Shown: positions 1 through 64,000 of the stretch, piece by piece | Layout of the letters: every line of letters starts with the position of its first letter | Numbering within the stretch: the stretch's first letter is position 1 | Origin: a virus | Lineage: Duplodnaviria; Caudoviricetes | Virus record (IMG/VR): IMGVR_UViG_3300028603_000002 | Coordinates: 107,909 to 171,908 of that record | Reading direction: 5' to 3' (one strand) | Length of the DNA: 64,000 nucleotides | Made by a program: the position numbers and the translations under genes | The notes under the pieces: generated by a model | Seen by the model: only the letters and a program-made list of their open reading frames with translations | What the model was told of the DNA's origin: nothing | The model's database searches: none

Positions 1-329
1 TATGGAGTTTTATAATAATCAAATTTAGTAGATAATTGATCAATAACTTTCTTCATATTAGGATTCACAATTCTACCCTCAGGTATTGATATATGTCCAT
101 ATTTATGAATTATCATAGATATCATTTTCATCGCATATCCTCTACGTTGATATTCATCTTTAATGTCGATATGTAATTGATTCCACCCCTTCTTCAATCT
201 AAGATTAATATTGCCAATTTGATTTCCATCGTCAGTAAAATCAAATTGAACAAATTCACCATTTGTTGACGATTTAAATTTCAAACCCGATTCGTGAATA
301 AAACGCCTATATATTTCTATCAATTTCAT
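1..329 (-). CDS. GNAT-like acetyltransferase, partial (runs off window start)
   Basis: Manual translation from ATG at 329 (MKLIEIYRRFIHE...HIDIKDEYQRRGYAMKMI...) is open to base 1; QRRGYA matches GNAT motif A. Confidence 0.6.
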   Translation of the reverse strand, partial: MKLIEIYRRFIHESGLKFKSSTNGEFVQFDFTDDGNQIGNINLRLKKGWNQLHIDIKDEYQRRGYAMKMISMIIHKYGHISIPEGRIVNPNMKKVIDQLSTKFDYYKTP

Positions 330-490
330 AAATATTCCTTTTTACCAACAGCCATTAGTTATTTCGTAATATGAAATAAATATAAGGAAGTTATTTGTCC
401 TAATATTTCTGTCGGTATAATGTTTTATGTTAGTTTATGATTAGATTTATATCTTTCAGCTAGTTCTTTTAATGTTCTTTTGTCCATTGC

Positions 491-832
491 TTATATCATT
501 TTAGGACTGTAACTAACATATGATTTATCCATAATTACTTCCATTAACCTCAGATCCTCAATAGATAACAGTCTAAACTGTACTGGGTCTTGGGGTATTT
601 TATGAAGTAAACCATATCTCTCTTTATCATAGTTCAGACATAGTACTCTAACATCGTAACTCGGACCAACATCTAAGTAAAGAGTTCTCCCTACAAAATA
701 TGCTTGCCGCAACTCTTCTAATGATTCGTTATGTTTCCCTGCCAGAAATCTTAAACAATTTGTTATGAATCTATGAGATAAACCCATTGTTCCATACCAT
801 TCAAGTAATTTTCTTTTTTCTTGTATGTCCAT
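491..832 (-). CDS. hypothetical phage protein
   Basis: 113-aa ORF in a co-oriented cluster. Confidence 0.65.
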   Translation of the reverse strand: MDIQEKRKLLEWYGTMGLSHRFITNCLRFLAGKHNESLEELRQAYFVGRTLYLDVGPSYDVRVLCLNYDKERYGLLHKIPQDPVQFRLLSIEDLRLMEVIMDKSYVSYSPKMI

Positions 833-860
833 TATATGCAGTGTTTTATAGGTTACATAA

Positions 861-1046
861 TTAACCTGATAAGTTATAATTTATACTATTATCCTTAAAT
901 GCCTTTCGCAAATGTTTCAAGTTTCTCTCACAATGATTAGCAAACTCCGGGTCCGCGCTCCCGATGCTTGATGCATTCTCTTCTATCATACACACAAGAG
1001 CTTCAAATTGCCTGGGTGTTAGTACCAAAGTTATCTTTTTTGCCAT
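861..1046 (-). CDS. hypothetical phage protein
   Basis: 61-aa ORF with AAACACTATTA leader shared with neighbouring genes. Confidence 0.65.
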   Translation of the reverse strand: MAKKITLVLTPRQFEALVCMIEENASSIGSADPEFANHCERNLKHLRKAFKDNSINYNLSG

Positions 1047-1074
1047 TTCTTAATAGTGTTTAGAAGTTATTGAA

Positions 1075-1302
1075 TTAAGAAGGAATATCATTTCCATCAT
1101 ATTGCTTGAATTGTTTTTGTGTCCATCTTGTTGTGAAATACCCTTTTTTATAATTGAAATGTGATGATCTAACACAAGTACCACTAAACATTTCTCCGTA
1201 CTCTTTTCCTTGTGGAGTTTCATTTAGTTTTCCGGTACATCTGACTACAATCCCATCGCTCTCTACCAAATTGCCTTCCTTAAATAAATTTAATTGTTTC
1301 AT
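1075..1302 (-). CDS. hypothetical protein, paralog of 1693-1986
   Basis: Shared VxCxGK...GxxFSG...KKG pattern; promoter directly upstream. Confidence 0.7.
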   Translation of the reverse strand: MKQLNLFKEGNLVESDGIVVRCTGKLNETPQGKEYGEMFSGTCVRSSHFNYKKGYFTTRWTQKQFKQYDGNDIPS

Positions 1303-1380
1303 CTTTAATAGTGTTTAGTTATCTAATACTTCTTAATTACATAATAAAGATAAGTAAAGTTTTTCAATTATCCAAATGAT
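1297..1380. repeat. ~80-bp promoter+leader module, inverted copy of 3660-3741
   Basis: Reverse complement ACTTATCTTTATTATGTAATTAAGAAGTATTAGATAACTAAACACTATTAAAGATGAAA is nearly identical to 3681-3741. Confidence 0.85.
1347..1378 (-). promoter_or_regulatory. Bacteroidota sigmaA-type early promoter
   Basis: Minus strand TTTG-GATAATTGAAAAACTTTACT-TATCTTTA. Confidence 0.7.
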
Positions 1381-1692
1381 TACGAGAATATTTTCGAGAA
1401 AGATGAGAAAGATGCTATATAAAACAACCCATATAACTTAGTTGTAACAAGAGATAATCTTTATAATGGTATAAGGGTATAGATTCTCATAAATAATCAA
1501 GGAGAATTAAAGTATGTGGGTGATACAGCAAAGTATAGGTATGGTGAGATAGTAAAACTTTAAGTGATGGCATATTAATCAGACATATTCTAGAGCCATT
1601 GAAGTATAAGATCTTGATCAGTAGGATTTAATCTCTTTTCTGAAAGAAGTTGTTTTAATTTAATGCTCATTATTTTCATTCCTTTTATATAA

Positions 1693-1986
1693 TTACTTGA
1701 TTTCTAATTCACCCTCGAATGGGTTGAAACGATCTGTTAAGAATGAAGAAGATCTATGTCCTTTCTTAATATGGGTTCCTTCGGCTCCTACAATAACAAT
1801 ACCACTAAATACAGTTTCACCTCCCCAATTATCAATTTTACCATCACAAAGAACTACATATTGTTTAGATGTAACGTCTGATTTAAATATAACAAATTTA
1901 TCTTTGCCGAATATCTCTTTTATCACTCGGTCAAAATCTGAGGTTGATTCATCTTCTCTTAACAAATCTTTTAGTTTTGTGCTCAT
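1693..1986 (-). CDS. hypothetical protein, paralog of 1075-1302
   Basis: 97-aa ORF; promoter at about 2006-2038. Confidence 0.7.
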   Translation of the reverse strand: MSTKLKDLLREDESTSDFDRVIKEIFGKDKFVIFKSDVTSKQYVVLCDGKIDNWGGETVFSGIVIVGAEGTHIKKGHRSSSFLTDRFNPFEGELEIK

Positions 1987-2005
1987 TACAATTTTCTATT
2001 TTGCA

Positions 2006-2038
2006 ATAAATATAAGGAAGTTATTTCAATTATCCAAA
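2006..2038 (-). promoter_or_regulatory. early promoter
   Basis: Minus strand TTTGGATAATTGAAATAACTTCCTTATATTTA. Confidence 0.6.
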
Positions 2039-2261
2039 TGATAAGTAAAACAAGTTGCATTGAATAACAAAGTACTTTGAAGTACAAAGTGGATATAATC
2101 AGAGGGAAGCAAAAACAATCGTTGGAGGAATAAAATATTTTTTATACATTTATAATCAAATTAACTAAACTAAAAATAATAGTATCATGAAAAAAGACAA
2201 AGAGTAAGATAAAATAACAAATGCAAGTATAAGACCAGGAATTGAAGAATTCACAGTACAC

Positions 2262-2552
2262 ATGCTTTACAACGCATTGAAAGCAATGAAGAAAGATAAA
2301 GAGCGGGAGGAACTAAATTCAATAATTCCAGATAAAGAATTAGATGATGCATTTACAAACACCAATTTCGGAAATATTACAAAAAGAGATGTAGTAAGAT
2401 ATGCACTATTAAAAGCAGCTTGTGGATATTATAGTGGACATACAGCTCAACGTATTATAAATGAATTAGGTTTGTGTAGTAAAGATTTAAAATTAACAAA
2501 GAAAGGTAAAAAATATTTGTATGCATCATTTAGGAATGGAACGAATCATTAA
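2262..2552 (+). CDS. hypothetical protein (possible small winged-helix)
   Basis: 96-aa ORF ending ELGL...KLTKKGKKYL. Confidence 0.6.
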   Translation: MLYNALKAMKKDKEREELNSIIPDKELDDAFTNTNFGNITKRDVVRYALLKAACGYYSGHTAQRIINELGLCSKDLKLTKKGKKYLYASFRNGTNH

Positions 2553-2669
2553 AATAAAGTAGAATACTGAATATGTGATATACGTGTAGAAGAATAAAAG
2601 TATAGTAGTATAAGTAGTTATAAAGGTTAATGGAGTATACTGATATAAGATGTATAGATTAGTAGATTG

Positions 2670-3300
2670 TACCACTGAGCGAAGCGAAGTGTTGAAGTAA
2701 AGTGTATAGGAATAGTTTAAGCAAGTAGAATAAAGTTATTAGGTTTGAAGGTTTGTATACGGAACGGAAGGAACGAAGTGACTGGAGTGGAGTGTATAGA
2801 AGGAATCTATACGATTAATAAAGTTATTAGTTTTACCTATATCCTGGAGATAAGTATAATTAAAGGTCTAGTTAATATTATATACAGGGGTAAGTAAAGA
2901 TTTTAAAAGTACTTTGAAATACAAAGTGGATAATATATGAAAAATAAACTGTAAGGGTTGCTCTGAGTCTTCGCTTGATCTCCACAATTCCCAAACTATA
3001 TTAAACTTTAATCTAATACCAAATCTTAATAAAACCAAATATCCTATTGTTGGGTGTAAAAAATCCGCGGCCTACAAAAATAAGATCAAAAGATTTATAA
3101 ACTTTAATCCACTAAAACCAAATAAAACTAAAGTTTCATAGAAATAAATACTAAACAACTTCACTCCAGTCACTCCAGTCACTTCACTTCACTACACTAT
3201 GTTACGTTTCACTTAGTTCCTTTCGTTCAGTACATAAACCTAGGAATCAATTAAACATTAGTATTTGGTTATCTCCTATGTATTCATTAACTTTATTATC
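2670..3300. repeat. mirror-symmetric non-coding region with imperfect inverted repeats
   Basis: GGTTTGTATACGGAACGGAAGGAAC (2750) versus GTTCCTTTCGTTCAGTACATAAACC (3216); GAAGTGACTGGAGTG versus CACTCCAGTCACTTC. Confidence 0.7.
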
Positions 3301-3318
3301 TAATTAACTAAACATATT

Positions 3319-3483
3319 ATGGATAAATACGAGATTACAGTATGGAGATCTGATAAGGATAATGATCCTTGGGTGGAGTATGTATATGCTGATTCTAAAT
3401 CAGAAGCTTTTAAGAAAGGAAAGGAAATGTTTTATTCATTTCAGGTAGGTAGTATATATGATGTACTTGTAGTGAAAGTTTAA
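3319..3483 (+). CDS. small hypothetical protein (54 aa)
   Basis: Manual translation MDKYEITVWRSDKDNDPWVEYVYADSKSEAFKKG...; below the ORF-track cutoff. Confidence 0.5.
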   Translation: MDKYEITVWRSDKDNDPWVEYVYADSKSEAFKKGKEMFYSFQVGSIYDVLVVKV

Positions 3484-3659
3484 GTGTTCTGGAATGCCCG
3501 TGAGATTGTAACTATTCCCAGAATCTTGTTATCACTTGTTTTCCTTAGTTCTCCTGTGTTTTATTGTATATTGGATACCTTATTATACCTTTGCTGTATC
3601 TCTTATTATACGTTAGTTATACACGTTATACAACTATATGAAAAATAATTGGTTAAAAG

Positions 3660-3691
3660 TTTGGAAATCTGAAAAACTTTACTTATCTTTA
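3660..3691 (+). promoter_or_regulatory. early promoter
   Basis: TTTG-N20-TATCTTTA. Confidence 0.7.
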
Positions 3692-3735
3692 TTATGTAAT
3701 TAGGAAGTATTAGATAACTTAAAACACTATTAAAG

Positions 3736-4083
3736 ATGAAAAAGATATCATTAAAACAAGTAAAACAAATAGCCTCTGAAATTTCAAAGAGGTGGAAATT
3801 TGTTAAACACAGTTCATATTACAACTGTATTGATACTAAAACTGGACAGGAGTCAAATGTGGGAGGAGATTATAATTTTGCCAGTTATCATTTTAATAAT
3901 GCTGTTGAGGCAATGTATTTGAGTATGATTGGTGAGAACGCGTTGTATCTTGATTGGAGTACAGTGGGTGTGAAAGAATCTGAGGAACGCAAATCCTACA
4001 TTTACAAAATACGAAAAGAGATAGTTCGACTTCTTTGTGGTTTTGACTTTGCGGGTTGCGAAGTACTTAATTATCAAAAATAA
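3736..4083 (+). CDS. hypothetical phage protein
   Basis: 115-aa ORF after promoter. Confidence 0.7.
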   Translation: MKKISLKQVKQIASEISKRWKFVKHSSYYNCIDTKTGQESNVGGDYNFASYHFNNAVEAMYLSMIGENALYLDWSTVGVKESEERKSYIYKIRKEIVRLLCGFDFAGCEVLNYQK

Positions 4084-4102
4084 CTTAGTAACATTAAACA
4101 AA

Positions 4103-4318
4103 ATGGCAACAGAACAAAATATAAAAGACGGACACAGATATTTGATACAATTAAGTGTAAAGCAAGATAGCTTTTTGTTTAATATGTGGGATTACGTTGA
4201 AAGTGTAAAAACACTTAAAGAGGCAGAAAAGCTATGTGAAGGACTATATGATAAAAGCGTTCACAAACTTCAAATATGTGATTTAGTAACGAATACTATT
4301 GTTAGAACGTGGACGTAG
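4103..4318 (+). CDS. hypothetical phage protein
   Basis: Track ORF 4037-4318; likely start ATG 4103 (MATEQ) after an A-rich leader. Confidence 0.65.
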   Translation: MATEQNIKDGHRYLIQLSVKQDSFLFNMWDYVESVKTLKEAEKLCEGLYDKSVHKLQICDLVTNTIVRTWT

Positions 4319-4379
4319 CCTTGCAGCTAACATCCATATAAACTGTACATAAAATAGCAGAAATTAAAACAATAACATT

Positions 4380-4913
4380 ATGATAAACAATATAGTCATT
4401 AAAAATGAAACCCGTGAAATGGGGAGGAAAATAATTAAATACTTCAATGATCGAGGTATTGATACACGTATACTTAATGGCACAGCTTGCGCGGAAGAAA
4501 TGCATAACAATATATACTATGGAGTTATTGATGGTTATTTTGATAACTACACCTTAAAATATGTAGAAAGAGCAGGGGCTAAAATAATAACGCTACCTGA
4601 ATACCCAAAAGTAATGAGGGTAGCGCATGATAAATATTCTACCAGAACCCAACGTGTGGTCATAGGTACAGCAGATGCTGGCACCCATATCCAATATGTT
4701 GCATATAGAGATGCAAAAACATTAGATGATATACCATATCCCACTGAATTCAGGCTGTGGGACTATGCGGAAGATATTACAGAAACAGAACCTATCCTAA
4801 TAGGAAATAGAGAAGTAGAAGTAACTGAAGATGGAATAAAGGTAGGTTGTACACAGGTAGACAATGAAACAATAAAAAAGATATATAACTTAAAATTTAA
4901 AGATAATGAGTAG
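4380..4913 (+). CDS. hypothetical protein, N-terminal domain paralogous to 7100-7648
   Basis: Shared RGxDT...YYGVIDGxFDNYTL..VE.A.A.II.LP. Confidence 0.75.
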   Translation: MINNIVIKNETREMGRKIIKYFNDRGIDTRILNGTACAEEMHNNIYYGVIDGYFDNYTLKYVERAGAKIITLPEYPKVMRVAHDKYSTRTQRVVIGTADAGTHIQYVAYRDAKTLDDIPYPTEFRLWDYAEDITETEPILIGNREVEVTEDGIKVGCTQVDNETIKKIYNLKFKDNE

Positions 4914-5154
4914 ACAAACATTCGACACTAGAGTACCTGATATGGTACAAGCAGTACTAAAGAACAATGGTGCAACCTATATAAGGAGATACACCGAACC
5001 AAGAATCAAAGGATATAGAACTAAATGGTGGGGAATAAATAACATCTCCCTTAATGTAGAAGAAAGGATTAAGATGTTACCTGGTATAAAGAGAGTAGTA
5101 AATATACCTGGCAAAGTTCGGTCGCCACAATCATTTGCAGTGTTTTGGGAATAA
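4906..5154 (+). CDS. hypothetical phage protein
   Basis: 82-aa ORF overlapping the previous stop. Confidence 0.65.
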   Translation: MSRQTFDTRVPDMVQAVLKNNGATYIRRYTEPRIKGYRTKWWGINNISLNVEERIKMLPGIKRVVNIPGKVRSPQSFAVFWE

Positions 5155-5201
5155 TTAAACATCCTGTATAACCAATCTGAGATTTCATTTTTATAGTGTT
5201 A

Positions 5202-5240
5202 GCCCTTCATGGTAGAGATATCATGGAGGGTTTTTCTTTT
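5202..5240 (+). terminator. intrinsic terminator
   Basis: GCCCTTCATGGTA-gaga-TATCATGGAGGGT followed by a T-tract. Confidence 0.75.
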
Positions 5241-5263
5241 ATACTAGGATAGGTTATTGTTAA

Positions 5264-5398
5264 GGGGGGGTAATTGTATAAGTATAGGGGGGTATTAAAG
5301 GGGTGGGGTAAATAGGGGTTAAAAAGGGGGGTAGGGGGGTATAGATATTACGTTAAGAGGTGGGGGGTTCTACCTGTTAAAAGCCGGCCCATATGGGG
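5264..5398 (+). other. G-run tract (potential G-quadruplex; possible packaging or terminus signal)
   Basis: Nine runs of 4-7 G in 135 bp of an AT-rich genome. Confidence 0.6.
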
Positions 5399-5469
5399 TC
5401 TTAACGTGAGTATAATTTTTACTATTTCAAAACAACATTTTATTTTTTATAATATGATAATGATTTGTT

Positions 5470-5690
5470 GCTTTACTCCTACTATTCCAGTTACAATCCA
5501 CTTCGCCTCCACTTCGCCTCCGTTACACTCCGGCTCAGTATACATATCTTCAAATCTATTCCACTTTACTCCTATTATCCCAGTTACACTCCGGCTCAAT
5601 ATACATATCTTCAAATCTATTCCACTTCACTCCAGTCACTTTACTCCTATTATCCCAGTTACACTCCGGCTCAGTATACAAACCTTTGTT
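5470..5690. repeat. three imperfect tandem copies of a ~75-90-bp unit
   Basis: CTTTACTCCTA(C/T)TAT(T/C)CCAGTTACA...CTCCGGCTCA(G/A)TATACA at about 5471, 5563 and 5639. Confidence 0.8.
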
Positions 5691-5722
5691 ATACCCGTAG
5701 TACACAAATAAACAATGAAATA

Positions 5723-5755
5723 CTTGTATATCTCAGAAAAATTCATTATCTTTAT
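5723..5755 (+). promoter_or_regulatory. early promoter (near-identical to 17450-17481)
   Basis: TTGTATATCTCAGAAAAATTCATTATCTTTATTATG. Confidence 0.65.
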
Positions 5756-5778
5756 TATGTAAATAAAAAGTAGAAGTT

Positions 5779-6045
5779 ATGACAACTAATTGTACAACTT
5801 GTAGTAATTGCGGGCAGGTTATTGAAAATGTCATTATCATAAAAGGGAAACCTTATGGTAATACATGCGGTGCCAGACTATTAGGATTCAAAGAATTTCC
5901 TACTTGGTTTAAAGGTGGTGATTGGGATATGGCACATAAAGCGCATATCAAGTCACAGGAAGAGCAAAGTCAGTATTTTGAACGTAGACGAGAGATTACC
6001 CGCAAGCATTCTTTTCTGCTCTTGCAAGGTATGAACGATCGTTAA
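5779..6045 (+). CDS. Zn-ribbon protein, probably truncated by the island
   Basis: CSNCG...YGNTCG; the 3' end overlaps a convergent ORF where GC rises. Confidence 0.55.
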   Translation: MTTNCTTCSNCGQVIENVIIIKGKPYGNTCGARLLGFKEFPTWFKGGDWDMAHKAHIKSQEEQSQYFERRREITRKHSFLLLQGMNDR

Positions 6046-6526
6046 AAACTCTACAACCATAAATACCTTCAGTCGTCAACCTCTTAATCTCTTTCCAGGA
6101 CTTCACCCGCACTTTATCGCCGAGTTTAAAATCTGTAGACTGTTCACCTGCTTGTTTACCGTTACAGGACGTATCTGCCGGTGTTGCAAGTAATTGGTCA
6201 AGCTTGGCCTCGATGCGGTTTAGCAAATCCATCAACTCGTCATCTTGCACGGATACGAGGACTTTGGCATCTTGCGGTGCTTCCGCTGGCTCGGGGTATT
6301 TTTCAAAGAATAGAGTGTAATTACCGTCATTAAGGACCGATTTCCAAAATGAATAGTCCTCCGGGGTTTCAAACCAGTCAAATCCGCCATTTATTCTGCC
6401 AGTGGTCCGCCTCTTCTCAAACACGCTCACATCTCTTGGATTACCCTGCGTCACCTGATGCTCTAACATCTTATGAACAATTGGGTCTGCAATGTTTTTA
6501 AGGTCGCCTTTGTATGAACATTTCAT
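5996..6526 (-). CDS. hypothetical phage protein
   Basis: 176 aa; GGFDWFETPEDYSFW and FKLGDKVRVK motifs typical of phage accessory proteins. Confidence 0.7.
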   Translation of the reverse strand: MKCSYKGDLKNIADPIVHKMLEHQVTQGNPRDVSVFEKRRTTGRINGGFDWFETPEDYSFWKSVLNDGNYTLFFEKYPEPAEAPQDAKVLVSVQDDELMDLLNRIEAKLDQLLATPADTSCNGKQAGEQSTDFKLGDKVRVKSWKEIKRLTTEGIYGCRVFNDRSYLARAEKNACG

Positions 6527-6555
6527 TTTGCTTGATTTTTATGTGTGAATTAATG

Positions 6556-7089
6556 TTATTCTTCCTCCTCCCACTCAATCAACGGACAGTGGTCGTCTTT
6601 TAATTTCTTCAGGCCATGTCCTACTGCTTTAAAGCTCTGACCTGCTTTAGATTCGCGGTTCCTCAACTTTTCAGGTAGTGCTTCGAAAAAGAGGTAGCTT
6701 AATAAAACCGTAGCTAATGCCGCTACGGGAACGAGAGCAAATACCAGAGCTGCGGCCCATACTACTTGGGATGCTGTGTTTATATATCCCTGATCTAACT
6801 GAATCAATGCAGGCATAATGGAGATTATCAAATGAGTCAGGCCGATGCCCCATAATGCCTTAGTGCAATACATACTATGCCATGTAGGTTTAGTAGTATC
6901 TTTATCAAAATAAGACAATATATATGCTATAGAATAGTATAACACCCCCGGTATTGCAGTCACTAAGAGAAGTATAATCCCCACTAGCCCTTTCCATGTA
7001 AGGCTACACCAGTTAGTAGGATAAGAGTATGGATTACCTTCAGTAAACTGCCAGGCTTTTACGAATAGGTTGTTTTTACTCAGTTTCAT
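6556..7089 (-). CDS. membrane protein
   Basis: 177 aa with three hydrophobic stretches. Confidence 0.7.
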   Translation of the reverse strand: MKLSKNNLFVKAWQFTEGNPYSYPTNWCSLTWKGLVGIILLLVTAIPGVLYYSIAYILSYFDKDTTKPTWHSMYCTKALWGIGLTHLIISIMPALIQLDQGYINTASQVVWAAALVFALVPVAALATVLLSYLFFEALPEKLRNRESKAGQSFKAVGHGLKKLKDDHCPLIEWEEEE

Positions 7090-7099
7090 AGCGGGGTAT

Positions 7100-7648
7100 T
7101 TAGCTTTTGATTATTACCTGGTCAACGCCCAATTTCTCGGCTATTTCCTCCATTGTAAGCTCCATTATAATTTTGGGCGGAGTGTATTTGTACTCGTCGG
7201 TGTAGAATAGATCGTCAATGCTACCTTTGATGTACTTATCTGCCTTCTCGGGCGCCAAAACTGAATCCCGCGAGATTATTCCGTCCTTTTTGGCAAATAA
7301 ATATAGAAGGTGCTTGTTTTCGCTGACTGAGTCGCGACCATATAACCAACGATACCCCAACTGAATAAGCCTCACCTGAATAGCTCTTGAAAGTTCAGCG
7401 GTAGGCACATTAAACACATAGCCGCCGATTGAAGGTAATTCAATTATTTCAGCGTTGGCTTTCTCTACTTGACGCAATGTGTAATTATCGAATTCCCCGT
7501 CAATAACTCCGTAATACCTGTAGGAATCACCATCAGATTTACAAGAGGTTCCTACAAGGTGGCGTGTATCAAATCCCCGACTTTTCCAATACTCAATGAC
7601 CTTTGCCCCGTGGTCGGGCGTTAGTGCTTCAATTACTTGGTTTTTCAT
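7100..7648 (-). CDS. hypothetical protein, paralog of 4380-4913
   Basis: Shared N-domain; C-terminal ELTMEEIAEKLG motif. Confidence 0.75.
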   Translation of the reverse strand: MKNQVIEALTPDHGAKVIEYWKSRGFDTRHLVGTSCKSDGDSYRYYGVIDGEFDNYTLRQVEKANAEIIELPSIGGYVFNVPTAELSRAIQVRLIQLGYRWLYGRDSVSENKHLLYLFAKKDGIISRDSVLAPEKADKYIKGSIDDLFYTDEYKYTPPKIIMELTMEEIAEKLGVDQVIIKS

Positions 7649-8160
7649 TTTACAAAAGTTTTTGTTCGTTCTAAAATCTCATCCCCCAACATCCTGCGAA
7701 CAATATCGGCAGTTTGGCGTTGGTTGGCCGCTTTGTCTGAGGCAGTACGGTCAGCAGCAGCAGCAGCAGCAGAAGAATTACCACAAACAGCACAATAAGC
7801 AGCATCAGCAGCAGCAGAACGATAACCAACAGTAACAGCAGCAGCAGCAGCAGCACGATAAGCAGCCTGCAACTCTTCCTCCGTAAGCAATCCCTCTCCG
7901 TAGGCAATAGCCGCATCAACACCCTTTATGCTGCGCGCATCTTTCATCAAATGCCTGACCGTGTTCGCACAGTGTCCTGCGCAGCCGACTAATTTACGGC
8001 GATAAACGCCCGCTTTCTTCGCCCACCATAGCAGCCAATCGCCACGATGGCAGTCGGCTAAGGTTTGGGTAGGGGTGCGGTCGCCAAGCCAGTCAATGGC
8101 ATCTTCGCAGGCAGGACCTAAATGGCCTTCGTCTGATAGTAGAAATTCTCTGAATGTCAT
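7645..8160 (-). CDS. Imm5-like / Ala-rich helical phage protein
   Basis: ACEDAIDW...CHRGDWLLW...AAAAA...QTADIVR; GCA repeats encode poly-Ala. Confidence 0.65.
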   Translation of the reverse strand: MTFREFLLSDEGHLGPACEDAIDWLGDRTPTQTLADCHRGDWLLWWAKKAGVYRRKLVGCAGHCANTVRHLMKDARSIKGVDAAIAYGEGLLTEEELQAAYRAAAAAAVTVGYRSAAADAAYCAVCGNSSAAAAAADRTASDKAANQRQTADIVRRMLGDEILERTKTFVK

Positions 8161-8244
8161 AATATAGATTTAATTACAATGTAATTTAGCAAGAAATTCC
8201 ATTTATCACAAATTGTGGGTGCGCAATTTACTATTTAAAATGAT

Positions 8245-8282
8245 AAAAAAGAAGGTACACTACCTTTATAGTTCACCTTCTT
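8245..8282 (-). terminator. possible intrinsic terminator
   Basis: AAGAAGGT...ACCTTCTT imperfect hairpin preceded by an A-run on the plus strand. Confidence 0.4.
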
Positions 8283-8305
8283 GAAAACACGACCCGACAA
8301 AACTT

Positions 8306-8581
8306 TTACAGTCGGAATTGGCCGATGAGTTCATCAGCATGGTGACACTCAGCATGACAGTCGCAATTTCCAACACAGCTGTTTCTTGCGGATAGCCAGA
8401 GATGATTAATCAATGGCAATTGGGAAGATTTCGACAACCCTGATAACAAGTCATTCATGCTAATTACTAACCATGATTTACTATCATGAGTTTGTACATG
8501 AATTTCTTCCACTATGTCGTCATCTAACACAAACTTAATCCTGTTACCATTATCTTTACATTCATAAATTACTTGTTCCAT
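8306..8581 (-). CDS. hypothetical protein
   Basis: 91-aa ORF. Confidence 0.55.
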   Translation of the reverse strand: MEQVIYECKDNGNRIKFVLDDDIVEEIHVQTHDSKSWLVISMNDLLSGLSKSSQLPLINHLWLSARNSCVGNCDCHAECHHADELIGQFRL

Positions 8582-8610
8582 TTCTTTTTGTTACCTTAAA
8601 TTTCAAAATT

Positions 8611-8700
8611 GCCAGTAGGGTGAGGGTCGAACTCACAATATAGCTTCTGAATAAAGTGGGTTGCCAATTATTATCCTTTTCCCTAACGCTCCTAGACCAG
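8611..8700 (-). tRNA. tRNA-like remnant (T-arm only)
   Basis: Minus strand GTGAG-TTCGACC-CTCAC is a perfect T-arm; no convincing full cloverleaf. Confidence 0.25.
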
Positions 8701-8767
8701 TCTTATACTTTGTTACTTGATGCTGGTTTTAATTAAGCCTTTCTAATTAGAACCTTTTGATTATACT

Positions 8768-8800
8768 ATAAATATAAGAAAGATCTTTCAAAGTACCAAA
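8768..8800 (-). promoter_or_regulatory. early promoter
   Basis: Minus strand TTTGGTACTTTGAAAGATCTTTCTTATATTTA. Confidence 0.6.
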
Positions 8801-8842
8801 TTATTTTGAATAAACTTACGTAATCAGTTTGATGGTACAGCA

Positions 8843-8872
8843 CTGGAGCTCCTAAGTGGAGCTCCAGATTTT
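8843..8872. terminator. perfect 10-bp hairpin at the left end of the cassette array
   Basis: CTGGAGCTCC-taagt-GGAGCTCCAG. Confidence 0.55.
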
Positions 8873-9011
8873 AAAAATATATGGTATGGTGCAGAGTTGC
8901 AAACTCTGTTTTGCCAACAAAAGAACTATGGCTAACAGCACCTAACCTCAATAAATTATCACGGTATTCATCGGCTGTAAAGTTTTCAAAGTTTGTGGTT
9001 TCTATATTCAT
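8871..9011 (-). CDS. small cassette ORF (46 aa) reading through an attC left arm
   Basis: Manual translation MNIEPQTLKTF...LRLGAVSHSSF. Confidence 0.35.
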   Translation of the reverse strand: MNIETTNFENFTADEYRDNLLRLGAVSHSSFVGKTEFATLHHTIYF

Positions 9012-9035
9012 TTGTACTAATTTTAAGTTGAAGAT

Positions 9036-9057
9036 GTTAAGCTTATACGGATGTTAG
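9036..9057 (+). repeat. attI-like repeated site, copy 1 of 17
   Basis: GTTAAGCTTATACGGATGTTAG; other copies at 9600, 9959, 10228, 10476, 10826, 11481, 11789, 12083, 12356, 13130, 13390, 13733, 14208, 15611, 16326, 16666. Confidence 0.8.
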
Positions 9058-9284
9058 CAAACATTTTCCAACCCACACCGCACTTGAATATTTCCAAGTT
9101 CCAATTCTCTTTCAATATCTTCAATATCTCTCCAACAATCTACTCCAACTGTATAACTATACCATCCACAAAAATCTTCAATACTATCATCAAAATAACC
9201 TTCTGAATATATTTCATATTCAAAACCATCGACAAATTCTTCTATTGTCGGTATTCTATATCCTTTTCTTAATTCTTCTGCCAT
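9054..9284 (-). CDS. cassette gene, hypothetical
   Basis: 76 aa; stop codon lies inside the GTTAG core. Confidence 0.75.
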   Translation of the reverse strand: MAEELRKGYRIPTIEEFVDGFEYEIYSEGYFDDSIEDFCGWYSYTVGVDCWRDIEDIERELELGNIQVRCGLENVC

Positions 9285-9297
9285 CGCTAAAAACGTT

Positions 9298-9391
9298 TGC
9301 TAACAAGGTATATATGCAATACCCTATTAAGGTTTGTACTAAATTTTAAAGTTTGGTGCAAGGGTGCTGCATATATACCCAACCGTTAGCC
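9298..9391 (+). repeat. complete attC-like site
   Basis: GCTAAC...GGTATATATGCAATACCCT / AGGGTGCTGCATATATACC...AACCGTTAGC (17/19 paired). Confidence 0.8.
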
Positions 9392-9607
9392 ACCATTTGA
9401 CGACCGTTGTACTTCGACTGCAATTTCTTCAAGCAATTCAAGTATTTCATTTGCCCAAGTGTGGTCTATGTTTATTTTTGATACCTGAGTGTCAAATCCG
9501 AGCTTTTTAGCAACATCCATATCGTGTCGCATTTCGCCCTTGAATCTCCTGTATTCTTCTTTTTTCTTTGTGATGAGTTCTAATACTTTTTCCATAACCG
9601 TTATCAT
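9386..9607 (-). CDS. cassette gene, hypothetical helical protein
   Basis: 73-aa ORF. Confidence 0.65.
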   Translation of the reverse strand: MITVMEKVLELITKKKEEYRRFKGEMRHDMDVAKKLGFDTQVSKINIDHTWANEILELLEEIAVEVQRSSNGG

Positions 9608-9622
9608 TTATACAGGTGTTGA

Positions 9623-9913
9623 CTACTCACCAATATAGTGTGTTTCAAAATCATAACCATCATTTACCTTTTGAAGTTTACCTTCGTCAAGATTTATGAT
9701 TTCTCTTATATTTTTAAGTTTAGTGTCAGCAATTTCTTTTGTGTGTATTTCAATATCAATACCTCCAGAACCGTCACCATCAATTTGAATTGGCAATAAT
9801 CTGTTTGCACCAACATCACCACAATATTGTATTTTTCTGAGAGCAATCATAAAATCTTTTAAATCTTCATCAGAAATTGCTGTAATTCGCAAGTCAATAA
9901 ATTTTCGTTCCAT
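9623..9913 (-). CDS. cassette gene, hypothetical
   Basis: 96 aa with a DGDGS motif. Confidence 0.7.
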   Translation of the reverse strand: MERKFIDLRITAISDEDLKDFMIALRKIQYCGDVGANRLLPIQIDGDGSGGIDIEIHTKEIADTKLKNIREIINLDEGKLQKVNDGYDFETHYIGE

Positions 9914-9995
9914 ATTGTCGTTTTAAGTCGTTAAAATTATGTGCGCATAGCCATAACCGTTACCATTTATACGGGTATTGTAGCACATACGCTCA

Positions 9996-10199
9996 CTACT
10001 TTTTCGGTTTCAATTTACCGTCTGCACATTTAGGGCAGTATATTGTTTGATGTTTTGTAATTCTCCACCCTTTTTTACTCCACGCACTGGCAGCATCATA
10101 CGGGTCGCAATCCATTTCTCTTCCAATAGTTCTACACTTATGGCACATTATTGTGTTTTCAGTAGTACAATGTTCGTATAGTTCATGTATTTCATCCAT
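9996..10199 (-). CDS. cassette gene, Zn-ribbon protein
   Basis: CHKC...GW...CPKC. Confidence 0.7.
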   Translation of the reverse strand: MDEIHELYEHCTTENTIMCHKCRTIGREMDCDPYDAASAWSKKGWRITKHQTIYCPKCADGKLKPKK

Positions 10200-10250
10200 C
10201 TCCGTTCGTTTTAAGATGTTAGTAATAGTTTATAAGGGTATTATCGGCAA

Positions 10251-10463
10251 TTATTCCCAAGTAATTTCCACCATTTTTGCATCTTCCATCATTTTCATTA
10301 ATCCGCAAAATTCTCTCCAATGATATTCAGTTATTGTTTCACCTATACTATTACTAAGTTTATTTAAACAGTTGTATATCTCTGTATTAATATAACTACC
10401 GCTAACAACAGGTGTACTTGATGCTTGTGTTTCTGCCATTTGTAAGTTCGGTTCTTTTTTCAT
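10251..10463 (-). CDS. cassette gene reading through an attC left arm
   Basis: PVVSGS is the antisense translation of ACTACCGCTAACAAC. Confidence 0.65.
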   Translation of the reverse strand: MKKEPNLQMAETQASSTPVVSGSYINTEIYNCLNKLSNSIGETITEYHWREFCGLMKMMEDAKMVEITWE

Positions 10464-10508
10464 GTTGATTAGTTGGTTGGTTTATACGGGTGTTATAGGC
10501 AATTGCCA

Positions 10509-10757
10509 CTAAAGTATCTCTCTACATTCGGGACAATAATTTTCAGCAATTTGTTGAACCCATTTTTTATTTTTATGTTCACATCGTGGCAACTGTTCGC
10601 TTTGCCGTACAACATTGTATAAATCCAATTGCTTACGTGCTTCAATCAATTGAGCTTCCAACCAATCCTTGTAGTTGTCGAGGTCAAAGTGTATGTCTGT
10701 TTCACCAACCGTTTCAGGATGGTCAAGTCTAAATTCTTCTTCAAATGTATATCTCAT
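10509..10757 (-). CDS. cassette gene partly encoded in an attC loop, C-terminal Zn ribbon
   Basis: YNVVRQSEQL...CEH...CPEC. Confidence 0.7.
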   Translation of the reverse strand: MRYTFEEEFRLDHPETVGETDIHFDLDNYKDWLEAQLIEARKQLDLYNVVRQSEQLPRCEHKNKKWVQQIAENYCPECREIL

Positions 10758-10803
10758 AATTTCTGTTTTTTAATTCGCCCTACGCATACAATCGACCGTT
10801 AGC
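10605..10803 (+). repeat. large attC-like site containing coding sequence
   Basis: TACAAC-ATTGTAT ... ATACAAT-CGACCGTTAGC arms. Confidence 0.6.
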
Positions 10804-10855
10804 GTTCAGCCTATCGCTGCGGGTAGTTAAGTTTATACGGGTGTTAGGTGTAATG

Positions 10856-11134
10856 TCAACACCATTCTACGCTAATCACTTTTAGTTTACACCCATCAAC
10901 ATCATTTATTACATGCCCTTCCTTGGGGTGAGAGTCTGTAATTGATATTGGTTCATTTGTCGGTTCACACCCCATTTTGAACAATAGTCTTGAACCTTTA
11001 GGTAAAAATGCTTTTGAGGTCTTTGTGATGAACCAAGTTTTTAACTTTTCGTTACCCCAAGCAAATCGAACAACGCTACACCTAACATCCGCTATAGTGC
11101 ACGTATGTTCTGTTGTTTTTGTAATATTTTGCAT
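10856..11134 (-). CDS. cassette gene starting inside an attC loop
   Basis: HTCTIADVRCS is the antisense translation of the attC left arm. Confidence 0.65.
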   Translation of the reverse strand: MQNITKTTEHTCTIADVRCSVVRFAWGNEKLKTWFITKTSKAFLPKGSRLLFKMGCEPTNEPISITDSHPKEGHVINDVDGCKLKVISVEWC

Positions 11135-11199
11135 AACTCAAAGTTTATTTCTGTTTGGATGCGTTATTGAAGCCACGCACCATAGCTTTACCGTTAGGA
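11080..11199 (+). repeat. complete attC-like site
   Basis: CCTAAC..GCTATAGTGCACGT / ACGCACCATAGC..ACCGTTAGG. Confidence 0.75.
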
Positions 11200-11203
11200 G
11201 AAG

Positions 11204-11461
11204 TTAAAGAGAAAACCAATCACTTTCCTCTTGTCTACTCAGAAGCTCCTCAACAGCCTCTTTGGTAGCAGGACAAGCGGAGTAAAAACAATTCTTTGCT
11301 TTCACCTCAAGTTGCTTCAGCTTTTCAAAGTCTCCGTCCACTAATTGAAAAAGAAACAGAGTTTGCTCGTTGCTGTGATTAGTCCGATCGGTTAACCAAT
11401 TAAGTCGTTCTTTATCAAGCTCGTACTTATAGGTATCTTTGCGTCCATACTTCAATTCCAT
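11204..11461 (-). CDS. cassette gene, hypothetical
   Basis: 85-aa ORF. Confidence 0.7.
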   Translation of the reverse strand: MELKYGRKDTYKYELDKERLNWLTDRTNHSNEQTLFLFQLVDGDFEKLKQLEVKAKNCFYSACPATKEAVEELLSRQEESDWFSL

Positions 11462-11511
11462 ATTCTATTAGCTTTACGATGTTACTGTTTATACGGGTGT
11501 TAGACGCAACG

Positions 11512-11769
11512 CTAAGAAACCAACCTACCTTCGACATTTTCTTTCATTTTGATTAACTCATCCCTATAACCAGAACCACCATCTTGGTTGGAATAGGGCA
11601 TTTGCAAGTGTTCATTTATTTTTACCAACAACTTAGCTGTTTTCACTTTGTTATCCTGATGCTGGTCAATCCATTTATTGTATTTACGAATAACTTTGTT
11701 TAGTTTGGTTCTACCTTCTTTCCACCAAGATATACCTACATTTTCATCCCACTCTACTATTTTTTCCAT
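11512..11769 (-). CDS. cassette gene, hypothetical
   Basis: 85-aa ORF. Confidence 0.7.
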   Translation of the reverse strand: MEKIVEWDENVGISWWKEGRTKLNKVIRKYNKWIDQHQDNKVKTAKLLVKINEHLQMPYSNQDGGSGYRDELIKMKENVEGRLVS

Positions 11770-11817
11770 ATTCCGTTCGCTTTACGATGTTACTGTTTAT
11801 ACGGGTGTTGTGTGTAA

Positions 11818-12012
11818 TTAAAGCAAGCCATCGTTATTTTCGCCCATCATCGTATCAACGGCTTTTTCAGCATCTTTAGCCGCACTTTTAAGCAGCTTCT
11901 TTGTGTTTTCAGGTTCGTTTCCTGTGGCTACATCTACCACGTCTTTTACAATTGCAACAGGTGTAAGTGCTGTTTTTACTGCTGCTGAAATTACGTTTGT
12001 TAAGAATCCCAT
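11818..12012 (-). CDS. cassette gene, small amphipathic protein
   Basis: Likely start MGFLTNVISAAVKTALTPVAIVKDVVDV at 12012 (track ORF extends to 12174). Confidence 0.65.
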   Translation of the reverse strand: MGFLTNVISAAVKTALTPVAIVKDVVDVATGNEPENTKKLLKSAAKDAEKAVDTMMGENNDGLL

Positions 12013-12112
12013 TTGATTAAAATTAACTGCTGCCAACAATGTAGTAAGGCACAGGCAGCGTTTGTGCTTATCGCTGTGGGTGGTTGAGTTTATACGAGGG
12101 GTAGGTGTAATA

Positions 12113-12316
12113 CTAAAGATTCCTACTAACCAACCCTGTTCCATTACACCAAGTACAATCTTCTTCATTACCAAAATCGTCTATTTCAATTTTACCGCCA
12201 CCCCAACAAACAGTACATTCCAATAATTCCTTAGTGGAAGTACTGCTGCCAACAGCACCTAAATCGCTATTGGCGGTGCTGTGGTTGTTCTTACTTTCGT
12301 TCTTACTTTCGTTCAT
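12113..12316 (-). CDS. cassette gene, DnaJ-type Zn-finger (CxxCxGxG x2)
   Basis: CTVCWGGG and CTWCNGTG; LGAVGSS comes from an attC arm. Confidence 0.7.
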   Translation of the reverse strand: MNESKNESKNNHSTANSDLGAVGSSTSTKELLECTVCWGGGKIEIDDFGNEEDCTWCNGTGLVSRNL

Positions 12317-12380
12317 TACGGTTTAAGTTTTACCGAGTTTCCTAAATTGAGGGTAGTTATGTTTATACGGGTGTTGTGCT

Positions 12381-12785
12381 TCATGCAAGGAAACTCCCGT
12401 GCTTAATTATGAAGTACAGTTTATTAGGGTCTCCGCCTAAATCAGGCTTGCCCCATCCGATCTCAATTCCTTTGTGTTCCATTTTCAATATCCTTTCCTT
12501 ATCAGTTGATTTTGGATAACCCAATGTCATTGTGTTTGTAAGGAATGGCTTAAAACCAATCATACTTCTTTTCAATTTATCCCCTGCAATACTTGACAGA
12601 TAGGCGTTTATAGATTGTTTGTCCAAGTAATCCCAATCATATCCAGACGTGTACTTAAAAACCTTCTTATAGTCAAATACAAGTCTTTTAAACCAGTAAT
12701 CGTTTATGTCTCGATAATCTTCGGTTTTTACGCCCGATTTGGTCATGTCGAACCATTTTTTTTTAAGTGATAATTGCAAATTCAT
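12381..12785 (-). CDS. cassette gene, ASCH/PUA-like domain protein
   Basis: LSLKKKWFDMTKSGVKTEDYR...TLGY...GKPDLG. Confidence 0.75.
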   Translation of the reverse strand: MNLQLSLKKKWFDMTKSGVKTEDYRDINDYWFKRLVFDYKKVFKYTSGYDWDYLDKQSINAYLSSIAGDKLKRSMIGFKPFLTNTMTLGYPKSTDKERILKMEHKGIEIGWGKPDLGGDPNKLYFIIKHGSFLA

Positions 12786-12807
12786 TTTGTATCAGTTAAG
12801 CACGAAA

Positions 12808-12936
12808 GCACAACAATTGCTATAAAACATAGGGCGTTCGTGCGGTTATTAAAGTGTAGGGTTGTTTTTCAGGTGTTCGGTGTTTTCGAACAATTCGGCT
12901 ATCTATACCCTACGTTTCATGGCATAGCCGTTAGCG
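12808..12936 (+). repeat. complete attC-like site
   Basis: GCACAAC..TGCTATAAAACATAGGG / CCCTACGTTTCATGGCA..GCCGTTAGC (14/17 paired). Confidence 0.8.
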
Positions 12937-12937
12937 T

Positions 12938-13126
12938 TCATTTTGACGACGCTCTCCGTACTTCTTCATTAAGCACATCGTAATTGTCTTTAATGTACGC
13001 CTTTACATCGCCACTGCATTTGTTATTGTCATACAACCAAATCAGATAAGACGCAGGGACATTTATCATTTTATAACCTTGATATTTTCCCCAAGGCATA
13101 GGGCTTTCATCTGTTAAGTTTGCCAT
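12938..13126 (-). CDS. cassette gene, DUF3820-like
   Basis: Likely start MANLTDES at 13126; MPWGKYQG...VPASYLIWL. Confidence 0.75.
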   Translation of the reverse strand: MANLTDESPMPWGKYQGYKMINVPASYLIWLYDNNKCSGDVKAYIKDNYDVLNEEVRRASSK

Positions 13127-13163
13127 TTTGTTTAAGTTTATACTGGTGTTGTAGCACATACGA

Positions 13164-13379
13164 TCACTGCACTTTTGGTCTCCAATGTGTGATTTCGTAA
13201 TCAACATCACCATACTGTCTGTAATCGTAATGTCCAATTCCTGCCTCAATCCACCAAGTATCCCCCAAGTAGTAGCCAACAAGTATCTCATCATTATAGT
13301 CTTGCCTTAGCTCACAATCAATAGGCTCATCGTTTGCGTCTAATTCAGGCAGTCTTTCATTTACATTTATCCAATTCAT
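13164..13379 (-). CDS. cassette gene, DUF551-like
   Basis: MNWINVNERLP...ITHWRP. Confidence 0.8.
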   Translation of the reverse strand: MNWINVNERLPELDANDEPIDCELRQDYNDEILVGYYLGDTWWIEAGIGHYDYRQYGDVDYEITHWRPKVQ

Positions 13380-13417
13380 ATCAGTTCACGTTAAGTTTAT
13401 ACGGGTGTTAGCAGCAA

Positions 13418-13657
13418 TTATGCCCTTTTAGGATAGTGCTTCATACATTTGAAACAAGCCATTTCATCATATAGTGGTTTTAACTCAACATTGCAATCAG
13501 GGCATAACTGTTCGCTTTGCCCTACAACATCATGTATGTGTAAGGCTATGTTTAGTGCTTTATCAGCAAGTTTGTAAACAGTTGTAGTTCTAGCAAGCTG
13601 TTGTGTTTGCATTTGATGTTCCTTTATTTCTTCAAGTATCTTAATTATATCTTCCAT
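13418..13657 (-). CDS. cassette gene partly encoded in an attC loop, Zn ribbon
   Basis: LHIHDVVGQSEQLCPDC...CFKC. Confidence 0.7.
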   Translation of the reverse strand: MEDIIKILEEIKEHQMQTQQLARTTTVYKLADKALNIALHIHDVVGQSEQLCPDCNVELKPLYDEMACFKCMKHYPKRA

Positions 13658-13712
13658 TTCTAATAATGTTTAGTGTGAATATTCGCCCTACATATACACC
13701 CGGCCTTTAGCG
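13519..13712 (+). repeat. large attC-like site containing coding sequence
   Basis: TACAAC..TGTATGTGTAAGGC / GCCCTACATATACA..GCCTTTAGC. Confidence 0.65.
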
Positions 13713-13764
13713 TCCAGCCTATCGCTGTGGGTGATTAAGTTTATACGGGTGTTATGTGCAAGCA

Positions 13765-14154
13765 CTACTGACCTGCTTCTTTATCAAGTTTTTTATAATG
13801 TCGTATAACATACGCAAGTTTATCTCTAAAATTAACCCTTCGCAATTGTTGAATAATGTCGCTGAATTTTTGTGCTTCATTATCAGGTATCATCGAAATT
13901 AGTATATCATCGTGTTCGCAATGTATAGTTTCCATAAAATCATCTTGTGTCAAGCCTTCATCACAATGGTCATACATTTTTAATCTTGATGCTATTTCAG
14001 CACAATATTTGTGAGTTTTCCAGTCGTAAACTTGACCATCGTATTTGTGAGTAGATTTTATATAAGTATCACCTTTAGGTATTCTACACGCACAAAAATT
14101 ACAACTATGTTCTTTAATGGCTTTCGTTTCTTTTGGGTATGTTAATGTTTCCAT
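13765..14154 (-). CDS. cassette gene, Zn-binding hypothetical
   Basis: KAIKEHSCNFC..IPKGDTY...WKTHKYC. Confidence 0.75.
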   Translation of the reverse strand: METLTYPKETKAIKEHSCNFCACRIPKGDTYIKSTHKYDGQVYDWKTHKYCAEIASRLKMYDHCDEGLTQDDFMETIHCEHDDILISMIPDNEAQKFSDIIQQLRRVNFRDKLAYVIRHYKKLDKEAGQ

Positions 14155-14238
14155 ATTTTAATCAAATTTTAGTTGTTAATAACCCGCTACTACATATATC
14201 GGATGCGGTTAAGTTTATACGGGTGTTGTAGGCAAGCT

Positions 14239-14484
14239 CTACTTACATCTGAAGTGAGTGAGTACTGCCATCGGATGTTCATCTTCATATCTACATTCCG
14301 TACCATCATCAAACCTACACAGGCAGTTTCGTTTTGCGTACTCATTGAATATTGATTCATTACCTTCAAATTCGAGCCAGCCACTAACAGCAAATAAATC
14401 CAATATTCTGTCAGCGGTATTGGCAACGCTTTCACCTATTATACACTTGTTTAATAGGTCGATAATTTGTTCTCTTTTTTCCAT
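14239..14484 (-). CDS. cassette gene, hypothetical
   Basis: ILDLFAVSGWL reads through the attC left arm GCCAGCCACTAAC. Confidence 0.65.
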   Translation of the reverse strand: MEKREQIIDLLNKCIIGESVANTADRILDLFAVSGWLEFEGNESIFNEYAKRNCLCRFDDGTECRYEDEHPMAVLTHFRCK

Positions 14485-14503
14485 ACTGTCTTTATTATTT
14501 AAG

Positions 14504-14719
14504 TTAGTTGTAATGTCTCCATACTAAGCCACTCGCCTTTATATTTACCAGTGTAAAAGGGTATATTGCAAAAGCTCTCCAAAAGAAGGAAACTTCGGCA
14601 TCAAGTGCGCTTAGTATCCCGATAGTGGCGTACCACATAATCCATAATCCCACTATAAGCACCACCGCTAACAATCTACGAAATGCATTCCTATTGGTTT
14701 CTTTATAATTTTCATCCAT
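14504..14719 (-). CDS. small membrane protein
   Basis: Two hydrophobic segments; contains CCACCGCTAAC. Confidence 0.6.
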   Translation of the reverse strand: MDENYKETNRNAFRRLLAVVLIVGLWIMWYATIGILSALDAEVSFFWRAFAIYPFTLVNIKASGLVWRHYN

Positions 14720-14766
14720 GATTCTATGTTTTGTGTTTATTTATTAAATTCTATGGTTCAACGCAT

Positions 14767-14997
14767 CTAATACTCTTCCGTTGGCAGAAATACAAGTTGG
14801 CCGTTATCCCATCCGCTCAGGTTAATTTCAATCGGCAAAAGTGACTCCTTGCCGTCATATATGCCGTGCGTGTATTGATGCAAAAACGCTAACTGCTCAT
14901 TCTCTGTCAACTCGCGGGTAACCTTAAACGACCCAGAGCCTATCGTTTCGCCAGTGTCACGTTGGTAAACTTTGAATCTGTATGCAAATCTTTGCAT
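14767..14997 (-). CDS. hypothetical protein
   Basis: 76-aa ORF. Confidence 0.6.
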   Translation of the reverse strand: MQRFAYRFKVYQRDTGETIGSGSFKVTRELTENEQLAFLHQYTHGIYDGKESLLPIEINLSGWDNGQLVFLPTEEY

Positions 14998-15015
14998 TCT
15001 AATTTTTCTCTAATG

Positions 15016-15393
15016 TTAGGCACAAGCACTACCGACACGCTCCAAAATAGCATCTGCGTGACAAGGAGAAGAAAGCGAGCAAAAACACGCTAAATCCTTT
15101 CCTTTTAGTTCGGTAATGCTTGGCGGAGTTGGCAAATAAGGTGCAATTGCTTTTAATTCACCATCAAGCCATCGGCCGTATAAATCAACAATATCTTTTG
15201 TTTCAAATCCACCTGAATAACTCCACATTATCCAAGGGTCTAATATTTTCCGATTAGTCGAGTAGCATTGAATAAAGCCATCATGTGTTAATCGAAATGG
15301 ATTTCCCCATTTAGTAGGTCTCCCTACATACTTTGCGTTTTCGGGCATTCTCCATCCCTTTGTTCGCCTTCTTTGTATTCGTTTCATAATCAA
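15016..15393 (-). CDS. DUF4326-like protein
   Basis: YVGRPTKWGNPF...ELKGKDLACFC...CHADAILE. Confidence 0.85.
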   Translation of the reverse strand: MIMKRIQRRRTKGWRMPENAKYVGRPTKWGNPFRLTHDGFIQCYSTNRKILDPWIMWSYSGGFETKDIVDLYGRWLDGELKAIAPYLPTPPSITELKGKDLACFCSLSSPCHADAILERVGSACA

Positions 15394-15399
15394 AATTTA

Positions 15400-15600
15400 T
15401 CACTTATTTGGTAGTTCTGGCAACTCCGTCCAATGAGAAGGGAACACGCTCTCCCCATTTACTACCCATGTTTTGCCATCTTTGTGTAAATGTCCAACCC
15501 TCATTATAGAGTCTTCACCTGTTTCTTGAAGTATTAGCAACACTTCTACTTCCGTATCGGGGGTATTGTAATTTACATCAAACCAAATTGTTTCATTCAT
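15400..15600 (-). CDS. DUF551-like protein
   Basis: WFDV...P...EVLL...SHWTELPELP. Confidence 0.75.
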   Translation of the reverse strand: MNETIWFDVNYNTPDTEVEVLLILQETGEDSIMRVGHLHKDGKTWVVNGESVFPSHWTELPELPNK

Positions 15601-15638
15601 ATCTGTTCACGTTAAGTTTATATAGGTGTTAGCAAACA

Positions 15639-16028
15639 TTAGGTAAGTGATATGTAATATTTTTTCTTTTGATTTTCGACTGCATCAACAAACCAACTTG
15701 GTAAGTTGTATTCAGTACATATTTTTTCAAACTCTATTTTAGGTAAGTAGCCTTTTGCTCTATCTTCTGCATACATTTTTATATGTAGGTTTACACTACC
15801 TTTCGTCTTTAATAGAGTTTTTAACTTTTCAGGTTCACAAGTTGGTTTTATTACACCATTAGTATCATATAGGTAAAAACATTCCTTTGCGGTTTTACCG
15901 TTTTTATCAAATTGTATCAATTCAATTCCTTTTTTATTATGATAGTATTCAGTACCATCAAAAGAAAAAATATTAGATACAGATAAGTACCAATTATAGT
16001 CTCGCTCAAAGTTTTTGCTGTATTTCAT
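15639..16028 (-). CDS. cassette gene, hypothetical
   Basis: Likely start MKYSKNF at 16028; flanked by complementary cassette ends. Confidence 0.7.
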   Translation of the reverse strand: MKYSKNFERDYNWYLSVSNIFSFDGTEYYHNKKGIELIQFDKNGKTAKECFYLYDTNGVIKPTCEPEKLKTLLKTKGSVNLHIKMYAEDRAKGYLPKIEFEKICTEYNLPSWFVDAVENQKKKYYISLT

Positions 16029-16061
16029 AACGTTTGCTAACAAAGTGTATGTGTAATAAGG

Positions 16062-16277
16062 CTACTTATCTACTACCTTTTCAACTTTCAACTCATAAAG
16101 CTCACCTTTGTATTTAAACTGAACTTTTTCTTCAAGCTGTAAAAGGTGTTGAGCTACTGCGCCAACAGCCGTATCTGTTACATCATGTTTTGTTTGCCCC
16201 CAAGTTCCGTTCTTCAAAACTCTTCCAGCAAATAATCTACTCGTTAAAGGTGAGCAACCTACTTTAAAATCTGACAT
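16062..16277 (-). CDS. hypothetical phage protein
   Basis: VGCSPLTSRLFAG...KHDVTD.AV.AVAQHL, a recurrent phage family pattern. Confidence 0.75.
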   Translation of the reverse strand: MSDFKVGCSPLTSRLFAGRVLKNGTWGQTKHDVTDTAVGAVAQHLLQLEEKVQFKYKGELYELKVEKVVDK

Positions 16278-16354
16278 AATCTTTTTGTTTTAATACTGAC
16301 TACTTTACATTCCATATCAGTTTCCGTTAAGTTTATATAGATGTTGACAGCCAT

Positions 16355-16621
16355 TTATTGAAACCACTGCTTAATCTGTTCTGTTCTTTGTTCGATCATC
16401 TCATTAATCTTTGGCAGCAATGGATAATTAGTTTCGTCAATCCAAACAGTTTCAGACTTACCATCTTTGCCTAATATAACTGTCGGAGTTGCTACAGAAT
16501 AAATTTCTGTTCTTTTAGCGTGGAGTTGTTGCAACTGGTTATCGTTCAAGATCGCTTCTGAAATTAAACGGGGGCGAAGAGCGTATTTATTCAATGTGGA
16601 GTTTTTGTCGTTATTGTTCAT
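16355..16621 (-). CDS. cassette gene, hypothetical
   Basis: 88-aa ORF. Confidence 0.6.
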   Translation of the reverse strand: MNNNDKNSTLNKYALRPRLISEAILNDNQLQQLHAKRTEIYSVATPTVILGKDGKSETVWIDETNYPLLPKINEMIEQRTEQIKQWFQ

Positions 16622-16672
16622 TTCGGTATTTCGTTTTAATCTTCCGCGCTGGCATAGCGGATGACGTTAAGT

Positions 16673-16927
16673 TTATCCGGGGTTGATTGTGTCTTGAAAC
16701 TTCTTCCTCAATGCTGACATCATAGCCTCAATAGCCCTGGGCATTTTTTTCACAACTTCATCTTTTGTTCGGCCCTGAACGACAACACCCTTAAGCTCCT
16801 TAATAATTCCTATGAACAATCCGGTTTTCTCATTATGAATTATCACCCCAGTGAAATTCTTGGTTTGTGCTTGTCTTCCCATGATAAGTGCTTTTGATTG
16901 ATGTATGAAATTAATTAGCTTCCACAT
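16673..16927 (-). CDS. HicB-like antitoxin-fold protein
   Basis: ELKGVVVQGRTKDEVVKKMPRAIE; probable start at 16882. Confidence 0.6.
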   Translation of the reverse strand: MWKLINFIHQSKALIMGRQAQTKNFTGVIIHNEKTGLFIGIIKELKGVVVQGRTKDEVVKKMPRAIEAMMSALRKKFQDTINPG

Positions 16928-17219
16928 GTAGTCCGGATTTTTTGAACTTTTTTATAGCATTCCTGAGATTCAGAGCCGTAATGTAGTAGCACTCCTTCCG
17001 GAGAATTAATTTGTTCCGTTTAACGTAACTCCCAGTTAACGACTCTACCGCTATATCCACCTCCTCCAACGGAGCTTCTGTCACTACCCCATCATCCCAT
17101 TGATACACTGTATGCCCAGGCTTCAGTCGTCGTGTACCGATAAAGCGGACTTTTTTCTCCTCCGCGGGGGTAACAATTTGCTGTTCTTGTTTAATTTGAT
17201 CTGGCTTAATCTCCTTCAT
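16911..17219 (-). CDS. hypothetical phage protein
   Basis: 102-aa ORF. Confidence 0.7.
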   Translation of the reverse strand: MKEIKPDQIKQEQQIVTPAEEKKVRFIGTRRLKPGHTVYQWDDGVVTEAPLEEVDIAVESLTGSYVKRNKLILRKECYYITALNLRNAIKKFKKSGLHVEAN

Positions 17220-17291
17220 TGTTTTCCTTTTTTGTCAATGTAACGTGCAATAATTCATGTTTTCATAATTTTATCTTTTTAATTTGTACTA

Positions 17292-17323
17292 TAAAGATAT
17301 GAAAAATATTTCAAAGTACCAAC
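17292..17323 (-). promoter_or_regulatory. early promoter facing into the island and cassette array
   Basis: Minus strand TTGGTACTTTGAAATATTTTTCATATCTTTA. Confidence 0.6.
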
Positions 17324-17449
17324 TATGAAGCGAAAGATGTTTCTAAATTTGACCCGACCGCGGGAAAATTTATAATATCAGGTACAAAGATAAAATTTAT
17401 TGTGTAATTATCGAAATTTTCAATTCAAATAATTTTCCTACATGTTTAT

Positions 17450-17481
17450 TTGGATATCTCCTAAAAATTCATTATCTTTAT
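17450..17481 (+). promoter_or_regulatory. early promoter
   Basis: TTTGGATATCTCCTAAAAATTCATTATCTTTA. Confidence 0.7.
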
Positions 17482-17502
17482 TATGAAATAAAACAAGAAA
17501 CT

Positions 17503-17718
17503 ATGTATTATGTAGAAACAATGATTGATGGTATACTCCATTACAAAACAACACCGCATGGAAATTGGATACCTATTTCTATAGAAGTACTATCACAAAG
17601 GGTGGTAAAAGCGGAAAAAAGAGTATCATTACTTAAAGATCAATTGCAAGAAGCTAAAAGTATACCCAAACTAACTTCTGAAGCTCTTGGGCAATTATTC
17701 ACTGGAAAATCTAATTGA
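17503..17718 (+). CDS. hypothetical protein
   Basis: 71-aa ORF after promoter. Confidence 0.7.
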   Translation: MYYVETMIDGILHYKTTPHGNWIPISIEVLSQRVVKAEKRVSLLKDQLQEAKSIPKLTSEALGQLFTGKSN

Positions 17719-17719
17719 T

Positions 17720-19549
17720 ATGAATAAAGAAGTATCCAAATTAGTACAAGAAATTACAACTGAAAAACACGGTACTATATCTGTGGGTGGTATATTATAT
17801 CGTCGTGAGGACGTATATAAGATTGTTAAAATTGAAGAAACTGAGTGGGGTCCTGTATGTTATTGTATCGATCCTGATGGTGATGAACATAAAGTGTCTC
17901 GCAGTAGTTTACAAGACTATTATCAATACTATGAAGGTGATTTCGATGATCTGGTTAAGAAAGCAATAGCATTGAAACGAGGAGAATTTGATCTAAGTGA
18001 ATACCAGGAACAGTCTAATTCCGAATCAACTCAACTGATGAAGATAGATAAGAAATCATATGAAGTCTTATTATCTGATGTTAAGCGTAGAAGACATGAG
18101 CTTTCTATAATTCAAGCTCATTATCTCAGTATATTAGAAAGAGAAAAACGTAATTTAAGATCTATTATAGATACGTTTAACAAGAAGATTAATAAGTTAC
18201 GGGAGATTATATGGACTATTGAATTATATCTTGGTATAGAGGAGGATATAGTGCGCATTCAACAAGGAGCACCAGCATCAGACGAGGAACCTATACATTT
18301 ATTACAAGCTAGGCTATACATGGATGAAGAAGTTGGAGATCCAAGTGACGGTGGTCTTGATTTCAAAAATATTGAAGATTTCGATAATTGGATGCTTAGT
18401 AAAAGCAAATTTTATGGATTTGAAAATTACAAATTGATAGTACCATTTCCGAAATGTGTACGTATAATGCGAGTAAGGCGGGATCAAAAGGAATACCATG
18501 ATAATCCATGGGTTAACTTCGAAATGAATATCCCGAACATGGAGACGTATATCATTATACGCAACGGTGAGAATATTTACACCATATCTACAACTATGAG
18601 ATTCGATGAAAAGTTATTTCCTGATTCTGATGAATTAGTGAAAATGTACGAGGAGATGGATAAAGATATCAATAATCCAAATATAATCAGTCGCAGCTAT
18701 GATCCCGAAGAAAGGCATAAAAATAAAATTGATGAATTCATGCATACATACCGTAGAAATATGGTCGTAATGCAAGGTTTGCTTGATCGTACCGAGGTTT
18801 TTGGTAATATGTCGGGTAAAGTATCCTTTATGAATGAAAAGTCTGCAGAAGAAGGCAAAATAGTGTTCTTCTACGAGAATCAAGGCAACCAAATTGAAGA
18901 TGGATCTGTCGATCCATTAAAATGGTTTGAAATCGCCAGTAGTAATCCAGTAGAAGGTCAACGAGTATTAGTCATTACTGAATCGGATTGGAAAACTTCA
19001 GAAGAACGTAATTATCGAATATATAACAGATATTTTTCAAATAAATGGGCATATCCAGATGCCATCCGAAACGGTATATATACCTTACATATAGATAAGG
19101 AACATAGAGAATATGGTGAAAATAAAACTGTACTATATGTTAAATATTTGCCGAATGATGAAGTTTACACTGAGTATGGTAGCAAAGAAAGAACCAGAAG
19201 ATTTAGGTGGCGTCTGCATCCTAAAGAGTGTATTAATTTCGATCTTATATCACATAGAAATATCCAATGGGTAGATAATATGCTACATGATAGGAGAGTT
19301 AGAAAACATTATTCGAGATACATGAATACATTAATTGCTCTGAAGAAATACAAAGATAAAGAGTTAGAAGAAGAGTTACCATTCTGTCAACTCATACAAA
19401 GTTACTATCCAAAATTGGATATTGATGAAATCAGAGATTATGTATTTTGGTGGAAAACTAAGAATAAATGGAAGAGATCATTGACAGTAGATGATCAGAA
19501 AGCGATTCGAATGATTAGAAAGAAAATTGAATCAACCTATAAAACATAA
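17720..19549 (+). CDS. large hypothetical phage protein with coiled coil
   Basis: About 610 aa; likely start ATG 17720 (track start 17687). Confidence 0.85.
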   Translation: MNKEVSKLVQEITTEKHGTISVGGILYRREDVYKIVKIEETEWGPVCYCIDPDGDEHKVSRSSLQDYYQYYEGDFDDLVKKAIALKRGEFDLSEYQEQSNSESTQLMKIDKKSYEVLLSDVKRRRHELSIIQAHYLSILEREKRNLRSIIDTFNKKINKLREIIWTIELYLGIEEDIVRIQQGAPASDEEPIHLLQARLYMDEEVGDPSDGGLDFKNIEDFDNWMLSKSKFYGFENYKLIVPFPKCVRIMRVRRDQKEYHDNPWVNFEMNIPNMETYIIIRNGENIYTISTTMRFDEKLFPDSDELVKMYEEMDKDINNPNIISRSYDPEERHKNKIDEFMHTYRRNMVVMQGLLDRTEVFGNMSGKVSFMNEKSAEEGKIVFFYENQGNQIEDGSVDPLKWFEIASSNPVEGQRVLVITESDWKTSEERNYRIYNRYFSNKWAYPDAIRNGIYTLHIDKEHREYGENKTVLYVKYLPNDEVYTEYGSKERTRRFRWRLHPKECINFDLISHRNIQWVDNMLHDRRVRKHYSRYMNTLIALKKYKDKELEEELPFCQLIQSYYPKLDIDEIRDYVFWWKTKNKWKRSLTVDDQKAIRMIRKKIESTYKT

Positions 19550-19553
19550 TAAC

Positions 19554-19931
19554 ATGAATATACGCATAACAGGATTCATTGTAAGATTTTCTGGAGATGA
19601 ATCTGCAGGTATTTTCCCTCAAGAATGGGAAGTTAAAGGAGATTTTGAGTTTGACACGTTGGAAGACTTAGATCTATTCAAAAATAAGCTGATTGAAGCA
19701 TGGGAATATGCCTCTGATACCCCTATTTCAGTAGAAACATTCGAGGAAATACGAGAAAGAGACATAAAAAGTCGTCCAAAAACCACAGAAATCCCAGAAA
19801 ATGAGTGGGGTGTACATATAACACATTGTTGTGTAGATCATGGATGTAAATATGGGTATGATGACTGCCCTGTTTATTTAGGTATAGTTGAACAGAAATA
19901 TCCTTGTGAAGATTGCAATATTGACTGGTAG
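19554..19931 (+). CDS. hypothetical protein with Cys-rich C-terminus
   Basis: VHITHCCVDHGCKYG..DCPV...CEDC. Confidence 0.7.
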   Translation: MNIRITGFIVRFSGDESAGIFPQEWEVKGDFEFDTLEDLDLFKNKLIEAWEYASDTPISVETFEEIRERDIKSRPKTTEIPENEWGVHITHCCVDHGCKYGYDDCPVYLGIVEQKYPCEDCNIDW

Positions 19932-20013
19932 AACCACGTTTCACCACATTTTCACTGAAAATCTATGACCCCCCCCTATTTCACTGATTTTTGGTAAAAA
20001 ATACCCCAAAATC

Positions 20014-20045
20014 TTTGGTTTTTTGGTGGAAAATACTTATCTTTA
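20014..20045 (+). promoter_or_regulatory. early promoter
   Basis: TTTGGTTTTTTGGTGGAAAATACTTATCTTTA. Confidence 0.65.
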
Positions 20046-20084
20046 TTATGTAATTAATTAGAAACCTATAAAAACACATTAAAA

Positions 20085-20420
20085 ATGAAAGAATTATTAG
20101 AAAAAATCAATGAATTTCACCAGGAATTTCCACATGGTGAATATGATCGTTTTGATCAAGACATCCTAAATAAAAGGATTGGAGAAACGTGGGAGATAGA
20201 AGAGCAGATAGAGGAAGCAGCACAACACTTAAAAAAGGGAGATACAGCATTATGTATAATGCCTGCCGATGTTGTAAAGAAGAGAAGTAAAATTAGGGAA
20301 GTCACAGTAAAATACCATGGAAAGTATAAAAACGATTATAATGATTTCTCGGATTTCATTAGAGTATCAGATGGTAAATATTCATGGTACCAACCTAAGA
20401 ACAAAATCGTTAAAAAATAG
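20085..20420 (+). CDS. hypothetical protein
   Basis: 111-aa ORF. Confidence 0.7.
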   Translation: MKELLEKINEFHQEFPHGEYDRFDQDILNKRIGETWEIEEQIEEAAQHLKKGDTALCIMPADVVKKRSKIREVTVKYHGKYKNDYNDFSDFIRVSDGKYSWYQPKNKIVKK

Positions 20421-20562
20421 TATTATTTAACCTACAAACATAGAGCCCGCGAAAATGAATGGGTGATAAAAGATATCCACACGAAAAAACAGTATGTATG
20501 TTCTACACCATTTTTAAAAGGTGCGGAGATTGTATAATTTGAAAAACTTAAACACATAAAAA

Positions 20563-21135
20563 ATGAAAATTCCAATAGACGTACCAGACGGTACTAAAGG
20601 TGAATGGAGAGTAGAAACTATTGAAGTTCCTGAAAACGATTTCAGTCAAATACTATCTGCTATGAAAACTGGTAGAAGTGTACCAGGTGGAAAATATAAA
20701 CGATTGTTAAGAAATGGCACTTGTGTGATGAGCAATACTCCAAATGAGATCCGTGATTTCATGAGGTTCGTTCTTAAAGCAGAAGGTATTGTATTAGTAA
20801 ATGGGCTTGGTTTAGGTGTGTTATTAAAAGCATTATTAGATAAACCGACTATTACCGAAGTAACAGTAATCGAGAAATCAAAAGATGTTATTGATTTAGT
20901 TGGTCCTACTTATCTAAAAGATGAGAGAGTAGCCATTATACACGCCGATGCTTTTGAGTATAAACCACCAAAGGGGAAAAGATATAATGCTGTATGGCAT
21001 GACATCTGGGATTATATTTGTGGTGATAATGTAGATGAAATGAAAACATTACATCGGAAATATGGGCGACGGTCAAACTACCAGGAAAGTTGGTGTCGAT
21101 ATTTATGTGAACAACAAAACAGAAAAACTTGGTAA
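20563..21135 (+). CDS. spermidine-synthase-like class I SAM methyltransferase
   Basis: VLVNGLGLG, VTVIEKS, IIHADAFEY, VWHDIW. Confidence 0.8.
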   Translation: MKIPIDVPDGTKGEWRVETIEVPENDFSQILSAMKTGRSVPGGKYKRLLRNGTCVMSNTPNEIRDFMRFVLKAEGIVLVNGLGLGVLLKALLDKPTITEVTVIEKSKDVIDLVGPTYLKDERVAIIHADAFEYKPPKGKRYNAVWHDIWDYICGDNVDEMKTLHRKYGRRSNYQESWCRYLCEQQNRKTW

Positions 21136-21350
21136 TTCATAAAGCAGATATCTTAAAACATCTAAGAACAAAATATCCTAATCAAACAGAACAAGAAATC
21201 CAAGATTTCTACAAGGATATATCTTGGGGGTATGCTGGTAAATACTATGCTATAATCAGCATCTTGAAAGATAGAGGTATAGATATTGATTCTGCTTTTA
21301 AATTAGCTGGAACTATTAAAATTCAGGATGATGATGAATATTATAACTGA
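21129..21350 (+). CDS. hypothetical protein
   Basis: 73-aa ORF. Confidence 0.55.
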   Translation: MVIHKADILKHLRTKYPNQTEQEIQDFYKDISWGYAGKYYAIISILKDRGIDIDSAFKLAGTIKIQDDDEYYN

Positions 21351-21355
21351 TATAT

Positions 21356-21388
21356 TTGGTTATATCAAATATATTCCTTATCTTTAAT
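21356..21388 (+). promoter_or_regulatory. early promoter
   Basis: TTTGGTTATATCAAATATATTCCTTATCTTTA. Confidence 0.65.
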
Positions 21389-21411
21389 ATCAAGTAAAAA
21401 CTATAAAAATC

Positions 21412-21705
21412 ATGAATGCATTAACAATTATTCAAGATGGCAAAATGGTTAAGTTAAATTCTAGCGCCTTAGAAAAAATTGCAGAAATTTATCGTGCCAT
21501 TAACCATGGGTGCAGACAACGCATGCTCAATTTGCTAGCGAAGGAAGGCTCAATGATCGTAACTGACATATATGTTAAGTTACGGCTTGAACAATCAGCA
21601 GCCTCACAACATTTAGCTATACTTCGAAGAGCAGGTGTTGTTCAAACAGAAAGAAGAGGTAAAAACATTTACTATTCTCTTAAACAAGAAGCAATGCAGA
21701 TTTAA
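21412..21705 (+). CDS. ArsR/SmtB-family winged-helix transcription regulator
   Basis: RAINH..RQRML...VTDIYVKLRLEQSAASQHLAILRRAGVV..ERRGKNIYYSL. Confidence 0.9.
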   Translation: MNALTIIQDGKMVKLNSSALEKIAEIYRAINHGCRQRMLNLLAKEGSMIVTDIYVKLRLEQSAASQHLAILRRAGVVQTERRGKNIYYSLKQEAMQI

Positions 21706-21717
21706 CATTGAACAAAT

Positions 21718-22044
21718 CTAATACAGATTTTCACTAAATAAATAATCCGTTTCATCTTCAATTTGCCCCGCGTCAAAAGCAATCTTCCCTCCTTCCTCTC
21801 TATCTACGAATCTATTCTTATTTGTTAGAAACCCTTGAACGGTTTCTCCGACGCTGTTAGGGCCGAATGTAACAGTTCTTAATCCAGATAGGCATTTTGT
21901 TACCCATATGCAATTTGAATGCCTCCAACCGCATACTACAACCCCTACATCACAATTAAATGGTATAGCTCCACGGTGTGGTTCGGATACTTCCAAATCT
22001 TTATACCAGATAGCTGCACAAAGGATGTATTCTATATCCTTCAT
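21718..22044 (-). CDS. hypothetical phage protein
   Basis: ILCAAI...G.RH..C...QGFLTNKNRFVDREE...LFSENLY. Confidence 0.8.
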   Translation of the reverse strand: MKDIEYILCAAIWYKDLEVSEPHRGAIPFNCDVGVVVCGWRHSNCIWVTKCLSGLRTVTFGPNSVGETVQGFLTNKNRFVDREEGGKIAFDAGQIEDETDYLFSENLY

Positions 22045-22346
22045 GCTCTTACTTCTTTGTTTTGCTTTGTAAAATCTTCTAATCTTTTCAATAGATCCAA
22101 TGGTATATCCTTCATAAACACATATCTTAAACTATCATATGGCATTTTATGAAAATCTCCAATTATATCATCCGTTGGTATTGGATGTAGATAACATATA
22201 TCACTATCTATTGCATGTTTTTTATCTTTGGCTGTTATTCTCGGCAATTCAATTACATCCTTTAACCAAAAATCTAATTTTGTCCAATTACCATCCATAT
22301 TCATAATAGCTTTCTTTACAACTGGAAAATACAATGTCTTGACCAT
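22041..22346 (-). CDS. hypothetical protein
   Basis: 101-aa ORF; promoter at about 22370-22402. Confidence 0.7.
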   Translation of the reverse strand: MVKTLYFPVVKKAIMNMDGNWTKLDFWLKDVIELPRITAKDKKHAIDSDICYLHPIPTDDIIGDFHKMPYDSLRYVFMKDIPLDLLKRLEDFTKQNKEVRA

Positions 22347-22402
22347 TTCTTCAAATGTTTTAATTCATAATAAAGATAATGAAAATATCTTATATTTCCA
22401 AA

Positions 22403-22687
22403 TTATTTAGATCTTTCTGCCACTACTTCTAACTTCTGGTTTATCTCATCAATTATCTTTTGCCGGCGGGCGTTTAAATGTTCCGGATAACAATCGACCT
22501 TATTGGTTAACCGTCTATATTTACCTCCGAATCCCAAATGACCACAAAATCTCCACTCGCTGCATGGATTTTCTTTACTATGATGATGAACGAATCCATA
22601 TCTGTCTTCTTCATTGGCTCCGCCAATCTCAACTAATATATCATATACCTTATGTGCGTGTAATTCTGTCATATTTTTATTTTTCAC
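22403..22687 (-). CDS. hypothetical phage protein
   Basis: EWRFCGHLGFGGKY. Confidence 0.75.
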   Translation of the reverse strand: MKNKNMTELHAHKVYDILVEIGGANEEDRYGFVHHHSKENPCSEWRFCGHLGFGGKYRRLTNKVDCYPEHLNARRQKIIDEINQKLEVVAERSK

Positions 22688-22998
22688 ATCATTATACCAA
22701 AATACATTTTATCATCTACATTTGGATCTTCTAAAATTTCTCTTGCTGAATACAAAACCATTCCAGGCAAGTATTGATAATACACTTTGTCATAATAGAT
22801 ATTATCATAATTAGAATATCTGCCTACTTTCAATAATTTCTTTATGACACTATCTTTCTTTTTCTTTAAGATAAAGACCATTCCATTTCTGGTAGTATTC
22901 TGATACTGGAATGAATATCCATTACTGTTAAGAATTAGATCATTCTTTTTTAGATCTTTATAAGGACCATAGTAAATAACATTATCTGTCATTTCCAT
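22684..22998 (-). CDS. hypothetical protein
   Basis: 104-aa ORF in an overlapping operon. Confidence 0.65.
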   Translation of the reverse strand: MEMTDNVIYYGPYKDLKKNDLILNSNGYSFQYQNTTRNGMVFILKKKKDSVIKKLLKVGRYSNYDNIYYDKVYYQYLPGMVLYSAREILEDPNVDDKMYFGIMM

Positions 22999-23503
22999 CT
23001 CCTTGCAAGGTTCCTCTTTCTTTTCTTGATTGTAGTTTTTCTATATTATTTTGAGCTACTGTTAACATATCGATATTATCACTATTCATCCTATGCCATA
23101 TTAAAATAAAACAATTACGTAGAAAATCGGCAACTTTTTCTTTCTTCTCGAGTGTAATACCGTCTCTTTCAATCTTCTTTATTACTCCTGCAAACTTACA
23201 TATTTCTTTTTGAATATTACCAAAAAATCTGCTATAATCGAAGTATTTTGTATTATTATAATTAAATACAGCATCAATATCTAACATTAAAACATGACAT
23301 AATTCAGACATGTACCACAATACATCACCTGCTTCTTTTTTTCTATTATTATGACCCTCAGGTATAGACCATACGTCTAAAATTTCACCTAATTCTTCAA
23401 TTAATCCCAATGCAGCGTACGCAGAACCCAATTTCTCGGGGTATATAGCTGTTTCTCTTGCTAATTTGCAATAGTCATGAAAGTTCTCTATTTTCTTCAT
23501 CAT
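22982..23503 (-). CDS. MazG-like nucleotide pyrophosphohydrolase
   Basis: ALGLIEELGE...KEAGDVLWY...NIEKLQSRKERGTLQGDGNDR. Confidence 0.85.
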   Translation of the reverse strand: MMKKIENFHDYCKLARETAIYPEKLGSAYAALGLIEELGEILDVWSIPEGHNNRKKEAGDVLWYMSELCHVLMLDIDAVFNYNNTKYFDYSRFFGNIQKEICKFAGVIKKIERDGITLEKKEKVADFLRNCFILIWHRMNSDNIDMLTVAQNNIEKLQSRKERGTLQGDGNDR

Positions 23504-23939
23504 GTTTAATTTTTAACAATTCAATTATTTTTTCAAATGTTTTATCATATAATTCTTTTAGAGTATATACAACATCTTCTTCCAAATGTTCCATATAATC
23601 ATATTTAGTATTATCCCCAGTTAATCCATATATTTTAAAACAGAAATAATTTATTTCATTAAATCTTCTATTAGATTCATATTCTATTGTTATTCCATTC
23701 TCGGTTTCCAACCATATTAATATCTGCCAATAAGTTGGTGCGGCACATTTATTAAGAAATTCTTTGTGATTTTTCGATATCAGTGAATTTTTAATACCGA
23801 GATTATTACCACCAATCCCAGATAACCAACCATTTCTCCACGCAGTAAAACACGGATAATCGAATCCTAATTTAGCAAATTCCATAGCTAATTGTGGAGG
23901 TATAAATTCATCTGTTAATTGATATACATTCATTGACAA
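23475..23939 (-). CDS. hypothetical phage protein
   Basis: LA..FAKLGFD.PC...APTYWQ...WL family pattern. Confidence 0.75.
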   Translation of the reverse strand: MSMNVYQLTDEFIPPQLAMEFAKLGFDYPCFTAWRNGWLSGIGGNNLGIKNSLISKNHKEFLNKCAAPTYWQILIWLETENGITIEYESNRRFNEINYFCFKIYGLTGDNTKYDYMEHLEEDVVYTLKELYDKTFEKIIELLKIKHDEENRELS

Positions 23940-24214
23940 AAATATTTTCTTATTTTTATTTGCAATTCAGAATATCTATCTTGATGTGCAACTGCAACTT
24001 CATCCCTAGCTTCGTACATATCATTATACATTTTTGCAATATCGGGGCGTGTATTTAGAAACTCTTGTAATTCTTCCATTTTTTGTATAACATTTTCTAG
24101 AGAATCTAACCAATGCTTATACTCTACCATGAAATTCTTTACTTCAAATTGCTTAGTTATTGGCATACTTTCTAATTTGGATTTAAAATTAAAGATTTCC
24201 TGGGAAATAACCAA
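23930..24214 (-). CDS. hypothetical protein
   Basis: 94-aa ORF; start uncertain. Confidence 0.55.
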   Translation of the reverse strand: MVISQEIFNFKSKLESMPITKQFEVKNFMVEYKHWLDSLENVIQKMEELQEFLNTRPDIAKMYNDMYEARDEVAVAHQDRYSELQIKIRKYFCQ

Positions 24215-24457
24215 ATATTCAATACTTTTTAATGATGTTAAAATTATATATATTTAATATAGCAAAGTTAATAAAAAGTTTTCTGGAAGTATAGGTAGTT
24301 GATAAATATTCGTCTGGATTCGCCAGAGTAAGTGTAAGACGGCTTCATTGCCACAACTCACCATGGCGGCGTAAGATTCACATCCTTAGAAATGTGAGTA
24401 TGTCAAAAAACATTTCTAATTACAAAATTTAGACTAAATTTTTATTATGGGTAAACA

Positions 24458-24466
24458 ATATTTATA
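24458..24466 (+). promoter_or_regulatory. putative late promoter ATATTTATA
   Basis: ATATTTAT(A/T) also occurs at 27970, 29219, 37126, 45846, 54003 and 60262, just upstream of late genes. Confidence 0.55.
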
Positions 24467-24471
24467 TACAG

Positions 24472-25200
24472 ATGAGTTCACAAAAAATCATAAAGAATCT
24501 AGTATATCTAAATGAGTTCTTAACAGAATGTTCATGCAAAAATAAACACTTTCCCGAACCTACATTACATATTCCCAATGGTTATAAATCATATATTTCT
24601 GAATACATTAAAGAACATGGATTAGCAGAAGTACATACTAAATGGTATAACTATTTACAAAATGATAAACTATCAGAAAATAAAATCAATAATGTAATTG
24701 ATCATTATTTCAAGGATATTCTGGGTGAGGCTACTTATAAAGATTTAAGACGTGATGCACCGAATTATCTAAATATTAGAACTAAATCAAAGAAAACTAA
24801 AGGTTCTCGATACCAAGATATTGATGAAAATGGTATTGTTAGATTTAGAACTCCATCCCATACAGTACCTGGAAGAATATATACTCAATTTGTAAAGCTA
24901 TTAGATTTGGATGATATAATTAGACAATATTCTGCTAGCAGAACTCCAATACAGATAGCCAGAATGGCATTAGCAGGTGATATTGAAGTACATTGCACTG
25001 ATCCATCCTGGAAATATTGGGGATTCCAGTATATTGGTTCCCAGAATAACTATGCTCTAAACAATGAGCCGAGAATACCTAAGATCAGGAATCCAAGACT
25101 ACAAGGATCTGTTTGTAAACACTTGGATAACGTGTTATTCATACTTCCATTCCAGTCAGCTGTAATAGGAAGAGACTTACAAAAATTAGGTATATTGTAA
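24472..25200 (+). CDS. SWIM-type Zn-finger protein
   Basis: IEVHCTDPSWKYWG...NP...GSVCKHL. Confidence 0.7.
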   Translation: MSSQKIIKNLVYLNEFLTECSCKNKHFPEPTLHIPNGYKSYISEYIKEHGLAEVHTKWYNYLQNDKLSENKINNVIDHYFKDILGEATYKDLRRDAPNYLNIRTKSKKTKGSRYQDIDENGIVRFRTPSHTVPGRIYTQFVKLLDLDDIIRQYSASRTPIQIARMALAGDIEVHCTDPSWKYWGFQYIGSQNNYALNNEPRIPKIRNPRLQGSVCKHLDNVLFILPFQSAVIGRDLQKLGIL

Positions 25201-25277
25201 AATGAAAAGTGGTATTCATACTGCATTCAATTTAAATACCACTATCACAAAGTGAAAAAACCAAAACCAAACTCAAC

Positions 25278-25568
25278 CTATTTGAGTTTATCTTTAATTT
25301 CTTTTATAACATCGTCTTCATTATTACTAGCAAGATATATCCAACTTACAGCCCCATTGCTAAAATTAACACCATCCCAAGATCCTTCTGTATCTTTATA
25401 TGCAATAGGCATTTTTTGAACTTCCACTCTTTCAGCTATTGATATGTATTCTAATACATTCTCCATATCATTAGTAACACTCATTGTTGGATTAGAATCG
25501 TCGTATTGATCAATTATCAATAAAACACCATCCTTAATTTTGTAGGTAAATTTGCTTCTAGGTTTCAT
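25278..25568 (-). CDS. hypothetical phage protein
   Basis: MSVTNDMENVL...YKDTEGSWDG. Confidence 0.75.
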   Translation of the reverse strand: MKPRSKFTYKIKDGVLLIIDQYDDSNPTMSVTNDMENVLEYISIAERVEVQKMPIAYKDTEGSWDGVNFSNGAVSWIYLASNNEDDVIKEIKDKLK

Positions 25569-25710
25569 GTTAGTTCTTTTAATTTTTTAAAGGTAACATT
25601 TAATTTTGTAATTTCCAAATTTTTTACCCTCCTCTTGAATATTGTTCGGATGCAGTGCATTTGTCTTTAGCAAATGGGTAGTTCACAATGTTGGAATTTT
25701 TCAAAATTAG

Positions 25711-26025
25711 TCATAATATATCTCTTTCGTACAGCAGCAGTACAGGTCCTTTAATTGTTGAATTTGGTTCATCTACAAGCTGGAATATTTCTGGAATGAA
25801 CCAACCAGGGGTAGACTTGTATCTCATATAATAATTAAATCGTTTCAAAAATTCATCTCGGATATTCCCATTGCTAATCTTACACCATCCCTCTGGATGT
25901 AGAAATTGTCTAACTTGGGTAGATTCGATTCCTAATCTGTCTCCAAGTTCAATTATACTAATTGTTCTCAGGTCTTCTTCAGAAAGATTTTCACTTACTT
26001 CTCGTTGTTTCTTTTGTGTTATCAT
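25711..26025 (-). CDS. hypothetical protein
   Basis: Likely start MITQKK at 26025 (track start 26067). Confidence 0.6.
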
Positions 26026-26956
26026 ATAATTTATCTTTGAAATATTCGCATGTCGATTGTAGCCCATCTATCAAATCTACTTTTGGTTCCCAATCCAATA
26101 CTTTCTTAGCAAGTCTGATATCAGGCTGTCTTTGCATTGGGTCGTCAATTATATCATGATATACTAAATCTATATGTTCTACGTCTAATAATAATCCCAA
26201 TTGATCTATTAGATCCATTATTCGATATTCCGCTGGGTTGCCAATATTAATTGGACCTACAAATGGAATAGATTTCTGCATATATTTAATGATACCATTT
26301 ACAGTATCAGTTATATAACAAAATGATCTAGTTTGTTTTCCATCATTATGTACTGTAATTGGTTTTCCTAATAACATCTGATTGATAAAATTTGGAATTG
26401 CTCTTCCATCATCAACTCTCATATGCGGGCCATATGTATTGAATATACGAACTATCCTGACATCCAAACCATGCACACGGTGATAAGCCATTGCCATTGC
26501 TTCCTGGAATCTTTTAGCTTCATCGTAAACTCCTCTTGGTCCAATTGGATTTACATGTCCCCAATAATCTTCAGACTGTGGATGTTTTTGTGGATCGCCA
26601 TACACTTCACTTGTCGAAGCAATAAGAATAGGTATTTTCTGTTTCCTTGCTAATTCTAAAATATTATATGTACCTGCTGATCCCACTCGAAGTGTTTCAA
26701 TAGGCATATTTAGATAATCGGCGGGAGAGGCTGGCGAAGCAAAGTGTAAAATGTAGTCAGCTTTAACAAACGGCAATCGCTCAGATATATCATGATCGAT
26801 AAATTGAAACCAGTTGGAATCTGTTAAACATTGTATGTTATCTCCATTGCTGGTACATAAATTATCCATACAAATGATATGGTGTCCATCATCATGTAGA
26901 TACCGACAAAGGTAACTCCCTATAAACCCAGCGCCACCAGTAACTAATATTCTCAT
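25991..26956 (-). CDS. UDP-glucuronic acid decarboxylase (UDP-xylose synthase)-like NAD-dependent epimerase/dehydratase
   Basis: [62 protein letters not shown]. Confidence 0.9.
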
Positions 26957-27441
26957 AGTTCAAATTCGCTTAAATGTTTGATTCTTCTATTCCATTGAAA
27001 TGTTTGGTTACAATCAGCGTCCCATACATATGACTTAATTCCAACTTCATCTAATTCGAGTACAGTTTGTGGTTTATCGTCGATAAAGTGTGTAATCCCA
27101 AGTTCTTTACATATATTTACCTTAGATTCATTGTAAACAGTAAAAACTGGTTTAGTTGGTAGTTTGTTCATCCCTATTGCTTGTTCACTTATCTCGCTTG
27201 GTATTGGTCGAGCAGTAACATAGAAATCAAACTTGAAATCTTCAATACCAATATTATCATTTACAGGCATTGACAACCAAAACTTTGGATCATGTTTAAC
27301 TATATGAAAGTTATCGTCTATAAAGGGAACATCCCAATATGTAGGTGGGGTGTATTCATATCCTAACCATCTATAGAAATGACGCATAAAATCGAATACG
27401 ACATCATCAAGATCTAATCCTATCTTTATCTCCATGCTCAA
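26953..27441 (-). CDS. HAD-family 5'(3')-deoxyribonucleotidase-like protein
   Basis: [12 protein letters not shown]...VTAR...K...FIDDKP. Confidence 0.8.
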
Positions 27442-27554
27442 AAATTTTATATAAAAATAAGGGTTTTTGAGGATATAACAAAATTTTTTATGAAAATTTC
27501 TTGAATATAAAATATTTTACTTATATTTATGGCCAGATTATTTCATAACTAAAC

Positions 27555-27890
27555 ATGTTTTGTATGAATACGAAAACTAAAGTACATGAGGATGGTAGCG
27601 CAACCATCTCTTATCAGTTTGGCCGTATTGCATTAACCACTGAACAAGGTTATCGTTGTAATGTTCGGCGCTCCATTAAGAATATGGAGAAATTTTTGGA
27701 GGGTAAAAAGAATTATAAAGTAACACTGGATCGTTGTAGACCCGACCCAGAAGGTTATATTTGTGTTCTAGTTATTCGCAATAGAATGGGTTATCCAATT
27801 TGTTGGAAATGGTATAAATCTATACCAGCAGCTCAACGAGCTTTTCAAACATTAATTGATAAGTTAGTTGATATTAGAAACTCTAATTAA
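27555..27890 (+). CDS. hypothetical protein
   Basis: 111-aa ORF with upstream promoter and downstream terminator. Confidence 0.7.
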   Translation: MFCMNTKTKVHEDGSATISYQFGRIALTTEQGYRCNVRRSIKNMEKFLEGKKNYKVTLDRCRPDPEGYICVLVIRNRMGYPICWKWYKSIPAAQRAFQTLIDKLVDIRNSN

Positions 27891-27914
27891 AGAAAACAAC
27901 CAAGATTTTTTAAG

Positions 27915-27950
27915 ATGAGTTGGATATTAATTTATCTAACTCATTTTTAT
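27915..27950 (+). terminator. intrinsic terminator
   Basis: ATGAGTTGGATA-ttaatt-TATCTAACTCAT followed by TTTT. Confidence 0.7.
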
Positions 27951-27996
27951 GTAAATTCCTATCATTTTAATATTTATAACAAAGATAGGAAAAGTT

Positions 27997-28692
27997 ATGA
28001 CATATGAAACAGAGTTTTACAAACTTCTCGAAAATGAATATTTAGATGTTAATATAATTGATACTGAAAAAACATATAGAAGAAAGAATTTCGGTATAAA
28101 AAGATTATATAGATTGCTTGCATTGGATGATCTTAAAATTCAAGTCCTAAATTATAAAACAATTATAAAGAAACATTCAATAGGCGGATGGTGCTCATTA
28201 GAAGCATTTGAATGTCTGAAAAATCTGCATGTTAACAATCTATCTTGGATTGGTAATACAGCAAAATTAATTTCTTGTAATACATTTGAAAAATCTATTC
28301 TTCTTGATGATGCCGCTGTGGTTAAAAAAAATACAGATGAATTACATTTATTTAATGTCTATGCAGCAAATTACGCCAGGATTGATGGTGGAAATATTAA
28401 TTCATCTGAATTCTATGATAAAACAACAGTGTATTCTGGTACGTTAGTGAAAGTTCAAATGTACAATGCATCATTGATAAAAAATTCTACAGTAACAAAT
28501 ACTATATTACATGATGGATCATACATTATGTCTTCCGAAGTATTAGATTGTACTTTAAAGGATACTGCATCAATTATTAATGGAAAACATGAAAATTGCA
28601 TTTACTCAGGAAATCATGTAGCTAAAGAAAATAGTAGAAATCAGACATTACATGAAGAAAGTGTAATACTAGAAATTAAAACTGGTAAATAA
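27997..28692 (+). CDS. hypothetical protein with beta-helix-like C-terminus
   Basis: 231 aa; LYRLLAL..IGGW...SWI and short beta repeats. Confidence 0.7.
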   Translation: MTYETEFYKLLENEYLDVNIIDTEKTYRRKNFGIKRLYRLLALDDLKIQVLNYKTIIKKHSIGGWCSLEAFECLKNLHVNNLSWIGNTAKLISCNTFEKSILLDDAAVVKKNTDELHLFNVYAANYARIDGGNINSSEFYDKTTVYSGTLVKVQMYNASLIKNSTVTNTILHDGSYIMSSEVLDCTLKDTASIINGKHENCIYSGNHVAKENSRNQTLHEESVILEIKTGK

Positions 28693-28701
28693 CTTACATA
28701 A

Positions 28702-29202
28702 ATGTCATGGAGTTTATTTCATACCAAAATGTATGCGCTTATTGGAAAACAACACGTTTCCAGATTTGAATTCAGTTTAACTTTAGCAACTGCTTATCAC
28801 GAATGTGTACTCCGACATTATGATGCTTTTACTGCAGGAGGTGTAGTTATTAACACCGCGCCTAAAATACAAGCACTTTATCAGGGTATATTGCAGATTG
28901 CTGAAATGAATAGAAAGTCTCATAAGGATGTTAATTTCGTTCAGCAAATTGAGCCATATATCTATGTTTACTGGACAGGTGCTGTTATTATCGGACCTAC
29001 TGGCATTGTTAATGTTACCTCACCTGGATCTTGGGTATCTATTCACATCAAACAAAATTTTGATTTTAATGTTATACTTTATGCCTTTGAGTCCGCCGCG
29101 AGGATACATCTGGCAACATTAACAGGTATATACACCTCTACAGTAATACAACCTCCAATTACTACTCCGTGGAGCGGTGCTTCACTTCAAACTTTTCCAT
29201 GA
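28702..29202 (+). CDS. putative virion/baseplate-associated protein
   Basis: MSWSLF...YWTG...PG...HL.TLTG...PWSG. Confidence 0.65.
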   Translation: MSWSLFHTKMYALIGKQHVSRFEFSLTLATAYHECVLRHYDAFTAGGVVINTAPKIQALYQGILQIAEMNRKSHKDVNFVQQIEPYIYVYWTGAVIIGPTGIVNVTSPGSWVSIHIKQNFDFNVILYAFESAARIHLATLTGIYTSTVIQPPITTPWSGASLQTFP

Positions 29203-29242
29203 GTTCATAGTCTCAACTATATTTATTAATAAATACGAAGTC

Positions 29243-30127
29243 ATGGATTGGAGAAAGCAACCAACATCAATAATTAAAGACGCTCAGAGGAATTTAGGAT
29301 TGCCAATTACTGGTAATAAAGATCCTCTTACTGAAGCAGCTATTAGAAATTTCCAACATAAAAATAAACTTCCTGTTACTGGAGAATTAGATTCTAGGAC
29401 ATTAAATTTATTATTAAATGAAATTGAATTTACTAGTGATGCTTCAGAGAACTTTGAATCTTTTATGATTCATTATCCATTGCCCAGAAATGAATACATT
29501 ATAGGTCCAACTCATAAAGAATATCTATTCTTACATCACACTGCTGGTTGGAATGATCCGTATAAACAAGTAGATGGGTGGGCAACGGATTCTAGGGGTC
29601 CAATAGGAACTGGATACATTATTGGTGGTACTAATATTAAAAATGGTGATGATACTTATGATGGAATTGTATTAAAAACAATGTCAGATAATGATTATGC
29701 ATGGCATCTTGGCCCTGTAGATAAGTTCATGCACAAACACTCAATAGGAATAGAAATTTGTAATTTTGGTTTTCTAACAAAGAAAGGAAATAATTACTAC
29801 ACTTATGTGAATCAATTAGTACTACCAGAACAAGTATTAGATCTTAAATCATCCTTTAAAGGACATAGATATTGGCATAAGTATACTGATAGACAAATAT
29901 CAATCCTTAAAGATTTAATTTTACATTTATGTAACAAACATAATATTGATTATACAGTTGGATTAATAGATAGATTAAAACAAATGAATCCAATCGATGC
30001 TTTTTCTTATTATGAAGCTGCAAAATCAGGTGAAGTGAAGGGTATGTTGAGTCATACTAATGTACACACAGGAAAATTTGATATTTTCCCTCAAGAAGAA
30101 ATGATAGATATGTTACTTTCACTTTGA
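29243..30127 (+). CDS. endolysin: peptidoglycan-binding domain plus N-acetylmuramoyl-L-alanine amidase
   Basis: TEAAIRNFQ..NKLPVTGELD..T; LHHTAG, AWHLG, SIGIEICN, SH...KFD; likely start 29243 (track start 29177). Confidence 0.85.
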   Translation: MDWRKQPTSIIKDAQRNLGLPITGNKDPLTEAAIRNFQHKNKLPVTGELDSRTLNLLLNEIEFTSDASENFESFMIHYPLPRNEYIIGPTHKEYLFLHHTAGWNDPYKQVDGWATDSRGPIGTGYIIGGTNIKNGDDTYDGIVLKTMSDNDYAWHLGPVDKFMHKHSIGIEICNFGFLTKKGNNYYTYVNQLVLPEQVLDLKSSFKGHRYWHKYTDRQISILKDLILHLCNKHNIDYTVGLIDRLKQMNPIDAFSYYEAAKSGEVKGMLSHTNVHTGKFDIFPQEEMIDMLLSL

Positions 30128-30177
30128 AAATAAGAAAGTTTTTTTTATATTTAATTCTTAAAATAAATTTATAAGCC

Positions 30178-30960
30178 ATGATTAATTTAAATGATTTTTT
30201 AACACCAAAAAAGAAAAATCAAATTGACGATGATGGGGATATTCTAATCTCTGAAGAGCAAGATGATACAGAAGATACTAATATATCTGAAGTTGATGAA
30301 AAACCAAAAATAGAAAAAATAGAAGATAATACTGAATTAAAACCAATTCAAGAAATACCTCAATATTTAATAGATGATCCTATAGCAATGGGATATGAAG
30401 ATGAAGTATTTCAGGATTCTATTTATAATTTTTCCTTGTCAGGGGTGTTGCCATTATCAGGTGAAGTATCAATGTTAGATATTGGTTGTGGAAGGGCTGA
30501 TATTACAGACTATATTAGTAGAAATTTCATTATAGAATTAAATTATACAGGTATAGAGTTAAATCAAACAATAGCCAAAATTCCAGAAACTAAATACCCG
30601 ACGTTTTTCAATCAAAAAGATAAGTATAAAATAATTAATGATGAATTTTTAAATTATGATTTTAAAGATAATCTTTACGATTGGGTCATTTGTATTGGTT
30701 CATTAAATTTACTATACTATGAAATCAAAATAGATAAATGGCAATACATCAATAATTTTATTTCTAAAGCATTAGATGTTTGTAAACAAGGTGTTGTATT
30801 AACATTAATACATGATACCGGCGGACAGGAGAATTTTGTATCTTATCCAATTCCTAATATGGCAGATGAAGTATTAAAATTCAAACGTCCATTTACAATA
30901 CAAACATCAGAGATATCAGACATTTACAGAGTTATCATTAATAAACAAGTAATTTTATAA
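30178..30960 (+). CDS. class I SAM-dependent methyltransferase
   Basis: SMLDIGCGRAD...YTGIE...YDWVICIGSLN. Confidence 0.8.
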   Translation: MINLNDFLTPKKKNQIDDDGDILISEEQDDTEDTNISEVDEKPKIEKIEDNTELKPIQEIPQYLIDDPIAMGYEDEVFQDSIYNFSLSGVLPLSGEVSMLDIGCGRADITDYISRNFIIELNYTGIELNQTIAKIPETKYPTFFNQKDKYKIINDEFLNYDFKDNLYDWVICIGSLNLLYYEIKIDKWQYINNFISKALDVCKQGVVLTLIHDTGGQENFVSYPIPNMADEVLKFKRPFTIQTSEISDIYRVIINKQVIL

Positions 30961-30963
30961 ACA

Positions 30964-31341
30964 ATGAGTATAAATCAACGCTTCGGAATAGACCAGAAAA
31001 GAAAAGGAAAGTTAAGTAAATACTTTCAATCTATTGATTTTGAGTTGAATGATAGATTAACAAATACTATTATCAGACAACGACAAAATGATACTAAGAT
31101 AGGTATTTTATTTGTTGGTAATTTTAAGACTCAAGTTTCAATTAATGAAATTGATAATATAATTGAATCATTGAATGAATCTATTAGTAATTATTCGACA
31201 GTAAAAAATACTAAGACGAAAATTTACGGAACTTATTCATTAGATTTATCAAAATCAGAAATATATAGATTAATTGAAACATTAAGCAATGCTAAACAAG
31301 TTTTTATGAAAGCATACTCAATGGGCAGATATAGACGATGA
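30964..31341 (+). CDS. hypothetical phage protein
   Basis: 125-aa ORF. Confidence 0.75.
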   Translation: MSINQRFGIDQKRKGKLSKYFQSIDFELNDRLTNTIIRQRQNDTKIGILFVGNFKTQVSINEIDNIIESLNESISNYSTVKNTKTKIYGTYSLDLSKSEIYRLIETLSNAKQVFMKAYSMGRYRR

Positions 31342-31763
31342 TGTTAAAACCAGAATCATTTGTACTTTATTCGATACTTTCAGATCGAGATAAAATTAGT
31401 TATATCTCAGATCTATTTAATGCTGAGGATGAAAAGCATAATGATATAACTAATAACTATATGCAGGATTATATGAATATTTTTCCATATGAAGTTAACC
31501 CGTATGTTAAAATACATATCTACTATTTAGAACAATTTGATTCTGTTTTACATATTTTCGACCAGGGTAAATTACTACACTTTAATTCAGATAGATTAGT
31601 GTCAATTAACTATTATTTAACTCAGTGTTATAGTTTAGGTTATATTCTTACAAGAAATTATGAATATAAAAAAACCAAACATAATAAAGATAAATTTCAT
31701 CTTAGGTACTACCGCGCATATAATTTGCTGGGTAGGGCAACTTCCAAGTTAGAAATGAACTGA
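31338..31763 (+). CDS. hypothetical phage protein
   Basis: 141-aa ORF. Confidence 0.7.
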   Translation: MMLKPESFVLYSILSDRDKISYISDLFNAEDEKHNDITNNYMQDYMNIFPYEVNPYVKIHIYYLEQFDSVLHIFDQGKLLHFNSDRLVSINYYLTQCYSLGYILTRNYEYKKTKHNKDKFHLRYYRAYNLLGRATSKLEMN

Positions 31764-31799
31764 ATTTTTAATTTTAACGCGGTTTTCCGCTCTTCTACT

Positions 31800-32009
31800 A
31801 TGTTTTTAGTAAAAACTGGACCCTTATTATACGACGTCAGAAAACAACTCGTTAAACCGGAGTTAAATGAGCCGGATTTGAAATTGTATTGTGAATATGT
31901 GAAATTAAAGTTTTTTTGTGATGCTGTCTTTACACATGATAAACACTTGTTATGTTGTATGTTGGTTGAAGAGGCAGAAATACTTTCTTCTACTGGGGAA
32001 GAAGAATAA
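31800..32009 (+). CDS. hypothetical phage protein
   Basis: 69-aa ORF. Confidence 0.65.
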   Translation: MFLVKTGPLLYDVRKQLVKPELNEPDLKLYCEYVKLKFFCDAVFTHDKHLLCCMLVEEAEILSSTGEEE

Positions 32010-32474
32010 TTTTATTAAACATTAATTTTTAATATGTTATACATTAATTTAAAAAAAATATCAAATTTACTGAAAAATAATTTAAAAAATATTTGGTTAT
32101 CTGAAAAAAAGTCTCTAACTTTAAGGCCTTATAAAGGTTAAAAGGTTAAAAGGTTAAAAGATATAAAGGGTATAAAGGGTATAAAGATTTAAAAGGTTAA
32201 ACATTAATTATTATTAAATAAAATATTTAAATAAATATAAAAAAGTAATATTAAGAAAGATTAGATTATATATTAAAAATAATTAGTAATTAATAAAATA
32301 TATATAATAATAAGTATAATATATAAAAGTATTATACTTTTTTTATGATTAAATATAATAAAGTTAATAGAAATTATATTTATATATAGTAAAAATAATG
32401 TTAAAAAATAAAACAAATAATTGTTTATTAACAGTATATACATTAATAAGTGTATTAATATATAGGACATAAAA
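32010..32474. other. extremely AT-rich intergenic region with short tandem repeats (candidate origin)
   Basis: (AAAGGTTA)x3 and (ATAAAGGGT)x2 at 32131-32200; very few G or C bases over about 450 bp. Confidence 0.4.
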
Positions 32475-33509
32475 TTGAAAAAAGTACTTCCATACCTTAT
32501 ACTCCTTTCCGCTTTAACTATTTCATGTTGTGTAGCTTATTATAGTGTATATGGGCTTAGTAAAGTATTTTCAGGAGCATCTATAGCAGCTATAACCTTA
32601 ATGTCTTGTTTAGAATTTAGTAAATTAGTAATAGCTACTTCTTTACATACATACTGGAATAAGTTAGAAATATTATTCAAAATATTCTTTACATTCGCTT
32701 TAATAACTTTAATGGTTATAACTAGTGCTGGTGTATATGGATTTTTAAGTCATGCTTATGAAATTACTGCAAGTCAAAATAAATACATTGAAGAAAATAT
32801 AAAAATTCTAAGTGTTAAGAAAAATAGATTTGAAGAGCAAATTAATGATTTTGATATTGAAAAAAATTCCATCATACCCAGTATAGTAGAATTACGTACG
32901 CAATTATCTAATCCAAATCAAGTACAGTATGTAGATAGGAAAACAGGACAAATAGTTACTACTAGTAGTTCCTCAGGTAGAAAAGCAGTAGAAAGTCAAT
33001 TACAGGATGCAATTGAAAGAAGAAATGAAATATCAAAAAAAATAGAATCATTAACTGATAGTGTATCCAGATTAGAAATACAAATAATTGAAGATGAAAA
33101 TTCCAATTCAGCAGCCGCAGAGTTAGGACCTTTGAAATACATTTCTAGAATTTCTGGAAAAAGTATTGATGTAGTTGTAAATTATTTTTTAATTTTAATT
33201 GTTCTTATTTCAGATCCATTAGCTATCTGTTTAATTCTTCTTGCTAATAAAACAGGAAAGTTTATAAAATCTCCACCCAGAAAAGAAGTAGAAGAAGTTA
33301 TACCTGTTAAACAGGATACGGCGGTTAAGGAATCAGAAACAGAAACAGTATCAACATCTCCGAAACTGAAACAAAAACCTGAAGAAAAAGTTGAAATTAA
33401 AATCAATAAAACATTTGATGATACTGTAAGAGAAATTGAAGAAGAAATACAAGAGAGTAAAAAGAGAGAAAGAGATAAATTTGAACCACACCAAAATTTT
33501 CATAGGTAA
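32475..33509 (+). CDS. membrane protein with coiled coil
   Basis: Three N-terminal TM segments, coiled coil, ELGPLKY, C-terminal TM with DPLA. Confidence 0.8.
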   Translation: MKKVLPYLILLSALTISCCVAYYSVYGLSKVFSGASIAAITLMSCLEFSKLVIATSLHTYWNKLEILFKIFFTFALITLMVITSAGVYGFLSHAYEITASQNKYIEENIKILSVKKNRFEEQINDFDIEKNSIIPSIVELRTQLSNPNQVQYVDRKTGQIVTTSSSSGRKAVESQLQDAIERRNEISKKIESLTDSVSRLEIQIIEDENSNSAAAELGPLKYISRISGKSIDVVVNYFLILIVLISDPLAICLILLANKTGKFIKSPPRKEVEEVIPVKQDTAVKESETETVSTSPKLKQKPEEKVEIKINKTFDDTVREIEEEIQESKKRERDKFEPHQNFHR

Positions 33510-33952
33510 TGGATATCTACAATGATCAAAATAAAAATCCTGAAATAAAGGAAATAACAAATTCAACAATACAATATGCAATTGTACCCATATATCTTCC
33601 CAGATTTAATTTTACTGAAATTGTAGAAAAATACTATCAAAAAGTAGAAGAATCATTAAATGGAAAACATGAACTTCAAACATATATACAACTTTTTGAT
33701 AATCCATTAATTGGGTATGAAATCGAAGAAAGTGAATTGCATATGTTAATTCGCTTTTTTAATAGAAGAGAAATTACGTTTATAGTTTGCAGTAATTTTG
33801 GAAAAAATATTATAGAATTTTTAGAATATTCAAAAAATAAATTATATTTTTATGATGGAGTACGATTTTTTGAATTTAATGGATTGGAACAAATGTGGAG
33901 AAATTTAGACGATGCAATGTTTTCAAAGTATGAAATAAATTTGTATGAATAA
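33509..33952 (+). CDS. hypothetical protein
   Basis: 147-aa ORF in operon. Confidence 0.7.
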   Translation: MDIYNDQNKNPEIKEITNSTIQYAIVPIYLPRFNFTEIVEKYYQKVEESLNGKHELQTYIQLFDNPLIGYEIEESELHMLIRFFNRREITFIVCSNFGKNIIEFLEYSKNKLYFYDGVRFFEFNGLEQMWRNLDDAMFSKYEINLYE

Positions 33953-34625
33953 GAAAGAAAGTTTGGAATTAATCAAAAAGAATTGGGAAAAGTGGAATGG
34001 TATAATTGATACTTTCCTTAAAAGCAGAGCAAGTAAGTTACATGAAATGTATGAAGACTTAGGTGTTGAAAGGGTAGTAATGGCACCTGCTAGTTCATAT
34101 GAATTTTTCCACAGTGCCTGGCCTGGTGGTTACATCGATCATGTTTTAAGAGTAATTCAATTTTCTTTACATATACACCAAACATATGAAAAGCTAGGAC
34201 TTAGTATAAAGGGGTATACAGTGGAGGAATTGGTTTTCGCTGCTATGCATCACGATTTTGGTAAAATGGGGTATCCTGGCGAAGGAAACGAGCATTACAT
34301 CGAAAATACAGATGAATGGTGGAGGACGAACCGCGGAAAAATGTATGACGTCAATGAAAATATTGCTAATATGTCCATCCCAGATAGATCAATATATTTG
34401 TTACAACATTATGAAATTCCAATAAGTCAAAATGAATTTTTAGCAATAAGAGTTCATGATGGGCCGTATGAAGAAGCAAATAAACAGTATTGGGTTTCAT
34501 TTTCTACAAATAGTAAATTCAGAAATAATCTCCCATATATCTTACACCAAGCCGATGTAATGGCTTATAGATATGAGTTTGAACAATGGGCAAAAGAAAG
34601 TAAGAAATTTAGATTGGATGAATAA
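33945..34625 (+). CDS. HD-domain phosphohydrolase
   Basis: APAS...HSAWPGGYIDHVLRV...HHDFGK...HDG...HQAD. Confidence 0.85.
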   Translation: MNKKESLELIKKNWEKWNGIIDTFLKSRASKLHEMYEDLGVERVVMAPASSYEFFHSAWPGGYIDHVLRVIQFSLHIHQTYEKLGLSIKGYTVEELVFAAMHHDFGKMGYPGEGNEHYIENTDEWWRTNRGKMYDVNENIANMSIPDRSIYLLQHYEIPISQNEFLAIRVHDGPYEEANKQYWVSFSTNSKFRNNLPYILHQADVMAYRYEFEQWAKESKKFRLDE

Positions 34626-34627
34626 TC

Positions 34628-34966
34628 ATGGAAAGTATAATAGCAGTTTTAATAATCATTATTGGAGTATTAGTTTATATTTCGTTTAATTTATACTTGA
34701 AATTTAATAAGCTAAAGCATGAATTAACAGTATACGTAGATTCAGAGGATAGAATAATAACTTTACTGGATTTTCTATTAAGCTTTCATACTAAGACTTT
34801 AAATGAATTAAAGAGAGTAGATAGATTAGGTTCATTTGAAGCAGATGATGAAGTTGGGTTTACTTTTAAAGCAATAGTTGCAGCTATTGAAGGTATTAAA
34901 CAACAAACTAAGATAATAAAGAAGAATTTACAAATAGATGATAAAAATGTTTCGGAGGAAAAATAA
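34628..34966 (+). CDS. membrane-anchored hypothetical protein
   Basis: N-terminal TM segment; GSFEADDEVGFTF. Confidence 0.75.
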   Translation: MESIIAVLIIIIGVLVYISFNLYLKFNKLKHELTVYVDSEDRIITLLDFLLSFHTKTLNELKRVDRLGSFEADDEVGFTFKAIVAAIEGIKQQTKIIKKNLQIDDKNVSEEK

Positions 34967-34969
34967 TAA

Positions 34970-35704
34970 ATGGCCCGTGGAAGGAAGAAGAAAAAAATGT
35001 ATTTTGATGTAGAGGTTGAAGAAGCGATTATTGAATATAACTCAATAACAGATAATTTTAGGAAAGAAAGATTATTTAATGACATAATTCACCCGGCATT
35101 AAAAAAGTTAAGTGAAAACTTAATACACAAATATAAATTCTATTATTACGATACAACATATCGCGATCTAAAACATGCAACAATTGCTTTTGTTCTTAGT
35201 AAGTTACATATGTACACCGAAGGGAAAGGAAAGGCATTCTCATACTTCTCTATTGTTGCAAGAAATTATCTTATAGTACAGAATAGAGCAATGTTTAAAT
35301 CAATATCAGAAAAGGAAGACCTTGCTGTTATTGACGATGAAAGAAATCTTAATGTAGAAATAAATGAAGAGGAGAGAGCAAGCGAGTTAAAAGATTTTAT
35401 TGATTTATGGGTAGAATGGATGGATTCTACATTAGAGGATCATTTTACAGAGAGTGAAATGAACATAGCAGATTCAATTATTGAGCTATTTAAAATACGT
35501 GAAAATATAGAAATCTTTAATAAGAAATACTTATACATTCTAATCCGAGAACGAACTGGTAAATCAAATACCCAGAATATCACGTCCGTAGTGAATAAAG
35601 TTAAAAATATTTTCTATAAAATGTATAAAATATATTTGAATACTGGGAAAGTAGACTTTGATGAATATTTATTAGTAAAAGAGGAAGATGACGATGGACT
35701 TTAA
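34970..35704 (+). CDS. phage late-transcription sigma factor (gp55-like)
   Basis: YFD...AIIEYN...KLSENLI...GKAFSYFSIVARNYLI sigma region-2-like motif; sits ahead of the structural module. Confidence 0.7.
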   Translation: MARGRKKKKMYFDVEVEEAIIEYNSITDNFRKERLFNDIIHPALKKLSENLIHKYKFYYYDTTYRDLKHATIAFVLSKLHMYTEGKGKAFSYFSIVARNYLIVQNRAMFKSISEKEDLAVIDDERNLNVEINEEERASELKDFIDLWVEWMDSTLEDHFTESEMNIADSIIELFKIRENIEIFNKKYLYILIRERTGKSNTQNITSVVNKVKNIFYKMYKIYLNTGKVDFDEYLLVKEEDDDGL

Positions 35705-36068
35705 AGATATTAAGATTTTTAGTGATAAGGGGAAGGATGTAACATTAGAGGATGTATTCAAAGATATTTACAATAACTCCAAGAAAAGAAATAAGAAATT
35801 ATTAGACTTGCTTACTGACCTTGAAGACAGTATTGAAACAGATAGAGACAGATTATTAATGATTCCACTATTACAGAAATATATGGAATTGGGTGCTGTT
35901 ACTGATGACAAATTGATAAAAATGGTATTAGCAATACAGAAATTTATAGATTCTAAAAAGAGTAATATTTCGGAAGGAGAAGATCTTAATATTCCAAGAG
36001 AAGAGATTGAAGAATTATTAAAAAATGTAACTAATGGTAAAATCATTGGGCTTGAAGGCAACAAATAA
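35688..36068 (+). CDS. hypothetical helical phage protein
   Basis: 126-aa ORF. Confidence 0.75.
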   Translation: MTMDFKDIKIFSDKGKDVTLEDVFKDIYNNSKKRNKKLLDLLTDLEDSIETDRDRLLMIPLLQKYMELGAVTDDKLIKMVLAIQKFIDSKKSNISEGEDLNIPREEIEELLKNVTNGKIIGLEGNK

Positions 36069-37126
36069 TGTTCATTGGCGAAGTTATCGAAACAAAAAAG
36101 GCATTCAAACCTAAACAAAAGGATGATGAGGGTAATGTATTACCATTGGGTTCTATACAAATACGAATTGGATCAGAAGATCATTTAGGACAAGTTAAGA
36201 ATATATGGGCAAGACCCGCTGAATTTAGTTCGAGAAGAATACCACTAATAGGTGAACATGTAATTGTATTTACTGCACCTACACACGACAATTCCAACGA
36301 AGCAGTTAAAGCCGTTGGATATTTTTATTTTCCCCCCATTAATGCTACAGATGATTTAACGTTCCATCATTATCCTAAGTTATGGAAGAGAAGTAAAAAT
36401 ACTTCTGGGGGATCAGCACCCGGTTCTCGGTTAGCGGATCAAAAAATACCAGGATATACGTTTCCAAAGAAACCCAAATCAAGTAAGAATCTTCAAATTT
36501 TTGAGGGTGATGTTTTATATGAAGGTAGATTCGGCCAAAGCATTAGATTTGGGAGTACAGTAGTAGGTAATACAAGTGTATATCAAGAGAAACCATGGTG
36601 GAAAGGTGGTAGCAATACAGATCCATTAATGATAATGAGGGTTAAGAAACCTGGCGGGTTGGGTTCTGGGCTAAGTAATATAAGCAACTCTAATTATACA
36701 ATTGAAGATATTGATGGAGATGAAAGTAGTATTTATATGACCTCCACCCAGAAACTAATAAAATTAAAATCTGCATTTTCAAGTAATAGAGATTCATTAA
36801 GATTAGGAACATGGAGTTCTGGGGCTCAAATAGTATTAAATTCAGATAGAATTGTATTAAATGCAAAAAAAGATATGGCATTTGTATTATCTAAAAACAA
36901 AACAATTATTGCTGGAAAAAAGGTGTTATTACAAAGTCAGAAACATAATGTTGATCTAGATGATTTAATGGAATTCATTAAGAAGTTTCTCCAAATGGTA
37001 ACTGACTTAACTAAAGGGGTTAAACAGTTCTCGACCGCTGCAGGACCAACATTAGTTTCAACTAACATGGCACAATTCATTAAACATAATAGCGTAACGT
37101 TTAACACGAAGTTTAAGAAGCCGTAA
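36068..37126 (+). CDS. baseplate hub/spike (gp5-like) protein
   Basis: PLIGEHV OB-fold-like segment; EGDVLYEGRFGQSIRFGST; IVLNSDRIVLNAK. Confidence 0.65.
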   Translation: MFIGEVIETKKAFKPKQKDDEGNVLPLGSIQIRIGSEDHLGQVKNIWARPAEFSSRRIPLIGEHVIVFTAPTHDNSNEAVKAVGYFYFPPINATDDLTFHHYPKLWKRSKNTSGGSAPGSRLADQKIPGYTFPKKPKSSKNLQIFEGDVLYEGRFGQSIRFGSTVVGNTSVYQEKPWWKGGSNTDPLMIMRVKKPGGLGSGLSNISNSNYTIEDIDGDESSIYMTSTQKLIKLKSAFSSNRDSLRLGTWSSGAQIVLNSDRIVLNAKKDMAFVLSKNKTIIAGKKVLLQSQKHNVDLDDLMEFIKKFLQMVTDLTKGVKQFSTAAGPTLVSTNMAQFIKHNSVTFNTKFKKP

Positions 37127-37153
37127 TATTTATATTTATACATGGAGTAAATT

Positions 37154-37570
37154 ATGGATAGACTAGAAAAATTAATAAGAAAGATAATGAGAGAGGAATT
37201 AGCAAAAGCTATTCTAATTCTTAAGAAAGAAATGAAAGAAAATAGAGGTAGTACTCAATTATCTGAAGTTTTCTCACGTCGACCAAAACCAAAGAGACCG
37301 GTACCTATTGAGAAAAGAGATTATGGATCTAGTGTTCTAAATCATTTATCTGATATGATGGCAGATGATTATAGTAACATGGATGATGTATATGAAGATC
37401 CCAATTTTATATATGAAGATATAACTGAAGAAATTGCACCACAACCAGTGCAAATTTTTGAAGGTAATGATCCAATTAGTAATATGTTGAATAAATCAGT
37501 GAGTAAGAAGAATTTTAAAGAAGTGTTGAAGAGAGCAGATGGATTTGCTAAAAATATGAGAAATCAATAA
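37154..37570 (+). CDS. hypothetical late protein
   Basis: 138 aa, after an ATATTTATA motif. Confidence 0.75.
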   Translation: MDRLEKLIRKIMREELAKAILILKKEMKENRGSTQLSEVFSRRPKPKRPVPIEKRDYGSSVLNHLSDMMADDYSNMDDVYEDPNFIYEDITEEIAPQPVQIFEGNDPISNMLNKSVSKKNFKEVLKRADGFAKNMRNQ

Positions 37571-37590
37571 TATAATGGAGATAATGTTGA

Positions 37591-39468
37591 ATGTCTGAAC
37601 ATAAATTTAACAGGCAAGTAAAATATATTAATCGTGATTTTGCTGAGTATAGGCAACTGCTTGTTAACTACGCAAAGAATTATTTTCCGAATACATATAA
37701 GGATTTTAATGAGTCATCTCCCGGTATGATGTTCATAGAAATGGCATCTATGGTTGGGGATGTAATATCATTCTATGGAGATGTTCAATTACAAGAAAGT
37801 TTTTTACATACAGTGGATGAAAGAATTAACCTTTATAACCTTGCTCAAGGAATGGGTTATAAAGCAAAAACAACAGTTCCTGCAAGTGTAAAATTAGATA
37901 TATTTCAATTAGTACCTAGCATCGGTAGCGGTACAAATACAGAACCAGATTATAGATATGCTTTATTTGTTGAATCTAATATGGAATGTCAAACTCAAGA
38001 TGGTATTAGATTCAGAACCGTAGAGCCAGTAGATTTTAGAAATGATAGTGCGCTAGATCCTAGAACAGTAAGCGTATATTCAACAACATCAGATGGTGCG
38101 ATAGAATATTACTTATTAAAGAAACAAGTAAATGCAGTATCTGGAGAAATAATGACAAGAACGTATGAATTTGGCGATCCAAAAATATACGATAAAATTA
38201 CTCTTCCAGAAGATAATGTTACTGAAATAATTGATATAATTGATTCCGATAATAACAAATGGTATGAAGTAGATTATTTAGCACAAGAATTAGTTGCTAC
38301 AGAAGTCCGAAATATACCTGCAAACGATCCTGTGCTAAGCAAACATAGAGATAGTGTCCCATTCTTACTGTGTTATAAACAAACTGAGAGACGCTTTGTA
38401 ACAAGGCTTAGACGGGATGATAGAACAGAAATACAATTCGGCGCAGGGCTGAGTCAAGAAGCGGATGAAGAAATTATACCGAATCCATTTAATGTTGGTT
38501 TAGGCATTGATTATTTTGCAAGAGTGACTGATGTAAGCGTCGATCCGAAGAATTTCTTATATACTAAAACATATGGAAGTGTACCAGCTGATACTACATT
38601 AACTGTAAGATATGGATTAGGATCTGGATTAAGTGATAATGTAAATTCAAATACAATTACTCAAATTGTAAGCATTGATACAAAATCTCCATTAGAATTA
38701 ATTGATCCAACAATACTTGAAACAATTAGAGATAGTATAACGATTAATAATCCTGATCCTGCTTATGGTGGTATGAATAGGAAACCAATTGATACAATAC
38801 GTCAGGAAGCAATGGCTAATTTCGCGGCTCAAAATAGATCAGTTACTAAAGAAGATTATATACTGAGATGTTATACAATGCCCGCTAAATTTGGAGCAAT
38901 AGCTAAAGTATACGCTGAACAAGACCAACAATTATCTAGATGGAATGATCTTGAAAAGATACCTAATCCATACGCAATTAATTTGTATGTTTTGGCATAT
39001 GATGGCAATAAGAATTTGGTTACAGCAAACGAAGCTATAAAAGAAAATCTAAGACAATACTTGCGACAGTATAGATTAATGACAGATGCAATAAACATTA
39101 AAGATCCATTTATTGTGAATATTGGAATAGAGTATGATATAGTCACCCGCCCAGATCAATCTAGCGATGTTGTTTTATCGAGATGTACTCAAAGATTACA
39201 AGAATTATTTGATAATGATAGAATGCAGATAAATAGACCAATATTCATAAATAAATTGTATACTGAATTAGATAAGATTGAGGGAGTACAAACTGTACAA
39301 GATATTAAGATTGTAAATCATTATAATATCAATCAAGGTTATTCTGGTAATGTGTATGATATAGAAACTGCAACGAGACAACAAATTCTATATCCCTCCG
39401 TTACTCCATGTATTTTTGAAGTTAAATATCCTAATACTGATATCCGGGGACGCGTAAATGACATTTAA
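37591..39468 (+). CDS. baseplate wedge subunit (T4 gp6 / baseplate J-like)
   Basis: YINRDF...YFPNTYKDFNESSPGMMFIEM...AQNRSVTKEDY...FGAIAK. Confidence 0.85.
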   Translation: MSEHKFNRQVKYINRDFAEYRQLLVNYAKNYFPNTYKDFNESSPGMMFIEMASMVGDVISFYGDVQLQESFLHTVDERINLYNLAQGMGYKAKTTVPASVKLDIFQLVPSIGSGTNTEPDYRYALFVESNMECQTQDGIRFRTVEPVDFRNDSALDPRTVSVYSTTSDGAIEYYLLKKQVNAVSGEIMTRTYEFGDPKIYDKITLPEDNVTEIIDIIDSDNNKWYEVDYLAQELVATEVRNIPANDPVLSKHRDSVPFLLCYKQTERRFVTRLRRDDRTEIQFGAGLSQEADEEIIPNPFNVGLGIDYFARVTDVSVDPKNFLYTKTYGSVPADTTLTVRYGLGSGLSDNVNSNTITQIVSIDTKSPLELIDPTILETIRDSITINNPDPAYGGMNRKPIDTIRQEAMANFAAQNRSVTKEDYILRCYTMPAKFGAIAKVYAEQDQQLSRWNDLEKIPNPYAINLYVLAYDGNKNLVTANEAIKENLRQYLRQYRLMTDAINIKDPFIVNIGIEYDIVTRPDQSSDVVLSRCTQRLQELFDNDRMQINRPIFINKLYTELDKIEGVQTVQDIKIVNHYNINQGYSGNVYDIETATRQQILYPSVTPCIFEVKYPNTDIRGRVNDI

Positions 39469-39548
39469 CAACTACATACAAAAAACAATTCACAGAAGAA
39501 GAAGTAAGAAATGTAAGTAAGGTGCAAAGTTACATTTATGTTTAAAAG
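39458..39548 (+). pseudogene. collapsed remnant of an LRR-family gene
   Basis: 5' end like 54495 joined out of frame to the 3' end like 56085-56120 and 53926-53963. Confidence 0.75.
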
Positions 39549-39563
39549 AGAAGATGGAGAATA

Positions 39564-40697
39564 ATGTATAAAATAATCTATCCACAACAAGATGCTACAA
39601 TATATGAACTTCATGTAGAACGAAATACTGGAGCAGATCAGATACTGCAATTATCTAAGATTACTGCAGGACAGTATATTGAGGATATACTACATAGTGG
39701 TGAGATATATGCGGATACTTATGCTTCAAGAATATTAATGAAATTTAATACTACTGAAGTATCAGAAAGTATTTCAAGTGGTGATGTAGGTAAAGATGTA
39801 ACATTATTTCTAAAATTGTATGCTAGCGAAGCAGAAGAATTACAAATTAATTATACAGTAGAATGTAGAGCAATTAGTGGATCTTGGTTAAATGGTACTG
39901 GATATTATGCTAATTCACCTCAAATTACTAATGGAACAAGCTGGAAATATAGAAAATCAAAAACTGATGGTACTGTTTGGAATACAGGTAGTTATGCAAC
40001 TGGAGTTACTGGTTCGTGGAGTACTGTTGCAGGGGGCGGTAATTGGTATACAGGAAGTAATTATGTAGGACAACAAACATTTGATTATGAATTGCCAGAT
40101 ACAAATATCAATATTACAACCTTATTTAAAGAATGGATAAGTGGAAGTATACCAAATGATGGTATGATTATAAAATTTACAGAGGCTGAAGAAAAGAGTA
40201 CAAGTATTTTAGGTAGAATAAACTATTTTTCAAAAGATACACATACAATATTTGTTCCAAGAATTATAATGTATTGGAATAGTTACGTTGGTAGTGGAAC
40301 TGGGAGTATTACTCAAATTGATACATCTGAAGATTATGTTGTATATTGTAAAAATCTAAGAAAGACATACAGGGGAAATGAAAAAGTTAAATTAAGAATT
40401 GGATCGAGACCTAAATATCCGACAAGAACGTATTCAACAGCAAGTGCTTATACAAAAACATATAGATTGCCCACTGGAAGTTATTACGCTATCCAGGATA
40501 TTGTTACAAAGGCAATGGTAGTAGATTTCAATACAGTAGGTACTAAGTTAAATTGTGATAGTAATGGTAATTACATTGATTTGGATGTTAATAACCTGAT
40601 GCCGGAGAGATATTACAAATTTATAATTAAGATAGAAGATTCAGGTGATATAAAGTATATAGATGATGGTTTAATTTTTAAAGTAGAAAGAATATGA
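39564..40697 (+). CDS. virion structural protein (DNRLRE-like)
   Basis: YPQQDATIYE..NTGADQIL...SRILMKF...PNDGMIIK...YFSKDTHTIFVP. Confidence 0.7.
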   Translation: MYKIIYPQQDATIYELHVERNTGADQILQLSKITAGQYIEDILHSGEIYADTYASRILMKFNTTEVSESISSGDVGKDVTLFLKLYASEAEELQINYTVECRAISGSWLNGTGYYANSPQITNGTSWKYRKSKTDGTVWNTGSYATGVTGSWSTVAGGGNWYTGSNYVGQQTFDYELPDTNINITTLFKEWISGSIPNDGMIIKFTEAEEKSTSILGRINYFSKDTHTIFVPRIIMYWNSYVGSGTGSITQIDTSEDYVVYCKNLRKTYRGNEKVKLRIGSRPKYPTRTYSTASAYTKTYRLPTGSYYAIQDIVTKAMVVDFNTVGTKLNCDSNGNYIDLDVNNLMPERYYKFIIKIEDSGDIKYIDDGLIFKVERI

Positions 40698-41086
40698 AGT
40701 ATTTAATGTTAATAATTTTTGTGTTGGGTTCAATAACAATGTATTCCCAGGATGACAGTACTAAAGTAGCTAATAAAGATTTGATTAAAGCAGCTGAAAC
40801 TATTAAAAAACAAAGAGATAGTATTGTTAATATGAAGAAACAACTTCTTGAATTTCGATATCAGACTGATATGGTAGAACAATTGCGGTTGAGAGATAGT
40901 ATGTTAATAGCAACATTATTTATGAAGACTGAATTGCAGGACGGAATAGTAATTCGTTATGATAAGATTGTAAAGAATATAAGCAAATCAAATGTATGGT
41001 ATGAAAATAAATATGTTTGGTTTGGAGGAGGAGTCGCATTAACATATCTGGCATCTGTAATTGTGAAAAATTCTGTGGGTAGGTAA
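40694..41086 (+). CDS. secreted or membrane coiled-coil protein (possible spanin-like)
   Basis: Signal-like N-terminus, coiled coil, WYENKYVWFGGG plus a C-terminal hydrophobic segment. Confidence 0.6.
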   Translation: MKYLMLIIFVLGSITMYSQDDSTKVANKDLIKAAETIKKQRDSIVNMKKQLLEFRYQTDMVEQLRLRDSMLIATLFMKTELQDGIVIRYDKIVKNISKSNVWYENKYVWFGGGVALTYLASVIVKNSVGR

Positions 41087-41173
41087 ATGACATTTAACAA
41101 TTACATACAAAAAATAATCTTAGAAGAAGAAGTAAGAAATGTAAGCAAGGTGAAAAGTTACATTTATGTTTAA
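41087..41173 (+). pseudogene. in-frame collapsed LRR-family mini-gene (28 aa)
   Basis: MTFNNYIQKIILEEEVRNVSKVKSYIYV is the N-terminus of 54495 fused to the C-terminus of 52392. Confidence 0.8.
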
Positions 41174-41183
41174 AAGATAAAAT

Positions 41184-41999
41184 ATGATCATTAACAATAT
41201 AGAATACAAGATTAAAGAACATGGAGTTAGTAAACTAGTAACAGATGTAACTCCAAAAGAAGGGCAAACTTTTGAAGTTGAAACCCAATTAGAAATTAAT
41301 GCGAAAACATATGAATTAAGCTCCAGAAATGGTTCAGGTGTTTATATACTACCACTTGAAAAAGATAAGGTATGGTTAAACTTCATAGCTGAAAAAATTA
41401 TAATAACTGATAGTGAATTAGAAAAATTGGGAAACGAATTTGAATATTTCATTGATGATTTAGATGACTTGGAAGTTATTGAAGAAGATATATTAGTAGC
41501 AGATGGTCAATTCTTTAGATGTGTTGGTTCAGGTACTACATTAAAGAAAAAAGAAGATATGACGTACTATATCTTACTAGGTGGGAAAGCAAGAAAAATA
41601 CCAAACTATAAAACATTAGAAGTAATGCTAGCAGAAAGAAATCAGACATTAAATAGCGTAAGAGTTCTCGAAAAGGATCAGTGTGATATAATCCCTGATG
41701 GTGAAGATATGCCTGATAGAGCATCACAATGGAAAAAAGAACATGAAGATCAAACTAACCTAGAAAAATTAAAAGAATTAGAAAATAATGCTAAAGAAGC
41801 TGGTGAAATGATGGAAGAGGCAAAGGGTGAAGCAAATAAACAAATAGAAGCTGTTAAGGAACAAGCAGCGGCGGCAAAAGCAGAAGCCGAAGCGGCGAAG
41901 GCGGAAGCTAAGGCAGCAGAAGCAGCAGCCGCAGCAGCACAGGCGGAAGCAGAGGCGAAGAAAGCCGAATATGAAGCACAGATAAATAGTGGAACTTAA
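41184..41999 (+). CDS. hypothetical structural protein with Ala/Glu/Lys coiled-coil tail
   Basis: AAAAKAEAEAAKAEAKAAEAAAAAAQAEAEA. Confidence 0.75.
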   Translation: MIINNIEYKIKEHGVSKLVTDVTPKEGQTFEVETQLEINAKTYELSSRNGSGVYILPLEKDKVWLNFIAEKIIITDSELEKLGNEFEYFIDDLDDLEVIEEDILVADGQFFRCVGSGTTLKKKEDMTYYILLGGKARKIPNYKTLEVMLAERNQTLNSVRVLEKDQCDIIPDGEDMPDRASQWKKEHEDQTNLEKLKELENNAKEAGEMMEEAKGEANKQIEAVKEQAAAAKAEAEAAKAEAKAAEAAAAAAQAEAEAKKAEYEAQINSGT

Positions 42000-44900
42000 T
42001 GTCTCTATCAAGATACGAAAATATAGAATCAATATTAAATTTAAATGAACCACAATATGGTTCGTTATATAGAGGCATTGATCTATCTTCTGTTGTGCAT
42101 GAAAAGTATATTCCAAATGATTCAAAGATTGTTCAAAAACGTGCAGAAATGCACATATATACTTTCAATGGGGATTACCTTGCTAGCAATTATGAAGCTG
42201 AATATCTAATAAGAGATGAATATACTAATAGTTTTTTAGTTGATATAAAAAAGGCATTTCAAGATTCTGGGATAATCAATGGTAGTTTTCTTGTAACAAT
42301 AGGAATTTTTGAAGATATATTAGGGACACCACAATCCCCAGGATGCAGGTTAGTAGAAATAAGCCCGGAACAGGACGAGTTAAGATTACAATTAGTTGAT
42401 CAATCTAAATCAACAGAATTAGCTAATTTTAAGAAAGTAGTTGAAGCATTACAAGGTGCTAATATACTAAATCAATTAGTTGTTAATTTCGGAAAGAATA
42501 AAGTTCGAAAGATTCTAAATATAAAGTTTGATGATAAAAACATTTATATCAAACTATACAAACCATTTATAGACGATATCTTTGAAAAGGAATTATGTTT
42601 CTTCTCAATAGAGTACATTGATCCTTATATAGATACTGTAATACTTGCATCTCCTGTAGATGGTGGGGAAGTAACTATACTACAACATCCTAATTTCCAT
42701 TTAGATGTTGATGAATATGTAAGTAATTCAACTGTTTATAAATCTTGGAATGAATTACTCGATGCCGATGCGCCAACTACTCAACGAATAATAGATAGTT
42801 TCTTATCAGGTAGTGCAACAGCTACATTAAATGTAGATTATACTGACTTCAATAATTTCATATTCTATTCATCAGCAAAGGAAAGAATAGATAATTTCAA
42901 ATATAAGTTAGAATTATTTGAAGGATACCAAAAAACAATCACTACATTAAATCAGTCTACTGCTAGCAGTACACCGTGGGTTGCTGATTCTATCACAATT
43001 AATCAAAAAAGAATTGATGTATTAAAGAGTACATTTGATCCATTTGAAAGATGGTTGTATTATCATGGAACAAGCAGTTTATTTACGCATGATAGATCGG
43101 GTTCATTAACGCCATGGCCAAAATATATAGAAAATGGAAAATATGTACCACATCATACTACAAGTAGTATAGCAACAACTTGGTACAATAAAAATATATT
43201 CAGTGCTAGTGCATATGATGCTAGAAATTCTAATAGGTTATATTGGAGTATTCCTGAGCATGTAATAATGGATGAAAACAATAGTGATTATACACTATTT
43301 GTTGAAATGGTTGCTCAACACTTTGATAATATCTACATGTATGTTAATGCGTTAACACAAATACATGAAAAGGATGAACACCCAGAACGAGGTCCTTCGG
43401 GAGAATTATTATACCACATTGCAAAAAGTTTTGGTTGGAAATTACAAAATACAAGAGAATTAAGTAATCTATGGCAATATAAATTAGGTACAGATCAGAG
43501 CGGCAGTTGGTCAAATACAGGCAGTTTACAAAGTACTCCAAGGGAAAATCAAACATATCAAGTCTGGAAGAGGATTGTAAATAACTTACCATATCTCCTA
43601 AAAACAAAAGGTACTGGAAGAAGTGTAAAGGCAATGATGTCTATATACGGGATTCCGAATACATTAATATCAATTAAGGAATATGGTGGCCCAAGTGTAT
43701 CGCAAAATAAACCTTCTATAATTGAAGATAGATATTATTACAAATTACATTTTAGTGGTTCACAATACATTGAACTACCCAGAAGAGTTGTACCTGCATC
43801 AAGTGGCAGTTGGCAAGGAGTTCAAAGAGTATCTGATAGTGTAATATTTAGATTTAATACTAACCACAGTTCTAGTGTTAGTATGAGTTTATGGGCTATT
43901 GAAGATGGTTCAAATAGATCTGTTAATTCAAACTTAGAAGTAGTACATATATCAAACAAACAAAATGGAACAATTAGTTACTCAGGAAGCAATGCTTATG
44001 GTTATTTAAGATTTAAATCAACTGCAAAGAGCGGAAGTGTTATAGTAAGCAGCAGTGTAGAATCTGCCTACTATCCATTCTTTGATAATGATTCATGGTC
44101 AGTAAAGATAGAAACAACTCCAAGTCTAAATGAACATAATACAAGTGGCAGTGTATTAATTGATTTTGGTAAAATGAGTGATTGTTTGTATGGGAGAATA
44201 ACTCATACAGGTAGTTTAGTATGGAGTAGTAGTTTTGATGTTGCTGAACAATGGAGTGCTAAATCATCTTCATTATCTTCATCTGATTATATTGTATTAG
44301 GTGGTACGACTGGAAGTAATTCTAATAGATTCGTTGGTAATATTGATGGTTATAAAGAATACTTTACAAAGATAGATAAGGAGATATTTCATCAGCATAT
44401 TCTTAACCCTGCAGCATACTTTACAGAATCACCATCAGGAAGCTATTATAATTTACATCGTTATTTCCCCTTAGGATTGGATGTACAGCGTTGGAATCAT
44501 AGTACCTATACTCAGGTATCAAGCAGTCACCCAAATAGAAATATAAGCTTCGATACAACCGCCAGTTTCTATAATTTCACTGGATCACAAGAAGTACAAT
44601 ATACATCAGCAGTAGAAACATTCTATGTATATGTTCCAACATTAGGTGGTAATGTTCTAAGAGGTGAAAAAATAAGACTCGAAGAGAATAAATTAAGATA
44701 TGATTTATCTCCTGATTCAAGAAGTGAATTATCACAATTCGATAAGTCTACAACAGATACAAATAGATTAGCAATTGTATTTGCACCATCAGACCATGTG
44801 AATAGGGACATATACAACCACATGGGATTTGATGAGCTAGATGATTGGATAGCTGACCCTGAATATGAATTTTTAAGAGAGTATTCGGAATTAAAAAGAT

Positions 44901-45823
44901 TCGGAAGAGAATACTGGCAAAAATACACGCAGAAGAATGATATAAATGCGTTCATTAGAATCTTCAGTGTTTTTGATTACACATTCTTCGAACAAATAAA
45001 ACAATTAGTACCTGCAAGAGCGAATCTAATAACTGGTATATTAATTGAACCAAATATTTTAGAAAGAAGTAAAGTAAAGTTAACAAGTTTACCAAGCATT
45101 GAAACTCCTTCATATGAGAAGGAAATAAAACTATACAACCTAACTCAATCTGGTGAATACCCAGTATACGAGGGAGAATTAGCTAAGACAGGATCATTCC
45201 ATATAGATGATTGTTATTATACAGGAAGTCTACAAACAACAAGAAGTTTATACATAGATGATTGTTATTACACATCGAGTTTACAAAGTACACATAGTGT
45301 ATTTATGGATGATTGTGGATACAGTGGTAGTATAAAGAGATTCTATTCAATGAGCGCTTGTAGCAGACATCATTTTGATGCTACCGATATATGTGGTTGT
45401 GGTTTGGGTGATACTATTAATATGATCATCATCAAATTCTCAGGTTCACAAGGAGAGACAGGATCTATTATTGATAAACATTTGGTGTATGGTCATGGAA
45501 CACCAAAGTATTATAAAGTAATAGAACATTATGAAGCACAAGGTGCATTTACAAGTCTATATCAAAAGCATTGGATGACACATGTTTCAATGAGTTATAA
45601 AAAATACTATTCGAGGAGTTTAGAACCAACAAGTTACCAAATAGAAGAGGATAGCAGTAGGAATAATTCAAGGTTCTTAGGATCAAAGATAAGTAGCCCT
45701 GATATCAATGTAGACAGCAAGGATACAGTTGATGGAAGTCCTGTTGTGCAGGTTTGGGAAGTGAATCCAAACAATATTTATATTAGTGACGAGGATGTTG
45801 AAGGTAATTTGATAGTAGAATGA
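41999..45823 (+). CDS. large baseplate wedge / tail protein (gp7-like)
   Basis: 1274 aa; FVEMVAQHFD...WKRIVNNLPYLLKTKGT.RSVKA...YG; VPARANL.TG..IEP.ILER. Confidence 0.75.
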   Translation: MSLSRYENIESILNLNEPQYGSLYRGIDLSSVVHEKYIPNDSKIVQKRAEMHIYTFNGDYLASNYEAEYLIRDEYTNSFLVDIKKAFQDSGIINGSFLVTIGIFEDILGTPQSPGCRLVEISPEQDELRLQLVDQSKSTELANFKKVVEALQGANILNQLVVNFGKNKVRKILNIKFDDKNIYIKLYKPFIDDIFEKELCFFSIEYIDPYIDTVILASPVDGGEVTILQHPNFHLDVDEYVSNSTVYKSWNELLDADAPTTQRIIDSFLSGSATATLNVDYTDFNNFIFYSSAKERIDNFKYKLELFEGYQKTITTLNQSTASSTPWVADSITINQKRIDVLKSTFDPFERWLYYHGTSSLFTHDRSGSLTPWPKYIENGKYVPHHTTSSIATTWYNKNIFSASAYDARNSNRLYWSIPEHVIMDENNSDYTLFVEMVAQHFDNIYMYVNALTQIHEKDEHPERGPSGELLYHIAKSFGWKLQNTRELSNLWQYKLGTDQSGSWSNTGSLQSTPRENQTYQVWKRIVNNLPYLLKTKGTGRSVKAMMSIYGIPNTLISIKEYGGPSVSQNKPSIIEDRYYYKLHFSGSQYIELPRRVVPASSGSWQGVQRVSDSVIFRFNTNHSSSVSMSLWAIEDGSNRSVNSNLEVVHISNKQNGTISYSGSNAYGYLRFKSTAKSGSVIVSSSVESAYYPFFDNDSWSVKIETTPSLNEHNTSGSVLIDFGKMSDCLYGRITHTGSLVWSSSFDVAEQWSAKSSSLSSSDYIVLGGTTGSNSNRFVGNIDGYKEYFTKIDKEIFHQHILNPAAYFTESPSGSYYNLHRYFPLGLDVQRWNHSTYTQVSSSHPNRNISFDTTASFYNFTGSQEVQYTSAVETFYVYVPTLGGNVLRGEKIRLEENKLRYDLSPDSRSELSQFDKSTTDTNRLAIVFAPSDHVNRDIYNHMGFDELDDWIADPEYEFLREYSELKRFGREYWQKYTQKNDINAFIRIFSVFDYTFFEQIKQLVPARANLITGILIEPNILERSKVKLTSLPSIETPSYEKEIKLYNLTQSGEYPVYEGELAKTGSFHIDDCYYTGSLQTTRSLYIDDCYYTSSLQSTHSVFMDDCGYSGSIKRFYSMSACSRHHFDATDICGCGLGDTINMIIIKFSGSQGETGSIIDKHLVYGHGTPKYYKVIEHYEAQGAFTSLYQKHWMTHVSMSYKKYYSRSLEPTSYQIEEDSSRNNSRFLGSKISSPDINVDSKDTVDGSPVVQVWEVNPNNIYISDEDVEGNLIVE

Positions 45824-45870
45824 TATTTATTTATAGATGTAGTTAATATTTATTAGTAGGAATACATGAA

Positions 45871-46182
45871 ATGAAGAAGAAACATATACTTGCTGAGAAT
45901 TATGAAAGGTTCTTTAAAGATAGATTAGTGGAAGAAGGTCAGGTCCATGATTTTAAAAAAGTTGTGTTAAGTTTTTTAGAATATCCTTGGCAAGAAGATA
46001 TAGAAATTGAAATAGTTGAAATGATATCTGAGTATGAACAAGAAATTAAAACATCGAGTTCCGCATTTGTCAAGAGTTATTTGAAAAGATTTATTGAGGA
46101 AAATGATTTATTATCTGCAAGATATATGCAAACAATGAGTGATAAATTTATAGATGTATTGAATTATTTTGAAAATGCGTAA
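45871..46182 (+). CDS. hypothetical late protein (possible head-internal)
   Basis: MKKKHILAENYERFF...LVEE after a late-promoter motif. Confidence 0.65.
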   Translation: MKKKHILAENYERFFKDRLVEEGQVHDFKKVVLSFLEYPWQEDIEIEIVEMISEYEQEIKTSSSAFVKSYLKRFIEENDLLSARYMQTMSDKFIDVLNYFENA

Positions 46183-46268
46183 AGTATTATAAAATAGTTA
46201 ATATGTTTATATATAATAGAAAAAATAATATAAAAGACTAAATAGTTGAAAATTAAAGGATTACATAT

Positions 46269-46964
46269 ATGGGATATCTTTCGAATGCGTCTATAACAAT
46301 TGACGCCATTTTAACAAGAAAAGGCAGGGAGCTACTGGCACGCGGTAGAAACGAGTTTAACATTGCATTTTTTGCATTGGCAGATGATGAAGTAGATTAC
46401 AGTTTATGGAACCCGGATCACCCTCTTGGCAGTGCTTACTACGGAACTGTAATTGAAAATATGCCAATTACAGAAGCAGTTCCTGATGAAACAGTATCAA
46501 TGAAATATAAACTGGTAACATTACCTAAGAAAACTATCAGAATACCAGTTGTATCTGTTCCAAATACTGCAATAACATTAACAGCAGGACAAGCAGATAC
46601 AGTACGACCACAAACTATAAACTATTCAGATGGTAATAGTACATATGGTTATACTGCAGTATTGGCTGATAGCGATGTATGTATATTAGAAGTAGTGGAA
46701 GCTGCTAAAGGACAAATAGGTGATCCGAATACAATACCTTCACCAATTAGCGAATCTGAAGCAGGACAAGCAGTAACAGTCTCAGGAAGAGAATTTAGAG
46801 TAAGAGCTAAAGGTGCAGTTACAGCAACTAAATCAACAACATTAACAATATATGGAAACGAGACAGGTGGATCAGTTGTAGTTAATATAACAGTTAAGAA
46901 ACAAACATTAAATACAACACCTAATGTTCCGATAACAGGACAGCCTCCAATTTCATTACCATGA
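46269..46964 (+). CDS. virion structural protein (baseplate/tail associated)
   Basis: MGYL...DAILTRKGRELLA...FALADDEVDYSLW...GNETGG. Confidence 0.75.
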   Translation: MGYLSNASITIDAILTRKGRELLARGRNEFNIAFFALADDEVDYSLWNPDHPLGSAYYGTVIENMPITEAVPDETVSMKYKLVTLPKKTIRIPVVSVPNTAITLTAGQADTVRPQTINYSDGNSTYGYTAVLADSDVCILEVVEAAKGQIGDPNTIPSPISESEAGQAVTVSGREFRVRAKGAVTATKSTTLTIYGNETGGSVVVNITVKKQTLNTTPNVPITGQPPISLP

Positions 46965-47029
46965 TGATAGGATATTAAGATATGAAAATTACAATAATGC
47001 AATAAAATAAAAAATGAGAGAATATATAT

Positions 47030-48553
47030 ATGCCATTTGTATTTAACAACACACCAGGACAATATAATCCTGCTAATACATTAGCAACAGTGGATGCTAG
47101 TATTATATCAAAATTACAGGATGCTGGATATCAATTAACACCAGTGGGTGCCGGGGTTGATAATTTAAGAAACACACAAGGTGCTAGAAAAGAATTATTA
47201 CCTGGAGCATCTGTTCCTGGTTATCAAGATTCTTCTGGTAATTTTTATGTTGTGGATGAAAGAAATACAATACACGATGTAAGAACATTGCCGGTACCAC
47301 CAACAATGGGAATACCAGATGGCCCAACAAGACCACCTATATCAAACCCATTGCCGCCTTCTCCTGGCCCAATAAGCCCAACACCACCACAAGGCCCACC
47401 TCCTGGAGGAACTATTGGTAGTGGTAAGATATACTCGAGATTTGAGTCGGGAGACATTATTCCTAATCAACAAGAGACGGTAACAAGGGCATTATGGTCA
47501 AATAATGTAGGAAATCTATTAACATTCTATACATCATCAGCACAAACAGCAACACAGAAGAGATATTATTATGAAATCTTTAATAGTGCATCTACAGCTT
47601 GCGGAGCGGAAGCACAATTTTCAGTTGCGTATGGTCACAGATTAGGTTCTGGTTCAGCAGATGAAGGTGGGCAGGTTAATGACACTCCATCCAGAGCAAT
47701 ATATGGGCAGTATCGTGGATTGTGTTTAGATGGAGATACAAAGAAATTTGTTATTGATGGTTCTTCTACTGATCACATTTATGTAATTAATGTGAATAGA
47801 GCAAGAATGCGTGAATATTTAGATGAAGGTAATATTGAAGTTAATATTGCTCATTTATCTGGTTCACAGTATGTTGCTGGTGGTAATGCAAACGATACAC
47901 ATACTGGATCTGCAGTAAAATTAGCTGGTAATAGTAGAGTGATACGATTAATTGATGATAGTAAAATTAACTCAGCTACTGTAGGTACATCTGGTGAAGT
48001 ATATAACATGGTATCTGGAAGTATTGAAGATGGTGTATATAATTCATCTAATCCACATATCTATGGATTAATGTATAGAAGATTAGGTATTATTGTTTTC
48101 GATGCAAATAAATTAAACTTAAGTGCTAGTTTTGCGACAGTAACAGGATCAGAAGTGGCAGGGGATAATGCATTTAAGTTATATACAGCAATGTCGGGCG
48201 CAGCATTATTTACAGATGCTAGCGGAGACAGATTAGGATTCCAAGGAAGAAGCGCAGAGAAAGTTAAATCAACTTATTACTTTTGTAGAATTAAGAATAG
48301 TGAATATAACTTCTCAAATAATCCAACATTTATTACTGGTAGTGAAGGTGATTTGGCACAACCAACATTTATCAACGATCCTAAAGTTTATATAACAACA
48401 GTAGGATTATATACACCAAGAAAAGAATTAGTTGCAATAGCAAAAATAAGTAAGGCATTGAAGAAGAGCTTTACAAAGGAAGCACTTGTGCAAGTAAAAT
48501 TGGATTTTGTTTGGGTTATTGGAATGATGAGTTTCTTGGGAATGGCATTATAA
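47030..48553 (+). CDS. virion structural protein, paralog A
   Basis: Pro-rich linker; YFCRIKNSEYNFSNNPTF...VYITTVGLY...ELVAIAKISK. Confidence 0.75.
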   Translation: MPFVFNNTPGQYNPANTLATVDASIISKLQDAGYQLTPVGAGVDNLRNTQGARKELLPGASVPGYQDSSGNFYVVDERNTIHDVRTLPVPPTMGIPDGPTRPPISNPLPPSPGPISPTPPQGPPPGGTIGSGKIYSRFESGDIIPNQQETVTRALWSNNVGNLLTFYTSSAQTATQKRYYYEIFNSASTACGAEAQFSVAYGHRLGSGSADEGGQVNDTPSRAIYGQYRGLCLDGDTKKFVIDGSSTDHIYVINVNRARMREYLDEGNIEVNIAHLSGSQYVAGGNANDTHTGSAVKLAGNSRVIRLIDDSKINSATVGTSGEVYNMVSGSIEDGVYNSSNPHIYGLMYRRLGIIVFDANKLNLSASFATVTGSEVAGDNAFKLYTAMSGAALFTDASGDRLGFQGRSAEKVKSTYYFCRIKNSEYNFSNNPTFITGSEGDLAQPTFINDPKVYITTVGLYTPRKELVAIAKISKALKKSFTKEALVQVKLDFVWVIGMMSFLGMAL

Positions 48554-48581
48554 ACATTTTAAAAACGTGAGACGTATATAA

Positions 48582-50717
48582 GTGGCATTCACAAATAAAA
48601 GATTTCCGACTCAATGGGAGAGAATAGGTGCTAGAAATAGGTACTTAAATGACCCGACATTAGAGCCTGTAGGTGGGGAGTACCCAACAACTACTACACC
48701 CAATACTCCTGGATTAGGTACCGACGGTCCAAGAGGTCCTGAAGGATCATTACCTGAAGGTCCAAGAACTCCGGTTGGTCCTGGAAATCCTGGTGGAACA
48801 ATACCATCAGGACCTTTAACACCCGAAGGTTGCGGTCCATGTGAGAAACAAGTCGTTGTAGAAAGATATGGAAAATATTTTTATGAATGTCAGCCAGTTA
48901 CTTGCCCTCCTGGAACATATTTAGATCCTTATACTTGTGATTGTTTAGGTGCTCCTTGTTTACCAATGGATTGTGGACCTGGTACATTCTGGGATCAAAA
49001 CCAATGTAGATGTATATCAGCACCTTGTTTGCCAGTAGATTGTGGACCTGGCTTTACGTGGGTTCAAAGTCGCTGTGAATGTATAAGTGATAAACCGGAA
49101 TGTCCTAAATTAAGTGATTTTGGTAGAGTACTAGCACCAGCTGGAGAGAAATATAGAGATTCTATTAACAAAATGTTAGGGCAGGGAACTGGTACTAGAT
49201 TTGCTCAATTAAATGAAGCATTTAAATCTGAGTTCATATCAAGAATGAGTTCAGCGGATCCTAATTCAGATTATAGATTCGAATGTACTAACTATACTAT
49301 ATATGAATTCTTATGTAGCGATATTAATGTTAGATACACAAGAGTACCGGGTAGTAATCATGTAGTTGCTAAATTTGCGATTACTTCATTAGCCGATGTG
49401 TATTATGTTACTGATGGTGGTAGATTGTGTAAGTTAGTTCCTGCACCTAAAGGGTCAACACCCAAAGTTCCTAAGGGTGAAACACCTAAAGAAAAGGAAT
49501 ATGAGAAACCACATGGTGATCCTACATTACCACCGTATAATAATCCGGGCACAGATGATCTCCCACCACCAACTGGAGGACCTTTATATCCACCAGGAAG
49601 ACCAGTACCTCCAGGAGGTCCATTAGGAAGTGGTAAGATATTCACACGAATACCTCTTGATGATATGATCAAGAATAGACAAGAATGTATAACCAGAGGG
49701 CTGTGGTCAGGAAATGTAGGAAACTTATTAACATTTCATACTTGTAGTACACAACATACAGCAAGTGGCAGATCACATTATGTTATTTATAGTAAGAAAT
49801 GTGATGCATGTGCTGCATACCCAGAATTTGATATTGCTTATGGTCATGATGAAGGAAGTGGAAGTGTAGATCTTGGTGGATTTGATGATGAAACACCTTC
49901 AAATGCTATATATGGTCAATATCGTGGTTTATGTTTAGAAGCAAATGAGAAGAGATTCACAATAGGTGATAAAAAAGCACATCATATTTATGTAATTAAT
50001 GTGCGAAAAGATAGAATGAAGGATAAATTAGATGAGGGTAATATTGAAATTAACCTTGCTCATTTATCAGGATCAGAATTTATTGCAGGTGGCGGACCGG
50101 CATCAGCTCATACAGGAAGTAATGTAAAATTATCAGGAACTGGAAGAGTACTTCGATTAATAGATGATAGTAAGATTAATCCGGCAACTATTACAAGTGC
50201 TGGTAGTATTTATAATGTTGTATCTGGAAGTATTGAAGATGGTGTATATAATTCATCTAATCCACATATCTATGGACAACTATATACTCAATTAGGAGTT
50301 ATTGTTTTAGATGCAGACAGGTTAGATTTATCAGCATCATTTGCTACAGTAGAAACTGTGGAAACTAATGGTGATAATGCAATGAAATTATTTACTGCTA
50401 TGTCAGGTGCTGCATTATTAACTGATGCAAGTGGTGATAAATTAGGATTCCAGGCAAGACATAAAGATATACAGTATAATTCTTATTACTTTGTTCGAGT
50501 AAAAAATTCAGATTATAATTTTACAAATAATCCAACATATACAACAGGAAGTGAAGGGATGATTAGTGCTAAACTTGTTGGACATGAGAAAGTATATATT
50601 ACACAGATTGGTTTATACAATGATAGAAAAGAATTATTAGCAGTAGGTAAAATAAGTAAACCGAAATTGAAATCATGTACTAGCGAAGCATTGTTTTGCG
50701 TAAATCTAAGATATTAA
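48582..50717 (+). CDS. virion structural protein, paralog B with Cys-rich insert
   Basis: C-terminal ~370 aa highly similar to 47030-48553; CPPGTYLDPYTCDC-type repeats. Confidence 0.75.
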   Translation: MAFTNKRFPTQWERIGARNRYLNDPTLEPVGGEYPTTTTPNTPGLGTDGPRGPEGSLPEGPRTPVGPGNPGGTIPSGPLTPEGCGPCEKQVVVERYGKYFYECQPVTCPPGTYLDPYTCDCLGAPCLPMDCGPGTFWDQNQCRCISAPCLPVDCGPGFTWVQSRCECISDKPECPKLSDFGRVLAPAGEKYRDSINKMLGQGTGTRFAQLNEAFKSEFISRMSSADPNSDYRFECTNYTIYEFLCSDINVRYTRVPGSNHVVAKFAITSLADVYYVTDGGRLCKLVPAPKGSTPKVPKGETPKEKEYEKPHGDPTLPPYNNPGTDDLPPPTGGPLYPPGRPVPPGGPLGSGKIFTRIPLDDMIKNRQECITRGLWSGNVGNLLTFHTCSTQHTASGRSHYVIYSKKCDACAAYPEFDIAYGHDEGSGSVDLGGFDDETPSNAIYGQYRGLCLEANEKRFTIGDKKAHHIYVINVRKDRMKDKLDEGNIEINLAHLSGSEFIAGGGPASAHTGSNVKLSGTGRVLRLIDDSKINPATITSAGSIYNVVSGSIEDGVYNSSNPHIYGQLYTQLGVIVLDADRLDLSASFATVETVETNGDNAMKLFTAMSGAALLTDASGDKLGFQARHKDIQYNSYYFVRVKNSDYNFTNNPTYTTGSEGMISAKLVGHEKVYITQIGLYNDRKELLAVGKISKPKLKSCTSEALFCVNLRY

Positions 50718-50720
50718 TGA

Positions 50721-52391
50721 ATGGCTGTACCAACTACATTTGCACCAGTAAAACCTGGAGATTTTACATTACGTCCTGTAATTGTACACAAAAGATTTGT
50801 GTTTGGTAATTCATTTGTTAGTACTACTGGATCTGGTTATAATCTTCAAGATGCAGTATATTCAAGAATAAAAACTCCATTTGGATCAAATAAAGCCTTA
50901 AACGATCCAATTAATAGCATAGACAATAGTTACCAACATATTATATGGAATAGTATAAATCATTTATATTATGAGCATCCTTATGACCCTGGTAAAACGT
51001 TTGAACACACAAACAGAAGATTCACGTATAAACATTTAGGATTATCTGCTAGCATATTAAGTGTTCCATATTTTGACTACGGTGAGAAAATTAAACCAGG
51101 ATCAGTAGAAATAACATCAAGTGGTTATTTCATTAATGATGATGGAAATGGAAACTTATACGATTCTACAATCACAACTTCATCATATGCACATAGATGG
51201 GCAGTAGTTGGTTATTGGGGATTTAATGAAGTATTCAGAAAGTTTAAGAGAAGTACTGGATTAATAAGAAAAGGTGTTATAAACTTTAATTCTCATATCT
51301 TTGAACCTAATATTGAATGTGGTGTTAAGAATGTATGGTTTAAACCTGGAGTACCAATTAATAATACTGGTTCTGGTATTCATGCTCAGTTTGATGGACA
51401 GTCTTATATAATGACACATAATAGAGATGAATTTAACTTTACAACTGAAGAAGATTATACTATTTCATTCTGGCTTAAGTGCCCTGTATCGCAAAGTAAT
51501 ACAGGTAGTACGACTAATGGTATCATAACCAAGAAAGGATCGTTGTACGGTAAGGTATTAGGTACAGGAAGGAAGTTAAATCATAATGGAGACTTCATAG
51601 TTACTAAATTTGTATCATCATCATTGCATAATAGTGCTACTGACATATATCCATATGATTTTGAAATAGCAAACCAATTACATCCCACTCCAGGAAAACT
51701 ATTTTTTAAGAGATCTGATGGTACTAATTCTATTACATTACAAAGTTCAAGTAGTTTAAATGATAATACTTACCATCATATATGTGTAACAAAATCAGGA
51801 TCATTAACTACATTATACGTTGATAAGGTAGCAGAATCTTCTGGTAGTGATGTAACGAATGATCCTGTAAATAAAAATGTAATATTATTTGGAAGCGATA
51901 ATTTAGATTTTAAGAAAGGATTTTCTGGAAGTTTAGACGAGATTAGATTTTATGATTATGCAGTTAACCAAAATACTGTTAATACATTAGGTGATAATAC
52001 CGGAATGAGCTTATATCAGACTGCTGTTATTGGTAATTGTTTTTATAGAATGGGACATGCAGTAGTATCTCCTTTAGATCCAAAATACAATAAGATATTT
52101 AAAAATACATTTACCTTTAGATATAGAGGAACACATACAATCTATCAGTATGAAGCATTATGCAGAGTAAAGAAGGGAAGTTTCAATTTAACAATGAATC
52201 CGAGCGCAAGAAGATCATTTAAATCAGACTTATTGAATAATGATATGACTGGATCTTTATTGGCACCATATGCAACTACAATTGGGTTGTATAATGCAGA
52301 TGGAGATTTAGTAGCAATTGGTAAATTAGGACAACCAATTCAAATGAGAGATGATGTGGACATTAATTTTTTAGTTCAGTGGGATGCATAG
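50721..52391 (+). CDS. virion structural protein with LamG/ConA-like domain
   Basis: YTISFWLK...YHHICVTK...LYVD...FSGSLDEIRFYDYA; C-terminal PYATTIGLYN...VAIGKL. Confidence 0.8.
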   Translation: MAVPTTFAPVKPGDFTLRPVIVHKRFVFGNSFVSTTGSGYNLQDAVYSRIKTPFGSNKALNDPINSIDNSYQHIIWNSINHLYYEHPYDPGKTFEHTNRRFTYKHLGLSASILSVPYFDYGEKIKPGSVEITSSGYFINDDGNGNLYDSTITTSSYAHRWAVVGYWGFNEVFRKFKRSTGLIRKGVINFNSHIFEPNIECGVKNVWFKPGVPINNTGSGIHAQFDGQSYIMTHNRDEFNFTTEEDYTISFWLKCPVSQSNTGSTTNGIITKKGSLYGKVLGTGRKLNHNGDFIVTKFVSSSLHNSATDIYPYDFEIANQLHPTPGKLFFKRSDGTNSITLQSSSSLNDNTYHHICVTKSGSLTTLYVDKVAESSGSDVTNDPVNKNVILFGSDNLDFKKGFSGSLDEIRFYDYAVNQNTVNTLGDNTGMSLYQTAVIGNCFYRMGHAVVSPLDPKYNKIFKNTFTFRYRGTHTIYQYEALCRVKKGSFNLTMNPSARRSFKSDLLNNDMTGSLLAPYATTIGLYNADGDLVAIGKLGQPIQMRDDVDINFLVQWDA

Positions 52392-53987
52392 ATGGAAAAC
52401 ACATTAAAAGATATAATTCTACAAGAAGCATTCTTAATGGAAGCGCTCCCATTAAGTACTGCGAAGCAGTACGTATCTATAGAAAGAAATCCAAAGATTC
52501 AACAAAGATTAGATGATATATTTGAAAAATTATCAAAGATTCCGAATGCTAAAGCATCGAGAAACCAAAACAGAATCTACATTCCATTAAAGAAAAAAGA
52601 AAATGGAGAAAAAAGTGATATTGAAAATGAAATATCACAAATTCTACAACAGAATAACTATGAATTATCAGACTATAAGAAAGGTTTAGTTAAAGACAAG
52701 TATGGAAGAGAGACTAAGATTGGTAAAGTATTAACCAAACTCAATAAACAAGACTTATTAAACAAATTCAATACTGACAAGAAAAGAGAATCTTCAAAAA
52801 ATGTAGATTCATATCTAGTTTTCTCAAAACATCCGTATGATGTAGCAGGAAGTGCTACAGATAGAGGATGGTCTAGTTGCATGAATATTTTTAGTGGAAG
52901 TAACAAAAAATACATTCATTATGATATAAAAGAAGGAACAATAGTCTGTTATTTAATCTCTAGCAATGATTTAAATATAAACAAACCAATAGCAAGACTT
53001 TTAATTAAACCATTTATTAATGTAAGAGATAAGGATGATGTTCTATATGTTCCCGAAGATAAAATCTATGGAACTGCTCCTAATACATTTAAGGATCAAA
53101 TAGTAAAAATATTCGAAAAATTTCAAAATGAAAAATTAGGATCATTTAAATTAGTAGATACGTTATATTGTGATAGCAAAAGTGAAGTAACAATATTAGA
53201 TCCTAAAATTCGACAATATTTCGATGGAAAAAAGAACCCGGGAACCAAAGAGGAAGTACAGAAAATAATTAATATTTTAGGTATCGAAAATTACAAAATA
53301 AATGAAGACCTAAGTGTTGATGTAAATGAAGATGTTAATATTAGCGAAAAGAAGCTAAAAACAATTCCCATAAAATTTGGTAAAGTAGGTGGAAATTTTG
53401 ATTGTCGCTACAACAATCTAACATCCTTACAAGGAGCACCAGAAAGTGTAGGTGGAAATTTTTATTGTTACAACAACAATCTAACATCCCTACAAGGAGC
53501 ACCAGAAAGTGTAGGTGGAAATTTTGATTGTTACAACAACAATCTAACATCCCTACAAGGAGCACCAGAAAGTGTAGGTGGATATTTTGGTTGTTCCAAC
53601 AATAATCTAACATCATTACAAGGAGCACCAGAAAGTGTAGGTGGAAATTTTGCTTGTTACAACAACAATCTAACATCCCTACAAGGAGCACCAGAAAGTG
53701 TAGGTAGAAATTTTAGTTGTCGCTACAATAATCTAACATCCCTACAAGGAGCACCAAAGGAAGTAGGTAGAAGTTTTGCTTGTTCATACAACAATCTAAC
53801 ATCCCTACAAGGAGCACCAGAAAGTGTAGGTAGACATTTTGATTGTCGCTACAACAATCTAACATCCCTACAAGGAGCACCAGAAAGTGTAGGTGGAAAT
53901 TTTTATTGTTACAACAACAAAAAGAAATTCACAGAAGAAGAAGTAAGAAATGTAAGTAAGGTGAAAGGATCCATTTTTTATGATTAA
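52392..53987 (+). CDS. leucine-rich-repeat protein, copy 1
   Basis: N-domain plus 8.5 copies of the 21-aa VGGNFxCxNNNLTSLQGAPES. Confidence 0.85.
   Translation: MENTLKDIILQEAFLMEALPLSTAKQYVSIERNPKIQQRLDDIFEKLSKIPNAKASRNQNRIYIPLKKKENGEKSDIENEISQILQQNNYELSDYKKGLVKDKYGRETKIGKVLTKLNKQDLLNKFNTDKKRESSKNVDSYLVFSKHPYDVAGSATDRGWSSCMNIFSGSNKKYIHYDIKEGTIVCYLISSNDLNINKPIARLLIKPFINVRDKDDVLYVPEDKIYGTAPNTFKDQIVKIFEKFQNEKLGSFKLVDTLYCDSKSEVTILDPKIRQYFDGKKNPGTKEEVQKIINILGIENYKINEDLSVDVNEDVNISEKKLKTIPIKFGKVGGNFDCRYNNLTSLQGAPESVGGNFYCYNNNLTSLQGAPESVGGNFDCYNNNLTSLQGAPESVGGYFGCSNNNLTSLQGAPESVGGNFACYNNNLTSLQGAPESVGRNFSCRYNNLTSLQGAPKEVGRSFACSYNNLTSLQGAPESVGRHFDCRYNNLTSLQGAPESVGGNFYCYNNKKKFTEEEVRNVSKVKGSIFYD
53385..53918 (+). 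repeat. 63-bp tandem repeat (8 full + 1 partial)
   Basis: gta ggt gga aat ttt NNt tgt NNc NNc aac aat cta aca tcc cta caa gga gca cca gaa agt. Confidence 0.95.
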
Positions 53988-54024
53988 ATATATATCATAC
54001 CAATATTTATAAATAAAGAAAATT

Positions 54025-54498
54025 GTGGCAATAAAATACTACCCAGAAGATAGTGGTGAAGGATATGGTACATTAGGAATTAAATTTCCAATGAATGCTA
54101 ATAAAGCAGTTAGTAATTCAGGTGGATTTAACATGTCCAGAACTACTGAAGAACAGGCAGTGAGTAATTATATTAATTTACTTCTTACATTTCCTGGTGA
54201 AAGATATATGCAACCAGATTATGGTATAGGAATACAAAGAAGATTATTTGAACAAAATACAGAATTATTTAGAGCTACAATAAGAGAAGATATTCTATTT
54301 GCTTGTAATATATGGTTACCGTATATAATCAATGATGAAATTAGAATTAATGCGGACGAACAAATACCAGGATTAGCAGGTAATGTAGAACATGGAGTAA
54401 GAGTAGAGATAATGTTTAGAGTTACAGAAAGTGGTGCAAATAGACGAATTACTTTATTCACTGCAGATGGGATTGTTAAAGGATTGGAAGTAGAATGA
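54025..54498 (+). CDS. baseplate wedge gp25/GPW-like protein
   Basis: NYINLLLTFPGERYMQPDYGIGI...LFE...WLPYI. Confidence 0.85.
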   Translation: MAIKYYPEDSGEGYGTLGIKFPMNANKAVSNSGGFNMSRTTEEQAVSNYINLLLTFPGERYMQPDYGIGIQRRLFEQNTELFRATIREDILFACNIWLPYIINDEIRINADEQIPGLAGNVEHGVRVEIMFRVTESGANRRITLFTADGIVKGLEVE

Positions 54499-56156
54499 AC
54501 TTATCAAATTACATACAAAAAATAATCTTAGAAGAAGCATTCTTAATGGAGGCACTTCCATTAAGTACTGCGAAGCAGTACGTATCTATAGAAAGAAATC
54601 CAAAGATTCAACAAAGATTAGATGATATATTTGAAAAATTATCAAAGATTCCGAATGCTAAAGCATCGAGAAACCAAAACAGAATCTACATTCCATTAAA
54701 GAAAAAAGAAAATGGAGAAAAAAGTGATATTGAAAATGAAATATCTCAAGTTCTAAGTCAAAATAACTATGAATTATCAGACTATAAGAAAGGTTTAGTT
54801 AAAGACAAGTACGGAAGGGAGACTAAGATTGGAAAGGTTCTAACAAAACTCAATAAACAAGACTTACTAAACAAATTCAATACTGACAAGAAAAGAGAAT
54901 CAAGCAAGAATGTAGATTCATATTTAGTATTCTCAAAACATCCGTATGATGTAGCAGGAAGTTCTACAGATAGAGGATGGTCTAGTTGCATGAATATTTT
55001 TAGTGGAAGTAACAAAAAATACATTCAGCATGATATTAAAGAAGGAACAATAGTCTGTTACCTAATCTCTAGCAATGATTTAAATATAAACAAACCAATA
55101 GCAAGACTTTTAATTAAACCATTTATTAATGTAATAGATAAGGATGATGTTTTATATGTTCCCGAAAATAAAATTTATGGGACAGCACCAAAAACATTCA
55201 AAAATCAAATAGTAAAAATATTTGAGAAATTTCAAAATGAAAAGGTTGGAAAGTTCAGGTTAATAGATACGTTATATTGTGATAGCAAAAGTGAAGTAAC
55301 AATATTAGATCCTAAAATTCGACAATATTTCGATGGAAAAAAGAAACCGGGAACCAAAGAGGAAGTAGAAAAAGTATTAAATATTCTTGGTATCAAAAAT
55401 TACAAAATAAATGAAGACTTAAGCGTTGATGTAAATGGAGATGCTGATATTAATGAAAAGAAGCTAAAAACAATTCCCATAAAATTTGGCAAAATAGATG
55501 GAAATTTTAGTTGTCACAACAACAATCTAACATCCCTACAAGGAGCACCAGCAAGTGTAGGTGGAGGTTTTGATTGTCGCTACAACAATCTAACATCCCT
55601 ACAAGGAGCACCAGCGAGCGTAGGTGGAGGTTTTGATTGTCGCTACAACAATCTAACATCCCTACAAGGAGCACCAGCGAGTGTAGGTGGAGGTTTTTAT
55701 TGTTCCAGCAACAATCTAACATCCCTACAAGGAGCACCAGCGAGTGTAGGTGGAGGTTTTTATTGTTCCAGCAACAATCTAACATCCCTACAAGGAGCAC
55801 CAGAAAGTGTAGGTGAAGATTTTAATTGTTACAACAACAAACTAACATCCCTACAAGGAGCACCAGAAAGTGTAGGTGGATATTTTGCTTGTTACAACAA
55901 CAATCTAACATCCCTACAAGGAGCACCAGAAAGTGTAGGTGGAAATTTTGCTTGTTACAACAACAATCTAACATCCCTACAAGGAGCACCAGAAAGTGTA
56001 GGTGGAAATTTTAGTTGTTTCAACAACAATCTAACATCCCTACAAGGAGCACCAAAGGAAGTAGGTAGAAGTTTTGCTTGTTCATACAACAAAAAACAAT
56101 TCACAGAAGAAGAAGTAAGAGCAGTTTGCAAAGTAGGTGGAACCGTAACAGTTTAA
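54495..56156 (+). CDS. leucine-rich-repeat protein, copy 2
   Basis: Near-identical N-domain to 52392; 9.5 copies of the 21-aa repeat. Confidence 0.85.
   Translation: MNLSNYIQKIILEEAFLMEALPLSTAKQYVSIERNPKIQQRLDDIFEKLSKIPNAKASRNQNRIYIPLKKKENGEKSDIENEISQVLSQNNYELSDYKKGLVKDKYGRETKIGKVLTKLNKQDLLNKFNTDKKRESSKNVDSYLVFSKHPYDVAGSSTDRGWSSCMNIFSGSNKKYIQHDIKEGTIVCYLISSNDLNINKPIARLLIKPFINVIDKDDVLYVPENKIYGTAPKTFKNQIVKIFEKFQNEKVGKFRLIDTLYCDSKSEVTILDPKIRQYFDGKKKPGTKEEVEKVLNILGIKNYKINEDLSVDVNGDADINEKKLKTIPIKFGKIDGNFSCHNNNLTSLQGAPASVGGGFDCRYNNLTSLQGAPASVGGGFDCRYNNLTSLQGAPASVGGGFYCSSNNLTSLQGAPASVGGGFYCSSNNLTSLQGAPESVGEDFNCYNNKLTSLQGAPESVGGYFACYNNNLTSLQGAPESVGGNFACYNNNLTSLQGAPESVGGNFSCFNNNLTSLQGAPKEVGRSFACSYNKKQFTEEEVRAVCKVGGTVTV
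55494..56090 (+). repeat. 63-bp tandem repeat (9 full + 1 partial)
   Basis: Same unit as 53385-53918. Confidence 0.95.
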
Positions 56157-56164
56157 AAATTTAA

Positions 56165-56196
56165 TTTGGTTATAACCTAAAAAGATATTATCTTTA
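56165..56196 (+). promoter_or_regulatory. early-type promoter ahead of primase
   Basis: TTTGGTTATAACCTAAAAAGATATTATCTTTA. Confidence 0.65.
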
Positions 56197-56200
56197 TTCC

Positions 56201-57130
56201 GTGTTATACGAACTTAAGAAATATCTTGGTATCATCCTCGGTGATTATTATGAAAGAAAGGCAGATGAAATGGTTTTCTATTGTCCGTTTCATAAACACC
56301 ATCATAAGAAATTAGAAGTTAATGTAAGAACAGGATTATGGCATTGTTGGATATGTCATCGAAAAGGTCGTAGTATTATCCAATTATTACGAAAATTAAA
56401 AGTTGATAATAAAACTCTACAAGAAGTAAAGAAATTAACGAAGACAAATGAATATGTCGATGCTACTAAACAAAAATCAAAACAAGTAATATCCCTCCCC
56501 AAAAATTTTAATAGTTTAACGAAAGAATCAGATGGTATATACTACATGAGAAGTATGCGCTATCTTGAGAGTAGGGGTATTAGTTATTCTGATATTATAA
56601 AATATAATTTAGGATATTGTTATCAGGGCGAATATGCGGAAATGATAGTAATACCAAATTATGATAAACGAGGGCTATTAAACTATTATTCAGCCAGAGC
56701 ATTTGTTCAAAATAAATACGAAAAACATAAAAATCCAATAGTAGATAAAAATATTGTTGGATTTGAATATTTTTTAAATTGGGAAGAACCACTGTTTATA
56801 GTTGAAGGAGCAATGGATGCAATAACATTGAAACATAATGCATCACCATCATACGGATCATCATTAAGTAAAAATTTATTAATTGAAATTTATAATGAAT
56901 TGGTAAATGACATTTATATTTGCCTAGACCCAGATGCAATGAGACATATACTAAAATACGCAGAATATTTTTTAAGCAATGGATTTGGTACTTATTTAGT
57001 AGAAATACCTAAAGGAGAAGATATTAATTCTTTAGGATATGAAGAAACAATGAAATTAGTAAGAGGTACCGAATTATTAGATGATAGTATGTTATTTGAA
57101 TACAAATTAAAATATGAATTAAATGATTGA
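56201..57130 (+). CDS. DNA primase (Zn finger + TOPRIM)
   Basis: CPFH...WHCWIC; YLESRGI; IVEGAMDAI; CLDPDA; EDIN. Confidence 0.9.
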   Translation: MLYELKKYLGIILGDYYERKADEMVFYCPFHKHHHKKLEVNVRTGLWHCWICHRKGRSIIQLLRKLKVDNKTLQEVKKLTKTNEYVDATKQKSKQVISLPKNFNSLTKESDGIYYMRSMRYLESRGISYSDIIKYNLGYCYQGEYAEMIVIPNYDKRGLLNYYSARAFVQNKYEKHKNPIVDKNIVGFEYFLNWEEPLFIVEGAMDAITLKHNASPSYGSSLSKNLLIEIYNELVNDIYICLDPDAMRHILKYAEYFLSNGFGTYLVEIPKGEDINSLGYEETMKLVRGTELLDDSMLFEYKLKYELND

Positions 57131-60100
57131 CAAGATTTTTCATTTAGCTGATTTACATATTAGGCTATTTAAGAGACATGACGAATACCGGGAAGTATTC
57201 AAAACAGTTCTACAACATATTTCGGAGAATAAAACAGATAATTCTGTTATAGTTTTAGCAGGGGATATAGTACATTCTAAAACAGAAATGACACCTGAAT
57301 TATTCTCAATAGTACAAGAGTTTTTCGTTCAATGTGCAGCAATATTACCAACTATAATAATAACAGGTAATCACGATGCAAATCTTAGAAATAGAAGTAG
57401 ACTTGATGCTATAAGTCCTATAATTGATGCACTCAATAATGATAATTTACATTACTGGAGAAATTCTGGAGTATATACATTAGGTGGAATTAACTGGCAT
57501 GTATTTTCGCTATTGGATGATCCTGAAAATTGGCCTGTTAATGTTAATGTGAACACATATAATATAGCATTATATCACGGACCATTAATAGGTTCTAAAA
57601 CAGATACAGGATTTACAATTGATACTGGAAATGTAGGAGTTGGAACATTTAAACATTTCGATCTTACATTATTAGGTGATATACATTTAAGACAATTCAT
57701 GAACGGTGAAAAAACCATCGCCTACCCAGGATCATTAATACAACAAAACTTTGGTGAAGTATTAGATAAAGGTTTCTTAGAATGGGATGTAAAGAATAAA
57801 AAATCAACATATATACCAATAGAAAATGAGTATGGATACTATACATTCCAAATAGTAAATAATGAACTACAATCAATAAACGAAACATTACCAAAAAAGA
57901 TACGAGGTAGAGTTGTACATATTAATAGTGACTTAGAGGAAGTAGCAAGAATTGTAGAAGAATTAAAATCAAAATATACATTTGTAGATCTTCATGTAAG
58001 CAAAACAAATAATTCATTAATCGACATTGATATAATAGATAAGAGGATATTAGGTGATATTAGAGATATTGCTTATCAAAATAACTTGTTGGAAACATAC
58101 TTGAAAGAAAATACTTTATTAAAAGATGATAGTATTTCCAAGTTAATTGATATTAATACAAATTCAAATGGGGAGGTATCAGAAGAGTTATTGGTAAGAA
58201 ATGTAATTTGGAAAATGAGAAGATTTAAGTTTTCAAATATGTTTTCTTATGGAGCAGATAATGAAATTGATTTTGAACCATTTAGTGGAATATATGGAAT
58301 CTTTGCGGCAAATGCCTCTGGGAAGAGCACATTGCTGGATAGTATTTGTTATTGTTTATTTGATAAATGCTCCAGAACTTATAAAGCTGGTGATGTATTA
58401 AATAATCAAGAAGAAGAATTTTATTGTGAATTAGAACTTGAATTATCTGGAGATATATATCTAATCGAACGACATGGGAAGAAACAGAAAAATGGTAGTG
58501 TAAAAGTAAATGTTAATTTTACTAAAAATGGATCTGAATCATTAAATGGTGAAAATAGAAACCAAACTAATGAAAACATTAGAAAGTATTTTGGTACATA
58601 TGATGATTTTGTGTTAACAGCATTCGCATCACAAAATGACGATCAAAGTTTCTTAAATAAAACACAAGCAGATAGAAAGGAATTGTTACATAAGTTTTTA
58701 GATCTATCATATTTTGAAAAGTTACATGATATAGCAAAGGAGCTGCACCGGGAAAAGAAAACTTTATTAAAACAACATGAGAATGAAAATTATATTGAAT
58801 CAATTGAAAATCTAGAAATAGAAGAAAAAACATTAAATGTTGAATTAACAGAAGTAGTAAATTCAATAAGTGAATCGAGAATAGCAACAGATAAAAAAAT
58901 AGCCGAATTGCAAGAGGTAGAAAAGCTAATCAAAGAAATTAAGATAATCAATATAAGAGAGGTAAAACAAAATATACAAGAATTTACAAATAATACAACT
59001 AAACTGGAAGAGGAGATAAAAGAATATGAAGAGAGAATACAAGCTGGGAAGTTATTACAAACTAATACGGAAGAAGAGATAGCTTCATATAAGTTTGAAA
59101 TATCTAAAGAGGATTGTAAGGAAGAATATGATGAAGCAAATTTACAACTTAGTACTTTATTGAATAAACTACGAACATATGAACATGAAATTGCTAGTTA
59201 TCAAAAACTAATAGAACAATTAGAAACTTATGAATATGACCCTAATTGTAAATACTGCGTGAACAATAAATTTGTAAAATCGGCATATGAAGCTAAAGAT
59301 AAACTCCCAGAAACAATAAAAAAATTAGAAGAAACAAAGGAACTGATTGAAAAATATAAAGTAAGTAGAGAAGAATGCGAGATTATTTTAAATCAATACA
59401 AGGAATATGAAGAGAAAGTAGCTCAGTTAGAAAAGATAAACAGTATATTTGAATTATTAGAATCTAAAATAGCTACCAATAAATCTAAGATAGAAAACAA
59501 TAATTTTTTACTGAAGGAAAGTAAGAAATTAGAAGAAGAATATTGGAAGACTGAAGCACAAAAATTAGAAAATGATAAAATAGAAAAACAAATAACTGAA
59601 ATAAAAAGTGAATGTGTTGAATTACGAAAAGAAACACAAAGGTTGGAGGAATTAGAAAAATCATTTATATCTAAAATATCAGTTATTGAAAATAAAATTA
59701 AGGAACTTAAAGAACAATATGACAAGTACTTAGAACTAAGTTCTGAAATTGAATTGTATGAAACTTATGCTAAAGCGGTATCGAGAGATGGCATACCGTA
59801 TTTTGTAATGACTAAAGTATTACCATTAATACAAACTGAAGTAAATTCAATATTAGATAATATTGTAGATTTTAAAATTATATTGGATACTGATGAAAGC
59901 AATAATGTATTTTGTTATATAACTTATGATGGTGAAGATAAATGGTTAGCAGAATTAGCATCAGGCATGGAACGCTTTGTTATCTCGACGTCCTTAAGAG
60001 TTGCGTTGATAAACATTACCTCGTTACCTAAAGCAGATTTTCTCGCGTTAGACGAGGGCTTTGGGGTGTTAGATGCGAATAATTTACAATCTATCTATTC

Positions 60101-60242
60101 ATTATTTGATACATTGAGAGAACAATTCCAATATGTATTATGTATCAGCCATATTGATTCAATGAAAGATGCCGCCGATAAACTAATAACAATTACTAAG
60201 GAAGATAATTACAGTAGTGTCTATGTTGATTCTGCAGCGTAG
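57123..60242 (+). CDS. fused SbcD/Mre11 nuclease and SbcC/Rad50 ATPase (gp47-gp46-like)
   Basis: ADLH, AGDIVH, TGNHD, LGDIH; Walker A ANASGKST; Zn-hook CKYC; ASGME; Walker B LALDEGFG.LD; ISH. Confidence 0.9.
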   Translation: MIDKIFHLADLHIRLFKRHDEYREVFKTVLQHISENKTDNSVIVLAGDIVHSKTEMTPELFSIVQEFFVQCAAILPTIIITGNHDANLRNRSRLDAISPIIDALNNDNLHYWRNSGVYTLGGINWHVFSLLDDPENWPVNVNVNTYNIALYHGPLIGSKTDTGFTIDTGNVGVGTFKHFDLTLLGDIHLRQFMNGEKTIAYPGSLIQQNFGEVLDKGFLEWDVKNKKSTYIPIENEYGYYTFQIVNNELQSINETLPKKIRGRVVHINSDLEEVARIVEELKSKYTFVDLHVSKTNNSLIDIDIIDKRILGDIRDIAYQNNLLETYLKENTLLKDDSISKLIDINTNSNGEVSEELLVRNVIWKMRRFKFSNMFSYGADNEIDFEPFSGIYGIFAANASGKSTLLDSICYCLFDKCSRTYKAGDVLNNQEEEFYCELELELSGDIYLIERHGKKQKNGSVKVNVNFTKNGSESLNGENRNQTNENIRKYFGTYDDFVLTAFASQNDDQSFLNKTQADRKELLHKFLDLSYFEKLHDIAKELHREKKTLLKQHENENYIESIENLEIEEKTLNVELTEVVNSISESRIATDKKIAELQEVEKLIKEIKIINIREVKQNIQEFTNNTTKLEEEIKEYEERIQAGKLLQTNTEEEIASYKFEISKEDCKEEYDEANLQLSTLLNKLRTYEHEIASYQKLIEQLETYEYDPNCKYCVNNKFVKSAYEAKDKLPETIKKLEETKELIEKYKVSREECEIILNQYKEYEEKVAQLEKINSIFELLESKIATNKSKIENNNFLLKESKKLEEEYWKTEAQKLENDKIEKQITEIKSECVELRKETQRLEELEKSFISKISVIENKIKELKEQYDKYLELSSEIELYETYAKAVSRDGIPYFVMTKVLPLIQTEVNSILDNIVDFKIILDTDESNNVFCYITYDGEDKWLAELASGMERFVISTSLRVALINITSLPKADFLALDEGFGVLDANNLQSIYSLFDTLREQFQYVLCISHIDSMKDAADKLITITKEDNYSSVYVDSAA

Positions 60243-60287
60243 ATAAACACATTAACCAACAATATTTATATAAAAAGGGAGGCCCAA

Positions 60288-63200
60288 GTGCTTCAAAATA
60301 ATGGTAGGCGTTTACATCTTGCAGAAAATTATTCACAAACAGCAATAATTGACACTGATCCTAATAGTGATTATTATTTCAGTATAGTTGAATTTCCAAA
60401 TACATTTTATGTAGGTAAAAATTCAATACGAATACAAGCTAATAATAAGACGCTTGCTGTTGGTTCCCCTCTATACATAGAGATTTTAGATAGCAATAAT
60501 AATCCTATTTATTACGAAGTTGTCAATTCCTTAAATAAGGATAAGACTCGAACTATTGTTGTTCATATCTATCCAAATATTCCTGAAGGAGCATTGTATT
60601 TGTATATTGCTGGACGAGCTACAATAAATAAATACGATGGTAGAAAATTACCATATTCAAAAACCAAAAGTTCGGAAAATTATTTTGGTATTCCAAATGT
60701 GTTGTGGAGTAGAAAGGCAACTGTTGCAACAACCAAACAAAACAATTCCGAAATAATATTTACAAAATCACCGAAGATTGATTTTGAAGAAGTATTAGAA
60801 CCGTACAGAAAATTTGTTGATACTAGAATAAGGAAGTTGGAAAGTAAAGCCGGAGCGCAATCCAAAATTTATTTGTCCTATAATAATACCACAAAACAAT
60901 TTACTAAGAAGGAATTAAATAAATTTGATAGGGAGTTTAATGATTCCTATAGCAAATTAATCATCAATCCTGAATTAACTAAAGCTGGAAGTGGATATAC
61001 TAAACCACATGAAATCCTTCCTGAAAAAGATTCCCTTCCTGTAATTTATACATCCAATTTTAAATTATCACCTTCTATGGAAGGAGGTGAAATAATAATT
61101 AGAAATATATCATTTGGAAATCAGTTACCAAATGATTCAGCAGCTGGTACTACATTCGCTCCAAATGATTTTAGTGCTAGTATTATTGAGGTTATTAGTG
61201 AGAACAGCGCCAGAATATCCCAACCATTCGTATATACAAAAGATTACACGACAACAGCTGGTGAAAAAAGAACTGTAAAATTAACGACTATATCAGATAA
61301 TAGTAATTTCACTGCTAGTTATTTTGAACATAAAAATTTCGGGTTAACAAAGGCAACTGAATCCTATGTCAGAATGGAATTTTCTGATATCGAGCCAATT
61401 GTTGGATCAGTAGATAAAATACATATTAAATATAAACCAATCGGATCCGCGGGTGAGTATTTTGATGTTGGAGAATTTAATATAAATGAACAGAATTTAT
61501 TCGTTGATAGAAGAATAACTGAGTTTAGCAATCATGACGGAATTCAATTTAAACAAATTGGATACCCGGAAAACAATACTGATATTTCAACATATTGGTC
61601 AGGAAGTTCTATTGGTAACAACTTAAACCCAGTATTACAGCAAAACAATGCACAATTAAGAAATTCAATTAAAGTTACATATGATAATAATAGTAGTATA
61701 ACTAATGGAGTTGTATTACAACCATTATCAATTGGAGTAACTTGCAAAGCAGACACAGAATATAAATTAAAATTTACTTATTATATAGATAAAGAAAATA
61801 TTGGTGCAGTAAAATTACCACAGCTTGATGTATATGTATCTGGTTCTCAAATATTTTCAAAAAATAATAGTAGTAAAAATACAGAATCTTCAATACAAAA
61901 ATTAGTATTGGGAAGTTATTTAGGAAGTATAAATTACGAATCTGGTAAATTCGGAACAAAAGAATTTTTCTTTAAGACGTTGGGTGGTGATAAAACAATT
62001 GTACCAAAATTTGTTATTCGTTCTGGGGTATGGAGCATTGGTCAAATAGAAATAATTCCAAGAAAGGAATTAGGATTTTCTCCAAATCATGTATTATTTA
62101 ATATCCCGGTAAATCAATTCCGTCGAAATACTGAATTAATAATTAATGTAGATTATCTAAATAATGAAAATAAAAAATCCAATTTTAGTAGTAAGATATA
62201 TGGAGCAAACTTTACTGGTAGCAATGTAGTAGTAGAAGGATACGACAATTTCTTCAGTGGAAGTTTTATAGGAAATTTTAAAGGTAGTTTTCAGGGTACA
62301 GTTTCATTTACTGGAAGCTTTGATGGCACAGGTTCATTTACTGGAAGTTTTGATGGGAATGGATCGAAATTAAAAGATTTGGAATGGACAAATATTAATA
62401 ATAAACCTATATTATTATCGGGATCTGGTCAGATAGCGAGTGATATATCAGGTTCATTCAGGGAGGTATCTAGTTCATTACAAGACAGGATAAGTGATAA
62501 TGAAACAATACTTAAGAAAACATTACTATCAGGATCTGAACAAATAGCGAGTGATATATCAGGTTCATTTACTGAAGTATCTAGTTCATTACAAGACAGA
62601 ATATCTGACAATGAAACAATACTTAAGAAATCATTATTATCAGGATCTGGTCAAATAGCAAGCGACATATCAGGTTCATTTACTCAGGTATCCAGTTCAT
62701 TACAAAATAGAATATCTGATAATGAAACAATTCTTAAAAAATCATTATTATCAGGGTCTAAACAAATAGCAAATGATATATCAGGTTCATTTACTGAGGT
62801 ATCTAGTTCATTACAAGGTAGAATATCTCAGGTATCTAGTTCATTACAAAATAGAATAAGTAATAATGAAACAATACTTAAGAAATCATTATTATCGGGA
62901 TCTAGACAGATAGCAAGTGATATATCAGGTTCATTTACTGAAGTATCTAGTTCATTACAAGGCAGAATAACTCAAGTATCTAGTTCATTACAAGACAGGA
63001 TAACTAATAATGAAACAATTCTTAAAAAATCATTATTATCAGGGTCTAAACAAATAGCAAATGATATATCAGGTTCATTTACTGAAGTATCTAGTTCATT
63101 ACAAAATAGAATAAGTAATAATGAAACAATACTTAAGAAATCATTATTATCGGGATCTAGACAGATAGCAAGTGATATATCAGGTTCATTTACTGAAGTA

Positions 63201-64000
63201 TCTAGTTCATTACAAGGCAGAATATCTGACAATGAAACAATACTTAAGAAATCATTACTATCAGGATCTGAACAAATAGCAAATGATATATCAGGTTCAT
63301 TTACTGAAGTATCTAGTTCATTACAAAATAGAATAACTCAAGTATCAAGTTCATTACAAGGCAGGATAACTAATAATGAAACAATACTTAAGAAATCATT
63401 ATTATCTGGATCTGGTCAAATAGCAAGTGATATATCAGGTTCATTTACTGAAGTATCCAGTTCACTACAAAATAGAATAACTCAGGTATCCAGTTCATTA
63501 CAAGGTAGAATATCTGATAATGAAACAATACTTAAGAAATCATTATTATCTGGATCTGGTCAGATAGCAAATGATATATCAGGTTCATTTACTGAGGTAT
63601 CTAGCTCATTACAGAATAGAATATCTGATAACGAAACAATTCTTAAGAAATCATTATTATCTGGATCTGGTCAGATAGCAAGTGATATATCAGGTTCATT
63701 CAGGGAGGTATCCAGCTCATTACAGGGTAGAATAACTAATAATGAAACAATACTTAAGAAATCATTATTATCTGGGTCTGGTCAAATAGCAAATGATATA
63801 TCAGGTTCATTTACTCAAGTATCTAGTTCATTACAAGGCAGGATAACTAACAATGAAACAATTCTTAAGAAAACATTATTATCAGGATCTGAACAAATAG
63901 CAAGCGATATATCGGGTTCATTTACTCAGGTATCCAGCTCATTACAAAATAGAATATCTGACAATGAAACAATTCTTAAGAAATCATTATTATCAGGATC
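60288..64000 (+). CDS. large virion structural / fibre-like protein, partial
   Basis: GTG 60288 after AGGGAGG; translates MLQNNGRR...FPNTFYVGKNSIRI...; the repeat region is in the same frame; no closed plus-strand ORF in the track here, consistent with it running off the window. Confidence 0.75.
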   Translation, partial: MLQNNGRRLHLAENYSQTAIIDTDPNSDYYFSIVEFPNTFYVGKNSIRIQANNKTLAVGSPLYIEILDSNNNPIYYEVVNSLNKDKTRTIVVHIYPNIPEGALYLYIAGRATINKYDGRKLPYSKTKSSENYFGIPNVLWSRKATVATTKQNNSEIIFTKSPKIDFEEVLEPYRKFVDTRIRKLESKAGAQSKIYLSYNNTTKQFTKKELNKFDREFNDSYSKLIINPELTKAGSGYTKPHEILPEKDSLPVIYTSNFKLSPSMEGGEIIIRNISFGNQLPNDSAAGTTFAPNDFSASIIEVISENSARISQPFVYTKDYTTTAGEKRTVKLTTISDNSNFTASYFEHKNFGLTKATESYVRMEFSDIEPIVGSVDKIHIKYKPIGSAGEYFDVGEFNINEQNLFVDRRITEFSNHDGIQFKQIGYPENNTDISTYWSGSSIGNNLNPVLQQNNAQLRNSIKVTYDNNSSITNGVVLQPLSIGVTCKADTEYKLKFTYYIDKENIGAVKLPQLDVYVSGSQIFSKNNSSKNTESSIQKLVLGSYLGSINYESGKFGTKEFFFKTLGGDKTIVPKFVIRSGVWSIGQIEIIPRKELGFSPNHVLFNIPVNQFRRNTELIINVDYLNNENKKSNFSSKIYGANFTGSNVVVEGYDNFFSGSFIGNFKGSFQGTVSFTGSFDGTGSFTGSFDGNGSKLKDLEWTNINNKPILLSGSGQIASDISGSFREVSSSLQDRISDNETILKKTLLSGSEQIASDISGSFTEVSSSLQDRISDNETILKKSLLSGSGQIASDISGSFTQVSSSLQNRISDNETILKKSLLSGSKQIANDISGSFTEVSSSLQGRISQVSSSLQNRISNNETILKKSLLSGSRQIASDISGSFTEVSSSLQGRITQVSSSLQDRITNNETILKKSLLSGSKQIANDISGSFTEVSSSLQNRISNNETILKKSLLSGSRQIASDISGSFTEVSSSLQGRISDNETILKKSLLSGSEQIANDISGSFTEVSSSLQNRITQVSSSLQGRITNNETILKKSLLSGSGQIASDISGSFTEVSSSLQNRITQVSSSLQGRISDNETILKKSLLSGSGQIANDISGSFTEVSSSLQNRISDNETILKKSLLSGSGQIASDISGSFREVSSSLQGRITNNETILKKSLLSGSGQIANDISGSFTQVSSSLQGRITNNETILKKTLLSGSEQIASDISGSFTQVSSSLQNRISDNETILKKSLLSG
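62412..64000 (+). repeat. 111/144-bp coding tandem repeat (~13.5 units)
   Basis: LSGSGQIASDISGSFTEVSSSLQNRISDNETILKKSL with an optional 11-aa TQVSSSLQGRI insert. Confidence 0.95.

Follow-up and report, generated by a model that had tools for sequence, protein, structure and literature searches.

A probable integron-like system of cassette arrays with partly coding recombination sites in large Bacteroidota phages

Sedentary chromosomal integrons combine the integrase IntI and an attI site with arrays of small, co-oriented cassettes, which are separated by attC sites. These sites are imperfect hairpins with an R″–L″–loop–L′–R′ fold, two paired boxes and RYYYAAC/GTTRRRY cores. The cassettes lack promoters, and crossover takes place at G|TT in R′, distal to the open reading frame (ORF). 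Integron sites may also aid translation, as with ORF-11 of attI1, and cassettes can become fused after attC loss, these cases involving a short separate ORF or an accidental fusion. Clusters of such recombination sites without an integrase (CALINs), comprising two to three sites, have been found with IntegronFinder and HattCI in virulent phages, one of them infecting a marine flavobacterium, and were recombined by IntI1; no dedicated phage recombinase, large arrays or coding through the sites were described there (Qi et al. 2023, PMC9892861). In T4-type phages, composite repeats known as PeSLs, which consist of sigma-70 early promoters and terminators and are exchanged by homology, flank ORFan genes in hyperplastic regions and lie at indel and swap points between close relatives (Arbiol 2010, PMC2839356; Comeau 2014, PMC4122927). 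Here we describe two convergent arrays of small genes in a phage genome, which probably represent mobile cassette arrays of an integron-like system of large Bacteroidota phages, with sites that are partly coding. We found no published description of such sites translated through the arm.

The analysed stretch of 64 kb (hereafter the window, to whose positions all coordinates refer) is part of a complete 172-kb phage genome with terminal repeats. The two arrays are punctuated in the window by 17 oriented copies of AACACCCGTATAAAC, each located 5–14 nucleotides (nt) 3′ of a stop codon. The right-hand array (8871–16345), with its genes on the minus strand, comprises about 25 small co-oriented genes and 16 copies of the repeat, which reads AACACCCGTATAAAC on the coding strand; in plus-strand coordinates, these 15-mers start at 9041, 9606, 9965, 10228, 10480, 10831, 11487, 11795, 12088, 12361, 13136, 13395, 13739, 14213, 15616 and 16331. 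The left-hand array, with its genes on the plus strand, occupies 2262–5154 of the window, has one copy there (4329–4343), and extends about 4 kb upstream of the window, where five further copies lie. A search allowing up to three mismatches returned 18 matches, against 1.7 expected, and the repeat is restricted to the two arrays across the genome. Paralogues are present in both arrays, and several array proteins are zinc ribbons or fingers. As with PeSLs, the motifs border ORFan genes and coincide with indels where close relatives are compared.

On the coding strand, a complete junction comprises a stop codon, a variable outer arm, AAC, about 5 nt, an inner arm, a loop, the second inner arm, about 2 nt, GTT and another variable outer arm. 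The sole fully canonical hairpin site in the window (9292–9396, minus strand; 111.7 bits, E = 5e-23; −36.9 kcal/mol) consists of GCTAAC, 5 nt, a stem of 19 bp that encloses a loop of 35 nt, 2 nt and GTTAGC, and its GTT-side extension pairs with bases past the stop codon of gene 9054–9284. It is the one strong match to our hairpin model in the window, most of the other window sites being truncated. A long non-coding hairpin junction (12805–12941, minus strand; GCTAAC...GTTGTGC; −34 kcal/mol, model E = 0.11) has a GTT-side extension, TGTTGTGCTT (12806–12815), which pairs with AAGCACAACA past the stop codon of gene 12381–12785. Likewise, the cassette at 15627–16042 (minus strand), which carries gene 15639–16043, is flanked by TGTTAGCAAACGTTA (16028–16042) and its complement (15627–15641), and the unrelated gene 9054–9284 has the same outer arms (9290–9305 and 9052–9067). 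In 6 of 22 repeat copies, a GTT-led sequence on the 5′ side of the copy's own gene is the reverse complement of the bases 5′ of AAC (score of at least 20), against a shuffle expectation of 0.18, and none of the 22 has such a partner on the gene's 3′ side. Integron cassettes show the same property, the 5′ end being complementary to the inverse core at the cassette's own 3′ end, and the arms flanking one gene body here would be the remnant, after integration, of a circular cassette with one self-paired hairpin site. AAC and GTT are invariant, whereas the flanking core positions vary and often depart from RYYY/RRRY. A search of Rfam, which contains no attC model, gave no matches.

Related phages carry full hairpin sites with covarying stems. 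Of the 24 base pairs in the hairpin, 12 show compensatory changes (nine sites), and the upper stem shows four pair types per position (149 sites). Of the 149 sites, 148 have AAC and GTT and 142 have TAAC, the stop codon often falling inside TAAC. The outer arms that flank a gene match at 8 or more of 10 positions in 46% of pairs (n = 72), compared with 1.4% when both arms belong to one site and 2.4% when arms are paired at random. The arrays of these relatives end at a gene for a 268-residue Xer/IntI-like tyrosine recombinase, located at the array 3′ end on the same strand. The hairpin model recovered 313 sites in 80 loci around this gene, and a separate nhmmer run gave 115 matches, all on the enzyme's strand (113 upstream and 2 downstream, 37 of them within 1 kb). 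The oriented association, which holds in at least 55 of the 80 loci, is correlative and points to this enzyme as the likely recombinase. Some of the recombinase-bearing contigs share phage genes with the present genome at 30–56% identity. Furthermore, near-identical contigs differ by whole cassettes, with breakpoints at ..AAC| (three events and one insertion) and also at ..GTTA|. Gain, loss and reordering of cassettes thus coincide precisely with the AAC and GTT cores, and the whole-cassette breakpoints at AAC lie directly past the stop codon.

The R″–L″–loop–L′–R′ geometry, the AAC/GTT cores, the stop codon inside TAAC and the complementary cassette ends are also what ordinary attC sites would show, in which case the arrays would be a CALIN usable by a bacterial IntI; the integrase-less CALINs of virulent phages, a Polaribacter phage among them, were recombined by IntI1 (PMC9892861). 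We consider this very improbable, given that the relatives' enzyme, despite its Xer/IntI ancestry and its position beside the array, is not an IntI: at 268 residues, it scores below the integron-integrase cut-offs (169 for TIGR02249, cut-off 265; 111 for NF011946, cut-off 435), aligns to IntI4 in two stretches and appears to be without the IntI-specific insert. Because the AAC breakpoints directly follow the stop codon, the genes are opposite in orientation to those of classical cassettes; such AAC-core exchange is frequent here. In addition, the outer arms pair over 8–16 nt rather than 7, and many cassettes have their own start region inside the site, with a start codon and a leader predicted to be translated. 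The earlier note on this DNA had called the sites attC hairpins, and that description holds for their geometry; canonical attC sites they are not, with a relatives' enzyme outside the IntI group and a phage that has no recombinase of its own.

An unlikely but more substantial concern is that the hairpins are regulatory cassettes acting on RNA or transcription, each a PeSL-like stem–loop for processing or stabilisation with a promoter box on a polycistronic early transcript, and that their shuffling is a by-product of homologous recombination between repeats. The motif recurs in every interval between the small early-type genes, always in the direction of transcription, and PeSLs have been documented as mediating such indels (PMC4122927, PMC2839356). 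Homology-driven exchange would allow breakpoints anywhere in the repeat, whereas those observed lie exactly at the 3-nt cores; the outer arms are complementary across genes and not within a site, a pattern that requires resolution of a circular intermediate within the site; and the sites are tightly tied, in orientation, to a tyrosine recombinase. Neither core-precise breakpoints, cross-gene complementarity, a recombinase nor translation is a feature of PeSLs. The coding strand of the relatives' sites folds far better than its complement (517 G·T pairs against 18 A·C), an excess compatible with either an mRNA hairpin or single-stranded DNA; the stems are not followed by a U-run. A conserved box, GTATAAAC, is located 15–25 nt 5′ of many start codons in the window sites, even where the hairpin is gone, but it occurs in just 12–41 of 150 relatives' sites, and we detected no sigma-70 −35/−10 or Bacteroidota TAnnTTTG promoter match at a fixed spacing and no sigma factor in the genome.

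The lack of a recombinase in this phage, which would also suit regulatory elements, bears on the state of its arrays. In the complete genome, we found no match to PF00589 (E ≤ 1), PF00239 or PF01797, the last representing the Y1 (HUH) transposase of the REP/REPIN–RAYT type, and a tblastn search with the relatives' enzyme gave no match. Since no recombinase is present and most sites lack the 5′ arm, having collapsed to an AAC core fused to a short box, ACCCGTATAAAC, the array is probably a relic or reliant on an enzyme supplied in trans. The window, as a recombinase-less and hairpin-collapsed array, may be useful for establishing the order of decay after enzyme loss and which part of the site, putatively the AAC core and the GTATAAAC box, stays for expression.

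In the integron-like system that we favour, the Xer/IntI-like enzyme would act on sites folded as single-stranded DNA, and exchange at the AAC core would move leader and body as one. In a subset of sites, the loop carries the start codon of the downstream gene and its first 16–48 codons; translation would then run on through the 3′ inner arm and the GTT core, with GTT usually read as valine, giving the x-V-[SVRG]-x-S peptides that recur. Where exchange takes place at GTT, leaders and bodies would be re-paired in frame, yielding chimeric small proteins. In both this system and the known cases of translational help and fusion in integrons, a recombination site gives start signals or coding sequence to a cassette gene, but here an in-frame leader of 16–48 residues is fused to many unrelated bodies. 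If correct, large Bacteroidota phages carry their own integron-like exchange platform, with a simpler Xer-type enzyme and a site that doubles as coding sequence, which would explain the turnover of many small ORFan early genes in phages, offer a testable route to chimeric proteins in a single recombination step, and question the need for an IntI-specific domain in hairpin-site recombination.

The earlier note had listed seven ORFs reading through such arms. All seven exist on the minus strand, and each has an in-frame GTT codon within a (C/A)TGTT(A/G) core at its reported scar peptide. A paired arm beneath every ORF is less evenly borne out. When in-ORF arms were compared with the upstream intergenic segment within the window, against shuffles, pairing was strong for one of the seven; four others (10251–10463, 12113–12316, 8871–9011 and 13418–13657) have arms homologous to 3′ arms of related phages, in which the hairpin sites are complete, the 5′ arm having been lost in the window; one has a shared patch and one a marginal score. 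The strong case is ORF 10856–11134 (92 residues), which belongs to a hairpin site at 11074–11204 (minus strand; ΔG −25.9, model E = 1.9) with a loop that holds the ATG (11132–11134) and the first 16 codons; its pairing energy compares with −14.2 ± 2.8 for shuffles, none of 300 reaching it. The 5′ arm is CCTAAC..AGCTATGGTGC (about 11176–11199), and the 3′ arm, GCACTATAGC..GGATGTTAGGTG, with its GTT core at 11084–11086, is read as ..TIADVRCS... The GTT-side bases 11077–11091 are complementary to 10838–10852, directly past the ORF's own stop codon. The site's 131 nt agree with the loop of 120–200 nt proposed earlier; ORFs 13418–13657 and 10509–10757 fall outside that range, with AAC-to-GTT spans of about 230–240 nt owing to an inserted repeat.

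ORF 13418–13657 (79 residues, minus strand) comprises a leader (N1, codons 1–44), a patch (13506–13530) and a zinc-ribbon body; its 3′ arm (about 13531–13546) encodes ALHIHD, and the GTT core is at 13526–13528. The upstream junction (13658–13764, minus strand) contains the AAC core with the repeat (13739–13753) and a 5′ arm, GTGTATATGTAGGGCG (about 13686–13701), which pairs marginally with the in-ORF arm (z = −1.9). In ORF 10509–10757 (82 residues, minus strand), a 25-nt patch (10591–10615) lies between an unrelated leader and an unrelated zinc-ribbon body, and is identical at 24 of 25 positions, synonymous sites included, to the patch of the otherwise unalignable ORF 13418–13657. The bases following its GTT core (10611–10613) pair, with one bulge, with the pre-AAC bases 10495–10505, and arm pairing at its in-window junction is not significant against shuffles. 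ORF 10251–10463 (70 residues, minus strand; ..STPVVSGS) has a 20-codon leader and an arm (about 10396–10413) whose homologue in the relative L064 (4761–4898) is a complete coding site, the two bodies parting after GTTA; a 22-nt 5′ arm is deleted in the window. ORF 12113–12316 (67 residues, minus strand), a DnaJ-like CxxCxGxG zinc finger, contains the arm TAGGTGCTGTTGGC (12243–12262), homologous to the 3′ arm of relatives' complete sites, with no 5′ arm left; for this ORF, as for 10509–10757 and 10251–10463, the pairing test found no in-window partner. ORF 8871–9011 (46 residues, minus strand) reads through the arm TAGGTGCTGTTAGC, with GTT at 8934–8936, a weak complete-site match at 8924–9064 (E = 0.033) and marginal pairing (z = −1.6). 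The least well backed is ORF 14239–14484 (81 residues, minus strand; GCTGTTAGT, GTT at 14386–14388), for which the evidence is a marginal pairing score (z = −1.5, reached by 6% of shuffles).

With several proteins being zinc ribbons or fingers, paralogues occurring in both arrays, three of the seven arms lacking a partner in the window, and a GTTRRRY-like heptamer that by our estimate should arise by chance about 15 times over the two strands of 8 kb, the recurring peptides might be a linker motif of one paralogous small zinc-ribbon family, or chance GTT hexamers, unrelated to recombination. Such an origin is highly doubtful and has been largely refuted: the flanks of the near-identical patch are unrelated, homologues of the arms occur elsewhere as non-coding hairpin arms, the frame bias and outer-arm complementarity are far beyond chance, and identity between relatives falls from about 95% to none inside one codon at the switch.

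These codon-level switches, which are swaps at GTT in homologues, uphold the earlier proposal that the loop gives the start codon and N-terminus, and the cassette body the C-terminus. The leader of ORF 13418–13657 matches that of L064 (36 identical, 6 synonymous and 2 non-synonymous of 44 codons), and past GTT, none of the next 30 codons is identical. Conversely, its zinc-ribbon body matches that of L071 (27 identical, 8 synonymous and 3 non-synonymous of 38 codons), in which an unrelated leader precedes the shared body. Both halves show purifying selection in codon comparisons with relatives, and the partner switches at the VVG[RQ]SEQL patch in 21 homologues. Because the stretch from the arm to the conserved body contains no start codon, the arm is predicted to be translated. 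The relatives contain 21 long sites in which an ORF has its ATG and continues across the arm; in 17 of these, GTT falls in frame as a codon (p = 1e-5). The swaps sustain the chimeric half of the suggestion that the sites could create de novo or chimeric genes, and leave de novo birth hypothetical. We tentatively raise the possibility, on which we remain doubtful, that these phages use the translated GTT core as an inbuilt joint for shuffling protein parts: with a hairpin arm held in codon phase 0, site-specific recombination would combine a library of N-terminal leaders or domains with one of C-terminal bodies, a counterpart in prokaryotic viruses of phase-compatible exon shuffling that would diversify small early (host-takeover or anti-defence) proteins, and co-infecting relatives would service the present array in trans. 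Since exchange of whole cassettes at the AAC core is at least equally frequent, leaders mostly travel with their bodies. In a second family, that of ORF 10856–11134, the N-terminus likewise varies or is swapped at ..V[RK]CS.

The 171.9-kb virus record, of which the window covers bases 107909–171908, has direct terminal repeats and is rated complete. It carries two convergent arrays of small genes: a left-hand, plus-strand array running from about 4 kb ahead of the window to near position 5150, and a right-hand array of about 25 minus-strand genes at 8871–17219. Pfam searches with 20 proteins returned almost nothing (DUF4326 and weak zinc-finger matches, with an epimerase and an amidase outside the array), ARAGORN reported no tRNA, and an Rfam scan of 8000–17500 at E ≤ 1 gave no match. 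A distant blastn search of the array against the phage collection yielded only three tiny, weak matches, to Cellulophaga phages, and tblastn with the product of ORF 13418–13657 yielded none; protein matches link the genome to large uncultured phage contigs. Relatives reached through the neighbouring 620-aa gene, which are only 33% identical and carry other repeats, were not useful for comparison. In two of these contigs (L061 and L063), a different 35-nt repeat, AATCCAATTTTA...CCTATATTTAAGTGTTGAAA, occurs in five copies; this repeat includes a Bacteroidota-type TAnnTTT box and probably serves these contigs as a promoter motif of their own.

Both arrays are marked by a 15-mer that reads AACACCCGTATAAAC on the coding strand, with 18 matches at up to 3 mismatches (1.7 expected). 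Ten are exact, 17 of the 18 lie within the two arrays and all are oriented with the genes. The repeat always stands 5–14 nt past the stop codon of the upstream gene, and the next ATG is between 15 and about 100 nt away. The box in the window's sites is GTATAAAC. A host promoter on either strand was considered, given that the complement TAAGTTTA lies near TAnnTTTG, and was dropped because the spacing is not kept in the GTTACTGTTTATAC copies. The exact 15-mer gave only single, chance-level matches in IMG/VR and was never multi-copy on another contig; at up to 2 mismatches it was absent from all fetched relatives, save unrelated near-matches. No inverted copies of the repeat rose above noise with an nhmmer profile, so that its inverted partner is a variable arm plus TGTT. 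The 8–14 variable bases between the stop codon and the AAC core have a reverse-complement partner, led by TGTT, on the gene's 5′ side: a partner at a score of at least 20 was found across the gene for 6 of 22 copies (0.18 in shuffles), and on the 3′ side for none of the 22. Such pairs include 9052–9067 with 9290–9305; 15627–15646 with 16023–16042, which repeats the outer arms of the preceding pair around an unrelated gene; 10838–10852 with 11077–11091, inside ORF 10856–11134; and 12806–12815 with the bases past the stop codon of gene 12381–12785. Three junctions form long hairpins (9285–9385, −36.9 kcal/mol; 12786–12937, −34 kcal/mol; and 13658–13764, −28.8 kcal/mol).

Junctions in related contigs (L064–L072) follow a clear order, consisting of the stop codon (often inside TAAC), about 5 nt, an arm such as GGTATATG.., a loop, the complementary arm, about 2 nt and GTTA. 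The consensus of nine of these sites has 24 pairs, 12 of them with compensatory changes, and a covariance model built from the nine also finds many of the relatives' sites outside its building set. On the window, the model places a site at 9292–9396 with 111.7 bits, and gives weaker matches at 14660–14791, 8924–9064, 12805–12941 and 11074–11204. Across 149 sites, in an alignment fitted to the model and thus somewhat inflated in its pairing, the upper stem contains four pair types per position, and G·T pairs number 517 versus 18 A·C pairs; folding is therefore better on the coding strand than on its complement. This strand asymmetry, together with the retention of the box in the window's sites, favours the main rival reading, in which the sites are elements that act at the RNA level or as promoter/terminators and are exchanged by homology, as are the promoter-early/stem-loop cassettes (PeSLs) of T4-type phages (PMC4122927). 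Cross-gene complementarity speaks against that rival: in 46% of 72 cases from the relatives, the 10-nt segments just outside the cores match across the gene body as complements at 8 or more of 10 positions, a share that drops to 1.4% when the two sides of a single site are compared and to 2.4% when pairs are drawn at random. Such a pattern is what circular cassettes, each with a single self-paired site, leave behind.

The earlier note had proposed that the site supplies the N-terminus and the cassette body the C-terminus, a possible route to chimeric genes, and two families bear this out through exchanges of leader (the part before GTT) and body (the part after it). Homologues of ORF 13418–13657 are of two kinds (alignment A1): leader-sharing proteins, with the first ~41 residues in common and unrelated C-termini, and body-sharing proteins (P0001 and P0004), with a common Zn-ribbon C-terminus and unrelated N-termini. 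The partner switch always falls at the VVG[RQ]SEQL patch. The window's DNA matches that of L064 at about 95% identity from the 5′ arm, across the leader, as far as ..CATG[AG]TGTT and is unrelated to it from the following base on; against L071 the reverse holds, with unrelated sequence upstream and about 92% identity between TGATGTT and the stop codon. The 44 leader codons compared with L064 include 36 identical, 6 synonymous and 2 non-synonymous, with 0 of 30 identical past GTT; the 38 body codons compared with L071 include 27 identical, 8 synonymous and 3 non-synonymous. These codon comparisons indicate that both halves are coding, under purifying selection, and re-paired at GTT. The leader lies in the hairpin loop, with the untranslated 5′ arm CATGTATGTGTAGGGC pairing with GCCTTACACATACATG, which encodes ALHIHD, and the complement of the patch, ..CCTACAAC, comes after the body in L070, L071 and L072. 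In the second family, that of ORF 10856–11134, the body is conserved from CSV[VI]RFAWGNEK, and variable or swapped N-termini are joined to it at ..V[RK]CS. In this family the stretch from the arm to the conserved body contains no start codon, so the arm would be translated.

Seven minus-strand ORFs of the right-hand array had been described as crossing a hairpin arm. The GTT core is in frame in all seven; as to the hairpin itself, it is strong in the window only for ORF 10856–11134, around whose start it still stands (0 of 300 shuffles). The window hairpin is marginal for ORFs 13418–13657 (z = −1.9), in which the comparisons with L064 and L071 back a site origin, and 14239–14484 (z = −1.5). 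ORF 10509–10757 contains the near-identical 25-nt patch and has no significant hairpin in the window. The leader and arm of ORF 10251–10463 share homology with a complete coding site of L064, from which the window differs by deletion of 22 nt of the 5′ arm and by a 3-nt indel that keeps the frame, and the bodies diverge past GTTA. TAGGTGCTGTT[AG]GC, found in ORFs 12113–12316 and 8871–9011, also occurs in the 3′ arms of complete L123 and L103 sites. From these results, the common site type of the window is an AAC core fused to ACCCGTATAAAC, with the 5′ arm absent. Reading through the arm is general in the site family: 21 of the 149 sites are long (127–144 nt) and hold the ATG of an ORF that runs at least 15 codons past GTT, with GTT serving as a codon in 17 of the 21 (p = 1e-5); among the exceptions in relatives are lipoprotein-like signal peptides, in which the reading is TTG TTA. 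Leaders are short and polar, and end in ..L-[HGN]-I-[SAGP]-x-V.

Some contigs, nearly identical otherwise, differ by entire cassettes. L065 carries an additional gene, flanked by a 13-nt direct repeat ending in ..ATAAC, and L066 carries five, flanked by a duplicated 58-nt site; in the rearranged L076, L077 and L099 homology ends directly after ..TATAAC twice and after ..TTTGTTA once. Exchange thus occurs at the AAC core as well as at the GTT core. Breakpoints so precise at the cores again weigh against an RNA or promoter/terminator element exchanged by homology, as does the association with a recombinase. In L071, a 268-aa tyrosine recombinase lies just past the cassettes; among families it scores best against XerA/integron-integrase (181 bits, cut-off 220) and the integron integrase TIGR02249 (169 bits, cut-off 265), and the solved structure nearest to it is XerA, followed by IntI4 (aligned in two pieces). 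IMG/VR holds 137 relatives of this enzyme. The covariance model finds 313 sites in 80 fetched recombinase loci, and an independent nhmmer profile gives 115 matches, all on the strand of the enzyme, 113 upstream and 2 downstream of it, with 37 within 1 kb. Some recombinase-bearing contigs have phage genes in common with the window's genome, at 30–56% identity. Flavobacteriaceae chromosomes (L169, L181, L216, L218, L224 and others) encode a 41–53% identical recombinase, with arrays of related hairpin sites just downstream; there array and enzyme stand tail to tail on opposite strands, whereas in the phages they share a strand. The window's phage genome has no match to PF00589, PF00239, PF01797 or PF04542 (tyrosine recombinase, serine recombinase, Y1 transposase and sigma factor), nor to the relatives' enzyme by tblastn. 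Four consecutive minus-strand ORFs of 171–182 aa, none with a Pfam match, occupy 5996–8160, where the two arrays converge and where relatives would carry the recombinase.

The arrays are best explained as an integron-like cassette system in which hairpin arms are translated and which, in this phage, lacks its enzyme and has partly decayed. Canonical attC sites fail as an explanation on both enzyme and orientation. Clusters of attC sites without an integrase (CALINs) have already been published in virulent phages (PMC9892861), but without arrays of this kind and without coding through the sites; our literature search found no published description of this cassette system.

The 289-nt gap at the 3′ end of the right-hand array (8582–8870), in which ARAGORN and Rfam reported nothing, contains a perfect GC-rich hairpin, TCTGGAGCTCC..GGAGCTCCAGA, at about 8825–8866, and, near 8607–8640 on the minus strand, a segment resembling a tRNA T-arm and 3′ acceptor strand (GTGAGTTCGACCCTCAC CCTACTGGCA). 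In ORF 14504–14719, which encodes a small, hydrophobic, membrane-like product, the weak hairpin-site match at 14660–14791 (E = 0.004) has its GTT core out of phase, reading TTG TTA (Leu-Leu); out-of-phase cores in the relatives likewise fall in leaders of signal-peptide or lipoprotein type. The left-hand array contains more read-through cases outside the window (−2546 to −1076): an ORF with HDAVERSEQCC, a third copy of the patch family; one with AAVSNSC, in which the arm at −1975 to −1960 pairs with bases past its own stop codon; and one with ANVSIS ahead of a DnaJ-like Zn finger. There the hairpin model also matches L001 2209–2351 at E = 2e-8. Among the relatives, L064 (9340–11273) and L066 have a whole thymidylate synthase (366 aa) followed by a NUMOD3-like gene; in L065 (8221–9890), the enzyme is called as two pieces (196 and 109 aa) with a different neighbour, a difference that could reflect homing-endonuclease or intron variation.
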